DNA from: Gammaproteobacteria bacterium | GTDB lineage: Bacteria > Pseudomonadota > Gammaproteobacteria > Steroidobacterales > Steroidobacteraceae | DNA length: 58,751 nt | Assembly (NCBI GenBank): GCA_028870705.1 | Contig: JAGWPD010000252.1 | Span: 1-58,751, forward strand | Reading direction: 5' to 3' | In this document: piece after piece, positions 1 through 58,751 of the stretch | Position numbering within the stretch: position 1 is the stretch's first letter | Layout: each line of letters starts with the position of its first letter | Translations under genes and position numbers: made by a program | The notes under the pieces: generated by a model | Told to the model about the DNA's origin: nothing | Seen by the model: the letters and a program-made list of their open reading frames with translations, nothing else | The model's database searches: none

Positions 1-158
1 AGAGCAGGAACGGCCCAGGCGCCGCGCGGATCGCAAGCCCTCCTGAGCCGCAGCGAACTTGACCGGGCGGCGCCCGGCTGGCCGGTTCGCGGGCGCGATT
101 GCCGTACAATGGCGCATATACAAGAGTCCGCGCCACAGCACCGGGGATAACGCGCGCC

Positions 159-1154
159 ATGTCGGGACGGGTCAGCAGGAAGGGTCGTCTGACCATGGCG
201 GATCTGGCCAGGATTGCCGGCGTATCGACCATCACCGTGTCGCGTGCGTTGCGCCGCAGTGACAACGTCAACGCCGGAACGCGCAAGCGCATTCTCGATC
301 TGGCGCATGAACATGGCTATCGCCTGAATCTGCCGGCACGCAATCTGCGCATCAACAGAAGTCATACCATCGGCGTGGTCATTGAAATGGATCCATCACC
401 GGATCGGCCGATGACCGGCCCCTACCCGCTGGTGTTGCTGGGCGGCATATCGCAGGCGCTGACTTCGGCGGGTTACAACCTGCTGTTGACCACCTTGCAC
501 GGCATGGACAGCAACACCGCCAGCGCGGCTGAAGGTCTCATCCTGCTTGGTCAGGGTGCGGATGACACGGCGGTGCGCGCCATCGAGCAGATCGGGTTGC
601 CTTGGGTGGTGTGGGGCGCCCCGCGCAAGGGACAGAATTATCCCGTGGTCGGGAGCGACAACGAGCACGGCGGCGCCGTTGCAGCCAGCCGGCTGCTCGG
701 CCTCGGTCGGCGGCGGCTGGTCTTTCTCGGTGATACGCGCCACGCGGAAATTGCCGCGCGCTATCGCGGTTTCGCCCAGCTGGCGCAGGAAACCGGGGGC
801 ACCACGCTGACCTCCCGCGCCAGTCCCTTTACGTTCTCCGGTGGCGTCCACAAGATCGCCGAGTTGCACCAGGAAGGAATTTCTTTTGACGGTGTGCTGG
901 CCTGCAGCGACCCGCTTGCCATGGGGGTCGTGCGCGCCCTGATCGACCACGGTCGGCGCGTGCCGGAGGATGTCTCCGTCATCGGGTACGACGACTCGCC
1001 CGAGGCCGAATCCTTCGTGCCGCCCGTCACCTCGGTGCGGCAGGACTGGCATACCGGCGGGACGCTGCTGGCGCGAAAAGTGATCGCCCTGATCGAAGGC
1101 AAGTCGGTCAGTTCGGAAGTCCTGGAAACCAGCCTGATCGTGCGCGCGACCTGA
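159..1154 (+). CDS. LacI-family transcriptional repressor, probable regulator of the adjacent sugar locus
   Basis: N-terminal HTH 'MADLARIAGVSTITVSRALR' is followed by a periplasmic-binding-protein-like sugar-binding core. The ORF is open from 99; a start at 159 or 195 fits the family N-terminus better. Confidence 0.85.
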   Translation: MSGRVSRKGRLTMADLARIAGVSTITVSRALRRSDNVNAGTRKRILDLAHEHGYRLNLPARNLRINRSHTIGVVIEMDPSPDRPMTGPYPLVLLGGISQALTSAGYNLLLTTLHGMDSNTASAAEGLILLGQGADDTAVRAIEQIGLPWVVWGAPRKGQNYPVVGSDNEHGGAVAASRLLGLGRRRLVFLGDTRHAEIAARYRGFAQLAQETGGTTLTSRASPFTFSGGVHKIAELHQEGISFDGVLACSDPLAMGVVRALIDHGRRVPEDVSVIGYDDSPEAESFVPPVTSVRQDWHTGGTLLARKVIALIEGKSVSSEVLETSLIVRAT

Positions 1155-1378
1155 CCGGCTCGCACGATTGCGGGGATGCAGCGCGGCACGGCAACCCGCC
1201 ATCGCTGTCGTGACAACGATACCAATCGACGCTGGCCGCTAGCCCGAACCAAGCGCTTGCCGCCACGGCCCCGAACTTCCCTGCGAAGTACGGCTCGCAA
1301 TTCAACTCTTGTCATTCAATAGGTTATGGCGATCTCCGGTCGCCTTCCACGGTGGCGTCACAGCTTCAGGAAGCTTTA

Positions 1379-1419
1379 TGACATCGATAACTTGACATCG
1401 ATAACATCGCGCGTAGTAT
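1379..1419 (+). promoter_or_regulatory. Putative sigma70 promoter overlapped by two abutting 14-bp LacI/cre-type operator repeats
   Basis: The promoter reads TTGACA (1392-1397), N16, TAGTAT (1414-1419). TGACATCGATAACT (1379-1392) is directly followed by TGACATCGATAACA (1393-1406). Both fit TGnnAnCGnTnnCA. The site lies about 60 nt upstream of the GH65 start. Confidence 0.5.
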
Positions 1420-1479
1420 CCCGGCCACGAGAGCTCGCGTGCGCGGCACCAAGAGCTCCTTTGCGGGGAACCACAATTC

Positions 1480-4400
1480 ATGGCGGTCGATCTGCCACAC
1501 GGCCTCAAGCCTTCGATCGCCGCTACTGGTGCGGCCAGCGACGGTTGGCACCTGGCGATGAGCGATGAAGGCCCATCGGGCAATGCGGCGCAAGCGGAGA
1601 CCCTGTTCTGCCTGGCCAACGGGGCACTCGGCGTGCGCGGCGGGCGCGAGGAACAGCCCAGCGCGACCGACGGTGCACTCCTTGCAGGCGTGTTCGAGTC
1701 GGTGCCGATCCGCTATCACGAGGGGTTCCCCGGGTTCGCCCGCGCCTCCGACACACGGGTTCCGGTCGCCGACGGCAAGCGGATCCGCGTGCGCCTCGGC
1801 GCGCACGCCACCGATGTCGCCACCGGCAAGCGGCTCGCCTGCCGGCGCGTTCTGGATCTGCGCGCCGGACTGCTGTCGCGCAAGACGCGCTGGTGCACCA
1901 GCGACGGCCACAGCGTGGAGATCATCGTCGAGCGGCTCGTGCCACTCGATGGCGAGACGCTGCTGGCGCTGCGCTTCACCGTACATTCGATCGACTACCT
2001 GGGCCCGGTGGCGCTCGAGTCCTGCATCGAGGCGGGCACGGCGGTGGTGCGCGCGGAAGATCCGCGCGTCGGCACGGCCGCGGATGCCGCGCTGATCATC
2101 GGCAAGCGCCGCCTCGAGGGCGTATGCGCCGTGATGACCCAAAGTGCGCGCCGCTCGGGCATTCAGGTAGCCATAGCGCAGGCACATCGCATAGCCGTCG
2201 AAGTCACAGCCGGCAATCCGCTGTTTGACGACCCCGGCGCGGTGGGCCAGCGCTACAGCAGCACGCTCGTGCCGGGCGGATCCCTGACCATCGACAAGTT
2301 CGTTGCCTGGTCGTCGGGGCCGGATCCGGCCGATCTCGGCGCGCGCGCCACGTCGATCGCCTGCCACGCCGTGGGCGTGGGCTTCGACGAGCTCAAGCGC
2401 CGTCAATCACAGGCGTGGGCAGCGTTCTGGCGCAACGCCGAACTCGGCATCGACGGCGAGCCGTCGCTGGACCAGGCGCTGCATTTCAACCTGTTCCACC
2501 TGCGCCAGTCCACGCCCGCCGACGGCCGCACGGCGCTCGCCGCCAAGGGGCTGACCGGCGAGGGATACGAGGGCCACGTCTTCTGGGATACGGAAGTCTT
2601 CGCCCTTCCGGTATTGCAGATGACGGCCCCCGAGCTCGTGCGCGCCAGCCTCGCCTGGCGCCACCGCACGCTGGAACGTGCGCGCGCCCATGCGCGGGAA
2701 ATGAATCACGCGCGCGGCGCCCTGTTCCCCTGGCGCACGATCGCGGGTGATGAGGCTTCGGCCTACTTTCCATCCGGCTCGGCCCAGTACCACATCAACG
2801 CCGACGTGGCCTATGCCCAGCGCCTGCATCACCTGGGAAGCGCTGAGCATGCCACCGCGACCGGCAATGCCGAGACGCTGTTCGAGACCGCGCGGATCTG
2901 GCTGCAGATCGGCCGCTACAGCGCCACGCGCGGCGGCGCGTTCTGCATCTACGAGGTCACGGGTCCGGACGAGTATTCCGCGCTGGTGGACAACGATTAC
3001 TACACCAATCGCATGGCGCAGCTCCATCTGCAGCACGCCGCCGAGATCGCCACGGTGATGCAGCGCGATGCCAGTGAAGCGTTCCGGGAGCTGGCGGCGC
3101 GTATCGGGCTGGCGGCGACGGAACCGGCGGAGTGGCGGCGCGCCGCGGCGGCCATGTACCTGCCCGTGGACCCGCGTCTTGGCGTGCACCCGCAGGACGA
3201 CAGTTTTCTCGACAAACCGCCGTGGCCGTTCACGGCCCAGCCCGGCGACGACCGTCCGCTGCTGTTGCAGTATCACCCGCTCACGCTCTATCGGCACCAG
3301 ATCTGCAAGCAACCCAATGTCGTGCTCGCCCACGTACTGTGCGGCGAGGGCGTGCCGCTCGCGCAGAAACGCCGAGATTTCGACTACTACGAGCCGCTGA
3401 CGGTGCATGACTCGTCGTTGTCGGCCTGCAGCTGGTGCATCCTGGCAGCGGAGCTCGGGCACAGCGAGCGCGCGCTGCGGTATTTTCGCGATGGCGCGCG
3501 CCTGGACCTCGACGATTTGCACGGCAATGCCAGCCACGGGGCGCACATGGCTGCCATGGCCGGAACGTGGCTGAGCCTGGTCTGGGGTTTCGCCGGCCTG
3601 CGGGTCGCCGGCGATGGCACGCTGAAATTCAGTCCCACGCTGCCGGCCGGCTGGACAGCCTATTTCTTCACACTGCTATGGCGCGGGCGGCGTCTGCGGG
3701 TGGACGTCAACGCCGCTGGCGCCTGCTACCGGCTCACCCAAGGCGAGCCGCTCACGCTGCAGCACCTGGGCACCGCGCTCACGCTGCTGCCGGAGGCCGC
3801 CATCACGGTGCCGCTGACGCCGCCTGCGCAGCCTCGGCCGGCCCGCCGCGTGCGCGCGGTCATATTCGATCTCGACGGTGTGCTCACGGATACGGCGGCC
3901 CTGCACTACCAGGCCTGGAAGCGCCTGGCGGATGAAATCGGCGTGCCCTTCGATGAACACGTCAACCAGCGGCTCAAGGGCGTCGCCCGCACCACCTCGC
4001 TCGACATCATCCTGGAGCGCGCCACCCGCGCGTTCCCGGCCGAGGAACGCCGCCACCTGGCCGAGAGCAAGGATCGCTATTTCAGGGAATCGATCGCCAG
4101 CTTCACACCCGCGCAGCTGTTGCCCGGTGCGCGCGCGGTTCTGGAGGCGCTGCGCGCACGCGGCATCCGCATTGCGCTGGCTTCCGCCAGCCAGAACGCC
4201 CCGGCGCTGATCGAGCGCCTGGGGATTGCCGCCCTGTTCGACCAGGTGGTCGATCCGGCCAGCGTTGCCGCAGGCAAGCCGGCTCCCGACATCTTCCTGG
4301 CTGCCGCGGCCGCGCTGGGCGTCGAGCCCGGCGAGTGCCTTGCTGTCGAGGACGCGGTGGCGGGTGTCGCCGCGATCAAGGCGGCCAACATGTTTGCAGT

Positions 4401-4494
4401 GGGAATCGGTGAGGCGCGGAACCTGACGGCTGCCGACGTCGTGGTTCCAGACGTAGCCTCCATGGAAATCGAGCGATTCCTGGAGGGGACCTGA
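1480..4494 (+). CDS. GH65 glycoside phosphorylase (maltose/kojibiose/trehalose phosphorylase family) fused to a C-terminal beta-phosphoglucomutase (HAD) domain
   Basis: GH65 motifs present: 'GLTGEGYEGHVFWDTE', 'VTGPDEYSALVDNDYYTN' and 'TVHDSSLS'. From about 3856 the sequence 'VIFDLDGVLTDTAALHYQAWKRLADEIG...QRLKGV' matches the N-terminus of beta-PGM, with the DxD nucleophile at codons 797-799. No signal peptide. Confidence 0.9.
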   Translation: MAVDLPHGLKPSIAATGAASDGWHLAMSDEGPSGNAAQAETLFCLANGALGVRGGREEQPSATDGALLAGVFESVPIRYHEGFPGFARASDTRVPVADGKRIRVRLGAHATDVATGKRLACRRVLDLRAGLLSRKTRWCTSDGHSVEIIVERLVPLDGETLLALRFTVHSIDYLGPVALESCIEAGTAVVRAEDPRVGTAADAALIIGKRRLEGVCAVMTQSARRSGIQVAIAQAHRIAVEVTAGNPLFDDPGAVGQRYSSTLVPGGSLTIDKFVAWSSGPDPADLGARATSIACHAVGVGFDELKRRQSQAWAAFWRNAELGIDGEPSLDQALHFNLFHLRQSTPADGRTALAAKGLTGEGYEGHVFWDTEVFALPVLQMTAPELVRASLAWRHRTLERARAHAREMNHARGALFPWRTIAGDEASAYFPSGSAQYHINADVAYAQRLHHLGSAEHATATGNAETLFETARIWLQIGRYSATRGGAFCIYEVTGPDEYSALVDNDYYTNRMAQLHLQHAAEIATVMQRDASEAFRELAARIGLAATEPAEWRRAAAAMYLPVDPRLGVHPQDDSFLDKPPWPFTAQPGDDRPLLLQYHPLTLYRHQICKQPNVVLAHVLCGEGVPLAQKRRDFDYYEPLTVHDSSLSACSWCILAAELGHSERALRYFRDGARLDLDDLHGNASHGAHMAAMAGTWLSLVWGFAGLRVAGDGTLKFSPTLPAGWTAYFFTLLWRGRRLRVDVNAAGACYRLTQGEPLTLQHLGTALTLLPEAAITVPLTPPAQPRPARRVRAVIFDLDGVLTDTAALHYQAWKRLADEIGVPFDEHVNQRLKGVARTTSLDIILERATRAFPAEERRHLAESKDRYFRESIASFTPAQLLPGARAVLEALRARGIRIALASASQNAPALIERLGIAALFDQVVDPASVAAGKPAPDIFLAAAAALGVEPGECLAVEDAVAGVAAIKAANMFAVGIGEARNLTAADVVVPDVASMEIERFLEGT

Positions 4495-4568
4495 GTGGCA
4501 AGCGGCGGCGGCAAGGTGCCGCGGCGGCTGACGGCATTGGCGATGCGTTCAACACAGCGGAGATCAAT

Positions 4569-6923
4569 ATGACTGACGACATCACGAGCAGAGGGGGTGT
4601 GTCCGGCGTGCTCCAGGCAATCAGGAGCTGGCGGCTGGGCATGATGGCAGGGTCCTGCCTGGCAGCGCTCGGCTTCGCGCCGGTGCTGCCGGCCGCGGAC
4701 GAAGCCGGCAATCCGGAACAACTCGAGGAGGTGATCGTGACCGGCACGGCGGGCGGCGCCGAACTGCGCAAACAGGACGCCAGTTTCACGATCACGACCG
4801 TGACCGCCGAGCAGATCGAAGCGGCGGCGCCCAAGAGCAGCGCGGAACTGCTGACGCAGATCCCGGGTGTGTGGGTGGAGAGTTCCGGCGGTGTATCCGG
4901 AGCAAACATCAACGTGATCGGCTTCCCGGAAGCGGGCGATGCGCCGCACGTGACTTTCGAGATCAACGGCGCGCCGCTCTATGGGACCGAGTCGCTCTCG
5001 TTCATGGAACAGAGCTCGATATTCCGTATCGACGAGACGATCAGTTCCGTGGAAGGCGTCATCGGCGGTCCGGGTTCGGTGTTTGCCAAGGGCGAGCCTG
5101 GCCTCACCACGAATTTCCGGCTCAAGGAAGGCGGCGAGCAGACCAAGGGCATCGTCAAGTACACGGGTTCGGATTACAACCTGCAGCGCGTGGATGCCCA
5201 ATTCAGCGGCAAGCTGGCCGACGATCTGTACTACATGGTGGGGGGCTATGTTTCGGCATCGCCCGGCATCCGTGATGCGCAGTTCCTGTCGGAGAAGGGA
5301 CAGCAGTTCACGGTGAATCTCACCAAGAAACTGGAAAACGGCAAGATCGGCGTGTGGACCCGCGTGACCGATGACGTCGGTCAATGGCTGCTGCCGTTCT
5401 TCTCGAAATCCGGCAACGACCTGGGCACCTTCAGCCAGCTCGGCGACTACACGCGGATGCGACAGATCCAGGTGGGCAAGGACAGCAATGGTGACGCGAC
5501 CTACGAGACCTTCGACTTCGCCAATGGCCGCGGCTGGAGAGGATCGGTCAGCGGCATGAATGCGGAGTTCAACACCTCCGACAATTCAGTATTGCGCGAC
5601 AATCTTTCCTTCACCAGCGGCAATGCGGACACCTACGGCTTCGTGCCCGACGGCGGCGCGGTGCAGGTATCCGCTCTCGGCCTCGCGCCCGGCGCAGTCA
5701 CCACCGCACATGGCGGCAATGTCCTGGCCCCGGGTGACTGGGTGCAGGAATACGGCTACTGGGTGGTCAAGAAGCAGATCCGGTCGCTGACCAATGACAT
5801 CAGCCTGGCGATCAAGACCGGCCAGAACGACCTGACGCTCGGCTATTACATCGCCCAATGGTCAGCCCACGACTGGTGGTCGCTGAACAACCAGGCGCCG
5901 GTCCAGAACATCGCGCACGGCGACCTGCTCAGCGCCAACGTGACCTGTGCCCGGCTGCAGACGGCCGGCTCGGGCGCGGGATGCTGGAACTACGGCCTGG
6001 ATTCGAACGGTGACGCGACGGCCAAGGCCTTTTACGTCGCGGACACCTTCCATGTGTCCGACAAATTGCGCCTCGACGGCGGCGTGCGTCAGGAACGGCA
6101 AACGCTCGATTATGCGGCCTCGTTCCCGGCTGCCGGCTCGGGCGATCATTTCCCGAGCGGCACCGTGGATCAGGTGGTGCCCAATGCGAGCGCGTCGAAG
6201 TTCTCGTACACCGGCGCCGTCGACTACGCCTTCACCAGACAGCGGGGCCTGTTCGGCCGCTATACCTCGGGTTGGGCATTCCCGAATTTCGACAGCTTCC
6301 GCGGTGGCAATGGCAGCGCCACGATCCAGGAGATCCGCGAATTCGAAGCAGGCTACAAGTACACCGGGCCGGTCTGGAAGCTGTATGCCACGGCCTTCTG
6401 GAATACCAGCGATGCCACCGCCGGCGTGCAGGGTTCCAACCCCGGGTCGGCCCCGCAGGCGTTCAAGTCCAAGGCCTACGGAGTGGTGCTCGATGGCAGC
6501 TACCACACCGGCGCGTTCGCAGTCGGGTTGAACGGCACGCTGCAACACGCCACCTATGACACCGTGGCGGGCAATCCGGCGCAGGAAGGCAACAAGATCC
6601 TGCGTCAGCCCGATGTGCGCATCAAGCTCACGCCCAGCTACAATCTCATCGCGGGCGAATGGGCGACCAACTTCTATGGTTCCATCGATTACATCGGCAA
6701 GCGGCCGGCGGACCCGGCCAATTCATTCTTTTTCGATGCGTATACGACGTTCGATGTCGGTGCGAGGATCAGCACGCCCTGGAAGTATGACCTCCAGGTG
6801 AGCGGGCAGAATCTGACCAATCGGCACGACGCCACGGAAGGCGATCCGCGCAGCTTCGTCGCGGCCAACTACCGGCCGATCCTGGGACGATCGATACAGT
6901 TCAGCGTCAGCTACAAACTCTAG
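4569..6923 (+). CDS. TonB-dependent outer-membrane receptor (carbohydrate locus)
   Basis: Signal-like N-terminus, plug motif 'LEEVIVTGTAGG', and a 784-aa Gly/Tyr/Asn/Ser-rich barrel-like sequence. It sits between a glycoside phosphorylase and a sugar permease. Confidence 0.85.
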   Translation: MTDDITSRGGVSGVLQAIRSWRLGMMAGSCLAALGFAPVLPAADEAGNPEQLEEVIVTGTAGGAELRKQDASFTITTVTAEQIEAAAPKSSAELLTQIPGVWVESSGGVSGANINVIGFPEAGDAPHVTFEINGAPLYGTESLSFMEQSSIFRIDETISSVEGVIGGPGSVFAKGEPGLTTNFRLKEGGEQTKGIVKYTGSDYNLQRVDAQFSGKLADDLYYMVGGYVSASPGIRDAQFLSEKGQQFTVNLTKKLENGKIGVWTRVTDDVGQWLLPFFSKSGNDLGTFSQLGDYTRMRQIQVGKDSNGDATYETFDFANGRGWRGSVSGMNAEFNTSDNSVLRDNLSFTSGNADTYGFVPDGGAVQVSALGLAPGAVTTAHGGNVLAPGDWVQEYGYWVVKKQIRSLTNDISLAIKTGQNDLTLGYYIAQWSAHDWWSLNNQAPVQNIAHGDLLSANVTCARLQTAGSGAGCWNYGLDSNGDATAKAFYVADTFHVSDKLRLDGGVRQERQTLDYAASFPAAGSGDHFPSGTVDQVVPNASASKFSYTGAVDYAFTRQRGLFGRYTSGWAFPNFDSFRGGNGSATIQEIREFEAGYKYTGPVWKLYATAFWNTSDATAGVQGSNPGSAPQAFKSKAYGVVLDGSYHTGAFAVGLNGTLQHATYDTVAGNPAQEGNKILRQPDVRIKLTPSYNLIAGEWATNFYGSIDYIGKRPADPANSFFFDAYTTFDVGARISTPWKYDLQVSGQNLTNRHDATEGDPRSFVAANYRPILGRSIQFSVSYKL

Positions 6924-6932
6924 CGTGCGATC

Positions 6933-6969
6933 GGGGTGGCCGGCACGGGCCGGCCACCCCATTTCTTCC
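6933..6969 (+). terminator. Probable rho-independent terminator after the TBDR gene
   Basis: GGGGTGGCCGG (6933-6943) pairs perfectly with CCGGCCACCCC (6950-6960). The stem is followed by ATTTCTTCC. Confidence 0.6.
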
Positions 6970-7004
6970 GGGCTCATTTCCATCGCCAGGGCCAGTGAGG
7001 CGCC

Positions 7005-8258
7005 ATGAACCGACTGCGCATGATTACCGGCCTGGTAATGATCTACATGATCTTTGCCGTCCTGCTCAACAGCGTCGGCACGGTGATCCTGCAGTCGATC
7101 GAAAGCTTCGGGATCAGCAAACCCCACGCCAGCCTGCTCGAGGCATTCAAGGATCTGACCATTGCGCTGACTTCGTTCGCGGTCGCCTCGTTCCTGCCTC
7201 TGCTGGGCTATCGGCGCGGCATGATGCTGTCGCTGGCGCTGGTGGGCGCGGCGTGCACGCTGATGCCGCTGTATCCGAGCTTCCGCACCACGGAGTTGCT
7301 GTTCACCTGCGTCGGCGTGGGCTTCGCGCTGACCAAAGTGGCGGTGTATTCCTCGATCGGACTGCTCACCACGGACAAGACCGGGCATTCGCGCCTCACC
7401 AACACCATCGAAGGCCTGTTCATGGTCGGCGTGCTGCTGGGCGGTTGGCTGTTCAGCGCCTTCATCGATCCCGTCGCGCCCGCCAACCCGCGCTGGTACA
7501 ACGTCTACTGGCTGCTGGCCGCGCTCTGCGCGGGGGTGCTGGTGCTGCTCGCAACGTCCAGGCTCGACGAATCGGCCGCGCACACCGCCGCTCCCATGTC
7601 ACATGCCGAGACTTTTGCGGGCATGCTGCGCCTGCTGGTACGGCCGCTGGTCTATTGTTTCCTGATCTCCGCGTTTCTCTATGTGCTCATCGAGCAGAGC
7701 TTCGGCACCTGGCTGCCGACCTTCAATCGTGAGATTCTCAAGCTGCCCAACACCATGAGCATACAGCTCGCGAGCATTCTCGCCGGCGCCACCGCGCTGG
7801 GCCGCATCAGCGCCGGTCTGGTGCTCAAGCGCGTGCGCTGGCATGTGCTGCTCAACCTGTGCGTGCTCGCGATGGGTTTGCTGGTGCTCTTGACGCTGCC
7901 GCTGGCCGCGAATGTGGTGGCGCGCCCCGATGTCGGCTGGTTTCATGCTCCCATCGCCGCTTACCTCATCCCGATGATCGGGATACTCATGGCCCCGATC
8001 TATCCGGTCATCAATTCCGTCGCCCTCAGTGCCCTGCCCAAGCCGCTGCATGCGCCGATGACCGGACTGATCGTGGTGTTTTCGGCGCTGGGCGGCACGC
8101 TCGGCTCGCGCATCACCGCGGTCGTGTTTGCGCGCTTCGACGGCATACATGCCTTTTATTTCTCCCTGCTGCCGATGACGCTGCTGCTGATCGCGCTGTA
8201 TTTCTTCCGCCGCGAGACCGAACGCGTGGGTGACATCGGGTCCGGGAGGGTGCGATGA
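7005..8258 (+). CDS. MFS sugar transporter (FucP/GluP-like)
   Basis: 417 aa with about 12 hydrophobic segments. The N-terminus 'ITGLVMIYMIFAVLLNSVGTVILQSI' resembles glucose/galactose-fucose permeases. An ATGA overlap joins it to the next gene. Confidence 0.7.
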   Translation: MNRLRMITGLVMIYMIFAVLLNSVGTVILQSIESFGISKPHASLLEAFKDLTIALTSFAVASFLPLLGYRRGMMLSLALVGAACTLMPLYPSFRTTELLFTCVGVGFALTKVAVYSSIGLLTTDKTGHSRLTNTIEGLFMVGVLLGGWLFSAFIDPVAPANPRWYNVYWLLAALCAGVLVLLATSRLDESAAHTAAPMSHAETFAGMLRLLVRPLVYCFLISAFLYVLIEQSFGTWLPTFNREILKLPNTMSIQLASILAGATALGRISAGLVLKRVRWHVLLNLCVLAMGLLVLLTLPLAANVVARPDVGWFHAPIAAYLIPMIGILMAPIYPVINSVALSALPKPLHAPMTGLIVVFSALGGTLGSRITAVVFARFDGIHAFYFSLLPMTLLLIALYFFRRETERVGDIGSGRVR

Positions 8259-10516
8259 AGCGGATTGCTGCGTTTTTGGCCTGCGCCGCGGCCGCGACCG
8301 CGACCGCGACCACGGCAGACAATGTGGATCCGAGCTTCCTGTTCACGGCCACTGCGCGCGATCTCGACCGCTACTTTCCGGGCTATCTCGCCAACGGTTA
8401 CACCTCGAGCATGACTTCGCCGCGCGGCACCGAGGGCAATCTCGCCTACATGGTCGCGTTCATGGACTATGCCAGCGACGACATTGCCCGGCCCGCGGCG
8501 ATTCCAGGCTGGAGCGAAATCAACTACAGCACCGGCAAGAGCACGGCCGGCGAGTTCTGGCTCAATCAGGTCAAGCTTGGCGCCAGGGCCTTCAGCGATT
8601 ACAGCCAGACGCTGAACATGTACGACGCCACGCTGGCCACCCACTACCGCTATTGCGACGACAGTGGCCGCGCGACCGACATCAGCGTGATGACTCTGGT
8701 CAGTCAGGATTCGCCGCACCTGGCCGCCACTCAGTTGTCGATCACGCCCGATTTCAGCGGCACCGTGCGACTGAAGTTCCCTTTCAATCTGTGGGCGCCG
8801 CACGTGCCACGATTTCCGATCGCCAGGATGGACGGCGAGCAGATGATGACGGCGGTCGCTGCCAACAACATGAGCGTGCTCGAGCCCGTCAACCACGCCA
8901 CGGCTGATCGCGCGCCCGTCTGGTACCACGGCGACACCCACGTGCTGGCCGGCGACGGGGACACGGGCGATCTGACGCTCTGGCTCGACGCCCGGGCGGA
9001 ACGGGGACTGACGATGTCCGCCGCGGCGGCGATCGGCCTGCCCGACGGGCTCCGTCCCGAAGGCGTCCGACTGGTTCGCGACGCCTACCAGCTGACGCTC
9101 GCGATCGATGTCACGGTCGCAAAGGGCAGGACGTACGTGTTCACGAAGTACGTGGCGCTGGCGCGCCAGGGCTGGGGCGGAGACGCACAGCAGAGCCTGG
9201 CGCTCGCCCGCGCCGCGCGGCAGCAAGGCTTCGCTGCCTTGCTGGCGGCGCACCGCCAGGCCTGGCACGAGCTGTGGAACTCGGACATCGTGGTCGACGG
9301 AAGCGCCGACGTGCAAAGGGCCCTGCATTCCGATCTGTATTACCTGCTGTCAAACTCGACGGTCGGCACGGCCTGGCCGATGGGCGCCTGCGGCCTGACG
9401 CCCAACTATGCCGGCCACGCCTTCTGGGACAGCGATTCCTGGGTGTTTCCGGCCCTCTTGCTGCTGCACCCGGAACGCGCCCGGCCCATCGTGATGTTCC
9501 GTCATCGCACCATGCAACCGGCGCGCGAGCGCGCCATCCAGTATGGGGCGCGGGGCACGATGTATCCGTGGGAGGCCGACCCCGAAACCGGCGTCGATCA
9601 CACGCCGCACTTCGCTTACGGCGTGTATCGCGAGATCCACGTGAACGCCGATATCGCCATCGCTCAATGGCAATATTATCTGGCCAGCGGCGATCGCGAC
9701 TGGTTGCGCGCCTACGGCTGGCCTGTGATCCGGGAGATTGCGCAGTTCTGGGCCAGCCGGGTCGAGTACAACGAGGCCGCGCACCGCTACGAGATCCATC
9801 ACGTGACCTCGCCCGATGAGGCCTACGACGATGTCTCGAACGATTCCTTCACCAATGCGGCCGCGCGCAAGGCGCTCGACATCGCCAGCGCCGCGGCGCA
9901 GGCGGTGGGCACGAGGCCCGATCCGCAGTGGGCGCGGATCGCGCGCCAATTGTACATCCCGTTCTCGCAGCGGGAGCAGCGGCACCTTGATTTCGATGCG
10001 ACGGTGCCGCACGACAAGGTGACCTGGATGGGTTCCTCGCTCTCGTGGCTCGCCTATCCCAACCTCGATCTGCCGATGAGCCCGCAGGTGCGCCGCAACG
10101 ACTTCGCTTTCCAGCTCAATGAGCTGAAAGTGCACGGCGATGACCCGAACGAGATGATGATGGTGATGCTGGCTGTGCATGCGGCGGAACTGGGCGCAGC
10201 CGAAGTGGCGGAACAATGGATCGATCGCAATCTGGTCGGGTTCATCAAGCCGCCCTTCAATGTCCGCAGCGAGACCGTAGCCAACAACGCCGGATACATA
10301 TTGGCCACCTCGGCAGGGTTCGTGCAGAGCTTCCTCTACGGGTTCACGGGCCTGCGTATCGACGATGCGGGCTTGTCCGCAGCCTATGCGCCCGTGTTGC
10401 CCGACGACTGGAAATCACTGACGCTGAGGAACGTCAGCTTTCGTGGCCAGCGCTTCGACATTGTCGTTGACCGCGACGCCAGCGGCCAGGTCAGGCTGTC
10501 GCGCAAGGCGCTGTAG
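8255..10516 (+). CDS. Secreted GH65-family glycoside hydrolase paralog
   Basis: Signal peptide 'MKRIAAFLACAAAATATATTA'. GH65 core motifs 'GHAFWDSDSWVFPALL', 'MYPWEADPETG' and 'HHVTSPDEAYDDVSNDSFTN'. Confidence 0.8.
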   Translation: MKRIAAFLACAAAATATATTADNVDPSFLFTATARDLDRYFPGYLANGYTSSMTSPRGTEGNLAYMVAFMDYASDDIARPAAIPGWSEINYSTGKSTAGEFWLNQVKLGARAFSDYSQTLNMYDATLATHYRYCDDSGRATDISVMTLVSQDSPHLAATQLSITPDFSGTVRLKFPFNLWAPHVPRFPIARMDGEQMMTAVAANNMSVLEPVNHATADRAPVWYHGDTHVLAGDGDTGDLTLWLDARAERGLTMSAAAAIGLPDGLRPEGVRLVRDAYQLTLAIDVTVAKGRTYVFTKYVALARQGWGGDAQQSLALARAARQQGFAALLAAHRQAWHELWNSDIVVDGSADVQRALHSDLYYLLSNSTVGTAWPMGACGLTPNYAGHAFWDSDSWVFPALLLLHPERARPIVMFRHRTMQPARERAIQYGARGTMYPWEADPETGVDHTPHFAYGVYREIHVNADIAIAQWQYYLASGDRDWLRAYGWPVIREIAQFWASRVEYNEAAHRYEIHHVTSPDEAYDDVSNDSFTNAAARKALDIASAAAQAVGTRPDPQWARIARQLYIPFSQREQRHLDFDATVPHDKVTWMGSSLSWLAYPNLDLPMSPQVRRNDFAFQLNELKVHGDDPNEMMMVMLAVHAAELGAAEVAEQWIDRNLVGFIKPPFNVRSETVANNAGYILATSAGFVQSFLYGFTGLRIDDAGLSAAYAPVLPDDWKSLTLRNVSFRGQRFDIVVDRDASGQVRLSRKAL

Positions 10517-10518
10517 CC

Positions 10519-11612
10519 GTGCCGCCCGCAGCGCCTGGGACACAGTCGGTGGCTACCGCCCGCGCGGCACTGCGCTGCGCCGGCCTGCTGGTGCTCTCCA
10601 TAGGCAGCGTGCTCAGCTGGTCGGCGCCAACTACATACCGGCAACCGCGATCAACCAGCTCGAGGTGTGGCAGGCCGGCAGCTTCGATCCGGCGACAATC
10701 GAGCGGGAGCTGTCCCTGGCCGAATCGATCGGCATGAATACGGTGCGCGTGTTCCTCCACGATCTGCTGTGGTAGCAGGATGCGGCCGGGTTTCGCACAC
10801 GCATAGACCAGTTTCTCTCCATCGCGGCCCGCCATCGCATCAAAGTGCTGTTCGTGCTGTTCGATTCGTGCTGGAATCCGCAGCCTCGGCTGCGGACCCA
10901 GCATCCGCCGGTTCCCGGCATACACAATTCGGGTTGGGTGCAGAGCCCGGCCGCGCATGCGCTCGAGGATCCACGCGAATACCCGCGGCTGCGCGCCTAC
11001 GTGGAGGGCGTGATCGGCGCCTTCGCCACCGACGAGCGTATCCTGGCGTGGGATCTGTGGAATGAGCCCGACAATGAAGGCGGCACGGCTTATGCCACGA
11101 CCGATGCCAGGCACAAGAATCTGCTGGTCGCCGCGCTGCTGCCGCAAGTCTATGCGTGGGCGCGGGCGCGCAATCCGCGGCAACCGTTGACGAGCGGGCT
11201 CTGGAAAAACGACTGGGTGGCGCGTGCTGCGCTCAGTGCCTTCGAACAGATGCAGGTCGAACAGTCCGACGTGTTATCGCTGCACAACTACAGCTGGCCG
11301 GAGAACTTCGCGCAAAGCATTCGCTGGCTCCAGCGCTTTCACCGCCCAATACTGTGCACCGAATACATGGCGCGCACCGTGGGCAGTATCTTTGACCTGA
11401 TACTGCCGGTTGCCAAGCGGCTGCGGGTGGCCGCGATCAGCCGGGGACTCGTGCAGGGCAAGACGCAAACCAATCTTCCGTGGGATTCCTGGCAGCATCC
11501 TCACATCGGGCACGAACCGCCCGTGTGGCTGCACGATATTTTCCGCGCCGACGGCACGCCGTACCGGACGCGCGAAGTGGAGCTGATCCGCGCGCTGGCG
11601 CCCGCCCGCTAG
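10519..11612 (+). pseudogene. Clan GH-A (GH5-like TIM-barrel) glycoside hydrolase, disrupted
   Basis: ORFs 10443-10775 and 10845-11612 share one frame and are split by a single in-frame TAG at 10773-10775 ('FLHDLLW*QDAAGF'). 'LWNEPDNEG' (acid/base Glu, 11064-11066) and 'ILCTEYMAR' (nucleophile Glu, 11361-11363) are present. The only plausible start and signal peptide (ATG 10519) lie in a different frame from the catalytic domain. Confidence 0.6.
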
Positions 11613-12142
11613 CGCTGCGCCGGCTTGAAGAGCCCCGCGTAGGCCGGGATCTGTTTCGCCAGGGCGTCCCGAATTGCCGTGGCGGAGCGCAGGAAATCCA
11701 GATCCGGTTTCCTGGTACCCGCCGCGATCTTGTAGGCCAGCACGACCTCGCCCACATTTTCGCCCGCCGCATCGCGCAGCGGCATCATCACCACGTACTT
11801 CCTGACCGCATCATTGGGCCGGTGCCACCTGGGATCCAGGATCGTGATGCCCTTCTTGCTGATGTCCACATCATCGGGATCGTCCGCATTTCCGATCCGG
11901 TCGGGGAAGGAGCCGGCGAACATGGTGTAATTGTCGACGCCACCAGGTGGCACCCCATGCAGCGTCATGCTGACGAGTTCCGGGTGATGCGCCATGATGC
12001 GGTCCACCAGCTGCTGGGCGTGAATCGGCTGTGCGGGCGGCGCCCAGTTCTTCGGATGGGGCGCGTCCGCGGCTGCAGCCACGAAACAAGTCAGGATGCT
12101 CGCCGCGACGATGGCGACTGGATGACGGGCAGATAGTTGCAT
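11609..12142 (-). CDS. Secreted 177-aa protein with one copy of an uncharacterised periplasmic module
   Basis: Signal peptide 'MQLSARHPVAIVAASILTCFVAAAADA'. The segment 'AQQLVDRIMAHHPELVSMTLHGVPPGG...GENVGEVVLAYK' is paralogous to residues ~170-290 of the 604-aa protein at 15098-16912. Confidence 0.7.
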   Translation of the reverse strand: MQLSARHPVAIVAASILTCFVAAAADAPHPKNWAPPAQPIHAQQLVDRIMAHHPELVSMTLHGVPPGGVDNYTMFAGSFPDRIGNADDPDDVDISKKGITILDPRWHRPNDAVRKYVVMMPLRDAAGENVGEVVLAYKIAAGTRKPDLDFLRSATAIRDALAKQIPAYAGLFKPAQR

Positions 12143-12145
12143 GGT

Positions 12146-15043
12146 CTACATCCCCACTGATACGGTCAGGTACACCAGCCGCCCGATGGGCGAGAAGCTG
12201 GACACGTCGGCATTGTTGTCGCTGTAGGCGCGCGGCGCGAGCGGTGGCATGGCATTCGCCAGGTTGTTCACGCCGACGGCCGCACGGACCTCCTTGAACC
12301 CGCGGGGCGCAAACACGCTCTCTGCGCGCAGATCCCACGTCGTATAGCCGCTCACGTGGACGGGGGCCAGGTTGCCGCCAGCACCCGTGTCGGTGGTCGG
12401 CGCCGCCCAGGTATTACCCAGGCTGAGCGTGAAGTCGCGCACCGACCAGGCAAGCGAGGTGTAGAAGCGGTAGCGCGGCAGCGTGCCGCCGAACACGCCA
12501 TTGTTGGTCGTGTGCCCGGCGTACTCGATGTAGGTTTGCCCGGGCAGTCCCTGGAAGGTGAACGACTGCATCAACGTGCCGTTGGTGCGCAGGTCGAAGG
12601 CGCCATGATCCTGCGTATGGAGGTTGTACTCCGCGCCGAAGTTCCAGCTCTTCTCCTCCAGTTGCGACAGGTTGCGGAACTGGTCGACCAGGTAGAGCCG
12701 GTTGGCCTGGTTGGGATCACCCAGGCCCGCGCCGTTGGTCAGGAAGGTTTTCAATGCACCGGGTGCCGTGAATGGATTGGTGGCCCCGGAGCCAGGAAAG
12801 CCATCGACGGCCAGGTTGCCGAAGAACGGCGAAGCCGAACCCAGCGTATTGACGCTGTTCAGGATCGTGTTGAAACCGATGCCGCCCTGGAAGCCCGACA
12901 GCGTGATATGGGAATAGTCGGCGTTGAGCGTGAACCCCGGCGCGAATTGCGGCCTGAACACGAAGCCGATCGTGCGTGAATTCGAAGTGGCCGGCTGGAG
13001 TGCGGGATTGTTGCCGTCCTCGCCGTTGAAGGGCATGCCCGCGTAGCTCGCGCCGAACACGCCCTGGATGACGGCCGCGCCGACCTGGCGGGTATCCGTC
13101 GGTCCGTATTCCGAATACAGAGTTGGCGCGATGAAGGACTTGGCGTAGTTGCCGCGCACCGTCAGCTGCTTGCCGAAGGGCTGCCAGCGGAACCCGAGCT
13201 TCGGTACCGTGGAATTGCCCGCATCGCTGTAGCGCTCGCCGCGCACCGAACCGGTCAGGTCCAGCACGCGCAGTCCGGGCACGCTCAGTTTGTCGCTGGT
13301 GACGGGAATCCGGACTTCCAGGAACGCACCGCTGATCGTGCGGCTCTTGCTGAACGGATCGGCATAGGTACCGCCCAGCCATTGCTGGTCATTGCCGCTG
13401 ACCAGTTGGGTGACCGGGTCGGTCACGCGTCCATTCGGGTCCGTGCTGCCCGACAGACTCTCGCGCCTGAGGCTGACGCCTGCCGCCACGCCGACTTTGC
13501 CGGCCGGCACGCCGAAGGGTTCGCCGACGATCTTGGCGTCCCAGCTGACGAGGTGACTGGCTGCGCGAATCCGCTCGGTGCCAAACACGTTCGCCAGCGA
13601 CGCCGGGGAGACGCCGGCGTTGGCAGCGAGGGCATTCAGGGCCGGCTGCGTCACCATGGGGCCGGTCAACGAATAACCGCTGTGCACCGAACTGTAGGCG
13701 CCTCCCGCGAGCGCGTTGCCCGACGCATCGTAGCCGCCGGCAATCGCCAGCGGCAGGTTGGGTTTGTAGATCAGTCCACCCTGGAGCTGTTCCAGATCGC
13801 TCTCGCTGTAAACGGCGGCGGTCTCCCACTGCCAGCCCGCGCCCAGCGTTCCACGCAGGCCCGCCGTGAACCGGTAGGCGTTGACGGTGTTGTTGAACGT
13901 GTGCCCATAGGGCAGATAAGTGAACACCACGCCGCTCATGGCGCCCGTGAGTGGATCGTAGGCAGAGCCCGCCGGCACCGTCAGGCCCGCGGCCGCCACC
14001 GGCAGCCAGCGCGTCCAGCTCTTGCCCTGGGAGGCCATCAGGTCGCCGAACAATTCGACGCTCCCCGTTGCTCCCAACGGCAGGTGGAAGCGGCTCACGA
14101 GCGACTTCATGTCCTGCCGCATGAGGATCGTCTGGTACGGCGCGACATTGAATCCGCCGCGGATCGCCGCCGCAGTGGTCGGCAGGTAGGTGCCGTTGGC
14201 AACCAGCTGCGCCATGCTGGTGGCGGTCGCGGCGGTACCGGTCGGGTTCAGGGCGCCGGGAGAACTGACGTACGGATTGAGGATATAGGCGCCGCCGCCG
14301 ACGACGCCGGGCACATTCGAGCTGATGTTCACGAGCGGGTTCGAGAACGCACGTTCGTTCTGGAACAGCGGATCGGAATAGGTGATGCTCGCCGTCGCCG
14401 TGATATTGCCGCGGCCCACGGGCATCCCGCCCTGGACGAATACCGATCCTTCCCCATAGTTCGAAGCGGTGCCCGCACGCACTCCCGCCCGCAGTCCCTG
14501 GTAGTTGGACTTCAGGACGAAATTGACGACGCCACCAATGGCGTCGGAACCGTAGAGCGAGGATGCGCCATCGGTCAGCACGTCGACGTGATCGATGGAG
14601 TCGGCCGGTATCTGGTTGACGTCGACGAAGTTCTTGCCATTGATGCCACCGATGCCGCTGTTGGCGACACGCCGGCCGTCGACCAGCACCAGCGTGGGCA
14701 GGTTGCGCAGCTGCAGCTGGGAGCCGCCCGCCGTGTTCTGGTTGTTGTTGTTGGCATTGCTGTTGCCCGCGTTGCTGCGCCCCTGGAAGGCCGGAATGCT
14801 CTTGCGGAGCATTTCCAGGGCGTTGCCGGTGGTGCCGGTCTGCCGCAGCTGCGCGGCATCGAGCGTTTCGACCGGCACCGCGATCTCATCGGGCGCAGTC
14901 GGGATGGCGGTGCCCGTCACGATCACTTCTTCGAGCGTATCGCCACTGGCATCCGCCGCCTGGGCGCGGCCGCCGGCGATGGCAGCCGCGACCGCCACGA
15001 CGAGGGCGGTCGATAGCGTGTCTAATTTGCGGATCATCGTCAT
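12146..15043 (-). CDS. TonB-dependent outer-membrane receptor (965 aa)
   Basis: Signal peptide, then the plug 'TLEEVIVTGTAIPTAP...LRNLPTLVLVDGRRV...VDVNQIPADSIDHVDVLTDGASSLYGSDAIGGVVNF', then a long barrel. Confidence 0.9.
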   Translation of the reverse strand: MTMIRKLDTLSTALVVAVAAAIAGGRAQAADASGDTLEEVIVTGTAIPTAPDEIAVPVETLDAAQLRQTGTTGNALEMLRKSIPAFQGRSNAGNSNANNNNQNTAGGSQLQLRNLPTLVLVDGRRVANSGIGGINGKNFVDVNQIPADSIDHVDVLTDGASSLYGSDAIGGVVNFVLKSNYQGLRAGVRAGTASNYGEGSVFVQGGMPVGRGNITATASITYSDPLFQNERAFSNPLVNISSNVPGVVGGGAYILNPYVSSPGALNPTGTAATATSMAQLVANGTYLPTTAAAIRGGFNVAPYQTILMRQDMKSLVSRFHLPLGATGSVELFGDLMASQGKSWTRWLPVAAAGLTVPAGSAYDPLTGAMSGVVFTYLPYGHTFNNTVNAYRFTAGLRGTLGAGWQWETAAVYSESDLEQLQGGLIYKPNLPLAIAGGYDASGNALAGGAYSSVHSGYSLTGPMVTQPALNALAANAGVSPASLANVFGTERIRAASHLVSWDAKIVGEPFGVPAGKVGVAAGVSLRRESLSGSTDPNGRVTDPVTQLVSGNDQQWLGGTYADPFSKSRTISGAFLEVRIPVTSDKLSVPGLRVLDLTGSVRGERYSDAGNSTVPKLGFRWQPFGKQLTVRGNYAKSFIAPTLYSEYGPTDTRQVGAAVIQGVFGASYAGMPFNGEDGNNPALQPATSNSRTIGFVFRPQFAPGFTLNADYSHITLSGFQGGIGFNTILNSVNTLGSASPFFGNLAVDGFPGSGATNPFTAPGALKTFLTNGAGLGDPNQANRLYLVDQFRNLSQLEEKSWNFGAEYNLHTQDHGAFDLRTNGTLMQSFTFQGLPGQTYIEYAGHTTNNGVFGGTLPRYRFYTSLAWSVRDFTLSLGNTWAAPTTDTGAGGNLAPVHVSGYTTWDLRAESVFAPRGFKEVRAAVGVNNLANAMPPLAPRAYSDNNADVSSFSPIGRLVYLTVSVGM

Positions 15044-15097
15044 TTCCCCCCTGCAGTGAATCCAGGAACCCGGCGGACCGGCAGTCAGCGAGCCATC

Positions 15098-16912
15098 CTA
15101 GTCCATGGGACTGATGTCAAACCACATGATGGCGGCGCCGCTCTTGCGCTCGCCAGGCGATACCGCGACGAACAGGCGGCGCAGCTGCGGGACCAGGATC
15201 CCGGTCTTGGCGCCCGCAGCACTCGCCACGGAAGCGAGCGGCGTGACGCCGCCGTCTTCGGCAAGGGCATAAACGGCGATGCTGCCAGCGCCACCCGGCG
15301 CGTAGATGCGCCGATTGGCCACGTCCAGCAGTTCCTGGTCGCTCCAGCCGGGACCATCGTAGACGCCCAGCGTCGCACCGCTAGACGAATCCATCGCGAT
15401 GAGCTTGCCCGGCTTGCGCGTCACGACGTAAACGCGGCGCGAGACGGGATCGAACTGCACCATGGCGTTCTGCTCGGCAGCGCGCACGGGCCAGACGCTC
15501 GCGACCTCATGACGGGCCGGATCGACCACCGCCAGCTGGTTCTTGTCGGTCAGGTTGATGTAGATGCGCTGGCCACCGGGTTCGATCGCCAGCGCCTCTA
15601 CATGGTTGGCATCGAAGTGGGTCTCGCCGATGTGGCTGCCCGTCTGCGGATCGATTTCCTCGAGCCAGGATTCGTTCAGGTGCACGTCCTTGCCGCCCGT
15701 GACCACGAACAGGTGGCCGCTCGCGGGATCCACGGCAATCGAATCAGCGCCCGGATGAGTCTTGATCTCACCCTGGCGCGCGTAGCTGTCGGCGTCCAGG
15801 ATCTTGATGGACCCGCTCCCATCGGTGAGCAGGAGGCGCGAGGTACCGGGCACCAGGTACGGGCTGTGCGGTGTATCGAAGCCCTTGATGGTCCGCAGGT
15901 GCTTGCCGGTGTGCAGGTCGAACACTTCCAGCGTCCCGTGGTCCTCGGCGGCCAGCAGCAGCCGGTTGCGGGCCGGATCCACCTCGAAATGGTCGAAGTC
16001 CCCGCTGTAGCCCGGCAGCTCCGTGCGCCCGGCGTACACCAGCGGCGGACGGGGTGCGACGGTCTCGAACAGCGCTGCCGCATTCTCGATGCGCGGCTCG
16101 AGCTGCGCCCGGATGGCGTCCGCCGCCGTGTGCAGGGCTGCCTGGTCCACACCGGCGTGATAGGCATAGACAATGCCGACCGCGCCGATGACCGCCCCGG
16201 CGCGGTCGTGCAGCTGCAGCTCCACCTCGAAGCGCTTGCCGGTGGAATTCACCTCCAGGTTGGGCTTGCCGGTGTACACGCAGCGCATGTCATCGTTGTC
16301 GCCCTTCTTGCCGATGCGGCCGATATTGGAACCGGCGATCACGTTGTAGTCGCTCTCGGGGGGCGTCGCGTGGATCGCGAAGATCAGCACCTCGGGGTGC
16401 TTGGCCAGCACTTCGTCGACCAGTTGCTGGGCGCGCGTGTGCAGGCGGGCATCGCTGTCGTACGGAAACGGATCGGTGAGATTTCCGGCAGTGGAAACGC
16501 GGCGGCCGAACCAGTGCTGCACCTGGCGGGCCTGTTCGAGCATGCCGGCCGGCGGCACGCTGCCGCGAGCGAACCCGACCTCGAGCGTACCGACGGCATC
16601 GCCCGACACGTCCAGCAGCGGCAGCAGGACTGTCGTGCCGCGTGCGCCCTCCTCGACCCGCCCCGCCGGGGGGATGAATCCGCCGGCAGCGGCCATGTAC
16701 GCCTGGCCGACGCGGGCAGGATCGGTGGCTGCAACCACGACCGGGGGGCCGTTGGCAGCCACGGCGGCGCTGATCACCAGGCTCGCAACAGCCGGGTGCG
16801 CCGCGACCGCGGGACGCACGAGTGACTGGGCATAGCTATCCACTCCGGCACCGCGCGCCGCCGCGACGCTGCTGGCCAACGCAAGAAATCCAGCCACCAG
16901 GATCCGCTTCAT
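15098..16912 (-). CDS. Secreted fusion protein: two copies of the uncharacterised periplasmic module plus a C-terminal YVTN/YncE-like beta-propeller
   Basis: Signal peptide 'MKRILVAGFLALASSVAAA'. Two N-terminal modules of about 120 aa each. The C-terminal ~320 aa carry repeated 'RLLLAAEDHGTLEVFD', 'HLFVVTGG', 'RIYINLTDKNQLAVVD' and 'RVYVVTRKPGKLIAMD' blade-like units. Confidence 0.75.
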   Translation of the reverse strand: MKRILVAGFLALASSVAAARGAGVDSYAQSLVRPAVAAHPAVASLVISAAVAANGPPVVVAATDPARVGQAYMAAAGGFIPPAGRVEEGARGTTVLLPLLDVSGDAVGTLEVGFARGSVPPAGMLEQARQVQHWFGRRVSTAGNLTDPFPYDSDARLHTRAQQLVDEVLAKHPEVLIFAIHATPPESDYNVIAGSNIGRIGKKGDNDDMRCVYTGKPNLEVNSTGKRFEVELQLHDRAGAVIGAVGIVYAYHAGVDQAALHTAADAIRAQLEPRIENAAALFETVAPRPPLVYAGRTELPGYSGDFDHFEVDPARNRLLLAAEDHGTLEVFDLHTGKHLRTIKGFDTPHSPYLVPGTSRLLLTDGSGSIKILDADSYARQGEIKTHPGADSIAVDPASGHLFVVTGGKDVHLNESWLEEIDPQTGSHIGETHFDANHVEALAIEPGGQRIYINLTDKNQLAVVDPARHEVASVWPVRAAEQNAMVQFDPVSRRVYVVTRKPGKLIAMDSSSGATLGVYDGPGWSDQELLDVANRRIYAPGGAGSIAVYALAEDGGVTPLASVASAAGAKTGILVPQLRRLFVAVSPGERKSGAAIMWFDISPMD

Positions 16913-16983
16913 CCCATTCCCCGTAGTTGATTGTGTCTTTGTGCCAGGCCGTTATAGGCGGCCAATCTGAAACAAGCCTGAAC

Positions 16984-18048
16984 TCAGTGCGCCGATCCGG
17001 CGCCGGTCGACTTCGGCGCGACTCGCCCGATGGCGAGGACGGCAAACGAGTCCGGAATCAGCTCCGGCTTGCCGCCGGGCGTGGCTGCGGTGAAACGCGC
17101 CGTCGGGACGTAAACCGTGCCCGTATCGGCGTCCAGTGCCAGCGTGCGGGCGCCCGGGCCGGTCCTGACGGTCGGCTGCCGGACGAATTTCTGCGGAGAT
17201 TCCACCTGGTACACGTCCAGCAGCCCCTCCCGATTGGAGACGAACACGCGCGAGCGCCTGGCATCGAAGGCCACGCCGTCGGGATCACCGCTGATGGGCA
17301 GGATGCTGACCAGCCGGCCCGTGTCACTGTCGAGGATCGCCATCTTGCCATTGCCGCACACGGAGAAAACGCGGTGCCGCTCCCGGTCGACCGCCAGCCC
17401 GGTGGGCTCTTCGCAGGGCGCCAGCGACCACTCGCCGGTCTTGCGCAGCGTGGCCGTGTCGAGCACATGCACGACCGACTTGCCCTCGTCGTTGATGAAG
17501 GCATGGCCGCGGCCGTCGAAGCCGATCTGCTCGAGCTTCACGCCCCCGAGGGCAATCGTTCGCACGATCGTGTCCGAGCGGGGGTCGATGATGGTGAGAT
17601 CGCCCGTCTCACCGCCGTTGACGACGAACAGCCGGCCGGACTGGCTGTCGTACTGGATGGCGTCGGGCTTCACGCCGGTCGGGCCGATGCGCTTGCTGGC
17701 CGCGAGCGTCCGCGGATCGAATACCGACACCTGCCGATCCAGGCCATCGCTCGTGTAGACCTTGCCGAGCGCGCTGATGATCTCGATGCCGTGCACGCCG
17801 TGCATGCCGGCGAGCTCGCCGACCTTGTTCCCGGCGGGCAGGGCCAGCACTTCGACGCGATTGCCGTGCGCCACGTACAGGCGCGGCTGCGCGCTGTCGA
17901 CCTTGAGGTAGTCGTAGCCGGTATCGTTGCCGCCAATCGCAAATCGCGCGATGATCCCCAGCGCGCCGTCCGCCGCGGTTGCCGCCGGAGCGGCCAGGAT
18001 AAGGCTCAACAGTACGCCTGCGGGGGTGGTGACTTTCACTGCCTTCAT
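16984..18048 (-). CDS. Secreted YVTN-repeat beta-propeller protein (YncE-like)
   Basis: 354 aa with signal peptide 'LLSLILAAPAATAADG'. Repeated blade units: 'RLYVAHGNRVEVL', 'KVYTSDGLDRQVSVFD', 'RLFVVNGGETGDLTIID', 'RVFSVCGNGKMAILD' and 'RVFVSNREGLLDVY'. Confidence 0.8.
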   Translation of the reverse strand: MKAVKVTTPAGVLLSLILAAPAATAADGALGIIARFAIGGNDTGYDYLKVDSAQPRLYVAHGNRVEVLALPAGNKVGELAGMHGVHGIEIISALGKVYTSDGLDRQVSVFDPRTLAASKRIGPTGVKPDAIQYDSQSGRLFVVNGGETGDLTIIDPRSDTIVRTIALGGVKLEQIGFDGRGHAFINDEGKSVVHVLDTATLRKTGEWSLAPCEEPTGLAVDRERHRVFSVCGNGKMAILDSDTGRLVSILPISGDPDGVAFDARRSRVFVSNREGLLDVYQVESPQKFVRQPTVRTGPGARTLALDADTGTVYVPTARFTAATPGGKPELIPDSFAVLAIGRVAPKSTGAGSAH

Positions 18049-18126
18049 CGCTGCTCCTTAAAGGTTGCCGTCTCCGGCGCAACTGCTGCGCGGAACGGCA
18101 GCGTAGAATGACAACCTGAAATCACC

Positions 18127-18792
18127 ATGAAAATCCTCATTGTCGAAGACCAGCAGAAGCTGGCATCGCTGCTTCGACAAGGCCTGGCGGAAGCCGGCTA
18201 TGCGGTGGATCACGCCGGCACCTGCGCCGCAGCGCACGACGCGCTGAGCGAATCCAGCTACGACGCCATCGTGCTCGATCTGGGCCTGCCCGACGGCGAC
18301 GGCCTCGATGTGCTCAGGAGCTGGCGGAAGGCCGGATTCAACGAGCCCGTCATCATCCTGAGCGCGCGCGATGCCGTACAGGACCGGATCCGCGGGCTGG
18401 ACGTCGGCGCCGACGACTACCTGCCAAAGCCGTTCAGCCTGCCCGAATTGCTGGCGCGCCTGCGCTCGCTGCTGCGCCGGCATGCCAACATCAAGGATAC
18501 GGTGCTGGAACACCGCGGCATCCGCTTCGACACGGTCGGGCGCAGCGTGAGGTTCAATGGCGAGGCGGTGGAACTGACCAGCCGCGAGCTGGCCTTGCTG
18601 GAGATCTTCATGCAGAACGCGGGCCGCCTGCTGCCGCGCACGCTGATCTGTGAAAAGGTCTGGTCATCTCCCTACGAGGTCGACGCCAATCTGCTCGATG
18701 TATACATGAGCCGGCTGCGCTCCAGGTTCACGCCGCCCGATGGAACCGTGCTGTTCAAGACGGTGCGCGGCGTGGGGTTCAAGCTGCAATGA
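18127..18792 (+). CDS. OmpR-family response regulator (CusR/CopR-like)
   Basis: Receiver motifs 'MKILIVEDQ', 'IVLDLGLPDGDG' and 'GADDYLPKPF'. Winged helix 'DANLLDVYMSRLRSRF...TVRGVGFKL'. Confidence 0.9.
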   Translation: MKILIVEDQQKLASLLRQGLAEAGYAVDHAGTCAAAHDALSESSYDAIVLDLGLPDGDGLDVLRSWRKAGFNEPVIILSARDAVQDRIRGLDVGADDYLPKPFSLPELLARLRSLLRRHANIKDTVLEHRGIRFDTVGRSVRFNGEAVELTSRELALLEIFMQNAGRLLPRTLICEKVWSSPYEVDANLLDVYMSRLRSRFTPPDGTVLFKTVRGVGFKLQ

Positions 18793-20201
18793 GATCAATT
18801 GGCGCGCGGTTGGCAGCCTGGTACGCAGCGGCCGCTGCGATCACGCTGGCTTGCGCATCGCTCGCGGGCTATTACATGCTGCGCTCCTACCTGATCGCAG
18901 GGCTGGACGTCTTCAATCGCTCCGAGTTCGAGCAGATCCGCACGCGCCTCGGGCCCGACGTGTCCACCCTGACGCCGCCCGAAATCGAGCGCCGCATCCG
19001 CGAGGTCACCGAGGCCGCCTCGGTCCTGTTCTACATCGACGTCCACCATCGCCATACGGGCACGATATTCTTCTCCAAGAACCTGCACGGCCAGCCGGTT
19101 CCCGACATCAAGGGCCTGGATCGCTACGACATTGCGTTTCCGGGTGCCGGCATGCTGCGCGTGGGCGAATTCGTGCTGCCGCCGTTCGATGTCATCATCG
19201 GCACACCGGAGTCCCAGCTGATCGCGGTCATGGAGGGTTACACCGAGGTCACCAGCGCGCTGGTCGTCATCATGCTCGCGGTGAGCGTCGTCATCGGGCT
19301 CGGGCTGAGCCGCATGGCACTGCGCCCCGTGCGTCTCATCAGCGACACGGCCAGCCGCATCCGTTCCGACAACCTCGGCGACCGCATCCCCGTGCCCGCG
19401 GTGCAGGACGAAATCTCCGCGCTGGCACAACTCCTGAATGCCATGTTCGACCGCTTGCAGGCCTCGTTCCAGAACGTGCGGCGGTTCGCGGCCGACGCCT
19501 CGCATGAGTTGAAGACGCCCCTGTCGCTGGTGAGGCTGCACGCGGAGAAGATCCTCGCCAGCGGCGGACTGGACGCGGAAAGCGAGGAACAGGTCCACTC
19601 GATCCTCGAGGAACTGGCACGGCTCAATGCGACCATCGAAGACCTGCTGTTCCTGTCCCGCGCCGAGGCGCGCTCGATCCATCTGCAGCTGGCCGCCCAG
19701 GATCCGGCCGCGCTGCTGCAGTCCTTCGGTGTGGATGCGCAGGTACTGGCCGAGCACCGCGGCCTGCACTACGCCTGGCGCCACGCCGGCACAGCCGAGT
19801 GTGAGTTCGAACCCCGCTACATGCGCCGTGTGCTGCTGAACCTGCTCAGCAATGCCATCGAAGCCTCGCCGCCCGGCGGCCAGATCCGGCTGCGATCTTC
19901 GATCGATGCGGCGGAGTGGCGGATGGAACTCGAGGATGAGGGCTGCGGCGTGCCGCCCGGCGAGCAGGAACATATCTTCGACCGCTTCGTGCGGCTGGGC
20001 GCAGCCAAGCCTGGAACTTCGGATGGCAGCGGCCTCGGGCTGGCGATCTGCCGCAGCATCGTCGACCTGCACGGAGGCCAGATACGCGCCCGATCCGGCC
20101 AGGGTGGCCGGGGCCTGTGCGTGGAAATCGTGCTGCCGGTGCGGGTCATCGCGCCCGCCCTGGTCAGCGCGCTGCCGCTCAGAGCACCAGTGCCGGCGTG
20201 A
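18789..20201 (+). CDS. Sensor histidine kinase (CusS-like; periplasmic loop, HAMP, HisKA, HATPase)
   Basis: ATGA overlap with the response regulator. Two TM segments flank a loop of about 130 aa. H-box 'FAADASHELKTPLS'; G-box 'GSGLGLAICRSIVDLHGG'. Confidence 0.9.
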   Translation: MRSIGARLAAWYAAAAAITLACASLAGYYMLRSYLIAGLDVFNRSEFEQIRTRLGPDVSTLTPPEIERRIREVTEAASVLFYIDVHHRHTGTIFFSKNLHGQPVPDIKGLDRYDIAFPGAGMLRVGEFVLPPFDVIIGTPESQLIAVMEGYTEVTSALVVIMLAVSVVIGLGLSRMALRPVRLISDTASRIRSDNLGDRIPVPAVQDEISALAQLLNAMFDRLQASFQNVRRFAADASHELKTPLSLVRLHAEKILASGGLDAESEEQVHSILEELARLNATIEDLLFLSRAEARSIHLQLAAQDPAALLQSFGVDAQVLAEHRGLHYAWRHAGTAECEFEPRYMRRVLLNLLSNAIEASPPGGQIRLRSSIDAAEWRMELEDEGCGVPPGEQEHIFDRFVRLGAAKPGTSDGSGLGLAICRSIVDLHGGQIRARSGQGGRGLCVEIVLPVRVIAPALVSALPLRAPVPA

Positions 20202-20218
20202 CCGCCAGCGCACCGGCG

Positions 20219-21556
20219 CTACGTGAGGGTCGCGCCGCTGGCCGGATCAGGCTTGCCGCGGATCAGGCTCGCAACGAAGCCGATCGCGGCGGCGATTGAC
20301 AACCACGCGCCTGGCATGGCGCGATTGCCGGTCGCGTGAATCAGGTAGGTGGCGAGGACGGGGGTGGAGCCGCCGATCGTCGTTGCCAGGCTGTAGGCCA
20401 CCGAGAAGCCGGCGGTCCGCACTTGCGCCGGAACGATCTCGGTCAGATGCACGACCATCGCACCGTTGTAGCTGGCGTAGAGGAATGACAGCCAGAGCTC
20501 CACGGCCAGGAGCCTCGAGAACGAGGGCGCGTGTACCAGCCAGGACATGGCCGGATATGCCGTCAGCACCGCCAGTCCGGAAAACAGCAGCAGCAGCGGC
20601 CGACGCCCCGTCCGGTCCGATAGCGCGCCCATGACCGGCAGCCACAGCAGGTTCGCCAGGCCCACGCACAGCGTCACCAGCAACGCGTCGCTGTTCGCCA
20701 GATGCAGGATGCTCCGGCCATAGGTCGGCGTATAGGCGGTGATGGTGTAGAAGGACACCGTCGTCATCAGCACCATGGCGACGCCCCGCAGGATGATCCG
20801 CCAGTGCGTCAGCAGACTCCGATAGATTTCCGCCGGACGCGGGTGATGCCTGCGCGCGGCAAATTCGGTCGTCTCCTGCAGGCTGCGTCTTATCATGAAT
20901 ACGAACGGGATGATCAGGCAGCCAACGATCAGCGGGATCCGCCAACCCCAGGCCGCCAGCGCATCCGGCGGCATCCAGGCCGACAGCGCATAGCCCAGCA
21001 ATCCAGCAAAGGCCACCGCAACCTGCTGGCTCCCGGACTGCCACGAGACATAGAAGCCCTTGTGGCCGGGCGTCGCCATTTCGGACAGGTACACCGAGAC
21101 GCCGCCGAGCTCGACGCCAGCCGAGAACCCCTGGCAGAGGCGCCCCAGCACCACCAGGATCGGCGCGAACAGTCCGATGGTCTGGTAGCCAGGCACCAGC
21201 GCAATCGTCAGAGTGCCGACGGACATCAGGGCCAAGGTCACGAGCAGCCCTTTGCGCCGGCCGATGTGGTCAATGTACGCGCCGAGGAATATGGCCCCCA
21301 GTGGCCGGACCAGGAATCCGACCGCGAAGGTGGTCAACGAAAACATCAGCGATGCGAACTCGCTGCTCGCCGGGAAATAGGCGCGGCCGATCGCGGCGCT
21401 GAAATAGCCGAACACCATGAAGTCGTACATTTCCAGGAAGTTTCCGCTCGCGACACGGAACACCGTCCTGGCCATGCCAAGTCGTTGCTGGGCAGAACTG
21501 CGCTTGTGCAAGAGATCCCCCGTTCGGCCCTGGTGTGCAGTGGCCGCGCGTATCAC
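20219..21556 (-). CDS. MHS-family MFS transporter, citrate/tricarboxylate-proton symporter-like (CitA/CitH-like)
   Basis: Long collinear similarity to enterobacterial CitH as I recall it: 'SGNFLEMYDF..FPASSEFASLM', 'GAYIDHIGRRKG', 'GRLCQGFSAGVELGGVSVYLSEMATPGHKGFYVSWQSGSQQVAV' and 'WGWRIPL'. The start may be the internal Met at 21475. Confidence 0.75.
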   Translation of the reverse strand: MIRAATAHQGRTGDLLHKRSSAQQRLGMARTVFRVASGNFLEMYDFMVFGYFSAAIGRAYFPASSEFASLMFSLTTFAVGFLVRPLGAIFLGAYIDHIGRRKGLLVTLALMSVGTLTIALVPGYQTIGLFAPILVVLGRLCQGFSAGVELGGVSVYLSEMATPGHKGFYVSWQSGSQQVAVAFAGLLGYALSAWMPPDALAAWGWRIPLIVGCLIIPFVFMIRRSLQETTEFAARRHHPRPAEIYRSLLTHWRIILRGVAMVLMTTVSFYTITAYTPTYGRSILHLANSDALLVTLCVGLANLLWLPVMGALSDRTGRRPLLLLFSGLAVLTAYPAMSWLVHAPSFSRLLAVELWLSFLYASYNGAMVVHLTEIVPAQVRTAGFSVAYSLATTIGGSTPVLATYLIHATGNRAMPGAWLSIAAAIGFVASLIRGKPDPASGATLT

Positions 21557-21646
21557 GACTGCGGTGCGGTCGGTGGATGGATGGTGCGCGCGCCGAGCTG
21601 TCAGGATGCTGTCAATTCGGGTGCCCGGGCGAGCGCCGACGATATG

Positions 21647-21683
21647 CCCCCTGGCGCGCCAGTCAGGCTGGCGCGCCAGGGGG
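21647..21683. repeat. Perfect 16-bp-stem GC-rich hairpin, equivalent to two copies of the 12-bp palindrome CTGGCGCGCCAG
   Basis: CCCCCTGGCGCGCCAG (21647-21662), loop TCAGG, CTGGCGCGCCAGGGGG (21668-21683). It lies between the TBDR stop and the symporter start. No U-tract on either strand. Confidence 0.7.
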
Positions 21684-21707
21684 GAGTGGCCCGGCCGGAT
21701 CGCCTGC

Positions 21708-24700
21708 CTAGAGCTTCACCTTGGCCGCGAGGTACCAGGTGCGTCCGATCACGTCGTACGTCGCGGCATCGGTCCTCAATTCGAGCGTGCCGATGAAGGG
21801 TGGGGCCTTGTTGGCGAGGTTGTTCACGCCGGCGCTGACCGTGAGCGAATCGGAGAAGGCGTAATGGAAGTCCGCATCGAAATAGCTGACCGCCGGCACC
21901 GGCTTGGTCAGGTCATCGAGATTCGCCATGCCGCCGATATAGCGCCAGCGCAACGAGGCCGTGAACGGCGAGTTCGCGTAAGTCAGGTAGCTGTTGGTCT
22001 TCCAGCGCGGGTGCGAATAGAGGTTCTCGCCATCGGAGGTGACGAAGGTGTCGCTGATCGCGCCCTGGTAATTTGTGGCGGCGGACCCGTCGGACGGAGT
22101 GACGGTGTACTTGTTGAGATAACTGATGATCGATCCGACTTCCAGGGAGCCGGCCCTGGCGGACATGCCCAGCCGGTCGAGACCGAAGCGATAGTCGACC
22201 TGGGTATCGACACCGGCCAGCTTGAACTCGTTGTAGTTGAACAGCCCTGAAGTGAGCAGCGAAATCTGCCCCGACGTGGCATCGCGGGAAATGCGCTGGC
22301 AGTACGCATTGGCCGCCGAGAAGCCCGGATTGGCCGTCCCGCCGTAGCAGCTGGCGAGGATCTGTCCGGACGACAGGCTGGAGATCGCTCCGGAAATCGC
22401 CATGTTGTAGTAGTCAATCGAGATATTCAGGCCGTGCAGGGGCGTGAGGACCATCCCGATGGACCAGGACTTGGCCGTTTCCGGCTGCAGGAGCTTGTTG
22501 CCGCCGCTCTGGACGGGAACCGTCACGTTGGCGCCACCAAATGAATAGGTGGCTGAACCCGCCGCCGCCGACTGGGCCGCGCACAGCGCCTGAACCTGCG
22601 CACCGTTGGCGCCCGTGCGGTAGGTGCTCAGGACATCGCAGGGATCCCCACCGTTGAGGCTCAGCTGGCCAACACCGGTGCCGGCATAGAGGTCGGCGAG
22701 GCTCGGCGCGCGGAAGGCCACGGAGTAGCCGCCGCGGAAGCGCACGCCCTCGACCGCTGTCCAGCTGGCATCGGCCTTCCAGGTGCTCTTGCCCGCAAAG
22801 AGGTCGTACTTCGAGAAGCGGTATCCCAGATCGAGCGACAGATCCTTCGCGAGCGCCTTGTTCTCGAGCAAGGGCAGCAGCAGCTCACCAAAGGCTTCCT
22901 TCGCGTTCTGGGACCCGCCCGACGGGGTGTCCGAGCCGTAGGCCAGGGTGTCGCCCGTAATGAACATGGAATCAGGCTGGTAGGCGAACTCCGACTGGCG
23001 ATAATCTGCACCGAGCGCGAACTTCGCCTCGCCGGCAGGCATGCTGAACAGCGGCCCCTGGATCGACAATTCGACATCCTTCGCAGTCAGCACGTCGGTC
23101 GAATTCTCGGTGCGCCCGGCGTAGGTCAGGCAGGCCGCACTCACCGGCTGCAGGCCGAACGGGTTGTAGTTGCATCCGCCGGCGCCTTCGTTGGCCAACA
23201 CATTATTGATGGCGGACAGGCTGATGTCCCCGTTCGCCTGGCTGGCGTAGGCGCTGCGCCCGTACGAGGCATAGAGATCGTACGTCAGGCGGGTGCCGGG
23301 AATGTCGCCCTTCAGGCCGGCCAGCCCCTGCCAGACATCGTAGTTGTAGTTCTCGATGCGATTGCCCCAACCGAACATCAGCTTGGAGTAGCCCACTTTG
23401 GCACCGGCCGGAGCTGTTCCGCCGTAGGCCGAGTTGATCAGCGAGAGCAGAGCCGGGTTCGCCTGCACATAGGGGTTGCTCACCGGGATGTACAGCTCGA
23501 TGCTGCTGTTGTTGGTCTTCGTGCTGCCCGGGCTGGTGGCATCGAGCGCACTGGAGTGCGAGAAATTGAACTGGCCGTAAGCGGTGACGTGATCGTTGAG
23601 CCGGTAATCGACGCTGCCGAGCGCGTTGTACTTGGTCAGCGGCACCTGCACGGCGAAGTAGTTGCCCAGCACCACGCCCGCCTGCGTGCAGCTGGGAGAC
23701 AGCTGGGCACCTGTCACGCTTCCGACGCCCTTGTAGTTCTGTGCGCAGCCGAGTGAGCCAGGCACGACGGTGGTGAAGATCGTGCCATCGGTGTTCACGC
23801 CGATGGCCCCATTGTACGGGCCGCTGCCCGGGTAGGGCGTCGTGCCGGCATAGCCTGCCAGGATCGCGTTGACGCTCGCAATCGTCGGCGCGGTCGCGCC
23901 GGCGCCAAAGCCGCCCTTGTAGATCATTCCTTCCGGCGGGCGGCCGAGGAAGCGCACCGTGGGCTGCCTGAAGAAATCCCGCTGCGAACCCATCACCGCG
24001 TCGCGCTTCGCGTACTCGAACGCCAGCATCACGTTGCCGCGGTTGTCGTCGATCTTGCCGCCGATAATGCCGCTGACTTGGGTGGTCCCGCCATCGCCGT
24101 TGGTGCTTGCGCCGTGCTGGACGTCCAGTTCGACGCCGGAGAAATGCTGCTTGAGCTTGAAGTTGGCGACACCGGCGACGGCATCCGAGCCGTAGGCGGC
24201 CGAAGCGCCCCCGGTGATCACCTCGACGCTGTCGATCAGCGCCATGGGTATCGTGTTGAGGTCGATGGCGCCATCGGGCGTCGACGGCATGAGCCGGCGT
24301 CCGTCCATCAGCACCAGCGAGCGATTGCGGCCGATGCCGCGCAGGTCGCTGTAGGAGGCGCCGCCGCCGAAACCGACGCTGCCCTGCACGTCGCCGACCT
24401 CGGCCGCACCCTGCGCGGCCTCGAACTGCGGCATCTGCCCGATCACGCGGTCGAGCGACGGCTGGGCGGCCGCGGCGATGGCCGAGCTGCTGAGCGTGGA
24501 AATCGGGCTCTCGGCGTTGTAGTCGCGGCGCGAAATGCGCGAGCCGGTCACGATGATTTCCTCGGGTACCTCGGACTTGTCCGCGGTCGTGGCCGCTGGC
24601 GCGGCGGCTGGCGTACCGGGATCCGCAGCCCAGGCCGCCGGCGACCCTGCCGCTATCCCCAGCAAAAAGGCGAACAGGCCGGTGATCCCGGCGTGCTGAC

Positions 24701-24749
24701 GGCGCGCTGCCTGACAGGCGCCCGGTTCGACGTGGCGTCGCTTGCTCAT
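21708..24749 (-). CDS. TonB-dependent outer-membrane receptor (1013 aa)
   Basis: Signal peptide ends 'AGSPAAWAA'. Plug 'PEEIIVTGSRISRRD...RNRSLVLMDGRRL...IDSVEVITGGASAAYGSDAVAGVANF', then a long barrel. Confidence 0.9.
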   Translation of the reverse strand: MSKRRHVEPGACQAARRQHAGITGLFAFLLGIAAGSPAAWAADPGTPAAAPAATTADKSEVPEEIIVTGSRISRRDYNAESPISTLSSSAIAAAAQPSLDRVIGQMPQFEAAQGAAEVGDVQGSVGFGGGASYSDLRGIGRNRSLVLMDGRRLMPSTPDGAIDLNTIPMALIDSVEVITGGASAAYGSDAVAGVANFKLKQHFSGVELDVQHGASTNGDGGTTQVSGIIGGKIDDNRGNVMLAFEYAKRDAVMGSQRDFFRQPTVRFLGRPPEGMIYKGGFGAGATAPTIASVNAILAGYAGTTPYPGSGPYNGAIGVNTDGTIFTTVVPGSLGCAQNYKGVGSVTGAQLSPSCTQAGVVLGNYFAVQVPLTKYNALGSVDYRLNDHVTAYGQFNFSHSSALDATSPGSTKTNNSSIELYIPVSNPYVQANPALLSLINSAYGGTAPAGAKVGYSKLMFGWGNRIENYNYDVWQGLAGLKGDIPGTRLTYDLYASYGRSAYASQANGDISLSAINNVLANEGAGGCNYNPFGLQPVSAACLTYAGRTENSTDVLTAKDVELSIQGPLFSMPAGEAKFALGADYRQSEFAYQPDSMFITGDTLAYGSDTPSGGSQNAKEAFGELLLPLLENKALAKDLSLDLGYRFSKYDLFAGKSTWKADASWTAVEGVRFRGGYSVAFRAPSLADLYAGTGVGQLSLNGGDPCDVLSTYRTGANGAQVQALCAAQSAAAGSATYSFGGANVTVPVQSGGNKLLQPETAKSWSIGMVLTPLHGLNISIDYYNMAISGAISSLSSGQILASCYGGTANPGFSAANAYCQRISRDATSGQISLLTSGLFNYNEFKLAGVDTQVDYRFGLDRLGMSARAGSLEVGSIISYLNKYTVTPSDGSAATNYQGAISDTFVTSDGENLYSHPRWKTNSYLTYANSPFTASLRWRYIGGMANLDDLTKPVPAVSYFDADFHYAFSDSLTVSAGVNNLANKAPPFIGTLELRTDAATYDVIGRTWYLAAKVKL

Positions 24750-24781
24750 GGTCTTCCCCCAATGCGGTTTATTTGGCCTCC

Positions 24782-24810
24782 GGCGCCCGGGACCATCGGT
24801 CCCGGGCGCC
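24782..24810. repeat. Perfect 13-bp-stem hairpin between the histidine kinase and the TBDR
   Basis: GGCGCCCGGGACC, loop ATC, GGTCCCGGGCGCC. No U-tract. Confidence 0.6.
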
Positions 24811-24839
24811 AGCGGGGCGATCCTGCACGCGGATAGCTT

Positions 24840-26741
24840 TCAGGATGCTGTCACGTGCCCGGAGGCCGGTTGTTCGGGCAGGACGAGCCGCACGAGCAGG
24901 CCACGCCCTCCTTCACCGCCTGCGCTGGCAAGCTGCAGGCTCGCATCCATGGCCGCGACGAGGGAACCCACGATCGCCAGCCCGAGTCCACTGCCGACCC
25001 GGTCCTGATCGCGCTTGAGCCGATAGAAGCGCGTAAATACCTTCTCATATTCTGCAGGCGGGATGCCGGGCCCGTCATCTTCCACTTCGATGACCGGCGC
25101 CCCTTGTTCCCCGAGCAGGCGCACGACCACATGGCCTCCGGGCGCGTTGTATCGAATGGCATTGTCGATCAGGTTGGCAAGGATCTCCCGCAGCGTGATC
25201 GGATCGACGCGTGCCAGGCACGCCGCCGCGGCCGCCTCGTAGTGCATGCCAACCCCGGCCTGAGCCGCCTGGGCGAGGTGTTCCTCGGCCACCTCCTGCA
25301 CGAGTGGCCGCAGGTCGATCGGATCGCCGGCACTCTCCACGGCCACCGTTCCCTCCGCCTTGGCCAGCTTGAGCAGCTGGATCAGCAGCCGCTGCAGCCG
25401 GTCGGCCGCCTCGCGGATGTCCGCGAGCGAGGCGCGGGCGGGATCCGAAGCGGGTATCAAGCCGGCGAGCACCGAAATATGCGTCTGCAGGATCGTCAGC
25501 GGCGTGCGCATCTGGTGCGACGCGTCGGCCGTAAAGCGGCTCATGGCCAGCTGCAGCCTCGCCGCCTCGAGCGAGCGGGCGCGCAGGGCCTCGAGGGCCT
25601 GCGCCATGCTGCCGAGTTCGTCCGGGCTGCCCGGCGAGGGCACGGGTTCGTCGTAATCGCCGCGGCTCAGGCGCGCGATCGTGCGCGTGAGCAAGCGCAT
25701 CGGCCGCGCGAACCGGCGTTGCACGACGACGAGGGCGAAGGCGCCGAATATGACCACGGCAGTCAGATCGAGCCCCGCGATCAGCAGGATCCGCAGCGAG
25801 GTGGCACGCAGCGATTGCGCGCGCCCGGTTGCCTCGACCTGCGCCTGGCGCGCGATCGCCAGCACGGCGTCGAACGGACCATCGCACAGGGAGGTCCATC
25901 GATCGCTGGCAATCGCCGGCGCACGCGCGCTGCCCAGCCCGCCGACGATCGTGTCGATGACCTGCTGCGCACGCGTTGTCCGCTCATGCGCGCGCGCTGC
26001 GAGCGCCTGCAGTTCCCGGGAGGCGCCGGGTCGAGCCAGAAACTCATCCAGTGAGCGCCACGCGGCCTCATAGATCGCCCGGTTGGCGATCCAATCGTCA
26101 TGCAGACCGCCGTCCAGGGATTTGTCTGCCGCCACGCTGGGGCGGAGCATGGAGCACTGCTGGCCATAACGGTCGCGGATAACCCAGGCGAACTGCCGCA
26201 CCTGCACGTACTCGGCGATCTGTGCATCCCCGATGCGCACCGCGTTTCCCAGCGCTGAGGAGGCCCGCCCCAGAGTCAGCATCATCTGATGAATGGCCGT
26301 GCGCCAGCCGTCGATCGCGTAGAGGCTCCGTTGCGCGCGCGCGAGTGCCGCCTGGCGCCCGACTTCATCATGGCGCTCGACCACCCGTTGCCACGAATCC
26401 TGGATGTCCTGCGCCAGACGCAGGTTGCCCTCGACCTGGGTACCGCGCAGCGCGCCGAGCGCCACCGCCACCGCGCGCGAGGCCTCGTCGTAGGTGCGCC
26501 GGATGACCGGCCGTGGATCGTCCTCTTCGATCAGCGCCATGCTGTCCTGCGGAACCTGGGCGCGCACGCTGACCAGTGCGCTGAACAGCGTCTGGTCGGT
26601 GTCGGCCAGGCGGGCGATGCGGCCGGCCACCGAGAAGTTGCTCCACGCGCGGGCGGCCAGGATCAGGGCGGCCACGAGCAGGCCGGACATCAGGATGCCC
26701 AGCGAGGCGACCATGAATCGGGTGATCGAGGAGCGGAACAC
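24840..26741 (-). CDS. Sensor histidine kinase with a large helical periplasmic domain (HAMP, HisKA, HATPase)
   Basis: A TM segment, a helix-rich periplasmic region of about 290 aa, and a second TM segment. HAMP 'RLSRGDYDEPV'; H-box 'FTADASHQMRTPLT'; G-box 'GSGLGLAIVGSLV'. Confidence 0.9.
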   Translation of the reverse strand: MFRSSITRFMVASLGILMSGLLVAALILAARAWSNFSVAGRIARLADTDQTLFSALVSVRAQVPQDSMALIEEDDPRPVIRRTYDEASRAVAVALGALRGTQVEGNLRLAQDIQDSWQRVVERHDEVGRQAALARAQRSLYAIDGWRTAIHQMMLTLGRASSALGNAVRIGDAQIAEYVQVRQFAWVIRDRYGQQCSMLRPSVAADKSLDGGLHDDWIANRAIYEAAWRSLDEFLARPGASRELQALAARAHERTTRAQQVIDTIVGGLGSARAPAIASDRWTSLCDGPFDAVLAIARQAQVEATGRAQSLRATSLRILLIAGLDLTAVVIFGAFALVVVQRRFARPMRLLTRTIARLSRGDYDEPVPSPGSPDELGSMAQALEALRARSLEAARLQLAMSRFTADASHQMRTPLTILQTHISVLAGLIPASDPARASLADIREAADRLQRLLIQLLKLAKAEGTVAVESAGDPIDLRPLVQEVAEEHLAQAAQAGVGMHYEAAAAACLARVDPITLREILANLIDNAIRYNAPGGHVVVRLLGEQGAPVIEVEDDGPGIPPAEYEKVFTRFYRLKRDQDRVGSGLGLAIVGSLVAAMDASLQLASAGGEGGRGLLVRLVLPEQPASGHVTAS

Positions 26742-26764
26742 GTGGCAGGCTAGGGCGCAGCCGC

Positions 26765-27433
26765 TCAGGACGGATCCAACAGGTACCCCAGGCCACGCAT
26801 CGTCCGGATCGGCGGACCGTCTGGCTCGAGTTGTCGCCGCAATCTGGCTACGTGCACTTCGAGCGCATTGGGCGCCACTTCATCGTCGTAACTGTAGACT
26901 TCAGCCAGCAGCGCCCGCTTGGAGACGACCTCACCAGCCCGGGTGACGAGGCATACCAGCACGGCCCACTCCCGTGGCCGCAGCTGCAACGTGCGGCCGG
27001 CCACTACCGCCGTGGCATGGGCACGATCGACCGTGAGCGAACCGGCCGAAATGACCGGATTCGGATCGCCGTGCTCGCGTCGCAGCAGTGCGCGCACGCG
27101 GGCGCTGAGCTCGCTGGCGTTGAACGGCTTGAGCAGGTAATCGTCCGCCCCCAGGTCGAGCCCCTGCACCCGATCACTGACCTGGTCGCGCGCGGTCAGC
27201 ACCAGGATCGGCGTCCGGCAGCCGCGGCCGCGCAGCTTGCGGATGACCTCGAAACCCGAGATGCCCGGCAGGCCGATGTCGACGATGAACAGGCTGCAGG
27301 GATCCGCGCTGGCATAGCGCATCGCGGTCTCCCCGTCGCGGGCCCAATCGGCCGCATGCCCGGAGGATTTGAGCAAAGCCATGACGCCGCGTGACAGCGC
27401 CGGATCGTCCTCAACCACCAGAATGCGCGCCAC
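26765..27433 (-). CDS. OmpR-family response regulator
   Basis: The GTG start at 27433 gives 'VARILVVEDDPALSRG'. The longer ORF to 27610 would overlap the upstream kinase. Motifs 'FIVDIGLPGISG', 'GADDYLLKPF' and 'TMRGLGYLL'. Confidence 0.88.
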   Translation of the reverse strand: MARILVVEDDPALSRGVMALLKSSGHAADWARDGETAMRYASADPCSLFIVDIGLPGISGFEVIRKLRGRGCRTPILVLTARDQVSDRVQGLDLGADDYLLKPFNASELSARVRALLRREHGDPNPVISAGSLTVDRAHATAVVAGRTLQLRPREWAVLVCLVTRAGEVVSKRALLAEVYSYDDEVAPNALEVHVARLRRQLEPDGPPIRTMRGLGYLLDPS

Positions 27434-27519
27434 TCGACCCCCTGCTTGCACCCGCCGGTATCGCGCATCGCTGCGGGCGGCACGAGCGCTGCGCAATGTC
27501 AGCCCCGCGCCGGGGACTG

Positions 27520-28920
27520 TCAAGCCGGCGGCGGATCGTGCCCGCCGCCAGGAGCGGCCACGCCGGAAGTGCCCTGCCCTGCGGGTTGACCGACCGGCCC
27601 GGGCAGCCACACCCGCGCAATCAAGCCGGTGCGGTCGGTGCGGTTGACCAGCTGGACGCGCCCGCCGCGCCGCTCGACGATTGCGCGCACCACGGCAAGC
27701 CCGAGGCCGCTGCCTTCGGAGAGATCGCCCGGCGATCGATAAAACCGTTGAAATACGGCCTCCAGCTCCGCCGCGCGCATGCCGGAACCTTCGTCGATGA
27801 CCTCGATGCGCACGCCGCCGGATTCCGCGGTGGTCGCGACCACCACGCGGCCGCCGGCGGCGGTGTATCGCAGCGCATTATCGAGCAGGTTTCCGATCAG
27901 CAGCACGAGGTCCTGGGGGTCTGCGGCCACTTCGAGCAGGCACGGCACCGGGTGCCGCAGTTCCACTCCACGCGCCCTGGCAATGGGCCCGTAGACATGG
28001 AACGCCTCCGCGACCGCAGGATCCACGGCTGTGCCAGCCGGGCCAGGCCCATGCGGCGACTCGCTACGCGCCAATGCCAGCAGGTGATGCGACAGCCGGA
28101 CGGCCCGGCGGATCCCGGCACGCAACTCGGCCACGCGCGCGGCACGTTCCGCGGCCTCCTGTGAACCGTCGAGGACATCCGCCTGCAGTTGCAGCGCGGC
28201 CAGTGGCGTGCGCAGGGCGTGTGCGGCATCGGCGATGAAGCGCCGTTCGTGCTCGCTGGCCAGCGCCACCCGGCTGAGCAGGCGGTTGATCTCCTCGATC
28301 AGGGGCCGCACCTCCACCGGCAAGCCGCCCGTGGGCAGCGGATCGAGCGCCACCGGCGCCCGGGCTGCCACCGCTCTTGCAGTCTCATTCAGCGGCAGCA
28401 ATTGGCGCCGGATTACGGCGGCTATGATTGCCGCCAGGATGGGGATCATCAGTCCGACCGGCAGCAGCGCGTCGAATGCGGCGGCCGCCGCTGTTTCCCG
28501 GCGAAGATCCAGCTGCTGCGCCACGGCGATACGGTGCGCAGCCGATACTGCCGAGTAGACGCGGTACTCAATGCCCCCCACTCTGACCTGGCCAAACCCT
28601 GACCAGCTGATTGGCGGCAGTTGCACGTTGGGCGCCGAGGCATACAGCACCTGCCCCCCGGCATCGCGTACCTCCACGATATAGTCCTCGTCGATATCGT
28701 AATCGGTGTCCGTATCGTCAGTGCGGCGGAGCGCCGGCAGCCGTGGCGGCACACCGGTTGAGCGCGCTGCCAGGAAGGCAGCCACCTGCTCCATCTGATG
28801 ATCGAGCATGCCATTGGTTTCCTGGCGCGTCTGCAGATAGGTATAAGCCGCCGATATGCAGCCGACCAGCAGCAACGCCCCCCACAGCGGAATCAGCAGG
28901 CTCCAGCGCAGCGAACTCAC
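27520..28920 (-). CDS. Sensor histidine kinase (QseC/PmrB-like)
   Basis: GTGA overlap with its response regulator. The periplasmic loop of about 120 aa carries the acidic run 'DDTDTDYDIDEDY'. H-box 'IADAAHALRTPLAAL'; G-box 'GSGLGLAVVRAIV'. Confidence 0.9.
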   Translation of the reverse strand: MSSLRWSLLIPLWGALLLVGCISAAYTYLQTRQETNGMLDHQMEQVAAFLAARSTGVPPRLPALRRTDDTDTDYDIDEDYIVEVRDAGGQVLYASAPNVQLPPISWSGFGQVRVGGIEYRVYSAVSAAHRIAVAQQLDLRRETAAAAAFDALLPVGLMIPILAAIIAAVIRRQLLPLNETARAVAARAPVALDPLPTGGLPVEVRPLIEEINRLLSRVALASEHERRFIADAAHALRTPLAALQLQADVLDGSQEAAERAARVAELRAGIRRAVRLSHHLLALARSESPHGPGPAGTAVDPAVAEAFHVYGPIARARGVELRHPVPCLLEVAADPQDLVLLIGNLLDNALRYTAAGGRVVVATTAESGGVRIEVIDEGSGMRAAELEAVFQRFYRSPGDLSEGSGLGLAVVRAIVERRGGRVQLVNRTDRTGLIARVWLPGPVGQPAGQGTSGVAAPGGGHDPPPA

Positions 28921-29585
28921 GGCCGCTCGCCGATCCGCCAGCCGACACCGCGCACGTTCTCGATCACGCCTGCGCCCAGCTTCTTCCTGATGCCGTGGAT
29001 GATGAACTCCACCGCGTTGCTCTCTACGGCATCGACCCAGCTGTAGATCTGCTCCTCCAGCTGGCCGCGCGACAGCACGGCCCCGGGCCGCTCGAGCAGG
29101 GCATACAGCAAGGCGAACTCGCGCGCACTCAAAGGGACGGTCGCGTCGCGTAATTTCACCGCGTGCGTGACCGGATCCAGCCTCAGCTCGCCGTGGCTGA
29201 GGGCCGGCTGCACGCGCCGCTCGCGACGGCGCAGCAGACTGCGGATGCGCGCGCGCAACTCGGCGAATTCGAACGGCTTGACCAGATAGTCGTCGGCGCC
29301 CGTATCCAGCCCGGTCACGCGGTCGGCCAAAGCATCGCGCGCCGTGATCATGAGCACCGGAATGCCATTGCCCGCGCTGCGCAGCGCCTCGAGTACCGAG
29401 AGCCCGTCGCGTCCGGGCAGACCCCAGTCGAGCAGCGCGAGGACGTAGCCGGCCTGATCGTCCCGCAGCGCGGCAGCGGCGGCCACGCCGTCGCGGACCC
29501 AGTCGACAGCGTAACCGTCGTCGCGGAGGCCGCGCATCAGGCTCGCGCCAATCATGGGATCATCTTCTATCAGCAGGATGCGCAT
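28917..29585 (-). CDS. OmpR-family response regulator (QseB/PmrA-like)
   Basis: Motifs 'MRILLIEDDPMIGASL', 'ALLDWGLPGRDG', 'GADDYLVKPF' and 'NVRGVGWRI'. Confidence 0.9.
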   Translation of the reverse strand: MRILLIEDDPMIGASLMRGLRDDGYAVDWVRDGVAAAAALRDDQAGYVLALLDWGLPGRDGLSVLEALRSAGNGIPVLMITARDALADRVTGLDTGADDYLVKPFEFAELRARIRSLLRRRERRVQPALSHGELRLDPVTHAVKLRDATVPLSAREFALLYALLERPGAVLSRGQLEEQIYSWVDAVESNAVEFIIHGIRKKLGAGVIENVRGVGWRIGERP

Positions 29586-29630
29586 CGTGGTAGGGCTGCT
29601 CCCGACAGATGTTCCGCCAACCGGGCGAAT

Positions 29631-29662
29631 CGGTCAGGCCGCCGCACCGTGGACGGCCTGAC
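29631..29662. repeat. 10-bp-stem hairpin between the PepSY gene and the response regulator
   Basis: GGTCAGGCCG, a 12-nt loop, CGGCCTGACC. No U-tract. Confidence 0.45.
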
Positions 29663-29678
29663 CGCGCACGAATATCTG

Positions 29679-30038
29679 CTATTTGTGCTCGCCTTGCTCC
29701 TTGCGGGCCTCGGCTTGCTGCTGCCGCGGTGTTTCGGTGGTCTCGGACACGACTTTGCCGGTCTTGGCGTCGACCTGCACTTCCGTGATGTTCCTGGTCG
29801 TCGCCTTGGAGATGTCGAAGGACCAGATCAGCTTGCCGTGCTCCCGCTCCAGTTCGGAGGACTTGATCGTGCCGCCGGGAACTTTGGCGAGCGCGGTTTG
29901 CGAGGCGGCTTCAAGGCTGATTTTCGCCTCGGCCTTGAGCGCATCCTGACTATCATTGGCAGCCCAAAGCGTGGCTGAGCCCAGGCCGGCAACCAGAGCC
30001 GCGACTGCGACTGCTGCCGTGTGGTGTTTAATGTCCAT
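29679..30038 (-). CDS. Secreted PepSY-domain protein
   Basis: The start at 30038 is preceded by GGAGG 8 nt upstream. Signal peptide 'MDIKHHTAAVAVAALVAGLGSATLWAA'. PepSY core 'ALAKVPGGTIKSSELEREHGKLIWSFDI...VQVDAKTGKVV'. Confidence 0.8.
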   Translation of the reverse strand: MDIKHHTAAVAVAALVAGLGSATLWAANDSQDALKAEAKISLEAASQTALAKVPGGTIKSSELEREHGKLIWSFDISKATTRNITEVQVDAKTGKVVSETTETPRQQQAEARKEQGEHK

Positions 30039-30111
30039 CTGTATTGACCTCCAGGTGTCTTGAATAGCGTTGGTTGACCGGTTCATCCCGGTTACATGCA
30101 CCCTAAGCGAA

Positions 30112-30131
30112 CCGACTTAGCGCCGACTTAG
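30112..30131. promoter_or_regulatory. Direct repeat CCGACTTAG x2 with 11-bp period; candidate OmpR-family response-regulator box
   Basis: Copies at 30112-30120 and 30123-30131. An inverted CTTAGGG-like element lies at 30102-30109. The site is in the divergent region between the PepSY-TCS operon and the P-type ATPase. Confidence 0.4.
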
Positions 30132-30176
30132 GGCCTGCTTGCGGCCCGGCGACCGGCATAGCGCCGATCGTGGAGA

Positions 30177-32675
30177 ATGCCCGTCACCATGACCCATGCC
30201 ACTGCCGCCGCCGCCGCGCGCCCGAGCCCCGGGAAGCCGGGATTGGCCTCCGCCCCGATTCCGGAAATGCTCACCGCCCTGCGCGTCGACCCCGATGCGG
30301 GCCTGGCAACGGCCGAAGTGGGCGCGCGGCGGCTGCAGCACGGCTACAACGAAATCGCAGAGCGCAAGGCGCACGCGCTCCTGGCGTTCCTGAAGAAGTT
30401 CTGGGGACTGTCTGCCTGGATGCTCGAACTGATCATGGTGCTCTCGGCCGTGCTCGGCAAGTATTCCGACCTGCTGGTCGTGAGCGCACTGCTGGTGGTG
30501 AACGCCGTATTGGCGTTCATGCAGGAACAGCGGGCCTCCGGGGTCATCACAGCCCTGCGGCGGCGCCTGCAGGTGAGCGCGCGAGTGCGGCGGGATTCCA
30601 CCTGGCAGGTCATTCCAGCCCGCGAACTGGTGCCCGGCGATGTGGTGCGGGTGCGGGCCGGCGATATCGTGCCAGCCGACGTGCGGGTCCTCGCCGGTGC
30701 GCTCGCGGTGGACCAGTCCGCGCTCACCGGCGAGTCGCGGGACGTCGGCAAGGCCGCCGGCGACGTGCTGTCATCGGGTTCCGTCGCCCGCAACGGCGAA
30801 GCCACCGGCGTTGTCATCCTGATCGGCGCCCAGACTTACTTCGGGCGCACCACCCAGCTCGTGCAGGAGGCACGGCCGGCACTGCACATCGAGGCCGTGG
30901 TCGCCCGCGTGGTGCGCTGGCTGTTCGTGATCGTGGGCGCCATGTTGCTCCTGGTGGCGGTGCTCTCGCTGCTGCGCGGCGCACGGCTCATTGAAATGAT
31001 TCCGCTGTTGCTGGTCCTGCTCATGGGCGCCGTGCCGGTCGCCCTGCCGGTCATGTTCACGGTCAGCATGGCGCTGGGGTCCAGAGAGCTGGCCCGGCGC
31101 GGCGTACTGGTGACGCGCCTCAGTGCCGCGGAGGATGCCGCGACGATGGACGAGATCTGCGTCGACAAGACCGGCACGATCACCCTGAATCAGCTGACGG
31201 TCACCGCCGTAACGCCCCTGGACGGCGCGACGGAAGCCGAGGTGCTGCAGGCGGGCGCGCTCGCATCACAGGAAGCCAATCAGGATCCGATCGATCTCGC
31301 CTTCCTGGCGGCCGCCCGCGAGCGCCAGGTATTCCGCCAGCTACCGGCCGCAACGCCCGTGTCCTTCAGGCCTTTCGATGCGGCCAGCCGCAGGACCGAG
31401 GCGCTGGTCGATCGGGGTGGCCAGCGTCTGCGGATGATGAAGGGCGCGGTGCGGACGATTGCCGAATCATGCGGCCGCACGGGACCCGCGCTCGCGGAAC
31501 TGGAGGCGCAATCCGCCGCCTCGGCCGCCAAGGGCTATCGCACGCTGGCCGTTGCCAGCGGCACTGTGGACGGCACCCCCACCCTGCTCGGCCTGGTTGC
31601 GCTGCTCGACCCGCCGCGGCCGGACGCAGCGGGACTGATCGCCGAACTGCGCGGCCTGGGTATCGCAGTCAAGATGCTGACGGGCGATGCGCTGGCCGTG
31701 GCCAGGGAGATCGGCGCGGGTGTCGGGTTGCCAAACATCCGGCGCGTCGCGGATCTGAAGACCACGGGCGAGCAGGCCGTCGGCGGGTCGGCTGATGCGC
31801 TCGCGGGCTCCGACGGTTTTGCCGAGGTATTCCCCGAGGACAAATATGTCGTCGTGCAACGCCTGCAGGCCGCCGGACACGTCACCGGAATGACGGGCGA
31901 TGGCGTGAACGATGCGCCGGCGCTGCGCCAGGCCGAAGTGGGCATAGCCGTCAGCGGCGCCACGGACGTGGCCAAGAGTGCCGCCAGCGTGGTGCTGACG
32001 GAACCCGGATTGACGAATATCGTGACGCTGGTCGAACAGGGCAGGTCGATCTATCAGCGGATTCTCACCTGGATCATCAACAAGATCAGCCGCAGCATAC
32101 TGAAGGCGGCCTTCGTTGCCGTAACGTACGTGGTGACGGGCAAGTTCGTGATTTCCGCCTTCGCGATGCTGCTGCTCACTTTCATGACGGATTTTGCCAA
32201 GATTGCCCTCGCCACCGATCGCGTGCGCGCATCGCGCGCACCGGAAACGTGGAACATACGCGGCTTTGTCCAGGTGGCCGTGGTGCTCGGCATTGCCATG
32301 CTCCTCGAAGCGCTCGCGCTGCTGTGGTTTGGCTGGTGGCGCTTCAATCTTGCGGCCAGCGACGGCGCCCTCCATACATTCAGTTTCCTCGTGCTGCTCT
32401 ACTTCGCCGCGTTTTCCGTGGTGTCCGCGCGCGAACGGCGCTCCTTCTGGTCGACCATGCCGAGCCGGACACTGCTCGCCGCACTCGTGGCGGACGCGCT
32501 GGTCGGTACCGCGCTGACGCGCGTCGGCCTGCCGGATCTCACGCCGCTGGGCTGGTGGCACACGTTCGGGATATTCGCCTACGCCATGTTCTCCTGCCTG
32601 GTCGTGAATGACGCGCTGAAGGTCGCGTTGATCAAGTGGCGGGTTCCCGCATCGCCTGGAGCATACTGTGGCTGA
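30177..32675 (+). CDS. P3A-type (plasma-membrane proton-pump-like) P-type ATPase
   Basis: 'HGYNEIAERKAHALLAFLKKFWGLSAWMLE', '[15 protein letters not shown]' and '[41 protein letters not shown]' match plant/fungal H+-ATPase signatures rather than P1B or MgtA. A TM6-like 'MTDFAKIALATDRV' retains an Asp. An alternative start lies at 30189. Confidence 0.85.
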   Translation: MPVTMTHATAAAAARPSPGKPGLASAPIPEMLTALRVDPDAGLATAEVGARRLQHGYNEIAERKAHALLAFLKKFWGLSAWMLELIMVLSAVLGKYSDLLVVSALLVVNAVLAFMQEQRASGVITALRRRLQVSARVRRDSTWQVIPARELVPGDVVRVRAGDIVPADVRVLAGALAVDQSALTGESRDVGKAAGDVLSSGSVARNGEATGVVILIGAQTYFGRTTQLVQEARPALHIEAVVARVVRWLFVIVGAMLLLVAVLSLLRGARLIEMIPLLLVLLMGAVPVALPVMFTVSMALGSRELARRGVLVTRLSAAEDAATMDEICVDKTGTITLNQLTVTAVTPLDGATEAEVLQAGALASQEANQDPIDLAFLAAARERQVFRQLPAATPVSFRPFDAASRRTEALVDRGGQRLRMMKGAVRTIAESCGRTGPALAELEAQSAASAAKGYRTLAVASGTVDGTPTLLGLVALLDPPRPDAAGLIAELRGLGIAVKMLTGDALAVAREIGAGVGLPNIRRVADLKTTGEQAVGGSADALAGSDGFAEVFPEDKYVVVQRLQAAGHVTGMTGDGVNDAPALRQAEVGIAVSGATDVAKSAASVVLTEPGLTNIVTLVEQGRSIYQRILTWIINKISRSILKAAFVAVTYVVTGKFVISAFAMLLLTFMTDFAKIALATDRVRASRAPETWNIRGFVQVAVVLGIAMLLEALALLWFGWWRFNLAASDGALHTFSFLVLLYFAAFSVVSARERRSFWSTMPSRTLLAALVADALVGTALTRVGLPDLTPLGWWHTFGIFAYAMFSCLVVNDALKVALIKWRVPASPGAYCG

Positions 32676-32711
32676 GCGCACGCAGGCGCCGCTCGCCGCC
32701 CGGATGCCAAA

Positions 32712-33761
32712 TTGAAGATCAAGCCTTCGATCGCCGGCCCCGCCCTGCTCTCGGCGCTGCTGTTCGGCGTGACCACGCCACTGGCCAAGCCGCTACTGGC
32801 CTCGACGCCGCCGCTGCTCGTCGCCGGTTTGCTGTATCTGGGCAGCGGCCTCGGTTTGAGCCTATGGGTACTCGCCCGGGAACGCGGCACATTCACGCTG
32901 GGAATCGCGCGTGGGGACTGGCCATGGCTGGGCGGCGCGATCGCAGCCGGTGGCATTGCGGCACCGGCATTGCTGATGTACGGATTGTCGCGAACCGACG
33001 CCGCCACGGCTTCGCTCCTGCTCAACCTCGAAGTCGTCCTGACTGCCGTGCTGGCGTGGGTCGCATTTCGCGAGGCGACCAGCGGCCGGGTCGTGCTCGG
33101 TTTCAGCGCCATCCTCGCCGGCTGCCTGCTCCTTTCCTACGCCGGATTCGTCTCGACCCGGAACACGATCGGATCGATGCTGGCCATCGCCGGGGCGTGC
33201 CTGTGCTGGGCGCTGGACAACAATCTGACCCGAAGGGTCTCCGCAGGGGATGCGCGTTCCCTCGCGGCCGTCAAAGGGCTTGCCGCCGGTGCGACCAATA
33301 CAGCGTTGGGCCTCGGCGTCGGCGCCACCCTCCCGGACGCGCTGCACGTCGCTGCGGCGCTCGGACTGGGCTTTCTCGGTTACGGCGTCAGCCTCGCGCT
33401 TTTCGTGTATTCACTGCGCCATCTGGGCACAGCGCGCACGGGCGCCTATTTCGCCACCGCTCCGTTCATCGGTGGCGCCGTGGCCATCGCCATGTATGGC
33501 CAGAATGGCGGCTGGGAGTTCTGGGCCGCGTTTGCCTGCATGGCAATCGGCGTGTGGCTGCATCTCACCGAACACCATGACCACGATCATGTCCACGAGG
33601 CGACGACGCATCGCCATGCGCACGTGCACGACGAACATCACCAGCATGCGCACGCTCCGGACTGGGACGGAGTCGAGCCGCATTCACACGAGCATGTCCA
33701 CGCCCCGTTGCGGCACAGCCACCCGCATTTCCCGGACCTGCATCACAGGCACAGCCACTGA
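32712..33761 (+). CDS. DMT/EamA-family transporter with a His-rich C-terminal tail (CnrT-like)
   Basis: TTG start and about 10 TM segments. The final 66 residues (33561-33758) contain 25 His ('HLTEHHDHDHVHEATTHRHAHVHDEHHQHAH...HHRHSH'). Confidence 0.75.
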   Translation: MKIKPSIAGPALLSALLFGVTTPLAKPLLASTPPLLVAGLLYLGSGLGLSLWVLARERGTFTLGIARGDWPWLGGAIAAGGIAAPALLMYGLSRTDAATASLLLNLEVVLTAVLAWVAFREATSGRVVLGFSAILAGCLLLSYAGFVSTRNTIGSMLAIAGACLCWALDNNLTRRVSAGDARSLAAVKGLAAGATNTALGLGVGATLPDALHVAAALGLGFLGYGVSLALFVYSLRHLGTARTGAYFATAPFIGGAVAIAMYGQNGGWEFWAAFACMAIGVWLHLTEHHDHDHVHEATTHRHAHVHDEHHQHAHAPDWDGVEPHSHEHVHAPLRHSHPHFPDLHHRHSH

Positions 33762-33979
33762 GCGGCTGCAATCGCGACCAGACCATGGCATTCGAGCGAA
33801 ACTCCCGCCCGGAGCGGTGGATCCGATGGGACCGACTACTCGGACGAGTAGACTTGCCCGCTGGCGGCGCCGATAACCTGCTTACGAGTCCATTACGGAC
33901 GAACTGCTAATCTGCCGGCCGTGCGTGGACCATTCCAAGACCGGTTCGCAAGTGGATCACCGCAGTAGCAGCAGCCGAC

Positions 33980-34666
33980 GTGAACGTATTGCTCATCGAA
34001 GACAGCGCCGATCTCGCCGCCAACGTGGGGGAGTTCCTGGAATCACGCGGGCTGACGGTCGACTACGCCTATGACGGACGCTCCGGACTGCACCTGGCCG
34101 CGAGCAACCGCTACGACGTGCTGATCCTCGATCTCAATCTCCCGGGCATCGACGGCCTCACCCTGTGCCGGCGGCTGCGCGAAGGTTCGCACCGTGATCT
34201 GCCCATCCTGATGCTCACGGCGCGCGACACCGAACACGACAAGTTGACGGGCTTCGAGGCGGGCACCGACGACTATCTGACCAAGCCGTTTTCGCTCCAG
34301 GAGCTGCTGGCACGCTTGCGCGCGCTGGCACGCCGCGCCTCCGGCTCCAGTCAGGAGGTCACGCTGGAAGTGGGCGATCTGAGCTTCGATGCCAAAGCCC
34401 TGGAAGTCCGGCGCGGCACCCGGCGAATCGAGCTGACGCCGATCGAATTGCGGCTGCTGGAACTGCTGATGCGTGCCTCCCCCGGCGTCGTGAGCCGCGG
34501 GCAGATCGAACGCGCGGTCTGGGGCGATGCGCCGCCGGACAGCGACGCGGCGCTGCGCGGTCACATACACGCGCTGCGCGCGGCGATCGATCACGGCATG
34601 CAGCACAAGCTCCTGCATACCGTGCACGGCATCGGCTACCGGATCGCGGTCCAGAATGAACTTTAG
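33980..34666 (+). CDS. OmpR-family response regulator
   Basis: GTG start. Motifs 'NVLLIEDSADL', 'LILDLNLPGIDG', 'GTDDYLTKPF' and 'TVHGIGYRI'. Confidence 0.9.
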   Translation: MNVLLIEDSADLAANVGEFLESRGLTVDYAYDGRSGLHLAASNRYDVLILDLNLPGIDGLTLCRRLREGSHRDLPILMLTARDTEHDKLTGFEAGTDDYLTKPFSLQELLARLRALARRASGSSQEVTLEVGDLSFDAKALEVRRGTRRIELTPIELRLLELLMRASPGVVSRGQIERAVWGDAPPDSDAALRGHIHALRAAIDHGMQHKLLHTVHGIGYRIAVQNEL

Positions 34667-35954
34667 GCTCAACCTGCGCGCGCGCTTCTGGCTGGCGATG
34701 CTGTCGATCGTGGCCGTGCTGTGCCTGGCCTTCAGCATCACGGTGCATGAATTCATCGAGCTGCTGGAGCGCGAGATGGTCAACCGCACACTGGTGCGCG
34801 AGATGCAGGAATTCACGGCCGATTTTGCCCGGCACCCGGAGCATGCCCCACCCGCCGAGGCGGGCCTGACCGGATTCATCGTGCGCACCGCCGACGACGG
34901 ACGACGCCTGCCGCCGCGCATCGGCCAGCTGGGCGTCGGCCTGCACTGGCACGTCGAGGTCAACGAACGGCAGTATGCCGTGGCCGTGGAAGATAGCGGC
35001 GCGAGCCGCCTGTACCTGATGCTGGACATGGAGCCGGTCGATTCGCTCGAAGACAGCGTCCTCACGACCGCGGCCATCGCCGGATTGCTCGCGCTGGCGC
35101 TATCGGCGGTGCTGGCGATCGGGCTGTCGCGCGCGGTGATGCGGCCGGTGACCGAACTGGCCATGGCCGTCACCGCGCTTGATCCAAGGCGGCGCGAACT
35201 GCGATTGCATCAGCGGTTTGCCGACCGCGAAGTCAGTAGCATCGCGGCGGCGTTCGACGACTACATCGGGCGACTGGCGGGCGTGCTGGAGCGCGAACAG
35301 GCCTTCACCGAGGACGCCAGTCATGAGTTGCGCACGCCATTGGCGATCATCGCCAGCGCCGCGCAACTGCTGGCGGAGGAAAGCCAGCTGTCGACGCTGG
35401 GCCAGGAGCGGATCGTGCGCATCCGCAGGGCCTGCACCCAGATGGAAGCGCTGATCGAGACGCTGCTGTTTCTGGCGCGCGAGGACAGCCGCACGCCCGC
35501 ACAGAGCTGCGCACTCGACGAGATCGTCCGCGAGGCGGTCGATGCCGCCATGATCGTCGCGGCCGAGAAGGCGGTGGCCATCGACGCGGAACTGCAGGCG
35601 GTGAGCGTGACGGCGCCACCCGGCATGGCCGCCTGCGTAGTCAACAATCTGCTGCTCAACGCCATCAGCTTTACCCCGCGCGGGTTGATCGAAGTGAAGC
35701 TGACGCCGGCGGAACTCATGGTGCGGGATACCGGCGTCGGCATCGCCCCCAGTGATCTGTCGCGGATATTCGAACGACGCTATCGGGGCTCCACCAGCCG
35801 GGGACTGGGCCTGGGGCTGTACCTCGTCAGCCGCATCTGCGAGCACCTGCACTGGACGATCAGTGCCGACAGCGAGGAAGGCGTGGGAACGACATTCCGG
35901 ATCAGGCTGCAATCCGCGGCGACGACCGGTCAGCCTGAAGGAGCGCCCACGTGA
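34656..35954 (+). CDS. Sensor histidine kinase
   Basis: The ATG at 34656 overlaps the response-regulator stop by 11 nt. Two TM segments. H-box 'FTEDASHELRTPLAII'; G-box 'GLGLGLYLVSRIC'. Confidence 0.88.
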   Translation: MNFRLNLRARFWLAMLSIVAVLCLAFSITVHEFIELLEREMVNRTLVREMQEFTADFARHPEHAPPAEAGLTGFIVRTADDGRRLPPRIGQLGVGLHWHVEVNERQYAVAVEDSGASRLYLMLDMEPVDSLEDSVLTTAAIAGLLALALSAVLAIGLSRAVMRPVTELAMAVTALDPRRRELRLHQRFADREVSSIAAAFDDYIGRLAGVLEREQAFTEDASHELRTPLAIIASAAQLLAEESQLSTLGQERIVRIRRACTQMEALIETLLFLAREDSRTPAQSCALDEIVREAVDAAMIVAAEKAVAIDAELQAVSVTAPPGMAACVVNNLLLNAISFTPRGLIEVKLTPAELMVRDTGVGIAPSDLSRIFERRYRGSTSRGLGLGLYLVSRICEHLHWTISADSEEGVGTTFRIRLQSAATTGQPEGAPT

Positions 35955-37297
35955 GCGCTGGCCCGGCTGAGCGTGCTGGCGCACGGTGGGCGCTGTCCAC
36001 TCTGTCCGCACTGTCCGCACTGTTGCTGGCCGGTTGCGCGACCTACTCGCCGCGGCCGCTGCCGGCACACCCCGATCTGGCCTCGGCGGCTCCTGCGAAC
36101 GGGGCCGCACTCGATATGGATACGGTTGCGACGATCGCCATGCTCAACAATCCCGATCTGAAAGCGGCGCGTGCCAGGGCGCGCGTGGGCGTGGCCCAGG
36201 CGTTCGCCGCCGGCATCCCGCCCAATCCGCAACTGTCGGGCAGCCGCGATCTACCGACCGGCGGCGTGGCGGGGCTGGTCACCGCCTATAGCCTCGGACT
36301 CGCACTCGATCTCCAGTCGCTGATCACGCAGCCGCTCAGGGCCGGCGCTGCCCACGCGGCCCGCGACCAGGCGCTACTCGATCTGCTCTGGCAGGAATGG
36401 CAGACGGTGGCAATGGCGCGCACCTTGTACGTGAGCAGTTACTTTGACCAGGGCAAACGGGAATACCTGGCGCAGGCCGACGCGAATTTCACCCAGCAGA
36501 ACCAGGGCACCGAGCGCGCACTGCAGGCGGGAGACATCGGTCTCGATCAGGCCGGCGGCGACGTGGCCGTGCTGGCGGACATTCGCAGCCGGCAGGGAGC
36601 GGCGCAGCGCAGTGCGCTGCAGGCGGATCAGGCGCTGCGCGCGCTGCTGGGCCTCACGGCCGAAGTGCCGATGCCGCTGCTGGCGCTGGCCGAACCTGCG
36701 GTGCCAGACCACGATGCGGTGGCCGCGGGCATCGCCAGACTCCCGGGCGCGAGACCGGATCTGCTTGCCCTGCAGGCGGGCTATCGCAGCCAGGAGCGGC
36801 GCCTGCACCAGGCGGTGCTGGCGCAATTCCCCGGCATCTCGGTCGCGTTCGGCAGCGCGCGCGATACCAGCGATATCCACACCCGTTCGCTGGGCGTGAC
36901 GCTCAATCTGCCGCTGTTCGACCATGGCCAGAGAGACATCGCCGTGCAGCGCGCGACCCGCGAGCAGCTGCGTGCGGAATACCAGGCGCGCCTCGATCTG
37001 GCGAGTGCCGACGCCTGGCGCCTTTGGTCCGAAGCGCAGCAACTGCAACTGCAGATCCGCGAGGCCAGCGAGCGCCTGCCACAATTGCAGCGTCTGGCGG
37101 TCAGTTCAGCCAAAGCCTACGCCGCACGCGACATAACCGCGACCACTTACCTGACCACGTTGTCCACGGTGTTGAACAGCCAGACGGAACTGTTCGACCT
37201 GCGCGCCTCGCTGTGGAGCGATGTCATCGCGCTCGGCACGGTGCTGGGTACGCAGGTCGAGCCCGTCACTGCCGCGCAAAGGACCCAAGCCCCATGA
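35951..37297 (+). CDS. RND outer-membrane factor lipoprotein (NodT/TolC family)
   Basis: The GTG start overlaps the kinase stop. Lipobox 'LLLAGCATY'. Helical repeat architecture typical of OMFs. Confidence 0.85.
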   Translation: MSAGPAERAGARWALSTLSALSALLLAGCATYSPRPLPAHPDLASAAPANGAALDMDTVATIAMLNNPDLKAARARARVGVAQAFAAGIPPNPQLSGSRDLPTGGVAGLVTAYSLGLALDLQSLITQPLRAGAAHAARDQALLDLLWQEWQTVAMARTLYVSSYFDQGKREYLAQADANFTQQNQGTERALQAGDIGLDQAGGDVAVLADIRSRQGAAQRSALQADQALRALLGLTAEVPMPLLALAEPAVPDHDAVAAGIARLPGARPDLLALQAGYRSQERRLHQAVLAQFPGISVAFGSARDTSDIHTRSLGVTLNLPLFDHGQRDIAVQRATREQLRAEYQARLDLASADAWRLWSEAQQLQLQIREASERLPQLQRLAVSSAKAYAARDITATTYLTTLSTVLNSQTELFDLRASLWSDVIALGTVLGTQVEPVTAAQRTQAP

Positions 37298-38376
37298 AAG
37301 CGACGTTTCCCTTGAGTGCACGCCTGGCCCGGACGCTCGCCACGGTGACGCTGCCGGCCATCCTGCTGCTGCCGCTGGCGGCGTGCTCGCAATCGGGGGG
37401 TGAGCCCGAAGTGGTGCCGGTCGCCGCGGTCGCGACGGCGCCCGCCATCGAAGGATCACTGTCCGCGAACGCCGTGTCCTACGGCACGGTGACATCCGCT
37501 CCGCGTCACACGTTCATCGTGGCCGTGCTGCACGATGCGGTCGTGAAGAGCGTGAATGTGCGCGACGGCGCGGCGGTGCAGGCCGGTGCAGCGCTGGTGA
37601 CGGTCGGTCCGGCGCCGACCGCGATCGCGCAATTCGCGCAAAGCAGTTCGACGCTCGATTTCGCCACCCAGGATCTCGCCCGGGTGGAACGCTTGTATGC
37701 CGACAAGCTGGCGTCCAACGACCAGCTGGCAGCAGCCCGGAAGGCCAAGGCCGATGCGCAGGTGCAGCTGGAGCAGCTGCGTGCCACGGGCTCAGGCGCT
37801 GCCGAGGAGGTGTTGCGCGCACCGTTTGCCGGGGTGATCAGCGGCCTGCGTGCCACGGCGGGCGATCGGCTGCAGGCGAACACCGTGCTGGGCACGCTCT
37901 CGAGCAGCACCGATCTGGTCGTCCAGCTCGGCCTTGAGCCCCGTGATGCGGCCCGACTCGCGCCCGGCGCCGCCGTCCGGCTGGTCAGCCCACTCGATGC
38001 GACCGTGGTGCTCTCCGGCCTGCTGACTTCGGTGGGCGCTTTCGTGGATCCGGTCAGCCGGCTGGTGAAGGCCGTCGCGTCCATCCCCGCCACGCCACCC
38101 GGCCGCGTTACGCTGGGGATGACGCTGATCGGGCACCTGACCCTGCCGCCACACAAAGGCATACTCATTCCGCGCACCGCGCTGCTGGAAGATTCCCAGG
38201 GCACCTACGTCTTTGCGGTGATTGGCGGCAAGGCGCATCGGCAGGCGGTGCAGGTCGTGGTGGAAACCGACGATAAGGCGCTGGTCTCCGCTGGGCTGGC
38301 CGCCGGCACGCGCGTCATCGTGACGGGCAACGCGGCGCTGCAGGAGGGCACCGCGGTCCAGGAGCCCAAGCCGTGA
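37294..38376 (+). CDS. RND periplasmic adaptor (membrane fusion protein)
   Basis: ATGA overlap with the OMF. Lipoprotein-like 'LLLPLAACSQ'. Coiled-coil 'DQLAAARKAKADAQVQLEQLR', followed by beta-barrel segments. Confidence 0.85.
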   Translation: MKATFPLSARLARTLATVTLPAILLLPLAACSQSGGEPEVVPVAAVATAPAIEGSLSANAVSYGTVTSAPRHTFIVAVLHDAVVKSVNVRDGAAVQAGAALVTVGPAPTAIAQFAQSSSTLDFATQDLARVERLYADKLASNDQLAAARKAKADAQVQLEQLRATGSGAAEEVLRAPFAGVISGLRATAGDRLQANTVLGTLSSSTDLVVQLGLEPRDAARLAPGAAVRLVSPLDATVVLSGLLTSVGAFVDPVSRLVKAVASIPATPPGRVTLGMTLIGHLTLPPHKGILIPRTALLEDSQGTYVFAVIGGKAHRQAVQVVVETDDKALVSAGLAAGTRVIVTGNAALQEGTAVQEPKP

Positions 38377-41300
38377 ACTGGGCCCAATGGGCCTCGCACC
38401 ACCGGCGCTCCATCCTGTTCCTGCTGGCGGTCATCGCCATCGGCGGCGTGATCAGCGGGCTCAACCTGCCCGTGGCCCTGTTCCCCCAGGTGAGTTTCCC
38501 GCGAATCGCGGTGGCGATAGAGGCGGGTGACCAACCCGCAGCGCAGATGGTCACCCTGGTCACGCGACCGGTCGAACAGGCCATCAAGGCGGTGCCTGGC
38601 CTGCGCAGCATACGTTCAACCACCAGCCGCGGCAGCGCCGAGATGTCGTTGAACTTCGACTGGGGACTGGACATGGCCGTGTCCACGCTGCAGGTGCAGG
38701 CCGAGATCAATCGCGTTCTGCCTGCCTTGCCAGCCGGCACCAGTTTCACCGTCCGCCGCATGAATCCCAATGTGTTTCCGGTGGCCGCGTACAGCCTGAC
38801 ATCCAATTCCCTCGACCTGGTCAAGGTCAGGGAAATCGCGCAGTACGAGCTCGTGCCACTGCTTTCATCCATCACCGGTGTCGCACAGGTGGAGGTGCAC
38901 GGGGGTGCGGCCCGGGAAGTGCGGGTGGATGCCGATCCCGGCCGGCTGGCGAGTTATGGCCTGAGCATGGACGACGTGGCCAAGTCGCTGTCGGCCGCCA
39001 ACGTGCTCGCGGCGGTCGGACGCACCGCCGACCGGCACAAGCTGCTGCTGGCACTGTCGGACACCCAGTTGACGACGCCCGACCAGGTGCGTCAGGTGAT
39101 CGTGCGCAGCGGGCCCGATGGCGCGATCCGCCTTGCCGATGTCGCACGCGTATTCGAGACCGCCGCGCCCAGCTGGACCGTGGTCACCGCGGACGGACAT
39201 CCGGCGGTCATCGTGCAGGTCAAGCAGCAGATCGACGGCAATTCTGTGCAGATCATCCGGGACGTCAATCGCGCGCTCAGCGCCTACGCCTCGAGGCTGC
39301 CGCCCGATTTCAAGATCAGCAACTGGTACGACCAGAGCGAGCTGATCCTGGGTTCGGCGCACAGCGTCTTCGAGGCGGTGTTGATCGGCGTGGCGCTCGC
39401 GGGCCTGGTGCTGTTCGTGTTCCTGCGCAATCTGAAGATCACGCTGATCACCCTGATCGTCGTGCCGGCGGTGCTCGCGGCCACCACGCTGCTGCTGTCG
39501 GTGCTCGGCATGAGTTTCAACATCATGACCCTGGGTGGCATGGCGGCCGCCATCGGCCTGATCGTCGATGACGCCATCGTCATGATCGAGCAGATCGAGC
39601 GCCGGCTGCACAGCGATGGCGAGGAGGGCCGCGCGCAGATCCGCGCCGCGGCCTGGGAATTCCTCAAGCCGCTGGCGGGATCCTCGGCGGCCACCATCGT
39701 CATCTTCATTCCGCTCGCCTTCCTGACCGGCGTCACCGGCGCGTTCTTCAAGGCCTTGTCGCTGACGCTGTCCGCGGCCCTGATAGCCTCGTTCCTGGTC
39801 GCTTATTTCGTCATTCCGCTGCTCGCGGAATTCGTGATTACCTCGAAGGAGGCACAGGCCGAGGCGCATACCGGTCCTGCGCTCGCCTGGGTACTCGGCC
39901 GCTACCGCGCGCTGTTCGAGCGCCTGCGCGCGCGCCCGTGGCTGCTGGTGCCGGTGATTGCGGCTTTCCTGCTGCTCGGAGGTTTCGCCTACACGCAGGT
40001 GGGCAGCGGCTTCATGCCGACGCAGGACGAAGGCGGCTTCGTGTTCGACTACCTCTCGCCTCCCGGCACTTCCCTGCAGGATACGGACGCCATGCTGCAG
40101 CAGGTCGAGGCCATTCTGCGCTCGACACCCGAGGTGCTCACCTACTCCCGGCGCACCGGCCTGCAGCTCGGCGGCGGACTGACCGAGTCGAATACCGGCG
40201 ACATATTCGTGCGCCTGAAGCCGCTGCCGCGGCGCGATATCCAGGTGGTCATGGCGGAGATCCGCGAGCGCGTCGGCCGCACCATTCCGGGCCTCGATGT
40301 GGAGACGGCGCTGCTGATGGAGGACCTGATCGGCGATCTGACCGCGGTACCGCAACCCATCGAGGTCAAGATCTTCGGCGATGATCCGGCCGCACTCAAT
40401 GCCATTGCGCCGCAGGTCGCCAAGGCCATAGCCGTCGTACCGGGCGTCACGGAAATCAGGGACGGCGTGATCATCGCCGGCGACGCACTGGATATCCGCG
40501 TGGATCCGCTGAAGGCCGGCCTGGAAGGGCTCGATCCGGACCAGGTCACCAGGCAGGTAAAGGCCTTCCTGTCCGGAACCGTGGCGACGCAGCTGCAGAA
40601 TCTCGATCGCAGCATCGATGTGCGCGTCTGGCTGCCGCCGGAACAGCGCGCGACGCCCAACGACATCCGCGCGCTGCGCCTGACGGCCCCTGATGGCCAT
40701 CTGGTACCCCTGGGCAGGGTGGCGCAGTTGCAGCTGGTGACCGGCCAGCCGCAGATCACGCGCGAGAATCTCAAGCCGATGACGGCCGTGACGGCGCGCA
40801 TTGAAGGCCGCGATCTCGGCAGCACCATCGCCGACGTCAAAGCGGTGCTGGCGAAATCCACGTTGTTTTCCCAGGGCACCTACTACGAGCTGGGCGGACT
40901 CTACGCCCAGCAGCAGATCGCGTTCCGTGGGCTGATCGGCGTGCTGATCGCCGCCTTTGCGCTGGTGTTCTTCCTGCTGCTGTATCTCTACGAGCGATTC
41001 ACGCTGGCGCTGTTGATCATCGCCATGCCGTTGCTGGCGATGGCGGCGGTGTTCATGGGGCTGTGGCTCACCGGCATCGAGCTCAACATTTCCGCGATGA
41101 TGGGCATGACCATGGTCGTCGGCATCGTTACCGAGATTGCGATTTTCTATTTTTCTGAGTATGAGCTGCTGGTCGACGATGGCATGACGCACGAAGCGGC
41201 GATCATCGCGGCCGGCAGCAATCGGCTGCGACCGATCGCGATGACCACGATCGCGGCGATTCTGGCGTTGCTGCCGCTGGCCCTGGGCCTCGGGCAGGGC

Positions 41301-41426
41301 TCGGCGATGCAGCAGCCGCTGGCGATTGCGATCATCTCGGGTCTGATGGTGCAGATGCCGCTCGTGCTGATCGCGATGCCCATTGCGTTTGCGCACTGGA
41401 CTCGCCGCCAGACGCTTGCCCCCTGA
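38373..41426 (+). CDS. RND efflux permease (1017 aa), not of the CusA/CzcA TM4 signature type
   Basis: GTGA overlap with the adaptor. 12-TM RND architecture. TM4 reads 'AAIGLIVDDAIVMIEQIE', which is HAE-like and not the 'DFG..DGA..VEN' or CusA 'AIGAMVDAA' forms. Confidence 0.85.
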   Translation: MNWAQWASHHRRSILFLLAVIAIGGVISGLNLPVALFPQVSFPRIAVAIEAGDQPAAQMVTLVTRPVEQAIKAVPGLRSIRSTTSRGSAEMSLNFDWGLDMAVSTLQVQAEINRVLPALPAGTSFTVRRMNPNVFPVAAYSLTSNSLDLVKVREIAQYELVPLLSSITGVAQVEVHGGAAREVRVDADPGRLASYGLSMDDVAKSLSAANVLAAVGRTADRHKLLLALSDTQLTTPDQVRQVIVRSGPDGAIRLADVARVFETAAPSWTVVTADGHPAVIVQVKQQIDGNSVQIIRDVNRALSAYASRLPPDFKISNWYDQSELILGSAHSVFEAVLIGVALAGLVLFVFLRNLKITLITLIVVPAVLAATTLLLSVLGMSFNIMTLGGMAAAIGLIVDDAIVMIEQIERRLHSDGEEGRAQIRAAAWEFLKPLAGSSAATIVIFIPLAFLTGVTGAFFKALSLTLSAALIASFLVAYFVIPLLAEFVITSKEAQAEAHTGPALAWVLGRYRALFERLRARPWLLVPVIAAFLLLGGFAYTQVGSGFMPTQDEGGFVFDYLSPPGTSLQDTDAMLQQVEAILRSTPEVLTYSRRTGLQLGGGLTESNTGDIFVRLKPLPRRDIQVVMAEIRERVGRTIPGLDVETALLMEDLIGDLTAVPQPIEVKIFGDDPAALNAIAPQVAKAIAVVPGVTEIRDGVIIAGDALDIRVDPLKAGLEGLDPDQVTRQVKAFLSGTVATQLQNLDRSIDVRVWLPPEQRATPNDIRALRLTAPDGHLVPLGRVAQLQLVTGQPQITRENLKPMTAVTARIEGRDLGSTIADVKAVLAKSTLFSQGTYYELGGLYAQQQIAFRGLIGVLIAAFALVFFLLLYLYERFTLALLIIAMPLLAMAAVFMGLWLTGIELNISAMMGMTMVVGIVTEIAIFYFSEYELLVDDGMTHEAAIIAAGSNRLRPIAMTTIAAILALLPLALGLGQGSAMQQPLAIAIISGLMVQMPLVLIAMPIAFAHWTRRQTLAP

Positions 41427-41513
41427 GGACCTGCGGCGTGACCACGCCTGGCTCGAGCCGGCATTGGGATGGAGTCTGTGGCCGGCTTACCCGGGAGCGG
41501 CGCGCGTACGCAG

Positions 41514-44500
41514 CTACACTCGCCAGGCACGGCGACGGACGAGCAGGAACGCGGCGGGCAACACGAACATCGTCAGCAGCGTGGCGCTGATCATGCCGCC
41601 GACCATGGGTGCCGCGATGCGGCGCATGACCTCCGAACCCGTGCCGCTGCCCCACATGACGGGCAGGAGTCCCGCGATGATCACCGCAACCGTCATGGCC
41701 ACTGGCCGCACGCGCAGCGCCGCGCCTTCGATGATGGCGGTGCGCAGCGCCTCGGCCGCACCGCTCCGCTGTCCGCCTGCGGCATTGACGGCCTGGTTGA
41801 TGTAGACCAGCATGACGACGCCGATCTCGGCGGCCACGCCCGCCAGCGCGATGAACCCGACCGCCGCTGCCACCGACAGGTTGTAGCCCAGCAGGTAGAT
41901 CAGCCAAAGCCCCCCCACCAGTGCGACCGGCAGCGTCGCCATGATCAGCATTGCATCGTCGAGCCTGCGGAAAGTCAGGTACAGCAGCACGAGGATGATC
42001 AGCAAGGTGGCCGGCACGACCAGCCGCAGGCGCGCCGCCGCCCGTTGCAGAAACTCGAATTGCCCCGACCACGCCAGGGCATAACCGGGCGGCAGCCTGA
42101 CGTCCCGTGCCACCGCCGCCTGCATGTCGTGCACGGCAGCGCTGAGCGCACGACCATGCAGGTCGACATAGACCCAGCCGGAAAGTCGGCCGTTTTCGCT
42201 CTTGAGCATCGATGGTCCGTCGCTGATGGAGATCGTGGCGACCTCTCCCAGGGTGATGGCCGCGCCGCTCGGCGTCACCACCGGCAACGCGCGCAGCTTG
42301 GGCACCGAGTCGCGCAACTCCCGTGGATAACGCACGTTGATGGGAAAGCGTTGCCGCCCCTCCACGGTCTCGCCGATATTGTCGCCGCCGATCGCTCCGG
42401 ACACGATGCTCTGTACGTCCGCAATGTTGAGCCCGAAGCGTGCCGCCGCTGTCCGATCGATGCGCACATCGACATAACGTCCGCCCCGCAGCCGTTCGGC
42501 GAACGCCGAGGTGACGCCCGGCACGGCACTCACCGCGCGTTCCACCTGCAGCGCCAGGCGATCGACCTCCGCCAGATCGGGTCCCGCGACCTTGATGCCC
42601 ACCGGGCTCTTGATGCCCGTGGCGAGCATGTCGATCCGGTTGCGGATTGGCGGCACCCAGATGTTGGTCAACCCCGGCACCTGCACCAGATGATCGAGCT
42701 GCTGCACGAGTTTCTCCGGTGTCAGGCCCGCCCGCCATTGGTCACGGGGCTTGAACTGGATGGTGGTTTCGAACATCTCCAGCGGCGCGGGATCGGTGGC
42801 CGTCTCGGCACGGCCCGCTTTGCCAAAGACGCTGGCCACTTCGGGCACGGTCTTGATCAGGCGGTCCGTCTGCTGCAGCAGCTCGCCGACCTTGCCGGCT
42901 GAAATGCCGGGCAACGCCGAAGGCATGTAGAGCAGATCGCCCTCGTCGAGCGGCGGCATGAACTCCGCGCCGATGTGCTGCAGGGGGTAGAGGCTCGCGA
43001 GCAGGATCAGCGCCGCCAGAGCGAGTGTGGAGCGGGGCCAGGCGAGCGCGCGGGCGAGCGCTGGCCGATAGAGCGCCACCAGCGCGCGGTTCAGGGGGTT
43101 GTGCTGTTCCCGCGGAATGCGACCGCGGATGAGGTACCCCATGAGCACCGGGACCAGCGTCACCGCCAGGCCCGCGGCGGCGGCCATCGCGTAGGTTTTG
43201 GTGAAGGCCAGGGGCGAGAACAGTCGCCCCTCCTGCGCCTCCAGCGTAAACACCGGCATGAACGAGAAGGTGATGATCAGGAGCGAGGTGAACAGCGCCG
43301 GACCGACCTGGGCGGCCGCCTCGCCAATCACCTGCCAGCGTGCCTCGCCCTCGAGCCTTGCATCGGCATGCTCCCTGTGCCACGCCTCGATGTGCTTGTG
43401 CGCGTTTTCGATCATGACCACTGCGGCGTCAACCATCGCGCCGATGGCAATGGCGATGCCGCCCAGCGACATGATGTTCGCGTTGACACCCTGGTAGTGC
43501 ATGACGATGAAGGCCATCAGGATGCCCAGTGGCAGCGTCACGATGGCCACCAGCGCGGAGCGCAAATGGAACAGGAACAGGACGCATACCAGCGCGACGA
43601 CGATGAATTCCTCGATGAGCTTGCCACGCAGGTTGTCGATCGAGCGCGCGATGAGCCCGGATCGATCGTAGGTCGGCACGATCTGCACTCCGGCAGGCAG
43701 GCTGGCCTTGAGCGCGGCGAGCCTGGCCTTGACCGCTTCGATGGTAGCGAGCGCATTCTTGCCGCTGCGCATGATGATGATGCCGCCCGCCACCTCCCCT
43801 TCGCCATTGAGCTCGGTGATGCCGCGCCGCATCTCGGGGCCCAGCCGCACCTGCGCGACATCACCCAGGGTCACCGCCACACCCGCGGCAGTGGACTTCA
43901 GCGGTATCTCCTGAAAGTCGCCGAGCGATGTCAGGTAGCCCGAGGCCCGCACCATGTACTCCGCCTCGCCGAGTTCAAGTACCGAGCCGCCGGTCTCCTG
44001 GTTGCCTTGCTGGACGGCCTCGATCACCTGCGCGGGGGTGATGCTGAACGCCCGCAATCGCGCCGGATCCAGCACGATCTGGTACTGGCGCACCATGCCG
44101 CCCACCGAGGCGACTTCCGCCACATTGGGCACGGTCTTGAGTTCGTATTTCAGGAACCAGTCCTGCAGGGCGCGCAGCTCGGACAGATCATGTTGCCCGC
44201 TGCGGTCAACGAGCGCGTATTCGTAGACCCAGCCGAGCCCGGTCGCATCGGGCCCGAGCGAAGCGCGCGCCTGCGCCGGGAGCCGGGATTGCACCTGGTT
44301 CAGGTACTCGAGCACGCGCGAGCGCGCCCAGTAAGGGTCGGTGCCGTCCTCGAAGAGGATGTACACGTACGAATCGCCGAACATCGAATAGCCGCGCACG
44401 GTGCGCGCGCCCGGAACCGAGAGCATGGTGGTGGCCAGCGGGTAGGTCAGCTGGTTCTCCACGATCTGCGGCGCCTGGCCCGGATAGGTCGTGCGGATGA

Positions 44501-44642
44501 TCACCTGCACGTCCGAAAGGTCCGGCAGCGCATCGAGCGGCGTGCGCAGCATGGCCCAGAATCCCCAGGCCGCGAGCAACGCGCTTGCCAGCAGCACCAG
44601 GTAGCGGTTGGCAATCGAGCGGCGAATCAGCGCGGCGATCAC
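41514..44642 (-). CDS. cusA: CusA-type heavy-metal (Cu/Ag) RND efflux permease
   Basis: The GTG start at 44642 (GTGA overlap with cusB) gives '[18 protein letters not shown]', matching the CusA N-terminus. TM4 reads '[21 protein letters not shown]'. The ORF extension to 45128 is spurious. Confidence 0.9.
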
Positions 44643-45925
44643 GGACTCGCTCCGGGTGCGGCCAGCCGGTTGAAGGCCGACTCGAGGTTCGCCTCGGAAT
44701 CGATCAGGAATTGACCGGAGCGCACCACGGACTGGCCCGCCGTGAGTCCGGACAAAATCGCCGTCTTGCCGTCCGCTTCGACGCCCGTGGTCACGTTGGC
44801 GACTGCGAAGCCACCGCCATCGCGCGCCACGATCACGACGCTCCGCTCGCCCGTGGTGATGACGGCTTCGCTCGGCACCCATAGTTGCGGGCGCGCGGCG
44901 CGCCCCGGAAACGCAGCTTCGACATACATCCCGGGACTCAAGCGGCCGCCCGCATTGTCGACGGCCACCCGCACGCCGATGGTGCGGGTGACCGGGTCGA
45001 GCGCCGGCAGTACGCGCAGCACCTTGCCGGTGAACACCTGTCCGGGATAGGCAATGGTACTGATGTGCACGCGCTGTCCTGCGGCGACGGCCCGTGCCTG
45101 GCTTTCCGGCAGCTGCCCATCGACCCACACCGGATCGATGCGGTTGATGCGCGCCAGGACCGTGCCGGCCGTGAAGGCAGCGCCTTCGCGCAATCCGAGT
45201 TCCGTGACCACGCCAGCCACCGGCGCGGTCAGTTCGAAACGGGCCGGCGGTGTTCGCGATTGCTCGACTTGCAGTATCGCGGCATTCGGCACGCCGAGTA
45301 CCACCAGCCGCTGGCGCAGCGCCGCGCGCAGCGCGGAATTCCCGGCAAACGAGCCGGCTGACAGTGCGAGGTATTCCCCCAGGGCTTCGCGCCAGGCCGG
45401 TGCGTCGACTTCGGCCAGAACCTGCCCGCGGCGCACGTGCTCGAGCGCGGTGCGAATGATGAGCCGCGTCACATAGCCATCGACACGAGGCTGCACGATG
45501 GCCTGGGCCGCGTCATCGTAGGCCACGATCCCGACGGCGTTGACCACGGGTGAGATCGCGGCACGCTCGACCCGCCCGAGCCTGATGCCCAGCTGCTGCT
45601 GTGCGGCGGTGCTGACGTGCACGTCAGGCTCGCCGGATGCGGCATTGGCATTGTCGTCGGCATAGACCGGCTGCAGCGGCATGTCCATGAAGGGAGACTT
45701 GCCCGGTTTGTCGAACCTCAATTCGGGTCGCATCGGGTCGTGCCAATAGAGCACGCGCCGCTCGGGATTGGCAGCAGGCACAGCGCTCGCTGGCGATGCA
45801 CCGCCGCCCGCCGCATGGTGCCCGGCCCGCCACTTCGACCAACCCACGCCAAGCGCCAGACCTGCGATCAGCACGACCAGCAGTGACGCCAATTGGCGCG
45901 TCCAATGCATGTTTGAGTGGCTCAT
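44639..45925 (-). CDS. cusB: CusB-type periplasmic adaptor
   Basis: Carries the '[31 protein letters not shown]' motif characteristic of Cu/Ag adaptors. ATGA overlap with cusC. Confidence 0.88.
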
Positions 45926-47190
45926 GGTGCGTTGCTCCCGGTCGAGAGAAAGTTGAGATAAGCCCAGGCGCGCCCGTAGCTGCCGTAGATCTCGGCAAAG
46001 GAGAGTTCGAGATTCAGCTGGTCGCCAAGCACGGACAGCGCCGTGCTGGCGTCGGTGGTGCCCGCGGCCAATCCGGCCAGAGCGGCGGCTGATCGCGCCC
46101 GCGCCAGCGGCAACCGCTGCTGTTCATAGAGCGCCACGCGATCGCGCCCCGCCTGCCAGTCGGCCAGCGTCGCGGCAAGTTCCGCCGTGTGCATCCGGAA
46201 TGCGGCCTGGCGGTCCGCTTCGAGCTGCCGCACCGTGGCGCGTCGCGCCGCGATCACGGGATCGGCGCGTGAGGCCGCAAACAACGGCAGGCTCACACGC
46301 ACTTCCACGGAGACCATGTTCGAGTAGCCCGGCCCGCGCTGACCATAGGAGACTTCGCTGCTCCAGTCGGGTCGCCGGTCGGCCGTGGCCACCGCGATCG
46401 CCGCCTTCGCCTCCGCCACCCGCGCATCGAAGGCGCGCAGTTCCGCGTGCCGATGCACGCCGGCCTGCAGCGACGAAGCACTGGCCGGCAAGACCTCGAA
46501 GGATGGCGGCGGCGCCAGCGGTCGAGCAGCCAACGTGCCAATCCACCGGGCGAGTCCGGCGCGCGCGGCAAGCGCCTGCTGATGCGCAACCAGCAGCCGA
46601 TCGGCAAGTTCGGCCGCGCTCGACTGCGCTTCGAGCAGCTCGGCGCTGGCGGCCCGGCCATTGGCCAGGGCATTGCGTGCGAGCGTCACCTGCAGTTCGT
46701 AGTTGGGTTGCAGGGCCGCCAGTGCCTGCACGGCCTGTTCGGTCGTGAGCACCGCGATCCACGCCTGTGCCGTCGAGAGCGAAACGTCCAGCCGGGTTTG
46801 CGCAGCTTCCGTCAGCGCCGCGACCGCGCGAGCCTGCGCCATCGACCGCTCGGCGCTGCGGCGGTGGGCGTTGCCGAACGACTGCATGACGCCGACTTTC
46901 CGCATCGTCATGAAGTCGCGGTCCACGCTCCACGCATCCGGTCCATTGACCGGGAGATTCTCCACGCCGGCGATGATTTCCGGCGCCGGCAGGCGACCGG
47001 CGGCGACCGCCTCCGCATTGGCGCTGTCGGCCGCCGCCAGGCGCGCTTGCAACTGCGGCGCCGATCGATTCGCCTCGGTCACGGCTGCTTCGATCGTCAG
47101 GGGTTCATTCGTGAGGGGATCAGGGGCCGCCGCCGCGGCGAGACCTGCCCAAAGGCACGAGGCCCAGGTAATCCATCGAACTGCGCTCAT
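45922..47190 (-). CDS. cusC: CusC/CzcC-type outer-membrane factor (no lipobox)
   Basis: Signal peptide 'WASCLWAGLAAAAA'. TolC-family helical repeats. First gene of a translationally coupled CBA triplet. Confidence 0.8.
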   Translation of the reverse strand: MSAVRWITWASCLWAGLAAAAAPDPLTNEPLTIEAAVTEANRSAPQLQARLAAADSANAEAVAAGRLPAPEIIAGVENLPVNGPDAWSVDRDFMTMRKVGVMQSFGNAHRRSAERSMAQARAVAALTEAAQTRLDVSLSTAQAWIAVLTTEQAVQALAALQPNYELQVTLARNALANGRAASAELLEAQSSAAELADRLLVAHQQALAARAGLARWIGTLAARPLAPPPSFEVLPASASSLQAGVHRHAELRAFDARVAEAKAAIAVATADRRPDWSSEVSYGQRGPGYSNMVSVEVRVSLPLFAASRADPVIAARRATVRQLEADRQAAFRMHTAELAATLADWQAGRDRVALYEQQRLPLARARSAAALAGLAAGTTDASTALSVLGDQLNLELSFAEIYGSYGRAWAYLNFLSTGSNAP

Positions 47191-47305
47191 CGGATCTGCT
47201 CCAGCGTAAGTGCCGAATGCGCCACGCCGCTGCGCACCTGCACAAGGGCCGGGGCGAGTGGTGGACGTGGAAATTCCGGTTCAGCCAGGAACCGGCGAGC
47301 AGAAC

Positions 47306-47704
47306 TTAAAGACGGAGCCGACGAGTCCGCAGATAGAGGGGCCGGCGGTCTGTCGAGGCCCAGCCGTCATCAATTGATCCGCCGACCCGGAGCGTTTGCT
47401 CTGCAGCGCCCGCCGCGACGAGGCTGAAGCCGGGATCGGGCTGCAATTTGTCGGCCGCAGCATACCGGGGCCCCGGACGCGCCTGGACGCAGACAGCCGC
47501 AGCAATGGCCGTATCCGGCGCCGCAAAACAACAATCGCCGGTTGCCTGCGCTCCCCGTGGCCGCGAATCCGGCACGCCACATGGAGCGCGCTGTTCGCCC
47601 TGGCAACAATCGCGCGCGGCTTGCCGCGGGGCGCACAGCACCACGGGCGCCGCCACGAGCAGCGCGGCGAGTACGCACAGGGCTCTCAGGCTACGGCCGA
47701 ACAA
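47306..47704 (-). CDS. Small secreted Cys-rich protein of unknown function (two DCC motifs)
   Basis: The TTG start at 47704 is preceded by GGAGAGGA. Signal peptide 'RSLRALCVLAALLVAAPVVLCAP'. Motifs 'DCCQGEQRAPCG' and 'GDCCFAAP'. C-terminus 'LYLRTRRLRL'. Confidence 0.5.
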   Translation of the reverse strand: MFGRSLRALCVLAALLVAAPVVLCAPRQAARDCCQGEQRAPCGVPDSRPRGAQATGDCCFAAPDTAIAAAVCVQARPGPRYAAADKLQPDPGFSLVAAGAAEQTLRVGGSIDDGWASTDRRPLYLRTRRLRL

Positions 47705-47811
47705 GGGCTCCGTCCTCTCCAGAATCGGGTACTGACCCGCGACAGTGTAGCTCAGCCAGGCCCATCGGCAACCGTGACGCAGTACCGGATTGCCGCATGC
47801 GCCTTGCAACG

Positions 47812-48828
47812 TCAGTCCACTTTACGGCTCGACCAATGGATGTGCGCGATTCGCCAGGTCTGCGAATCCCGATTCAGGACCATGGTCTCGGTGGTGATGA
47901 GTTTTTCCGGCTTCGCGCCAGCGGCAGTGAGTTCGGATTCGGTGGCCACCCACGCCTGATTTCCAGCCGCCTGACCGGCGCGCGAAAGCACGCGCACTCT
48001 TGCGCCTTGCAGGAATCGGGCATCGGCCTGAAGATGGTGCGACGCATATTCCTGGCGCGACCGCTCGACCTGGCCTGCTTCGTAAATCAGGACCGTCGGC
48101 TCGAGCAGCCTCGCGGCTGCGGCCGTGTCGCCGCCAGCAAGCAGCCTCTGGAAATCGTCCACCGTAGCGGCAGCCCCGGCCGCAGTCGGCGCCACCGGGC
48201 GAGCCTTGCCAGGCTGCGCGAGTCCTGCAGTGCCGGACGAAGGCTCTGGCCCCGCTTCCATGGCGCCTGCTTCGCCATGGTCGTCCATTTCCATGCCAGC
48301 GTGGTGGTGGTGGTGACCGCCTTCACCGGAATTGATGATTTCCTGGTACGCGGCCGGCGTGAGCCCTGGCAGTTTCTGCAGGAAGGCGACCATCGACCAG
48401 ATGCGCTCGTCGTCGTGTGTCAGACCCCACGCCGGCATGCCCGACATCTTGAGACCGTGCTTGATGATCCAGAATTGCTGCGCGGCGCTACGGTGCGCGC
48501 CGGGCTCGGCGAGTTTCGGCGGCTGCGGATAGAGACCGACGCGCAATTCCGTGTCGCCCATGCCTGGCGCCAGGTGACATCCGGTGCACATTTCCGCGTA
48601 CTCGCCGGCGCCGCTCGCTATGAAACTCGCATCCCCGAGATTGCCCGGGACGCTGATGTCGCCTGTCTGCCGCCCGATATAGCGCTCGCGCGCAGTCTGC
48701 ACGAGCCGCGCCGTCAGCCCCCAATGAGCATCATCCGCGGAAAAATTGAAGCGCCCGGAGTACACGCCAGCCGCAACGAGCACCGCGAGCGCTGCCAGGA
48801 CCAGGGCAGTGATTCTGAAAGCCTTCAT
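47812..48828 (-). CDS. Membrane-anchored or secreted class-I cytochrome c fused via a His/Met-rich linker to an NTF2/SnoaL-like (DUF4440-like) domain
   Basis: Haem motif 'CTGCH' (48574-48588) and axial Met context 'SGMPAWG'. Linker 'GGHHHHHAGMEMDDHGEAGAMEAG' (His run at 48301-48315). C-terminal part 'LLEPTVLIYEAGQVERSRQEYASHHL...WRIAHIHWS'. Confidence 0.75.
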   Translation of the reverse strand: MKAFRITALVLAALAVLVAAGVYSGRFNFSADDAHWGLTARLVQTARERYIGRQTGDISVPGNLGDASFIASGAGEYAEMCTGCHLAPGMGDTELRVGLYPQPPKLAEPGAHRSAAQQFWIIKHGLKMSGMPAWGLTHDDERIWSMVAFLQKLPGLTPAAYQEIINSGEGGHHHHHAGMEMDDHGEAGAMEAGPEPSSGTAGLAQPGKARPVAPTAAGAAATVDDFQRLLAGGDTAAAARLLEPTVLIYEAGQVERSRQEYASHHLQADARFLQGARVRVLSRAGQAAGNQAWVATESELTAAGAKPEKLITTETMVLNRDSQTWRIAHIHWSSRKVD

Positions 48829-48838
48829 GAGTCACCTT

Positions 48839-50149
48839 TCATCTGGTTTGAATGATCCGCCGGACGGGCCCGCCAAAATCAGGATCGGAACTCACTCGTC
48901 GCGCCACCGTGCCCGCCGGCGCCTGGTACCAACCCGGATCGCGGTAGTCATTCGCCGCCAACCCGCGACGCACCTTGACGGTCGTGAACATGCCGCCCAT
49001 CTCGAGGGCGCCGTACGGTCCAGTGCCGCCCATCATGGGCAGAGTGTTGGCGGGACCCGGCAGCTTCATCGCTTCGACGTGTTCCTGGTGGGCCGACATG
49101 CCATCGGCCCCCATGTTCATCATTCCCGGGAGGAGCGCTTCGAGGTCGGCGTCCGATGCGGCGATACGTGCGCCGAGCACGTTGGGGATGCCGTGGCCCA
49201 TCGCGTTCATCGTGTGATGCGCCATGTGACAGTGCAGCGCCCAGTCGCCGGGGACTGCTACGAACTCGAGGTCGCGGGTCTGGCCGACACCGATGAGTTC
49301 GGTCACTTCCGGGCGCCAGCGTTGGCGGGGCCAGCGCCCGCCATCGGAACCGGTCACGTCGAACTGGTGGCCGTGCAGATGGATGGGATGGTTGTACATC
49401 GACAGATTCCCGATCCGTATGCGCACCCGCTCGCCGGCGCGGACTACCAGCGGATCGATTGCCGGGAACACCTTGCTGTTGAAAGTCCACAGGTCGAAAT
49501 CCAGCATGATCGATGGATCGGGGCGGTACGTTCCCGGATGCAGCGACCAGTTGTGCAGCAGGAAGGCGAAATCCCGGTCAATCGGCTCGGGTTCGCCGCC
49601 TGCCGGGTGAATGATGAACAGCCCCATCATGCCCACCGCCATCTGCACCATCTCGTCGGCATGCGGGTGATACATGTGGGTGCCGTGCTGGCGGAGCGTG
49701 AACTCGTAGGCAAAAGTCTCGCCGGGCCCGATGGCCGGTTGCGACAACCCGCTGACGCCGTCCATGCCCGAGGGCAGGAGGATGCCGTGCCAGTGGATCG
49801 AGGTCGGCTCCGGCAGGCGATTGGTGACGAGAATCCGCACGCGGTCGCCTTCGACGGCTTCGAGGGTCGGCCCTGGAGTGCCGCCGTTGTAGCCCCAGCA
49901 CTTCGCTTTGCAGCCGGGCGCGAACTCGTGATCCACTTCTTCGGCCACGAGATGGAATTCCTTCACGCCTGCTTTCAGCGTGTAGGGCAGGCTCCAGCCG
50001 TTGAGCGTACGAACCGACCCCGTGGATCTTCCTGGCCGTGCCGGCGCCGCCCTGGCATCAGCCGCCGGGGTGCCCGCGGCCGCGTCCACGGCGGCGCCGA
50101 GGGCCGCGGTTCCGGCCGCCAGAATCAGCGAACGACGGGACACGGTCAT
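48839..50149 (-). CDS. Tat-exported multicopper oxidase (compact, 436 aa)
   Basis: Tat signal 'SRRSLILAAGTAALGA'. Copper ligand motifs 'IHWHG', 'YHPH', 'HPIHLHGH' and 'HCHMAHHTMNAM'. Met-rich C-terminal segment 'GMMNMGADGMS...LPMMGG...EMGGM'. Confidence 0.9.
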   Translation of the reverse strand: MTVSRRSLILAAGTAALGAAVDAAAGTPAADARAAPARPGRSTGSVRTLNGWSLPYTLKAGVKEFHLVAEEVDHEFAPGCKAKCWGYNGGTPGPTLEAVEGDRVRILVTNRLPEPTSIHWHGILLPSGMDGVSGLSQPAIGPGETFAYEFTLRQHGTHMYHPHADEMVQMAVGMMGLFIIHPAGGEPEPIDRDFAFLLHNWSLHPGTYRPDPSIMLDFDLWTFNSKVFPAIDPLVVRAGERVRIRIGNLSMYNHPIHLHGHQFDVTGSDGGRWPRQRWRPEVTELIGVGQTRDLEFVAVPGDWALHCHMAHHTMNAMGHGIPNVLGARIAASDADLEALLPGMMNMGADGMSAHQEHVEAMKLPGPANTLPMMGGTGPYGALEMGGMFTTVKVRRGLAANDYRDPGWYQAPAGTVARRVSSDPDFGGPVRRIIQTR

Positions 50150-51582
50150 GGATGCGCTCCCGAAATCATTTCAATGGCCGCCAGCGGCTCGATGGCCGTG
50201 GCGCGGTCCGTGCGGCCGGCCAACCCCGGAAAGCGGCCGCCGGTGGCGCGCATCAGCCCGACGTAGGCACTCCAGTAATCGCGCAGTGCATCGACGTAGG
50301 CCTGGTAGCCTTCGTACTGATGTTGCTTGGCGGCGAGCAGTTCGATGGTGCCGATCAGCATGTAGTTCTGCTGTTTCTGGCTCTCGTCCACGATCGTGCG
50401 TTGCACGGGCAGCAGCTGGTCGCGGTAGATCGTCACCGCCTCGCGGGCCGCCGCGAGTGTCGCGAGCCGCGTCGCCACCTCATTGCCGATGGCGAGTTCC
50501 AGCGCGTGCACGTCGGCGGCCAGCACGTCCACGGTCGCCTGGGCGCGGCCTGCGGAACCATCACCCTGATTGAACAGCGGCAGACTCAGGCTCGCACCGG
50601 GACCTGCAATGGTCGCGGATGCAACGGCGCGATTGCCCCCGTCCTGCTCGACTCCCATGCCGATCGTCGTCTCGCCGAGCCAGCGCCAGCGGCGCGCGTG
50701 CCGGTTCGCGACCGACGCGAATCGCAGCGCTTCGCGGGCACTCATCAGGTCGAGGCGGTTGCCCAGCGCCACTTCCCGCAGTTTCCCGCCGTCTGGAATA
50801 TCGGCCATGGGCGGCAGGAACTCGCCCACCAGATCGATCGACTCATCGCTCCCCGCGCCAAGCAGTGTCAGCAGGGCGTTGCGATCCGCCGTTTCCGCGG
50901 CGTGCGCGCGCAGCATCTCGGTCCGTGCCAGATCCTCGGCTTCGCGCATCCGCGCCAGCTGCAGCGCCGTGATATTCCCGGCATCGAACAGCTGTTGGGC
51001 GTAGTTCGCCGCGACCTGAGTGCTCCTGGCGATGCGATCCCGCATCGAGGCCACGGTCCGGCTGCCGACGTACCGGATCTGCGAGGTCCTCACGTCGGCT
51101 TCCAGGTCGAGCAGCTCGCGCGCCACCTGTTGCTCCGCGAGCAGCACGCGGCTTTCACCGCCCGCCTTGCGAAAGCGCGCGAACAGGATTTCGGTGAAAT
51201 TCTGAGACAGGCTCCAGTCGACCTTGCGGGCGCCTGCGCCACCGCTGAGGCGTGCATACCCCAGGGTCGGATTGGACAAGCGGACCGCGTCGTAGAGATC
51301 CGCCCGGACGAAACCGAGCCGGGCGTAGATCGCAGCGACGCGCGGATTCCTGAGCAAGGCGATTTGCACCGCGGCGTCCGCATCCACTGGCCGGGCGAGC
51401 AGGTCCTTCAGCAGCGCATCCGGAGCGCCCCGACCCCGGTCTGCAGCGGCGACCGCGGCGGACACGGCCGAGCGGCTCGCATACAGGCCGGATGCACTGT
51501 CGCGAAGCTGCTCCACGCGCGGGGTCGCGCAGCCGGCCAGTGCCAGCAGTGCGACGGGCACCACCAATTTCGTTCCGATCAC
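50146..51582 (-). CDS. TolC-family outer-membrane lipoprotein, translationally coupled to the multicopper oxidase
   Basis: Lipobox 'LLALAGCATP'. OMF helical repeats. ATGA overlap with the MCO start. No adjacent RND or adaptor of its own. Confidence 0.8.
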   Translation of the reverse strand: MIGTKLVVPVALLALAGCATPRVEQLRDSASGLYASRSAVSAAVAAADRGRGAPDALLKDLLARPVDADAAVQIALLRNPRVAAIYARLGFVRADLYDAVRLSNPTLGYARLSGGAGARKVDWSLSQNFTEILFARFRKAGGESRVLLAEQQVARELLDLEADVRTSQIRYVGSRTVASMRDRIARSTQVAANYAQQLFDAGNITALQLARMREAEDLARTEMLRAHAAETADRNALLTLLGAGSDESIDLVGEFLPPMADIPDGGKLREVALGNRLDLMSAREALRFASVANRHARRWRWLGETTIGMGVEQDGGNRAVASATIAGPGASLSLPLFNQGDGSAGRAQATVDVLAADVHALELAIGNEVATRLATLAAAREAVTIYRDQLLPVQRTIVDESQKQQNYMLIGTIELLAAKQHQYEGYQAYVDALRDYWSAYVGLMRATGGRFPGLAGRTDRATAIEPLAAIEMISGAHP

Positions 51583-51620
51583 CGGCGACGGCTCCTGCGA
51601 TGGCGTCGATCAATCCCTCA

Positions 51621-51647
51621 GGTACGCGCCGCGGCCGGCAATCCCTC
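51621..51647 (-). promoter_or_regulatory. Candidate ECF-type promoter for the TolC-MCO-...-cusCBA array
   Basis: The minus strand reads GAGGGATTG (51647-51639), N12, CGTACC (51626-51621), about 38 nt upstream of the start at 51582. Confidence 0.45.
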
Positions 51648-51651
51648 ACCC

Positions 51652-51678
51652 GAGGGATGGGTAGAATGGCCGCGTACA
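51652..51678 (+). promoter_or_regulatory. Candidate ECF-type promoter for the cnrYXH-like operon
   Basis: The plus strand reads GAGGGATGG (51652-51660), N12, CGTACA (51673-51678), 33 nt upstream of the ATG at 51712. It mirrors the minus-strand motif. Confidence 0.45.
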
Positions 51679-51711
51679 TGGCATGAGCAGACTGGCAGCG
51701 GAGTGAGGCTT

Positions 51712-51996
51712 ATGTTGCAGGAAGAGTTGAGCGCACTGGCCCGGGCGCCCCTGGATCGCTCCCTGGACGGACTCGAGTCCGGTATCTGGCGGGTGGTCGA
51801 GGCGAAGACGAGCGAGCGTCGGGCCTATCGGGGAATCGTCACGATGCAACTCGTGATCCTGGCCATCGGTGTGGCCGGTAGCCTCGGCTTCGGCCGCCAA
51901 TGGGCCACGACCCACAATGCCGCGGGACCTCACGGCGTATTTTCCCCCTACACACGCCTGGTGGCGTCCAATCTGCTGGTTGGCGAGCCGCGATGA
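51712..51996 (+). CDS. CnrY-like small single-pass membrane anti-sigma factor (94 aa)
   Basis: A cytoplasmic N-terminus of about 45 aa, one TM segment ('IVTMQLVILAIGVAGSLGFG') and a short periplasmic tail. ATGA overlap with the next gene. Size, topology and position match CnrY (95 aa). Confidence 0.6.
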   Translation: MLQEELSALARAPLDRSLDGLESGIWRVVEAKTSERRAYRGIVTMQLVILAIGVAGSLGFGRQWATTHNAAGPHGVFSPYTRLVASNLLVGEPR

Positions 51997-52427
51997 AAAA
52001 GGACGCGGTCGCGCTGGTGATCCTGACTTTCGCTGTTGCGGTACTGGGCGGTTGGCTCGGCGTACGGCTCGGCCAACGGGAGCTGACTTCCAACCTGGGT
52101 CTCGACCAGGTGCTGCATCATGACCTGTCGCTCACCAAAGGACAGGAACGGCGGATCGAAGAACTTGAAGCCAGCTTCTCCGTGAAGCGCAAGTCGCTGG
52201 AATCCGAGATGCGGGCAGCCAACCGCGAGCTGGCGCAGGCCATGGTGACGGAGCATCGGATGAGCCCTGCGGTCGAGCAGGCCATCGGCCACTTCCATGT
52301 GGCGATGCGTCAGCTCCAGGAACTGACGACCGCACACGTACTGAGCATGCGCGAGGAGTTGACCCCGCCCCAGGCTGCAATCTTCGATCGGTCGGTCGTC
52401 AGGGCCCTCGACGCGGACGGACCGTGA
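51993..52427 (+). CDS. CnrX-like membrane-anchored periplasmic metal sensor (144 aa)
   Basis: An N-terminal TM anchor, then a gapless alignment (offset 4) to CnrX as I recall it: 'RAAN..LA', 'AHVLSMR' versus 'VHVFEMR', and 'FDRSVVRAL' versus 'YDRVLIDAL'. Confidence 0.75.
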   Translation: MKKDAVALVILTFAVAVLGGWLGVRLGQRELTSNLGLDQVLHHDLSLTKGQERRIEELEASFSVKRKSLESEMRAANRELAQAMVTEHRMSPAVEQAIGHFHVAMRQLQELTTAHVLSMREELTPPQAAIFDRSVVRALDADGP

Positions 52428-52999
52428 GTGAGCCGGCGGCGCCCGCTGACGTGCGCCTGGCGGCAGCGGCACGACACGGGGATCGCGCCGCTTTCGAAAC
52501 GCTGGTCTCGCTCCACAAAGCCAGTCTTTACAGGCTCGCCCGCCGTTCCACCGGCAACGGGGATGATGCCTACGATATCGTGCAGGACACCTTCGTCTCC
52601 GCGTGGCTCGCACTCGCGAGATTCAATCCGGCGCATGCCTTCGGGCCCTGGATCCGGACCATCCTGCTCAACAAATGCCGCGACTTCTCGCGGCGCCGCG
52701 CGGTCCGCAACCGGATTCTCCAATGGTGGACGTCCGGCGTTTCGCCACCGGGTGAAGCGGCGTGCGCCGACGTCGAGGCAGACTCCGCACTACAGGACCG
52801 CGCCCGCCTGAGGTCACTGGATCAGGCCATTGCGAATCTGCCCAGCCGCTACCAGGTGCCGCTTATACTGACGGCCCTGCAGGGACTGAGTCACCGCGAG
52901 GCGGCCGACCAGCTCGGGTTGACGCCCAAGGCGGTGGAACTACGCGTTCACCGCGCCCGCAAGCGACTCCAGGAACTGTTGCGAGGGGACGAGCCCTGA
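52424..52999 (+). CDS. ECF sigma-70 family factor, CnrH-like (191 aa)
   Basis: GTGA overlap with the sensor gene. Region 2 'DIVQDTFVSAWLALARFNPAHAFGPWIRTILLNKCRDFSRRR'. Region 4 'LILTALQGLSHREAADQLGLTPKAVELRVHRARKRL'. Confidence 0.88.
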   Translation: MSEPAAPADVRLAAAARHGDRAAFETLVSLHKASLYRLARRSTGNGDDAYDIVQDTFVSAWLALARFNPAHAFGPWIRTILLNKCRDFSRRRAVRNRILQWWTSGVSPPGEAACADVEADSALQDRARLRSLDQAIANLPSRYQVPLILTALQGLSHREAADQLGLTPKAVELRVHRARKRLQELLRGDEP

Positions 53000-53020
53000 C
53001 TCCGCCCGAGGGATTGACCC

Positions 53021-54967
53021 ATGTGGCTTGAGGCCGAGCGCACACGACGGCGGAAATGCGCCGTGCTCGTCGTCATGCTCGTGGCCGTGCCGACTTTTGC
53101 GCGGGCGGACGATGATGATGCGTCCAGGCTCGAAGAGGTGGTGGTCACGGCCACGCGTTCGCCGGGCCTGATCCGCGATGAGCCGCTGCACGTCGAGACC
53201 GTGCCGACCGAGGAGATCGAGGAGAACCTGACGATCCGGCCGGGGAACCTCACTGCGCTCCTGAAGGAGCTGCCGGGCGTGCGCATTCAAGCGTCGGCGC
53301 CGGGACTGGGCGGTGCCGGCATGCAGCTGCGCGGGATGCCGGCGCGCGACACGCTGGTCCTGACCGACGGCTTGCCCCTGCTGGGCGCCGAGCCCGATGC
53401 CTTCGGACTGCTGCAGACTCCACCGCTCGATCTGGCCCGCGTGGAGGTCATCAACGGGGCCGTTTCCGCGCTCTATGGAGGTTCCGCGCTCGGCGGTGTG
53501 CTGAATCTGGTCTCGCGCACGGCGGACTCCGAGCCGGGGATTCTCGCCAACGTGACCGCCCGCGGCGGTGAGGACCTGGTCGGATTCCTTACCCACAAGG
53601 GCGGCTCGCCGTGGAGCGAGACGCTCACGGTCGGTATGCACGATCAGTCGCGCGTGGATGTCAACGGCGACGGCTGGGCGGACCTGCCCGGCTATCGCCG
53701 GTATACGCTGCAGCCGCGAGTCTGGTGGCGCGGGACCCAGGGACGCTCCCTGTTGCTCACGGCCGGCATTGTCGATGAGGATCGGAGCGGCGGAACGGTA
53801 GCCAATGGGGTGCTGCCGGACGGCCGCGTTTTTCCGCAACACCTGCGCACCCGGCGTTTCAACGCGGGAGCGGTCAGCCAGCTTCCCATCACGGACGCCG
53901 ACACGCTCAGCGGCCGCTATTCGCTGACCTCGACTCACCTCGACCGAAGCTTCGGCAGCCAACGGATCGAATCGACGCAGACGACGGCGTTCGCCGAGGA
54001 AGCAGTGAACGGCTCATTCGGGGCGCATCGCTGGGTGGCGGGCGTGGCCTTCGAGCACGATGGGCTCAAGGTGCCGGCTGTCCCCGGCGTCGGCTACGCC
54101 TACGATGTGCCAGCGGTGTTTGCCCAGGACACCTACACGGCGGCCCCATGGCTGGTCGTAGCCGGGAGCGTGCGCGTGGACGCCCACAATGACTACGGGA
54201 CATTCGTGAGCCCGCGCGCATCTGCGCTGTGGCGGGCACCGCACAGCGCGTGGAGCCTGCGCGCCTCGATCGGGGCGGGATACTCCGCGCCGACTCCGCT
54301 GCTCGATGACATCGAGGCAACGGGATTTGGTCCCCTGTCGCCGCTGCGCGGCCTGCACGCCGAGCGCGCGACGACGGCCTCCATCGATGGCAAATGGGCC
54401 GACGATGGCTGGGACATCAACGTGAGCATATTCACCTCGGAGATCCGCGATCCGCTTGCCGTCGTGCCGACGGGCGGCCAGTTGCGGATCATCAATGCCC
54501 CGGGTCCCCGGCGCGCCCCGGGCGCGGAGCTCCTGATCGGCTATGTGGCCGGGCCTCTGCACGCGATTGCGTCGTTCAGTTCGATTCACGCCACGCAAGC
54601 CGATCTGACGGGCGCCCGTCAGGGTGTGCCGCTCGTGCCACGCGAAACCGCCTCCCTGGATGCGATCCTCGAGAGCGAACAGCGCGGTCGCATTGGCTTT
54701 GAGCTCGATTACACGGGGCCGCAGACGCTGGAGAACGACCCGTTTCGTGCCACGAGCCCGGCTTTCGTTGCGGTCAACGCGCTGGCGGAGATCCGTTTCA
54801 AGGGCATCGGGGTATTCCTCAACGCGCTCAATCTCACGAACGTGCGGCAGACCCAATTCGATCCGCTGCTTCGCCCCGGCCCGGGGCCCGGCGGCAACCC
54901 GATCACCGACGTGTGGGCGCCGCTGGACGGGCGGACCTTCAATCTCGGCATCCGCCTGGAGTTATAG
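53021..54967 (+). CDS. TonB-dependent outer-membrane receptor (648 aa), lacking an N-terminal signalling extension
   Basis: Signal peptide 'VLVVMLVAVPTFARA'. The plug starts immediately ('RLEEVVVTATRSPG...LRGMPARDTLVLTDGLPL...VEVINGAVSALYGGSALGGVLNLV'). The gene begins 21 nt after the sigma gene. Confidence 0.88.
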   Translation: MWLEAERTRRRKCAVLVVMLVAVPTFARADDDDASRLEEVVVTATRSPGLIRDEPLHVETVPTEEIEENLTIRPGNLTALLKELPGVRIQASAPGLGGAGMQLRGMPARDTLVLTDGLPLLGAEPDAFGLLQTPPLDLARVEVINGAVSALYGGSALGGVLNLVSRTADSEPGILANVTARGGEDLVGFLTHKGGSPWSETLTVGMHDQSRVDVNGDGWADLPGYRRYTLQPRVWWRGTQGRSLLLTAGIVDEDRSGGTVANGVLPDGRVFPQHLRTRRFNAGAVSQLPITDADTLSGRYSLTSTHLDRSFGSQRIESTQTTAFAEEAVNGSFGAHRWVAGVAFEHDGLKVPAVPGVGYAYDVPAVFAQDTYTAAPWLVVAGSVRVDAHNDYGTFVSPRASALWRAPHSAWSLRASIGAGYSAPTPLLDDIEATGFGPLSPLRGLHAERATTASIDGKWADDGWDINVSIFTSEIRDPLAVVPTGGQLRIINAPGPRRAPGAELLIGYVAGPLHAIASFSSIHATQADLTGARQGVPLVPRETASLDAILESEQRGRIGFELDYTGPQTLENDPFRATSPAFVAVNALAEIRFKGIGVFLNALNLTNVRQTQFDPLLRPGPGPGGNPITDVWAPLDGRTFNLGIRLEL

Positions 54968-55083
54968 CGCGCGCTGTCGGGCGCAGCGGCCTCGGCAACT
55001 CACGATGTGATGATTTGCGAACCGGCTTCCTCTTACACTAGCGACAGTGTCGGCCACGGGCCCACGGCTCGAGCGGTTCTCCA

Positions 55084-55632
55084 ATGACAAATCTGAACTC
55101 CAAGCTGGAGCGCCTCGCTGAACAGACGCTGTTTGCGAGCCGTTGGCTGATGGCGCCTTTCTATCTGGGAATGGTCCTTGCCTTGGTGCTGCTGTTGATC
55201 GTGTTCGGCCGCGAACTCGCCGCCGAGTTCGCGCATGTCCAGACCGTGAATGCCGAAAGCGCCGTCCTGCTGGCGCTGTCGTTGATCGATTTGTCCCTGA
55301 CCGGCAACCTGCTGCTGATCGTGATGTTTTCGGGATATGAGAATTTCGTATCGCGGATGCAGATCGGCGATCACGAGGATCGGCCCAGCTGGATGGGCAC
55401 GGTTGATTTTTCCGGCATGAAAATGAAGTTGATTGCATCGATCGTCGCGATCAGCGGCATCGCCTTGCTGCGTACGTTTCTGCCGCTGAGCGATCCGGAC
55501 TCGAAGATGGACAGCCAGCGCATCGGCTGGATGGTCGCCATTCATCTCACGTTTGTCATCTCAGGCGTGCTATTGGCGGTCATGGACTGGATTACATCCA
55601 AGGCCGAAGCGCGCGGTCCCACCGGGCATTGA
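55084..55632 (+). CDS. yqhA: UPF0114/YqhA-family inner-membrane protein
   Basis: 'FASRWLMAPFYLGMVLAL', 'LLIVMFSGYENFVS', 'KLIASIVAISGIALLR' and 'VAIHLTFVISG' run collinear with E. coli YqhA as I recall it. Confidence 0.85.
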   Translation: MTNLNSKLERLAEQTLFASRWLMAPFYLGMVLALVLLLIVFGRELAAEFAHVQTVNAESAVLLALSLIDLSLTGNLLLIVMFSGYENFVSRMQIGDHEDRPSWMGTVDFSGMKMKLIASIVAISGIALLRTFLPLSDPDSKMDSQRIGWMVAIHLTFVISGVLLAVMDWITSKAEARGPTGH

Positions 55633-55709
55633 AAGGCCGGCGATCGAGGCTTCACAGCCCGGACCGCCAGCGGGTAGCTGAGGCTCGGCCCGGCCGCGCG
55701 CGGGCGCCG

Positions 55710-56111
55710 TTACGGCGCCCCGAGCGCTCCGGCGCCCGAAGCGAGCGCACCGATGATCGGACAAGGCGCCTGCGGACCGGACGCCTCGCAATCGGCGAGC
55801 AGGTGCCCAAGCACCCGCTCCATCCGTTGCAGCGCCGCGAGCTTGTCACGCACGTTCTTGAGGCGCGCGCCGGCAATCTGCCGCACTTCGGCCCGGGTGC
55901 CGCCGTCCTCGAGCCGCAACAGCTCGCGGATTTCCACGAGCGCGAAGCCCAGTGCCTGCGCGTGCTTGATGAATTGGACGCGATGCAACACGCCGGACGA
56001 ATAGCGGCGCACGCCAGCCGCGGCCGGAACGGGCAGCAGTTGGCGCCGTTGGTAATAGCGGATCGTCTCGACCCCGACCCGCGCCGCCGCCGCGAGGCGC
56101 CCGATGGTCAT
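55710..56111 (-). CDS. MerR-family metalloregulator of the Hg-MerR clade, lacking the Cys82 equivalent
   Basis: 'MTIGRLAAAARVGVETIRYYQ...FIKHAQALGFALVEIRELLRLEDGGTRAEV...LADCEASGPQAPCPIIGAL' aligns with Tn501 MerR. The C117 and C126 equivalents are kept with identical spacing. An alternative upstream start lies at 56174. Confidence 0.85.
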   Translation of the reverse strand: MTIGRLAAAARVGVETIRYYQRRQLLPVPAAAGVRRYSSGVLHRVQFIKHAQALGFALVEIRELLRLEDGGTRAEVRQIAGARLKNVRDKLAALQRMERVLGHLLADCEASGPQAPCPIIGALASGAGALGAP

Positions 56112-56177
56112 GCCGGCCGCGGCCACCCCGGTGCGCGCGGGCCGGTGCGAGCGGCGTTTGCTGGCTGCATGCATGGC

Positions 56178-56209
56178 TTGACTCCGTACCTTGGTACGGA
56201 GTTTAGAAT
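56178..56209 (+). promoter_or_regulatory. MerR-type promoter/operator: TTGACT, 20-bp spacer with a perfect dyad, TAGAAT
   Basis: -35 TTGACT at 56178-56183. Dyad ACTCCGTACC-TT-GGTACGGAGT at 56181-56202, containing the TCCGTAC-N4-GTACGGA core. -10 TAGAAT at 56204-56209. Confidence 0.8.
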
Positions 56210-56247
56210 CCCAGGCATCGATCGGGCAAGCACTCAAGGACAAGCTC

Positions 56248-58497
56248 ATGAACTGTTGCACGGGCTCCCATCCGGAACATGCGCACGGCCAACGTGCGCA
56301 CGCGGATTCTCCGACCGAGCGCGATCCGGTCTGCGGCATGCTCGTCGACCCCGCGGCTGCAGCAGCGCAACCGCAGCACGACGTGGTCTACACCTGCCCC
56401 ATGCATCCCGAGGTGCGGCAGATCGGGCCGGGCAATTGCCCGAAATGCGGCATGGCACTGGAACCCGTCGAGGCGACACCGTCGGACCGTCCGAGCGCTG
56501 AGCTCAGCGACATGACCTGGCGCCTGTGGATCGGCGCGGCCCTCACTGCGCCGCTGTTCGTCCTGGAGATGAGCGCCCATCTGCCTGCGCTGCAGCTCCA
56601 TCGCCTGGTCACACCGCAACTCTTGCAGTGGATCCAGCTGCTGCTTGCGACACCAGTGGTCCTGTGGGCGGGCTGGCCGTTCTTCGAGCGGGCTTTCGCC
56701 TCGGTACGGCATCGCTCCCTCAACATGTTCAGCCTGATTGGCCTGGGGGTCGCGGCAGCGTATCTCTACAGTCTGTTCGCTAGCGTTGCGCCTGCCCTGT
56801 TCCCGGCCGGACTGCGGAACGACCACGGCCTCATCCCGGTGTATTACGAGGCCGCCGCCGTGATCACGGTGCTCGTGCTGGTCGGGCAGGTGCTGGAGTT
56901 GCGCGCCCGCGAACACACGAGCAGCGCCATCCGGGCGCTCCTCAACCTCGCGCCCCGCAGCGCACGACGGTTGCGCGCCGATGGAACGGAGGAAGACATC
57001 GGTCTCGATCAGGTGCGCGCGGGCGATCGATTGCGCGTACGTCCGGGCGAATCCGTACCGGTCGATGGCACTGTCCTGGAAGGATCGAGCCCCGTCGATG
57101 AATCCATGGTCACGGGCGAATCGATGCCCGTGGAAAAGGCGCCGGGCGCCGGGCTCATCGGCGGGACGATCAATGGCACGGGAGCGATCGTCATGCGTGC
57201 CGACAAGGTCGGCGCCGATACCATGCTCGCGCGCATCGTGCAGATGGTCTCCGCGGCGCAGCGCAGCCGTGCTCCCATCCAGCGGCTCGCCGATGTCGTC
57301 TCGAGCTGGTTTGTCCCGGCCGTGATCGCAGCCGCGGCGCTGGCATTCACCGCCTGGCTCATCTGGGGTCCCGCGCCGGCATTGGCGTACGCGCTGGTCG
57401 CCGCCGTGTCGGTCCTCATCATTGCCTGCCCCTGCGCGCTGGGTCTCGCTACGCCCATGTCCATCATGGTCGGCGTCGGCAAGGGTGCGAGCGCAGGCGT
57501 GCTCATCAGGAACGCGGAAGCACTCGAGCGTTTCGAGAAGATCGACACACTGGTGGTCGACAAGACCGGCACGATCACCGAAGGCAAACCCCAGGTCGTT
57601 GCCGTGCGGGTCGCGCCGGGATTCGACCAGTCGACAGTGTTGACGCACGGTGCGAGCCTCGAACGCGCGAGCGAACATCCGTTGGCCGCGGCGATTGTCC
57701 GAGCCGCCCTCGAGCGCGGCAGCGAGTTGCTGCCGGTGGCGGACTTCGCCTCGGTCACGGGTCAGGGCGTCAAGGGCACGGTCGCCGGGGCACTCACGCT
57801 GATTGGCAACCGTCGACTGCTGGCCGACGCACGGCTGGACCCGCTCGCCCTGGAATCCGAGGCCGACGGGCTGAGGCGCGATGGTGCGACCGTGATGTTC
57901 GTCGCCATCCGCGGCCAGCTGGCCGGTCTCATCGCGGTCGCCGATCCCATCAAAGCCACGGCGCCCGCGGCGCTGGCGAGCCTGGCAGCCGATGGCGTCC
58001 GGATCGTGATGCTCACGGGCGACAACCGGATCACCGCCGCAGCCGTCGGCCGCAAACTGGGGCTGACTGAAATCGAAGCGGAAGTGCTGCCGGACCAGAA
58101 GCACGCCGTCGTGCGGCGCCTCCGCCGCGAGGGACGCGTGGTGGCGATGGCCGGAGATGGCGTCAACGACGCGCCGGCGCTGGCCGAAGCGGACATCGGC
58201 ATCGCCATGGGCACGGGCACGGACGTGGCCATGCACAGTGCAGGCGTCACGCTGGTGAAAGGAGACCTCGCCGGCATCGCCCGGGCCCGGGCCCTGAGCC
58301 GGGCGACGATGCGCAATATCCGGCAGAACCTGGTGCTGGCCTTCGTCTACAACGTGCTGGGAATCCCCGTTGCCGCCGGCGTGCTGTATCCGTTCTTTGG
58401 TCTGCTTTTGAGCCCGGCCATTGCAGCGGCAGCCATGTCGCTCAGTTCAGTGTCCGTGATCGGCAATGCGTTGCGGCTGCGCCGTACAAGGCTCTGA
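56248..58497 (+). CDS. copA: P1B-1 (Cu+/Ag+) P-type ATPase with a non-canonical N-terminal metal-binding region
   Basis: AAGGA lies 7 nt before the ATG at 56248. Motifs 'CPC' (TM4), '[14 protein letters not shown]' (N-x6-YN-x4-P), '[11 protein letters not shown]' (M-x2-SS), 'DKTGTITEG' and '[10 protein letters not shown]'. The N-terminus carries 'CC', a His-rich stretch, 'DPVCGM' and 'YTCPMHPEV...[10 protein letters not shown]' instead of a GMxCxxC ferredoxin-like domain. Confidence 0.9.
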
Positions 58498-58631
58498 GGA
58501 CGATCTCCCACCGGCTGCTGAAATCCTGAGGCCGCTTCAGGCCGAATTCAGGTTCCAGGTCCAGGCTCCCCGCATTCTTTTGGGTGTCCCGTCGACACAC
58601 CAGACGTCATTTGCAGGGGGAAACGGTCATC

Positions 58632-58751
58632 ATGAATTCGAACAAGTCGCGCGTGCGCAGCTCAGTCGTTCACTCGCCGGTGGCTGCGCGCGCGGCCTGC
58701 GCGCTTGCAGCCGCGCTGGCGCTGGCATTGCCAGCGGCCAGGCTGCAGGCG
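58632..58751 (+). CDS. 5' end of a secreted protein gene, truncated by the window edge
   Basis: The ATG is preceded by a GGGGG-rich stretch. 'MNSNKSRVRSSVVHSPVAARAACALAAALALALPAA' looks like a signal peptide. Function cannot be called. Confidence 0.35.
   Translation, partial: MNSNKSRVRSSVVHSPVAARAACALAAALALALPAARLQA

Follow-up and report, generated by a model that had tools for sequence, protein, structure and literature searches.

The textbook example of an ECF sigma factor under the control of a periplasmic metal sensor is CnrYXH, and control of this type is, to our knowledge, known for nickel and cobalt only. Periplasmic copper is sensed by the two-component systems CusRS and CopRS. In CnrYXH of Cupriavidus metallidurans CH34 (pMOL28) and NccYXH of strain 31A, promoters of the type GAGGG-N15-17-CGTAT lie before the module itself and before the resistance operon. 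ECF sigma factors over copper-related genes were also described in Myxococcus xanthus (CorE/CorE2, CarQ/CarR), where the metal is bound in the cytoplasm by CorE itself, which works without an anti-sigma factor, and where CarR is a multi-pass anti-sigma factor without a CnrX-like sensor (PMC6851896). The description of group ECF291 includes a neighbouring, complete CBA operon for a metal efflux pump, with a putative anti-sigma gene at position -2 relative to the sigma factor (Casas-Pastor et al., 2021, PMC7826278).

In this work, three coupled genes, here called Y, X, and H, were analyzed in the window, i.e., the whole 58,751-nt stretch of a Steroidobacteraceae contig. The genes share their order and translational coupling with CnrYXH and NccYXH, and the better-supported reading, which we consider rather probable, is a copper-responsive transmembrane signalling module of the CnrYXH type, wired to copper resistance. 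Its predicted role would resemble that of CusRS/CopRS, in which periplasmic copper is sensed and multicopper oxidase, CopCD/CopAB, and outer-membrane or efflux genes are switched on, although an ECF sigma factor and its membrane partners would take the place of the histidine kinase and response regulator. An ECF sigma factor over copper-related genes would also be shared with CorE/CorE2 and CarQ/CarR, but CorE and CarQ/CarR lack the periplasmic PF13801 sensor that the window module has. No published description was found when the literature was searched for a copper-linked CnrX/CnrH-like system, and the module probably represents a periplasmic copper switch that has yet to be described.

Table 1. 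Features of the Y-X-H locus and its neighbours (positions of the window).
Feature	Position	Strand	Description
Predicted target 3, cytochrome c + SnoaL fusion protein	47812-48828	-	His5/Met-rich linker; 10 nt after the multicopper oxidase gene
Predicted target 2, compact multicopper oxidase (MCO)	48839-50149	-	436 aa; Cu-oxidase_3 + Cu-oxidase_2
Predicted target 1, TolC-like outer-membrane factor (OMF) lipoprotein	50146-51582	-	478 aa; Pfam OEP; divergent from Y
P_OMF, predicted mirror-image ECF promoter	51621-51647	-	GAGGGA-N15-CGTACC; about 39 nt before the OMF start codon (51582)
P_Y, predicted ECF (CnrH-type) promoter	51652-51678	+	-35 GAGGGA 51652-51657; 15-nt spacer; -10 CGTACA 51673-51678
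Y	51712-51996	+	ATG start; 94 aa; single-pass membrane protein, predicted anti-sigma partner
X	51993-52427	+	ATG start; 144 aa; membrane-anchored periplasmic protein of the CnrX/NccX fold, predicted metal sensor
Predicted metal site of X			D38, H42, E59, H115, M119 (numbering of the window protein)
H	52424-52999	+	GTG start; 191 aa; CnrH-type ECF sigma factor with sigma-2 and sigma-4 regions only
TonB-dependent receptor (TBDR)	53021-54967	+	648 aa; 21 bp after H; Plug + barrel domains

The Y and X genes overlap in cgcgATGAaaa (51993-51996), and the X and H genes in accGTGAgtg (52424-52427). The three open reading frames are real genes and no high-GC artefacts, because about 112 full-length relatives of Y and 48 close homologues of X exist; the same three genes are also annotated by independent gene callers in two public contigs with an identical X protein. 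By hydropathy, Y has one transmembrane segment at about residues 42-60, with 41 residues in the cytoplasm and 34 in the periplasm, and X has an N-terminal anchor at about residues 6-24. The membrane layout of NccY and NccX is the same. A megablast of positions 50000-56000 against plasmids gave no match.

X is a true homologue of CnrX and NccX by Pfam, sequence, and fold. It matches PF13801 (Metal_resist) with 56.7 bits, against a gathering score of 29.2, and NccX (E 7e-15) and CnrX (E 2e-12 to 3e-11) are its only solved relatives with significance, at 34-35% identity. The AF2 model has helices at residues 3-44, 49-87, 92-121, and 125-140, in keeping with the four-helix hooked hairpin of the CnrX/NccX periplasmic domain, and its best 15 Foldseek matches are all CnrXs or NccX (TM 0.77-0.86, rmsd 2.0-3.3 Å). 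Of the five metal ligands of CnrX, four are kept: H46, E63, H119, and M123 of CnrX correspond to H42, E59, H115, and M119 of the window protein. In the clade of X, E59 is present in 55 of 56 sequences and the other three in all 56. The fifth position, His42 of CnrX, is Asp38 in the window and within the clade mostly Asp (39/56), otherwise His (16/56) or Asn (1/56). The retained ligand set would also suit Ni, Co, or Zn. Three further residues differ from the Cnr/Ncc sensors, as M73 (48/56), H102 (53/56), and M105 (53/56) stand where Cnr/NccX has Leu, Glu, and Ala. Judged from the helix register of the model, they lie at one level of the H2/H3 hairpin and may form a second soft Met/His cluster specific to the clade. 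Copper is known on the same scaffold, as a copper-bound crystal structure of CnrX itself exists (PDB 3EPV).

It could be argued that X is a chaperone or metal buffer of the CpxP/Spy/ZraP kind and no sensor, and that the sigma factor answers envelope stress through Y alone. PF13801 does fall within the CpxP-like superfamily, LTXXQ matches X weakly (17.8 bits, under threshold), and some of its homologues carry the JGI name "Spy/CpxP family protein refolding chaperone". This reading is very unlikely, though, since X is anchored like CnrX and its gene is coupled in translation to both Y and H, the positions that never vary in the family coincide exactly with the metal ligands of CnrX, and the fold is far nearer to the CnrXs than to CpxP, which appeared in the Foldseek search only at rank 41 with an E of 0.69.

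H contains the domains Sigma70_r2 and Sigma70_r4_2. Its best solved relative is CnrH (4cxf; 91 bits, E 7e-25), and the next ECF sigma factor follows about 25 bits behind at 66 bits. Identity is 36% over 180 aa to a CnrH-like sigma factor (E 6e-25) and 36-39% to CnrH-like and NccH proteins in general. Closest solved relative, domains, and predicted promoter type point to a CnrH-type ECF sigma factor.

The evidence for Y is of a different kind. The protein has the layout of CnrY/NccY, namely about 95 aa, one transmembrane segment, a two-helix cytoplasmic N-terminus of roughly 45 residues, and a short periplasmic tail; its gene stands at position -2 from H, as was described for ECF291, and directly 5' of X in all 17 related loci considered below. 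The AF2 model (pLDDT 81) has helices at residues 2-11, 21-68, and 79-90, and the predicted two-helix N-terminus is similar to the arrangement described for CnrY (PMC6851896). The family was defined by an exhaustive profile search among clusters at 50% identity, in which the relatives measured 89-105 aa; a word-indexed search returned 3 proteins only. Its members conserve P-x-DRSL-x2-LE-x2-IW in the cytoplasmic N-terminus and FSP...L-x-S-x-LL-x-G at the end of the periplasmic tail. Membership of Y in the CnrY/NccY family was rejected, as every sequence test was negative or insignificant. Neither PF17524 (CnrY/NccY) nor any other Pfam or NCBIfam model matched Y, and PF17524 matched none of 78 family members. 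A profile HMM built from 128 Y sequences scored NccY with 3.2 bits, hhalign of the Y family against the CnrY family gave a probability of 2.2% with just a 12-column C-terminal stretch aligned, pairwise BLASTP against CnrY/NccY aligned 17 residues, and a PDB sequence search for CnrY homology was negative or insignificant. Foldseek with the Y model found nothing. The C-terminal stretches LAPStLLlG and AASPFgLLIGk show a suggestive likeness between Y and CnrY, which is below significance. Because there is no significant similarity to CnrY/NccY and the Foldseek search was empty, an anti-sigma role is ascribed to Y by analogy with CnrY only.

The sequence-only reading of this DNA had proposed three coupled genes of 94, 144, and 191 aa, and the open reading frames with their ATGA and GTGA overlaps lie exactly where it placed them. 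The likeness in topology that it saw between Y and X and their Cnr counterparts agrees with the hydropathy profiles. It had called the similarity of X to CnrX and of H to CnrH clear; the Pfam and sequence alignments suggested as a check were run for both, and the similarity is specific, beyond the generic ECF or CpxP level. The equation of Y with CnrY stands as regards size, gene position, and topology, but not as regards sequence.

The 129-bp intergenic region between Y and the OMF gene, which the earlier reading had overlooked, contains the predicted promoter pair P_Y and P_OMF back to back. A search of the whole 58.7-kb window for GAGGGN{15,17}CGTA returned these two matches only, at 51623-51647 on the minus strand and 51652-51676 on the plus strand, and P_Y lies 34 nt from the start codon of Y. 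P_Y is predicted to drive Y-X-H, and P_OMF the divergent OMF-MCO-cytochrome c/SnoaL operon. By the motif search, no further H-type promoter precedes the TBDR, cusC, or ATPase genes, and a GAGGGA at 53008-53013 has no -10 partner. A scan of positions 47000-56500 for sigma-70 promoters and terminators gave no promoter and no relevant terminator. The same motif occurs before nccY, nccC, cnrY, and cnrC (L001 and L024), and for the -10 element of cnrYp, CCGTATA, PMC13492112 cites verification through both primer extension and run-off transcription. The ECF291 consensus given in PMC13492112, ATACGC/CCCTCA, is the reverse complement of the GAGGG...CGTA motif, which suggests that the published consensus was written on the wrong strand.

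Among the predicted targets on the minus strand, the MCO gene overlaps the OMF gene by 4 nt, and its product is similar to the CopA subfamily, with laccase-like multicopper oxidases as PDB relatives; it is 84-86% identical to its counterparts in L006, L007, and L015. The OMF is kept beside Y-X-H in L006, L007, L015, L020, and L021 at 58-70% identity, and the SnoaL part of the fusion protein is 47% identical to the product of the gene directly 3' of H in L019. By comparing the RND proteins of the window, the one on the minus strand is of the CusA type (1528 bits to CusA vs. 549 to ZneA), and the one on the plus strand has no clear character of a heavy-metal pump. The CBA efflux operon expected after H as an ECF291 trait is missing; the nearest heavy-metal RND is the CusA-type protein, 7 kb away on the other strand.

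Downstream of H, the TBDR could suggest that the two genes form a signalling or metal-uptake unit like FecI/FecR/FecA, with the receptor as the real target or sensor. It begins close behind H, with neither an ECF motif nor a terminator found between them, and other loci with a TBDR close to the module are L002, where an H-type promoter lies at 12809, and L023. Yet the receptor consists of Plug (52-160) and barrel only and lacks the N-terminal signalling extension (STN domain), no H-type promoter stands directly before it, there is no FecR-like gene and neither Y nor X is FecR-like, and H is CnrH-like, not FecI-like. In the closest relatives (L006, L007, L015, L020, and L021), the TBDR is absent after H and other genes take its place. 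A FecA-like unit is hardly credible, and the TBDR is a strain-specific, probably incidental neighbour and no conserved partner of the copper-linked module, possibly reached by read-through from P_Y. Its matches were to generic TBDR models only, and an assignment to the OprC/NosA-type copper receptors was rejected.

The copper context extends beyond the window. In 17 independent related loci, Y-X-H lies beside copper genes, which over the whole set include copCD, copAB, OMF-MCO(-CopCD), Csp, DUF411, DUF305, and Cu-ATPase with CueR; a narrower-alignment scan had given 9 genome loci only. The hosts are Steroidobacteraceae-like MAGs of the Gammaproteobacteria, Sphingomonadales, and Caulobacterales, in contrast to the Burkholderiaceae of Cnr/Ncc. 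In almost every related locus, an H-type motif lies 49-75 nt 5' of Y, and a second, divergent copy faces copC, OMF, or another copper gene in L002, L006-L015, L017, and L022. The motif is also found 5' of a downstream copA. None of the 17 loci has a Cnr-type pump, or more broadly a Ni/Co exporter (CnrCBA/NccCBA, CnrT, DmeF), near the module.

These loci also bear on a functional CnrYXH/NccYXH orthologue that senses periplasmic Ni(II)/Co(II) (or Zn/Cd), to which the copper genes would be mere neighbours in a multi-metal island. The window does form a mixed metal island, in which several pumps and ATPases lie, the promoter type is the same as in cnr/ncc, and four of five CnrX ligands, Met123 included, are near-invariant in the clade. 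We nevertheless regard a nickel/cobalt orthologue as unlikely. The H-type promoter stands directly 5' of OMF-MCO, copCD, and copAB operons in more than 10 independent loci, exporters for Ni/Co are missing throughout, CnrX His42 is replaced by Asp in most clade members with M73/H102/M105 added, and X is just 34-35% identical to NccX/CnrX. Taken together with H, identity to the Cnr/Ncc counterparts is just 34-39%; Y falls outside PF17524, and the predicted targets are OMF-MCO here and copCD/copAB elsewhere instead of a CnrCBA/NccCBA-type pump.

With respect to gene context, the sequence-only reading was right that no Cnr-type RND pump lies beside the module, and a Czc-type pump is likewise missing there. 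Its list of neighbours was also right: the TBDR follows 21 bp after H, and the multicopper oxidase and the CusCBA-type pump lie on the minus strand upstream. Its description of a module outside the usual context was correct as to the missing Cnr pump but understated, since modules of a large clade stand in a copper context as a rule. A regulon unrelated to the flanking genes, which it had named as counter-evidence, does not agree with the CnrH-type promoters that face both Y-X-H and the divergent OMF-multicopper oxidase operon.

We hypothesize that the copper-linked module works as follows. X, as an anchored periplasmic four-helix sensor, would bind metal at His/Glu/His/Met with Asp in place of the fifth CnrX ligand, and the second, clade-specific Met/His cluster may join in metal binding. 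Without a metal signal, the cytoplasmic N-terminal helices of Y would keep H at the membrane; metal on X would alter the contact between X and Y. The freed H would then lead RNA polymerase to the two back-to-back promoters GAGGGA-N15-CGTAC. P_Y would provide autoregulation of Y-X-H and maybe read-through into the TBDR, and P_OMF would give the divergent transcript of OMF, multicopper oxidase, and cytochrome c/SnoaL, which may extend into cusCBA. Gene neighbourhood and promoter placement point to copper as the inducer. We also infer that Y is the anti-sigma factor and binds both X and H, how H is released, and where the transcripts end.

A broader proposal, for and against which we see about equal weight, is that the module belongs to a large uncharacterised family of periplasmic copper sensors, in which a CnrX fold with an added Met/His site and new anti-sigma factors of 90-100 aa unrelated to CnrY direct a CnrH-type sigma factor to multicopper oxidase, CopCD/CopAB, and OMF genes. 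It would be a third periplasmic copper-sensing route in Proteobacteria beside CusRS/CopRS, with the Ni/Co systems Cnr/Ncc as a small specialised offshoot of a family linked mainly to copper. If the copper assignment is true, it would add a new regulatory route to bacterial copper resistance, give an anti-sigma function to about 100 sequence clusters of small "hypothetical proteins", and offer a natural experiment on the metal specificity of the CnrX scaffold (His to Asp ligand, added Met73/His102/Met105). The module would also offer a compact, probably orthogonal set of sensor, sigma factor, and promoter for copper biosensors. Copper resistance is widespread on plasmids of Sphingomonadales and Caulobacterales and in MAGs from soil and wastewater.

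The three overlapping genes of the module encode a predicted anti-sigma partner (Y), a CnrX-like sensor (X) and an ECF sigma factor (H). Their ORFs, sizes and ATGA (Y/X) and GTGA (X/H) overlaps are exactly as described in the sequence-only reading, and the same three genes were called on two public contigs with an identical X protein. An upstream extension of Y was rejected; its frame is open to 50038, but as a high-GC artefact opposite the outer-membrane factor (OMF) gene. We hypothesize that the module is probably a CnrYXH-type switch, in which X would sense periplasmic copper and signal via Y, and H, once set free, would turn on two back-to-back promoters. Copper as the signal, Y as the anti-sigma factor and the transcript limits are what we infer. 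The mechanism type itself is already familiar; the module resembles CnrYXH in its predicted mode of working. The three alternatives weighed below are less well supported than this copper switch.

Features of the Y-X-H module and its surroundings
Feature	Position	Strand	Description
Plus-strand RND	38373-41426	+	pump subunit, not clearly heavy-metal
Minus-strand RND	41514-44642	-	CusA-type pump subunit (CusA 1528 bits vs ZneA 549)
Candidate ORF	47306-47809	-	167 aa, Cys-rich, signal-like hydrophobic stretch
Cytochrome c/SnoaL gene	47812-48828	-	PF13442 + SnoaL_3 fusion; 10-nt gap to MCO
MCO gene	48839-50149	-	compact multicopper oxidase; 4-nt overlap with OMF gene
OMF gene	50146-51582	-	TolC-like lipoprotein, weak OEP match
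P_OMF	51621-51647	-	predicted ECF promoter, GAGGGATTGCCGGCCGCGGCGCGTAC
P_Y	51652-51678	+	predicted ECF promoter, GAGGGATGGGTAGAATGGCCGCGTAC
Y	51712-51996	+	94 aa
X	51993-52427	+	144 aa
H	52424-52999	+	191 aa
MerR/CueR-like gene	55710-56174	-	

X is a member of the CnrX/NccX fold family: it scores 56.7 bits on Pfam PF13801, where the threshold is 29.2, and among proteins of solved structure only NccX (E 7e-15) and CnrX (E 2e-12 to 3e-11) match it significantly. The AlphaFold model of X (pLDDT 81; helices 3-44, 49-87, 92-121 and 125-140) gave CnrXs or NccX as all of its best 15 Foldseek matches (TM 0.77-0.86). A four-log gap separates these 15 from the match that follows, and CpxP comes no higher than rank 41; it is improbable that X is a chaperone in a system answering general envelope stress. 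H is a two-domain ECF sigma factor. Of the solved structures, CnrH comes closest to it (91 bits, E 7e-25; next ECF about 25 bits lower), and the identity of H to a CnrH-like protein and NccH is 36-39%. Because NccX/CnrX and CnrH are the best solved relatives, the similarity of X and H to CnrX and CnrH put forward in the sequence-only reading is upheld by formal alignment as Cnr/Ncc-specific, not generic ECF or CpxP-like. Judged by sequence and promoter, H is a CnrH-type sigma factor.

The metal site was compared in an alignment of 56 clade X sequences with NccX, one CnrX-like protein and CnrXs. X residues H42, H115 and M119 (CnrX H46, H119 and M123) are kept in 56/56 clade members and E59 (CnrX E63) in 55/56. 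One ligand differs from CnrX, namely D38 in place of H42, this position being D in 39, H in 16 and N in one of the 56. Moreover, X has three added clade-specific residues, M73 (48/56), H102 (53/56) and M105 (53/56), where Cnr/NccX have Leu, Glu and Ala. In the X model, the turn of the helix 2/helix 3 hairpin at 88-91 makes M73 face residues 102-106, and therefore the three could form a candidate second, soft Met/His site, as read from helix register only.

Y had been likened to CnrY in topology; the likeness holds for size, gene position and topology, but not for sequence family. Hydropathy places a single transmembrane segment of Y at about 42-60, leaving 41 residues on its N-terminal and 34 on its C-terminal side, and an N-terminal anchor of X at 6-24, the same layout as in NccY and NccX. 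No match for Y was found in Pfam, NCBIfam or PDB. An exhaustive profile search gave 114 matches, about 112 of them full-length (89-105 aa), with the consensus MLDDDLRRLAARPPDRSLDGLEADIWAGV... before the membrane segment and ...VFSPxxxLAPSTLLLG at the end, and the Y gene is immediately 5' of X in every related locus examined. Y fails the CnrY family test: none of 78 family members searched against Pfam matched PF17524, or any other family above noise, and the Y-family HMM gave only 3.2 bits on NccY. In hhalign against CnrY/NccY the probability was 2.2%, with only the last 12 columns aligned (LAPStLLlG vs AASPFgLLIGk). The Y model (pLDDT 81) had zero Foldseek matches; its short helix 2-11, conserved DRSL-bearing loop and long helix 21-68 into the membrane resemble the two-helix cytoplasmic domain of CnrY as described in PMC6851896. 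At the sequence level, the Y family is thus not detectably related to CnrY/NccY (PF17524). Because these tests are negative while size, position and topology are alike, Y is a CnrY analogue whose homology is not demonstrable.

The 129 bp that separate the starts of OMF (51582, -) and Y (51712) hold a mirror-image promoter-motif pair, P_OMF and P_Y; a search of the whole window for GAGGGN{15,17}CGTA gave no other match. In almost every related locus the GAGGG-CGTA motif lies 49-75 nt 5' of Y, and most loci carry an opposite-strand copy facing the divergent operon; loci with copA after H have an additional copy 3' of H. The consensus from 27 aligned sites is GAGGG[A/G]t-N13-[t/c]GCGTA[T/C]. The motif is likewise found ahead of nccY and nccC in the ncc locus (L001, 6602-6632 and 8068-8100) and cnrY and cnrC in a cnr-like locus (L024, 5611-5643 and 6984-7016). 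Because it precedes cnr/ncc genes and Y-X-H loci alike, H and CnrH are predicted to have a common promoter specificity. The predicted regulon of H in the window is Y-X-H and the divergent OMF-MCO-cytochrome c/SnoaL operon. For the cnrYp -10 element CCGTATA, PMC13492112 reports confirmation by primer extension and by run-off transcription, and Table 4 of that source lists the ECF291/CnrH consensus of the ECF Hub as -35 xATACGC and -10 xxCCCTCA, the reverse complement of GAGGG-N16-GCGTAT. The sense orientation is seen before cnrY, nccY, nccC and all copper-type targets. The strand of the ECF291 consensus was probably mis-assigned, with back-to-back mirror-image pairs as the cause. H-type motifs also lie 5' of a 901-aa TonB-dependent receptor with PepSY genes in Sphingopyxis pMC4 (L002 12809-12832) and of a small YHS, DUF2933, ICMT gene cluster in a gammaproteobacterial MAG (L007 9563-9586); the H-type regulon seems to vary by host.

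The context comparison covered 17 independent related loci, the nearest in Steroidobacteraceae and other gammaproteobacterial MAGs. In the closest relatives (X 71-75% identical; L006/L021, L007/L020, L015), CopD-CopC-MCO-OMF is divergent from Y-X-H; more distant loci (L002, L008-L012, L017, L023) have copDC, then divergent Y-X-H, then copAB. Elsewhere the module neighbours are a SnoaL gene and Csp (L019), DUF411 (L013), DUF305 and a Cu-ATPase with CueR (L003), a copper-binding protein through to copAB (L022) or a Cus-like RND (L014). The two Cnr/Ncc loci are different: their CnrY genes fall in PF17524, and both carry CBA pumps. An adjacent CBA pump is also stated for ECF291 (PMC7826278), whereas none lies beside Y-X-H here. 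Sensing of Ni/Co as in Cnr, with which the kept ligands and the common motif would agree, is unlikely given these neighbours. A 2019 review of metal-responsive ECF sigma factors places CnrH under Ni/Co only and, for copper, names solely CorE-type and CarQ systems (PMC6851896). We did not find a copper-linked CnrX/CnrH-like system described in the literature, although reports in subscription journals are possible. The copper-linked form seems more diverse than the Cnr/Ncc form, because the Y family comprises about 112 clusters at 50% identity and the NccY search 9 clusters at 90% identity, and 38 of the 44 plasmid records with an X homologue are alphaproteobacterial and 6 from Cupriavidus. A useful lead remains in this branch, which is widespread, unstudied and probably senses copper, and which offers a new partner protein as well as a clear pair of promoters that lends itself to testing.

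The cytochrome c/SnoaL gene stands in the window where the closest relatives have CopC-CopD. Its protein has a His5/Met-rich linker (GEGGHHHHHAGMEMDDHGEAGAMEAG) and, in the SnoaL part, shares 47% identity with the stand-alone gene directly 3' of H in L019. The OMF gene translationally coupled to a 434-436-aa MCO (window 48839-51582, -) is a cop-operon variant, also present at L015 4876-7598, L020 6869-9564 and L021 6871-9602, with OMF in CopB's place and ahead of the oxidase instead of behind it. The 167-aa candidate ORF between the cytochrome c/SnoaL gene and cusC had no Pfam match.

Downstream of H are a TonB-dependent receptor (TBDR), a UPF0114 gene, the MerR/CueR-like gene and a CopA-like P-type ATPase. 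A FecIRA-like system centred on the TBDR would fit its position next to H and is very improbable: the TBDR has no signalling domain and no H-type promoter, and it follows H only in L004 and L005, contigs of essentially the same strain. No terminator was found at the H-TBDR junction, so read-through from H is possible. A third GAGGGA (53008-53013) between the H stop and the TBDR start is not matched by a CGTA at a fitting distance and may be what is left of a promoter that predates the TBDR-UPF0114 insertion.

The adaptor of the minus-strand RND has a CusB-type and a heavy-metal-binding domain, and the plus-strand RND subunit is under both the heavy-metal and multidrug NCBIfam cut-offs. The latter belongs to a second OMF-adaptor-RND operon behind an OmpR-type response regulator and a histidine kinase (33911-41426, +), which converges on the CusA-type operon. 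Bases 1-27000 are devoted to sugar metabolism, and therefore the metal-resistance region begins at about 28-30 kb. This ordinary chromosomal part holds two GH65 phosphorylase/hydrolase genes, a beta-phosphoglucomutase fusion, large TonB-dependent receptors and an MFS symporter.

Follow-up and report, generated by a model that had tools for sequence, protein, structure and literature searches.

What does a MerR-type metal sensor respond to when its third mercury ligand has become an arginine and its neighbour is a copper pump? The question is raised by a divergent gene pair in the window, as I call the whole stretch of DNA analysed here (58,751 nt). The pair amounts to a natural experiment on metal choice in the MerR family: the regulator has the scaffold, loop length and operator of a mercury sensor, one ligand position now carries a cation, and the output is a copper pump.

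The regulator and its divergent pump

55710..56174, minus strand: gene for an Arg-type MerR-like metal sensor, 154 amino acids if it starts at the ATG at 56174 (stop codon 55710–55712)
56178..56209, plus strand: promoter of the ATPase gene, with −35 box TTGACT (56178–56183), 20-bp spacer and −10 box TAGAAT (56204–56209)
56183..56200, unstranded: predicted operator, the perfect 7-4-7 dyad TCCGTAC-CTTG-GTACGGA, an exact match to the mer operator
56248..58497, plus strand: gene for a Legionella CopA-type P-type ATPase of 749 amino acids, in subfamily P1B-1 (Cu(I)/Ag(I) exporters)

Open reading frame translation gives a shorter regulator of 133 amino acids, beginning MTIGRL at the ATG at 56111, and residues are numbered here from that start. 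The gene probably extends to 56174 rather than to 56111: the longer start is preceded by GGAG at a distance of 7 nt and is separated from the −35 box by 3 nt (5 nt for its equivalent in Tn501 merR), with a like layout in the homologue L001, and most homologues have a called length of 150–160 amino acids. The protein contains the Pfam domains MerR_1 and MerR-DNA-bind, and its best fold match is Tn501 MerR (PDB 5CRL), CadR and PbrR also being good matches. No second MerR-family gene was found within the window.

In the alignment to 5CRL, LRLEDGGTRAEV of the regulator pairs with LRLEDGTHCEEA of Tn501 MerR, which places Arg73 at the position of Cys82. Further along, DCEASGPQAPCPII pairs with ACHARRGNVSCPLI, so that Cys108 and Cys117 are the equivalents of Cys117 and Cys126; they are nine positions apart, as in Tn501 MerR, with an 8-residue loop between them. 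In the AF2 model (pLDDT 90.7), Arg73 is the first residue of helix alpha5, Cys108 lies at the end of this helix, and Cys117 opens a short C-terminal helix. The original prediction, made by comparison with Tn501 sequences, had claimed this alignment, the cysteine pair with its spacing and the arginine in place of Cys82, and the 5CRL structure sequence bears it out; one stretch that it gave as LDDGTHCEEA is LEDGTHCEEA in Tn501, which leaves the argument unaffected.

No mer genes adjoin the regulator in the window, and its divergent neighbour encodes the ATPase. This protein scores 575 bits against the copper P1B-1 model TIGR01511 (cut-off 397), 604 bits against TIGR01525 and 393 bits against TIGR01512, and among solved structures it is closest to that of Legionella CopA (3RFU, 889 bits), a Cu(I) ATPase that has been studied by experiment. 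The sequence patterns of Cu(I)/Ag(I) P1B-1 pumps are all present and align with E. coli CopA, namely CPC in TM4, YN in TM5, MxxSS in TM6 (here MSLSS), and the phosphorylation site DKTGT. These observations agree with the copper/silver pump that had been predicted as the target. The N-terminus has a His-rich stretch with a CC motif, a YHS remnant (DPVCGM only), and an HMBD (YTCPMHPE...CPKCGM; Pfam PF19335 at residues 47–74); no classical CxxC HMA domain is present in the ATPase.

The regulator lies in a copper/heavy-metal island that also contains a multicopper oxidase gene and a cusCBA-like operon; the CusB of this operon has an HMBD. DNA of the window occurs in soil and mine-drainage metagenomes.

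Promoter and operator

The ATPase gene promoter was read by hand, and the reading is backed by conservation among related loci. A standard sigma-70 scan of positions 55600–56400 found no promoter, because it admitted spacers of 16–18 nt only. At 20 bp the spacer exceeds the usual length, a typical trait of promoters that MerR-type regulators activate by distorting DNA, and MerR activators act on spacers of 19–20 bp (PMC11672702; PMC1526738). The layout TTGACT, 20 bp, TAnnnT is present in 39 promoters of Arg/Lys-type regulators (those with arginine or lysine at the Cys82-equivalent position), counting the window and related loci; at 12 mer-linked loci the spacer is 19 bp in 10 cases and 20 bp in two.

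The predicted operator at 56183–56200 reads TCCGTACCTTGGTACGGA, exactly, and covers the last base of the −35 box. It is the sole match in the window even when two mismatches are allowed, with 0.09 expected by chance. The proteobacterial mer operator consensus, together with a 19-bp spacer as the norm, has been described (PMC1526738; Permina et al., 2006), and in the annotated Tn501 record (CP075759.1) the promoter reads TTGACT-CCGTACATGAGTACGGAAG-TAAGGT, with a 19-bp spacer. The register of the dyad on the −35 box is identical in this locus and in Tn501 merOP. Both the mer operator in Tn501 register and the 20-bp spacer (against 19 bp in Tn501), claimed beforehand, can thus be read directly from the sequences. 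The E. coli PcopA promoter is TTGACC-TTCCCCTTGCTGGAAGGTT-TAACCT, and the operator found here is unlike its CueR box.

Taken with the Pfam domains, the AF2 model and the fold matches, this promoter anatomy matches the regulator to the general class of MerR activators: it has an N-terminal winged HTH, a long antiparallel dimerisation helix, a C-terminal effector loop and a dyad within a 19–20 bp spacer. The operator model is not uniform across the Arg-type family, as in Burkholderiales relatives the dyad has diverged in its left half; in one sub-branch of Arg-type regulators, the promoter and operon layout differ.

The arginine across the family, and its place among MerR proteins

Arginine occupies the Cys82-equivalent position in all 120 of the best database homologues, and a few relatives have lysine instead. 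Arg73, Arg77, Cys108 and Cys117 show no variation in a 21-sequence alignment or across more than 100 clusters. I counted divergent neighbours at 80 genome loci, taking distinct regulator sequences with an identified divergent neighbour. All 39 Arg/Lys-type regulators in this set face a homologous ATPase and none faces mer genes; all 11 Cys-type regulators face merT/P/A and none faces the ATPase. Between the Arg/Lys-type and the mer-linked Cys-type proteins only two alignment columns differ at ≥85% conservation, 82 (C versus R/K) and 92 (K versus R), and the DNA-recognition residues are common to both groups.

Within this Arg-type family, the pairing of regulator and pump and the promoter geometry are kept across orders of Proteobacteria. 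Its members are frequent in Burkholderiales, Steroidobacteraceae and related groups of soil, water and mine-drainage origin, and JGI automatic annotation labels many of them as "Hg(II)-responsive transcriptional regulator". Two candidates proved not to be of the Arg type: the CopR of Rubrivivax, from a lineage rich in the Arg-type family, is an ordinary CueR with S77/C112/C120 (PMC11591864), and the best plasmid match, from Cupriavidus, is a genuine Cys-type MerR with merTPA. No published description of an Arg-type MerR relative was found, including in a 2024 Chem Rev article on metallostasis, a 2026 SSN metalloregulator preprint and Permina et al. (2006), and this large, conserved family appears to be unstudied.

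Among family models, MerR scores highest for the regulator, with a lead of about 44 bits: 121.5 bits against NCBIfam TIGR02051, which is below the cut-off of 150.85 (and 119.3 bits against NF010315, cut-off 261), followed by ZntR (77.7), CueR (TIGR02044; 73.8, below its cut-off of 147.4) and CadR (71.1). It is 48.5% identical to Tn501 MerR; for comparison, a genuine Bacillus Hg-MerR is 37.6% identical to the same protein. By sequence comparison, the closest of the metal-sensing MerR subfamilies to the regulator is therefore Hg-MerR.

A neighbour-joining tree of 74 sequences from context-verified loci, which has few outgroups, groups the Arg type with proteobacterial Hg-MerR at 70% bootstrap, or 78% when the Bacillus MerR is included, and strict monophyly of the Arg type receives 23%. 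It replaces an earlier neighbour-joining tree of 170 representatives, in which a 60-member R/H/K clade was sister to a 43-member all-Cys clade including Tn501 MerR, with bootstraps near zero. Judged from the 74-sequence tree, placement inside the Hg clade has only moderate support. The phylogeny that had been proposed as a check thus returns the expected grouping, at 70–78%, for a regulator below the MerR cut-off and with low support for a single Arg-type clade. The switch of specificity within the mercury clade that had been suggested likewise stands in part: Hg-MerR is nearest, and residue 82 tracks the target gene, but the arginine is an invariant trait of a large family and not a one-off switch in one genome.

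Proposed function, alternatives and known systems

The reading I favour, with a probability of about 0.6, is that the regulator is a MerR-family activator from the proteobacterial Hg-MerR lineage, re-tasked to switch on the gene of a pump that exports Cu(I)/Ag(I) from the cytoplasm. It most likely activates in response to Cu(I), Ag(I) or Au(I). What is observed is the set of sequence features, the conserved pairing with the pump, the conserved promoter geometry and the copper-type signature of the pump; from these I infer binding at the dyad, activation by distortion, the inducing metal and a role for the arginine. The dimer would stay bound at all times to the mer-type dyad, which lies within the 20-bp spacer of the pump promoter. 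When free of metal, it would keep this promoter in a poor geometry, and probably also repress the divergent gene that encodes it. Cys108 and Cys117 would hold a soft monovalent ion, Cu(I) or possibly Ag(I) or Au(I), upon which the dimer would under-twist and kink the DNA, bringing the −35 and −10 boxes into register so that RNA polymerase fires. The third Hg ligand, which in MerR is Cys82 of the partner subunit, is replaced by an invariant cation, arginine or rarely lysine, at the N-terminus of the dimerisation helix. This side chain would take away the trigonal thiolate site to which MerR owes its mercury specificity, loss of Cys82 being the presumed cause of the specificity switch, and would offset the negative charge that a bis-thiolate M(I) centre carries overall, giving a bias to +1 ions.

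For CueR and GolS, the exclusion of +2 ions is ascribed to Ser77, and an S77C change admits them (PMC11672702; PMC11591864; PMC9733647). A broader proposal, which I advance tentatively and at appreciably less than even odds, is that the mercury-sensor lineage gave rise to a widespread family through a change of Cys to Arg (TGY to CGY, one transition), with the arginine as a new electrostatic selector for bis-thiolate M(I) in a loop of MerR length, distinct from the Ser77 and short loop of CueR. The role of Arg73 could be structural instead, for example a salt bridge to Glu109, which is ≥90% conserved.

It is unlikely that the protein is still a mercury sensor, its two remaining cysteines binding Hg(II) linearly and the pump acting in mercury or general soft-metal efflux without MerA. 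Hg(II) favours two-coordinate thiolate binding and readily forms linear bis-thiolates, so linear coordination is by itself compatible with it; against this, in the classical mutagenesis of MerR, changes at Cys82 abolish Hg(II) activation. The closeness to MerR, the mer-type operator and recognition residues, and the automatic label on many members would also suit a mercury sensor, as would a metal-binding loop of MerR length (8 residues between the cysteines) and not of CueR length (7), since reviews count loop length among the influences on Hg(II)/Cu(I) discrimination (PMC11672702). However, merT/P/A is the divergent neighbour of none of the 39 Arg/Lys-type regulators, and all 11 mer-linked regulators have Cys82. 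The pump signature is that of a Cu(I)/Ag(I) P1B-1 ATPase and not of the ZntA-type P1B-2 (TIGR01511 against TIGR01512), and the regulator falls under the curated MerR cut-off.

Less probable again is a divalent sensor for Zn, Cd or Pb, in which two cysteines would be joined by non-cysteine ligands as in ZntR, CadR or PbrR. ZntR and CadR do have the next-best scores after MerR, bracketing CueR, CadR and PbrR match the fold well, and 20-bp spacers are known from divalent-responsive and firmicute mer promoters (PMC1526738). Yet the characterised divalent sensors compared (ZntR, CadR and both MerRs) all have cysteine where this family has Arg/Lys, a cation beside the site should disfavour +2 ions, and the CPC, YN and MxxSS pattern of the partner pump is that of E. 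coli CopA. The least probable explanation, to which I attach very little weight, is a non-metal thiol or redox switch of the NmlR/AdhR/SoxR kind, or a decaying MerR relic. Some members of the MerR family do detect oxidants or electrophiles by means of cysteines (PMC11672702), but such a switch would leave unexplained the strict pairing with a copper-type ATPase that has metal-binding N-terminal domains, and the CxxxxxxxxCP loop of metal sensors is retained. Loss of a ligand cysteine does resemble decay when one sequence is viewed, but a relic is ruled out by the invariance of Arg73, Arg77, Cys108 and Cys117 in over 100 clusters, and by a pairing and a promoter geometry that persist from one order of Proteobacteria to another.

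The textbook rule, in which serine goes with +1 ions, cysteine with +2 ions and a shorter loop with +1 ions, fails to cover the Arg-type family. Labels of Hg(II) responsiveness on its members can inflate estimates of mercury resistance based on merR, and the regulator with its operator offers a ready-made orthogonal pair for metal biosensors. If the arginine is indeed the selector, exclusion of +2 ions was solved twice in one fold, biosensors on the MerR scaffold could be retuned by one residue, and many metagenome "merR" calls are really copper/silver sensors.

Compared with Tn501/Tn21 MerR, which is its best sequence, profile and fold match, the regulator has the same HTH recognition residues and the same two loop cysteines with their spacing. 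The 7-4-7 operator TCCGTAC-N4-GTACGGA, its register on the TTGACT −35 box, and a divergent regulator gene with a start codon a few bases from that box are also the same. It differs in having arginine for Cys82, and hence two of the three ligand cysteines of an Hg(II)-MerR, in the 20-bp spacer instead of 19 bp, in controlling a copper-type P1B ATPase and not merTPA, in a longer N-terminal extension, and in a score under the curated cut-off. A proteobacterial dyad in a 20-bp spacer is known from the "mixed" mer operons (Permina et al., 2006; PMC1526738), and was seen here at two mer-linked loci (L051 and L079); these keep Cys82 and control mer genes, whereas the regulator described here has arginine and controls a pump.

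With CueR, GolS and CupR (1Q05; TIGR02044), the regulator shares its predicted role as a MerR-family activator, two loop cysteines (here C108 and C117) with no third at the N-terminus of alpha5, and a P1B-1 pump under a promoter with an over-long spacer (PMC11672702). It is only 27% identical to CueR (1Q05), and of the defining CueR/GolS features (Ser77 and a 7-residue loop; PMC11672702, PMC9733647) it has neither, with arginine in place of the selectivity serine, a loop of 8 residues, and a score below the CueR cut-off. Its promoter has a mer box and a 20-bp spacer, unlike PcopA, which has a CCTTCC-N7-GGAAGG box and a 19-bp spacer. The pump itself matches Legionella pneumophila CopA (3RFU) over residues 8–748 to 6–735, with the CPC, YN and MxxSS motifs in place; its YHS is reduced to the DPVCGM remnant, and is complete in the close relatives at loci L001 and L002.

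Regulator gene, promoter and mer operator

A divergent regulator/pump gene pair lies at the end of the window, with the following features:

55710 (stop) to ATG 56111 (MTIGRL..., 133 aa) or ATG 56174 (MHAASKRR..., 154 aa), minus strand: regulator ORF, from ORF translation
56178-56183, plus strand: -35 box of the pump promoter (TTGACT), between the two genes
56183-56200: operator, a perfect dyad (TCCGTAC-CTTG-GTACGGA) inside the regulator-pump intergenic promoter
56204-56209, plus strand: -10 box of the pump promoter (TAGAAT), after a 20-bp spacer (CCGTACCTTGGTACGGAGTT)
56248, plus strand: start of the P-type ATPase (the pump), 749 aa

There is no second MerR-family gene in the window. Only 3 nt separate the ATG at 56174 from the -35 hexamer, and a GGAG 7 nt upstream of this ATG forms part of the right arm of the operator. 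The Tn501 merR ATG is 5 nt from its -35 box, the closest homologue has a layout like that of the window's long start, and most homologues are called at 150–160 aa. The sequence context therefore favours the 154-aa form; residues are numbered here from MTIGRL.

For Tn501 MerR, I used structure 5CRL, from a PDB search, and the annotated plasmid record CP075759.1, which carries a 100% identical merR together with merTPADE. The Tn501 merR/merTPADE intergenic region reads TTGACT-CCGTACATGAGTACGGAAG-TAAGGT. As originally predicted, the window has the identical dyad in the identical register on the -35 box, with a spacer of 20 bp versus 19 bp, both read from sequence. With 2 mismatches permitted, this dyad is the sole match in 58.7 kb (0.09 expected).

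The HMMER alignment to 5CRL places window LRLEDGGTRAEV on Tn501 LRLEDGTHCEEA, and therefore Arg73 at the position of Cys82, the third Hg ligand. It also places DCEASGPQAPCPII on ACHARRGNVSCPLI, so that Cys108 and Cys117 correspond to Cys117 and Cys126, with equal spacing. Checked against 5CRL and CP075759.1, the original prediction is thus correct on the ligands as well; its only slip, an immaterial one, is LDDG where the protein has LEDG.

Placement and conservation of the Arg-type regulators

Among NCBIfam models the regulator ranks highest with Hg-MerR (TIGR02051, 121.5 bits, below the cut-off of 150.85), followed by ZntR (77.7), CueR (73.8) and CadR (71.1). Pairwise identity is 48.5% to Tn501 MerR, 38% to both ZntR and Bacillus MerR, 36% to CadR and 27% to CueR; the genuine Bacillus Hg-MerR is itself 37.6% identical to Tn501 MerR. 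In the AF2 model (pLDDT 90.7), which adopts the MerR topology, the long helix alpha5 runs from Arg73 to Cys108 and Cys117 begins a short terminal helix; the model's best PDB match is 5CRL, then CadR, PbrR and CueR.

A bootstrapped NJ tree was built from 74 sequences, comprising genome-locus regulators with identified neighbours and Tn501 MerR, Bacillus MerR, CadR, ZntR and CueR. Regulators with Arg or Lys at position 82 (Tn501 numbering; hereafter Arg-type) form a clade with the proteobacterial MerRs that keep the cysteine (Cys-type) in 70% of replicates, and in 78% once Bacillus MerR is added to that group. The predicted Hg-MerR-clade placement holds to this extent; strict Arg-type monophyly reaches 23%, while the best tree puts 55 of 57 in one clade. 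Taken together, these comparisons place the regulator beside or within the Hg-MerR lineage with moderate support. The outgroups CadR and ZntR carry Cys at position 82, as do both Hg-MerRs, so that its loss in the Arg-type lineage is the parsimonious reading. TGY to CGY is a single transition; the window Arg73 codon is CGG.

In a search of 5.8 billion proteins, all of the best 120 matches have Arg at position 82 and both cysteines. Of the best 150 50%-identity representatives, 82 retain all three cysteines, and at least 42 combine Arg with both loop cysteines. A diverse 21-sequence alignment shows R73, R77, C108 and C117 to be invariant, with E109 conserved at 90% or more.

A one-genome-per-species scan gave 80 loci, dominated by Burkholderiales (Caldimonas, Piscinibacter, Rhizobacter, Undibacterium, Albidiferax, Hydrogenophaga and others), with others from Steroidobacteraceae (the closest, 73–75% identity), Nitrotoga, Sulfurifustis and Stagnimonas; the 80 also include classical merR loci (Halomonas, Marinobacter and others). 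Distinct regulators were sorted by their position-82 residue and by their divergent neighbour, for which the window pump and Tn501 MerT/P/A served as tblastn queries. Arg-type regulators face an ATPase 39 times and mer genes never; Cys-type regulators face mer genes 11 times and an ATPase never. Arg-type loci outside the 39 are either truncated by contig ends or come from a single sub-branch whose operon is longer. Pump-linked and mer-linked regulators share their HTH recognition residues, and only two columns differ at 85% conservation or more: column 82 is R/K in the pump-linked group and C in the mer-linked group, and column 92 is R in the former and K in the latter.

The layout TTGACT, 20 bp, TAnnnT is found in 39 Arg-type promoters, including that of the window. 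Of the mer-linked loci, 10 have a 19-bp spacer and 2 have a 20-bp spacer, the latter being the 'mixed type' (mer dyad with 20-bp spacer) of Permina et al. 2006 (PMC1526738). The perfect dyad is retained in the window's nearest relatives (L001–L004, L021, L023), while at Burkholderiales loci its right half alone remains (TTGACTCTGGGGTnGrGTACGGAGTTTA).

Half-dyad operators lie ~30–80 nt upstream of the regulator in L005–L019 and other Burkholderiales, whose regulators still have the recognition-helix residues of Tn501 MerR. One Steroidobacteraceae MAG (JBGAGE01) has two regulator-pump pairs on separate contigs (L001, L002), with identical perfect dyads; their regulators share 75% and 73% identity with that of the window. 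The sub-branch (L029, L032, L037, L040–L044, L046, L047, L082) has Arg-type regulators (LDLEDGRNRRAIQ...) and lacks the TTGACT-20 bp-TAnnnT promoter. Its member L082, on the mobilizable plasmid p1-T1 of Acidovorax sp. T1 (NZ_CP021649.1), faces an operon made up of a hypothetical gene, ppk2 (polyphosphate kinase 2), and genes for a P-type ATPase and an MFS transporter. In L077, a Burkholderiales MAG, the regulator (LQLDDGLERCTIR) has Arg at the Cys82-aligned position and Cys directly after; the regulator still faces an ATPase, whose promoter has the 20-bp spacer, and is possibly an intermediate or revertant form. The contig of L006 (Arg-type) ends 369 nt upstream of the regulator; convergent, weakly merT-like and merP-like ORFs (1238–1874; 56 and 83 bits) lie ~0.8 kb downstream, and possibly encode a CopZ-like chaperone instead of mer proteins.

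The pump and its surroundings

The predicted copper P1B-1 identity of the target is borne out by TIGR01511 (575 bits, cut-off 397; the cadmium-type model gives 393). The pump motifs (CPC, YN, MxxSS and DKTGT) can be aligned with those of E. coli CopA and recur in all 33 pumps that pair with Arg-type regulators. Among solved structures the nearest is Legionella CopA (3RFU; 889 bits, nearly full length). The family N-terminus has no classical HMA domain, and consists of a His-rich stretch with a CC motif, a YHS domain and an HMBD (YTCPMHPE...CP.CGM, PF19335). At the N-terminus of the window pump (56248–56480), the YHS/TRASH domain is shrunk to its first motif, DPVCGM, joined straight onto the HMBD. 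The YHS domain is full in L001 and L002 (..YHFCSEGC..KF) and missing in L003; the His-rich stretch is conserved at the extreme N-terminus across the family.

The pair closes a metal island of about 25 kb, which lies to its left (34527–55632) and includes:

35951-41426, plus strand: czc/cus-like OEP-MFP-RND operon
41514-47190, minus strand: cusCBA-like operon, its CusB-like protein with an HMBD
48839-50149: multicopper oxidase
51900-54967: Metal_resist (PF13801) protein, ECF sigma factor and TonB-dependent receptor
within the island: histidine kinase
within the island: cytochrome c with SnoaL domain
within the island: another OEP
within the island: UPF0114 protein

A second P-type ATPase, of type II/III (Cation_ATPase_N and Cation_ATPase_C; 30177–32675), adjoins an EamA transporter and two-component system genes. 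The window DNA occurs in soil and mine-drainage metagenomes.

Proposed metal and comparison with CueR

Activation by DNA distortion in the MerR family is reviewed in PMC11672702. By homology to MerR, CueR and ZntR, the regulator dimer would sit on the dyad in the over-long spacer, and metal binding by the loop cysteines would under-twist the DNA, allowing transcription. Judging from the partner pump and the neighbourhood, the metal is probably Cu(I), and Ag(I) or Au(I) are likely to act as co-inducers, as they do with CueR.

A retained Hg(II) response, through a linear Hg(Cys)2 centre, is chemically possible, but is disfavoured because mer partners are wholly absent and the pump is Cu-type; the JGI label 'Hg(II)-responsive transcriptional regulator' on many Arg-type members looks wrong. 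The missing Cys at position 82 and the pump signature likewise disfavour a sensor of divalent ions, and the conservation pattern excludes or disfavours a redox switch or a decaying relic.

A MerR-family activator before a copper pump is in itself an ordinary arrangement, as CueR illustrates. What is not ordinary is the descent from a mercury-sensor lineage, together with the retained mer operator and an Arg in a site with an 8-residue loop. This combination is unmentioned in openly readable reviews and comparative papers, though an earlier paywalled description is possible. Reviews attribute the exclusion of +2 ions by CueR and GolS to a conserved Ser at the N-terminal end of alpha5 together with a loop of 7 residues, and state that S77C lets such ions in (PMC11672702, PMC11591864, PMC9733647). 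In the Arg-type family a cationic Arg/Lys stands at that position instead, and the loop has 8 residues; the cation would remove the trigonal thiolate site and could offset the charge of -1 on an M(I)(Cys)2 centre, with the conserved Glu109 as its possible partner.
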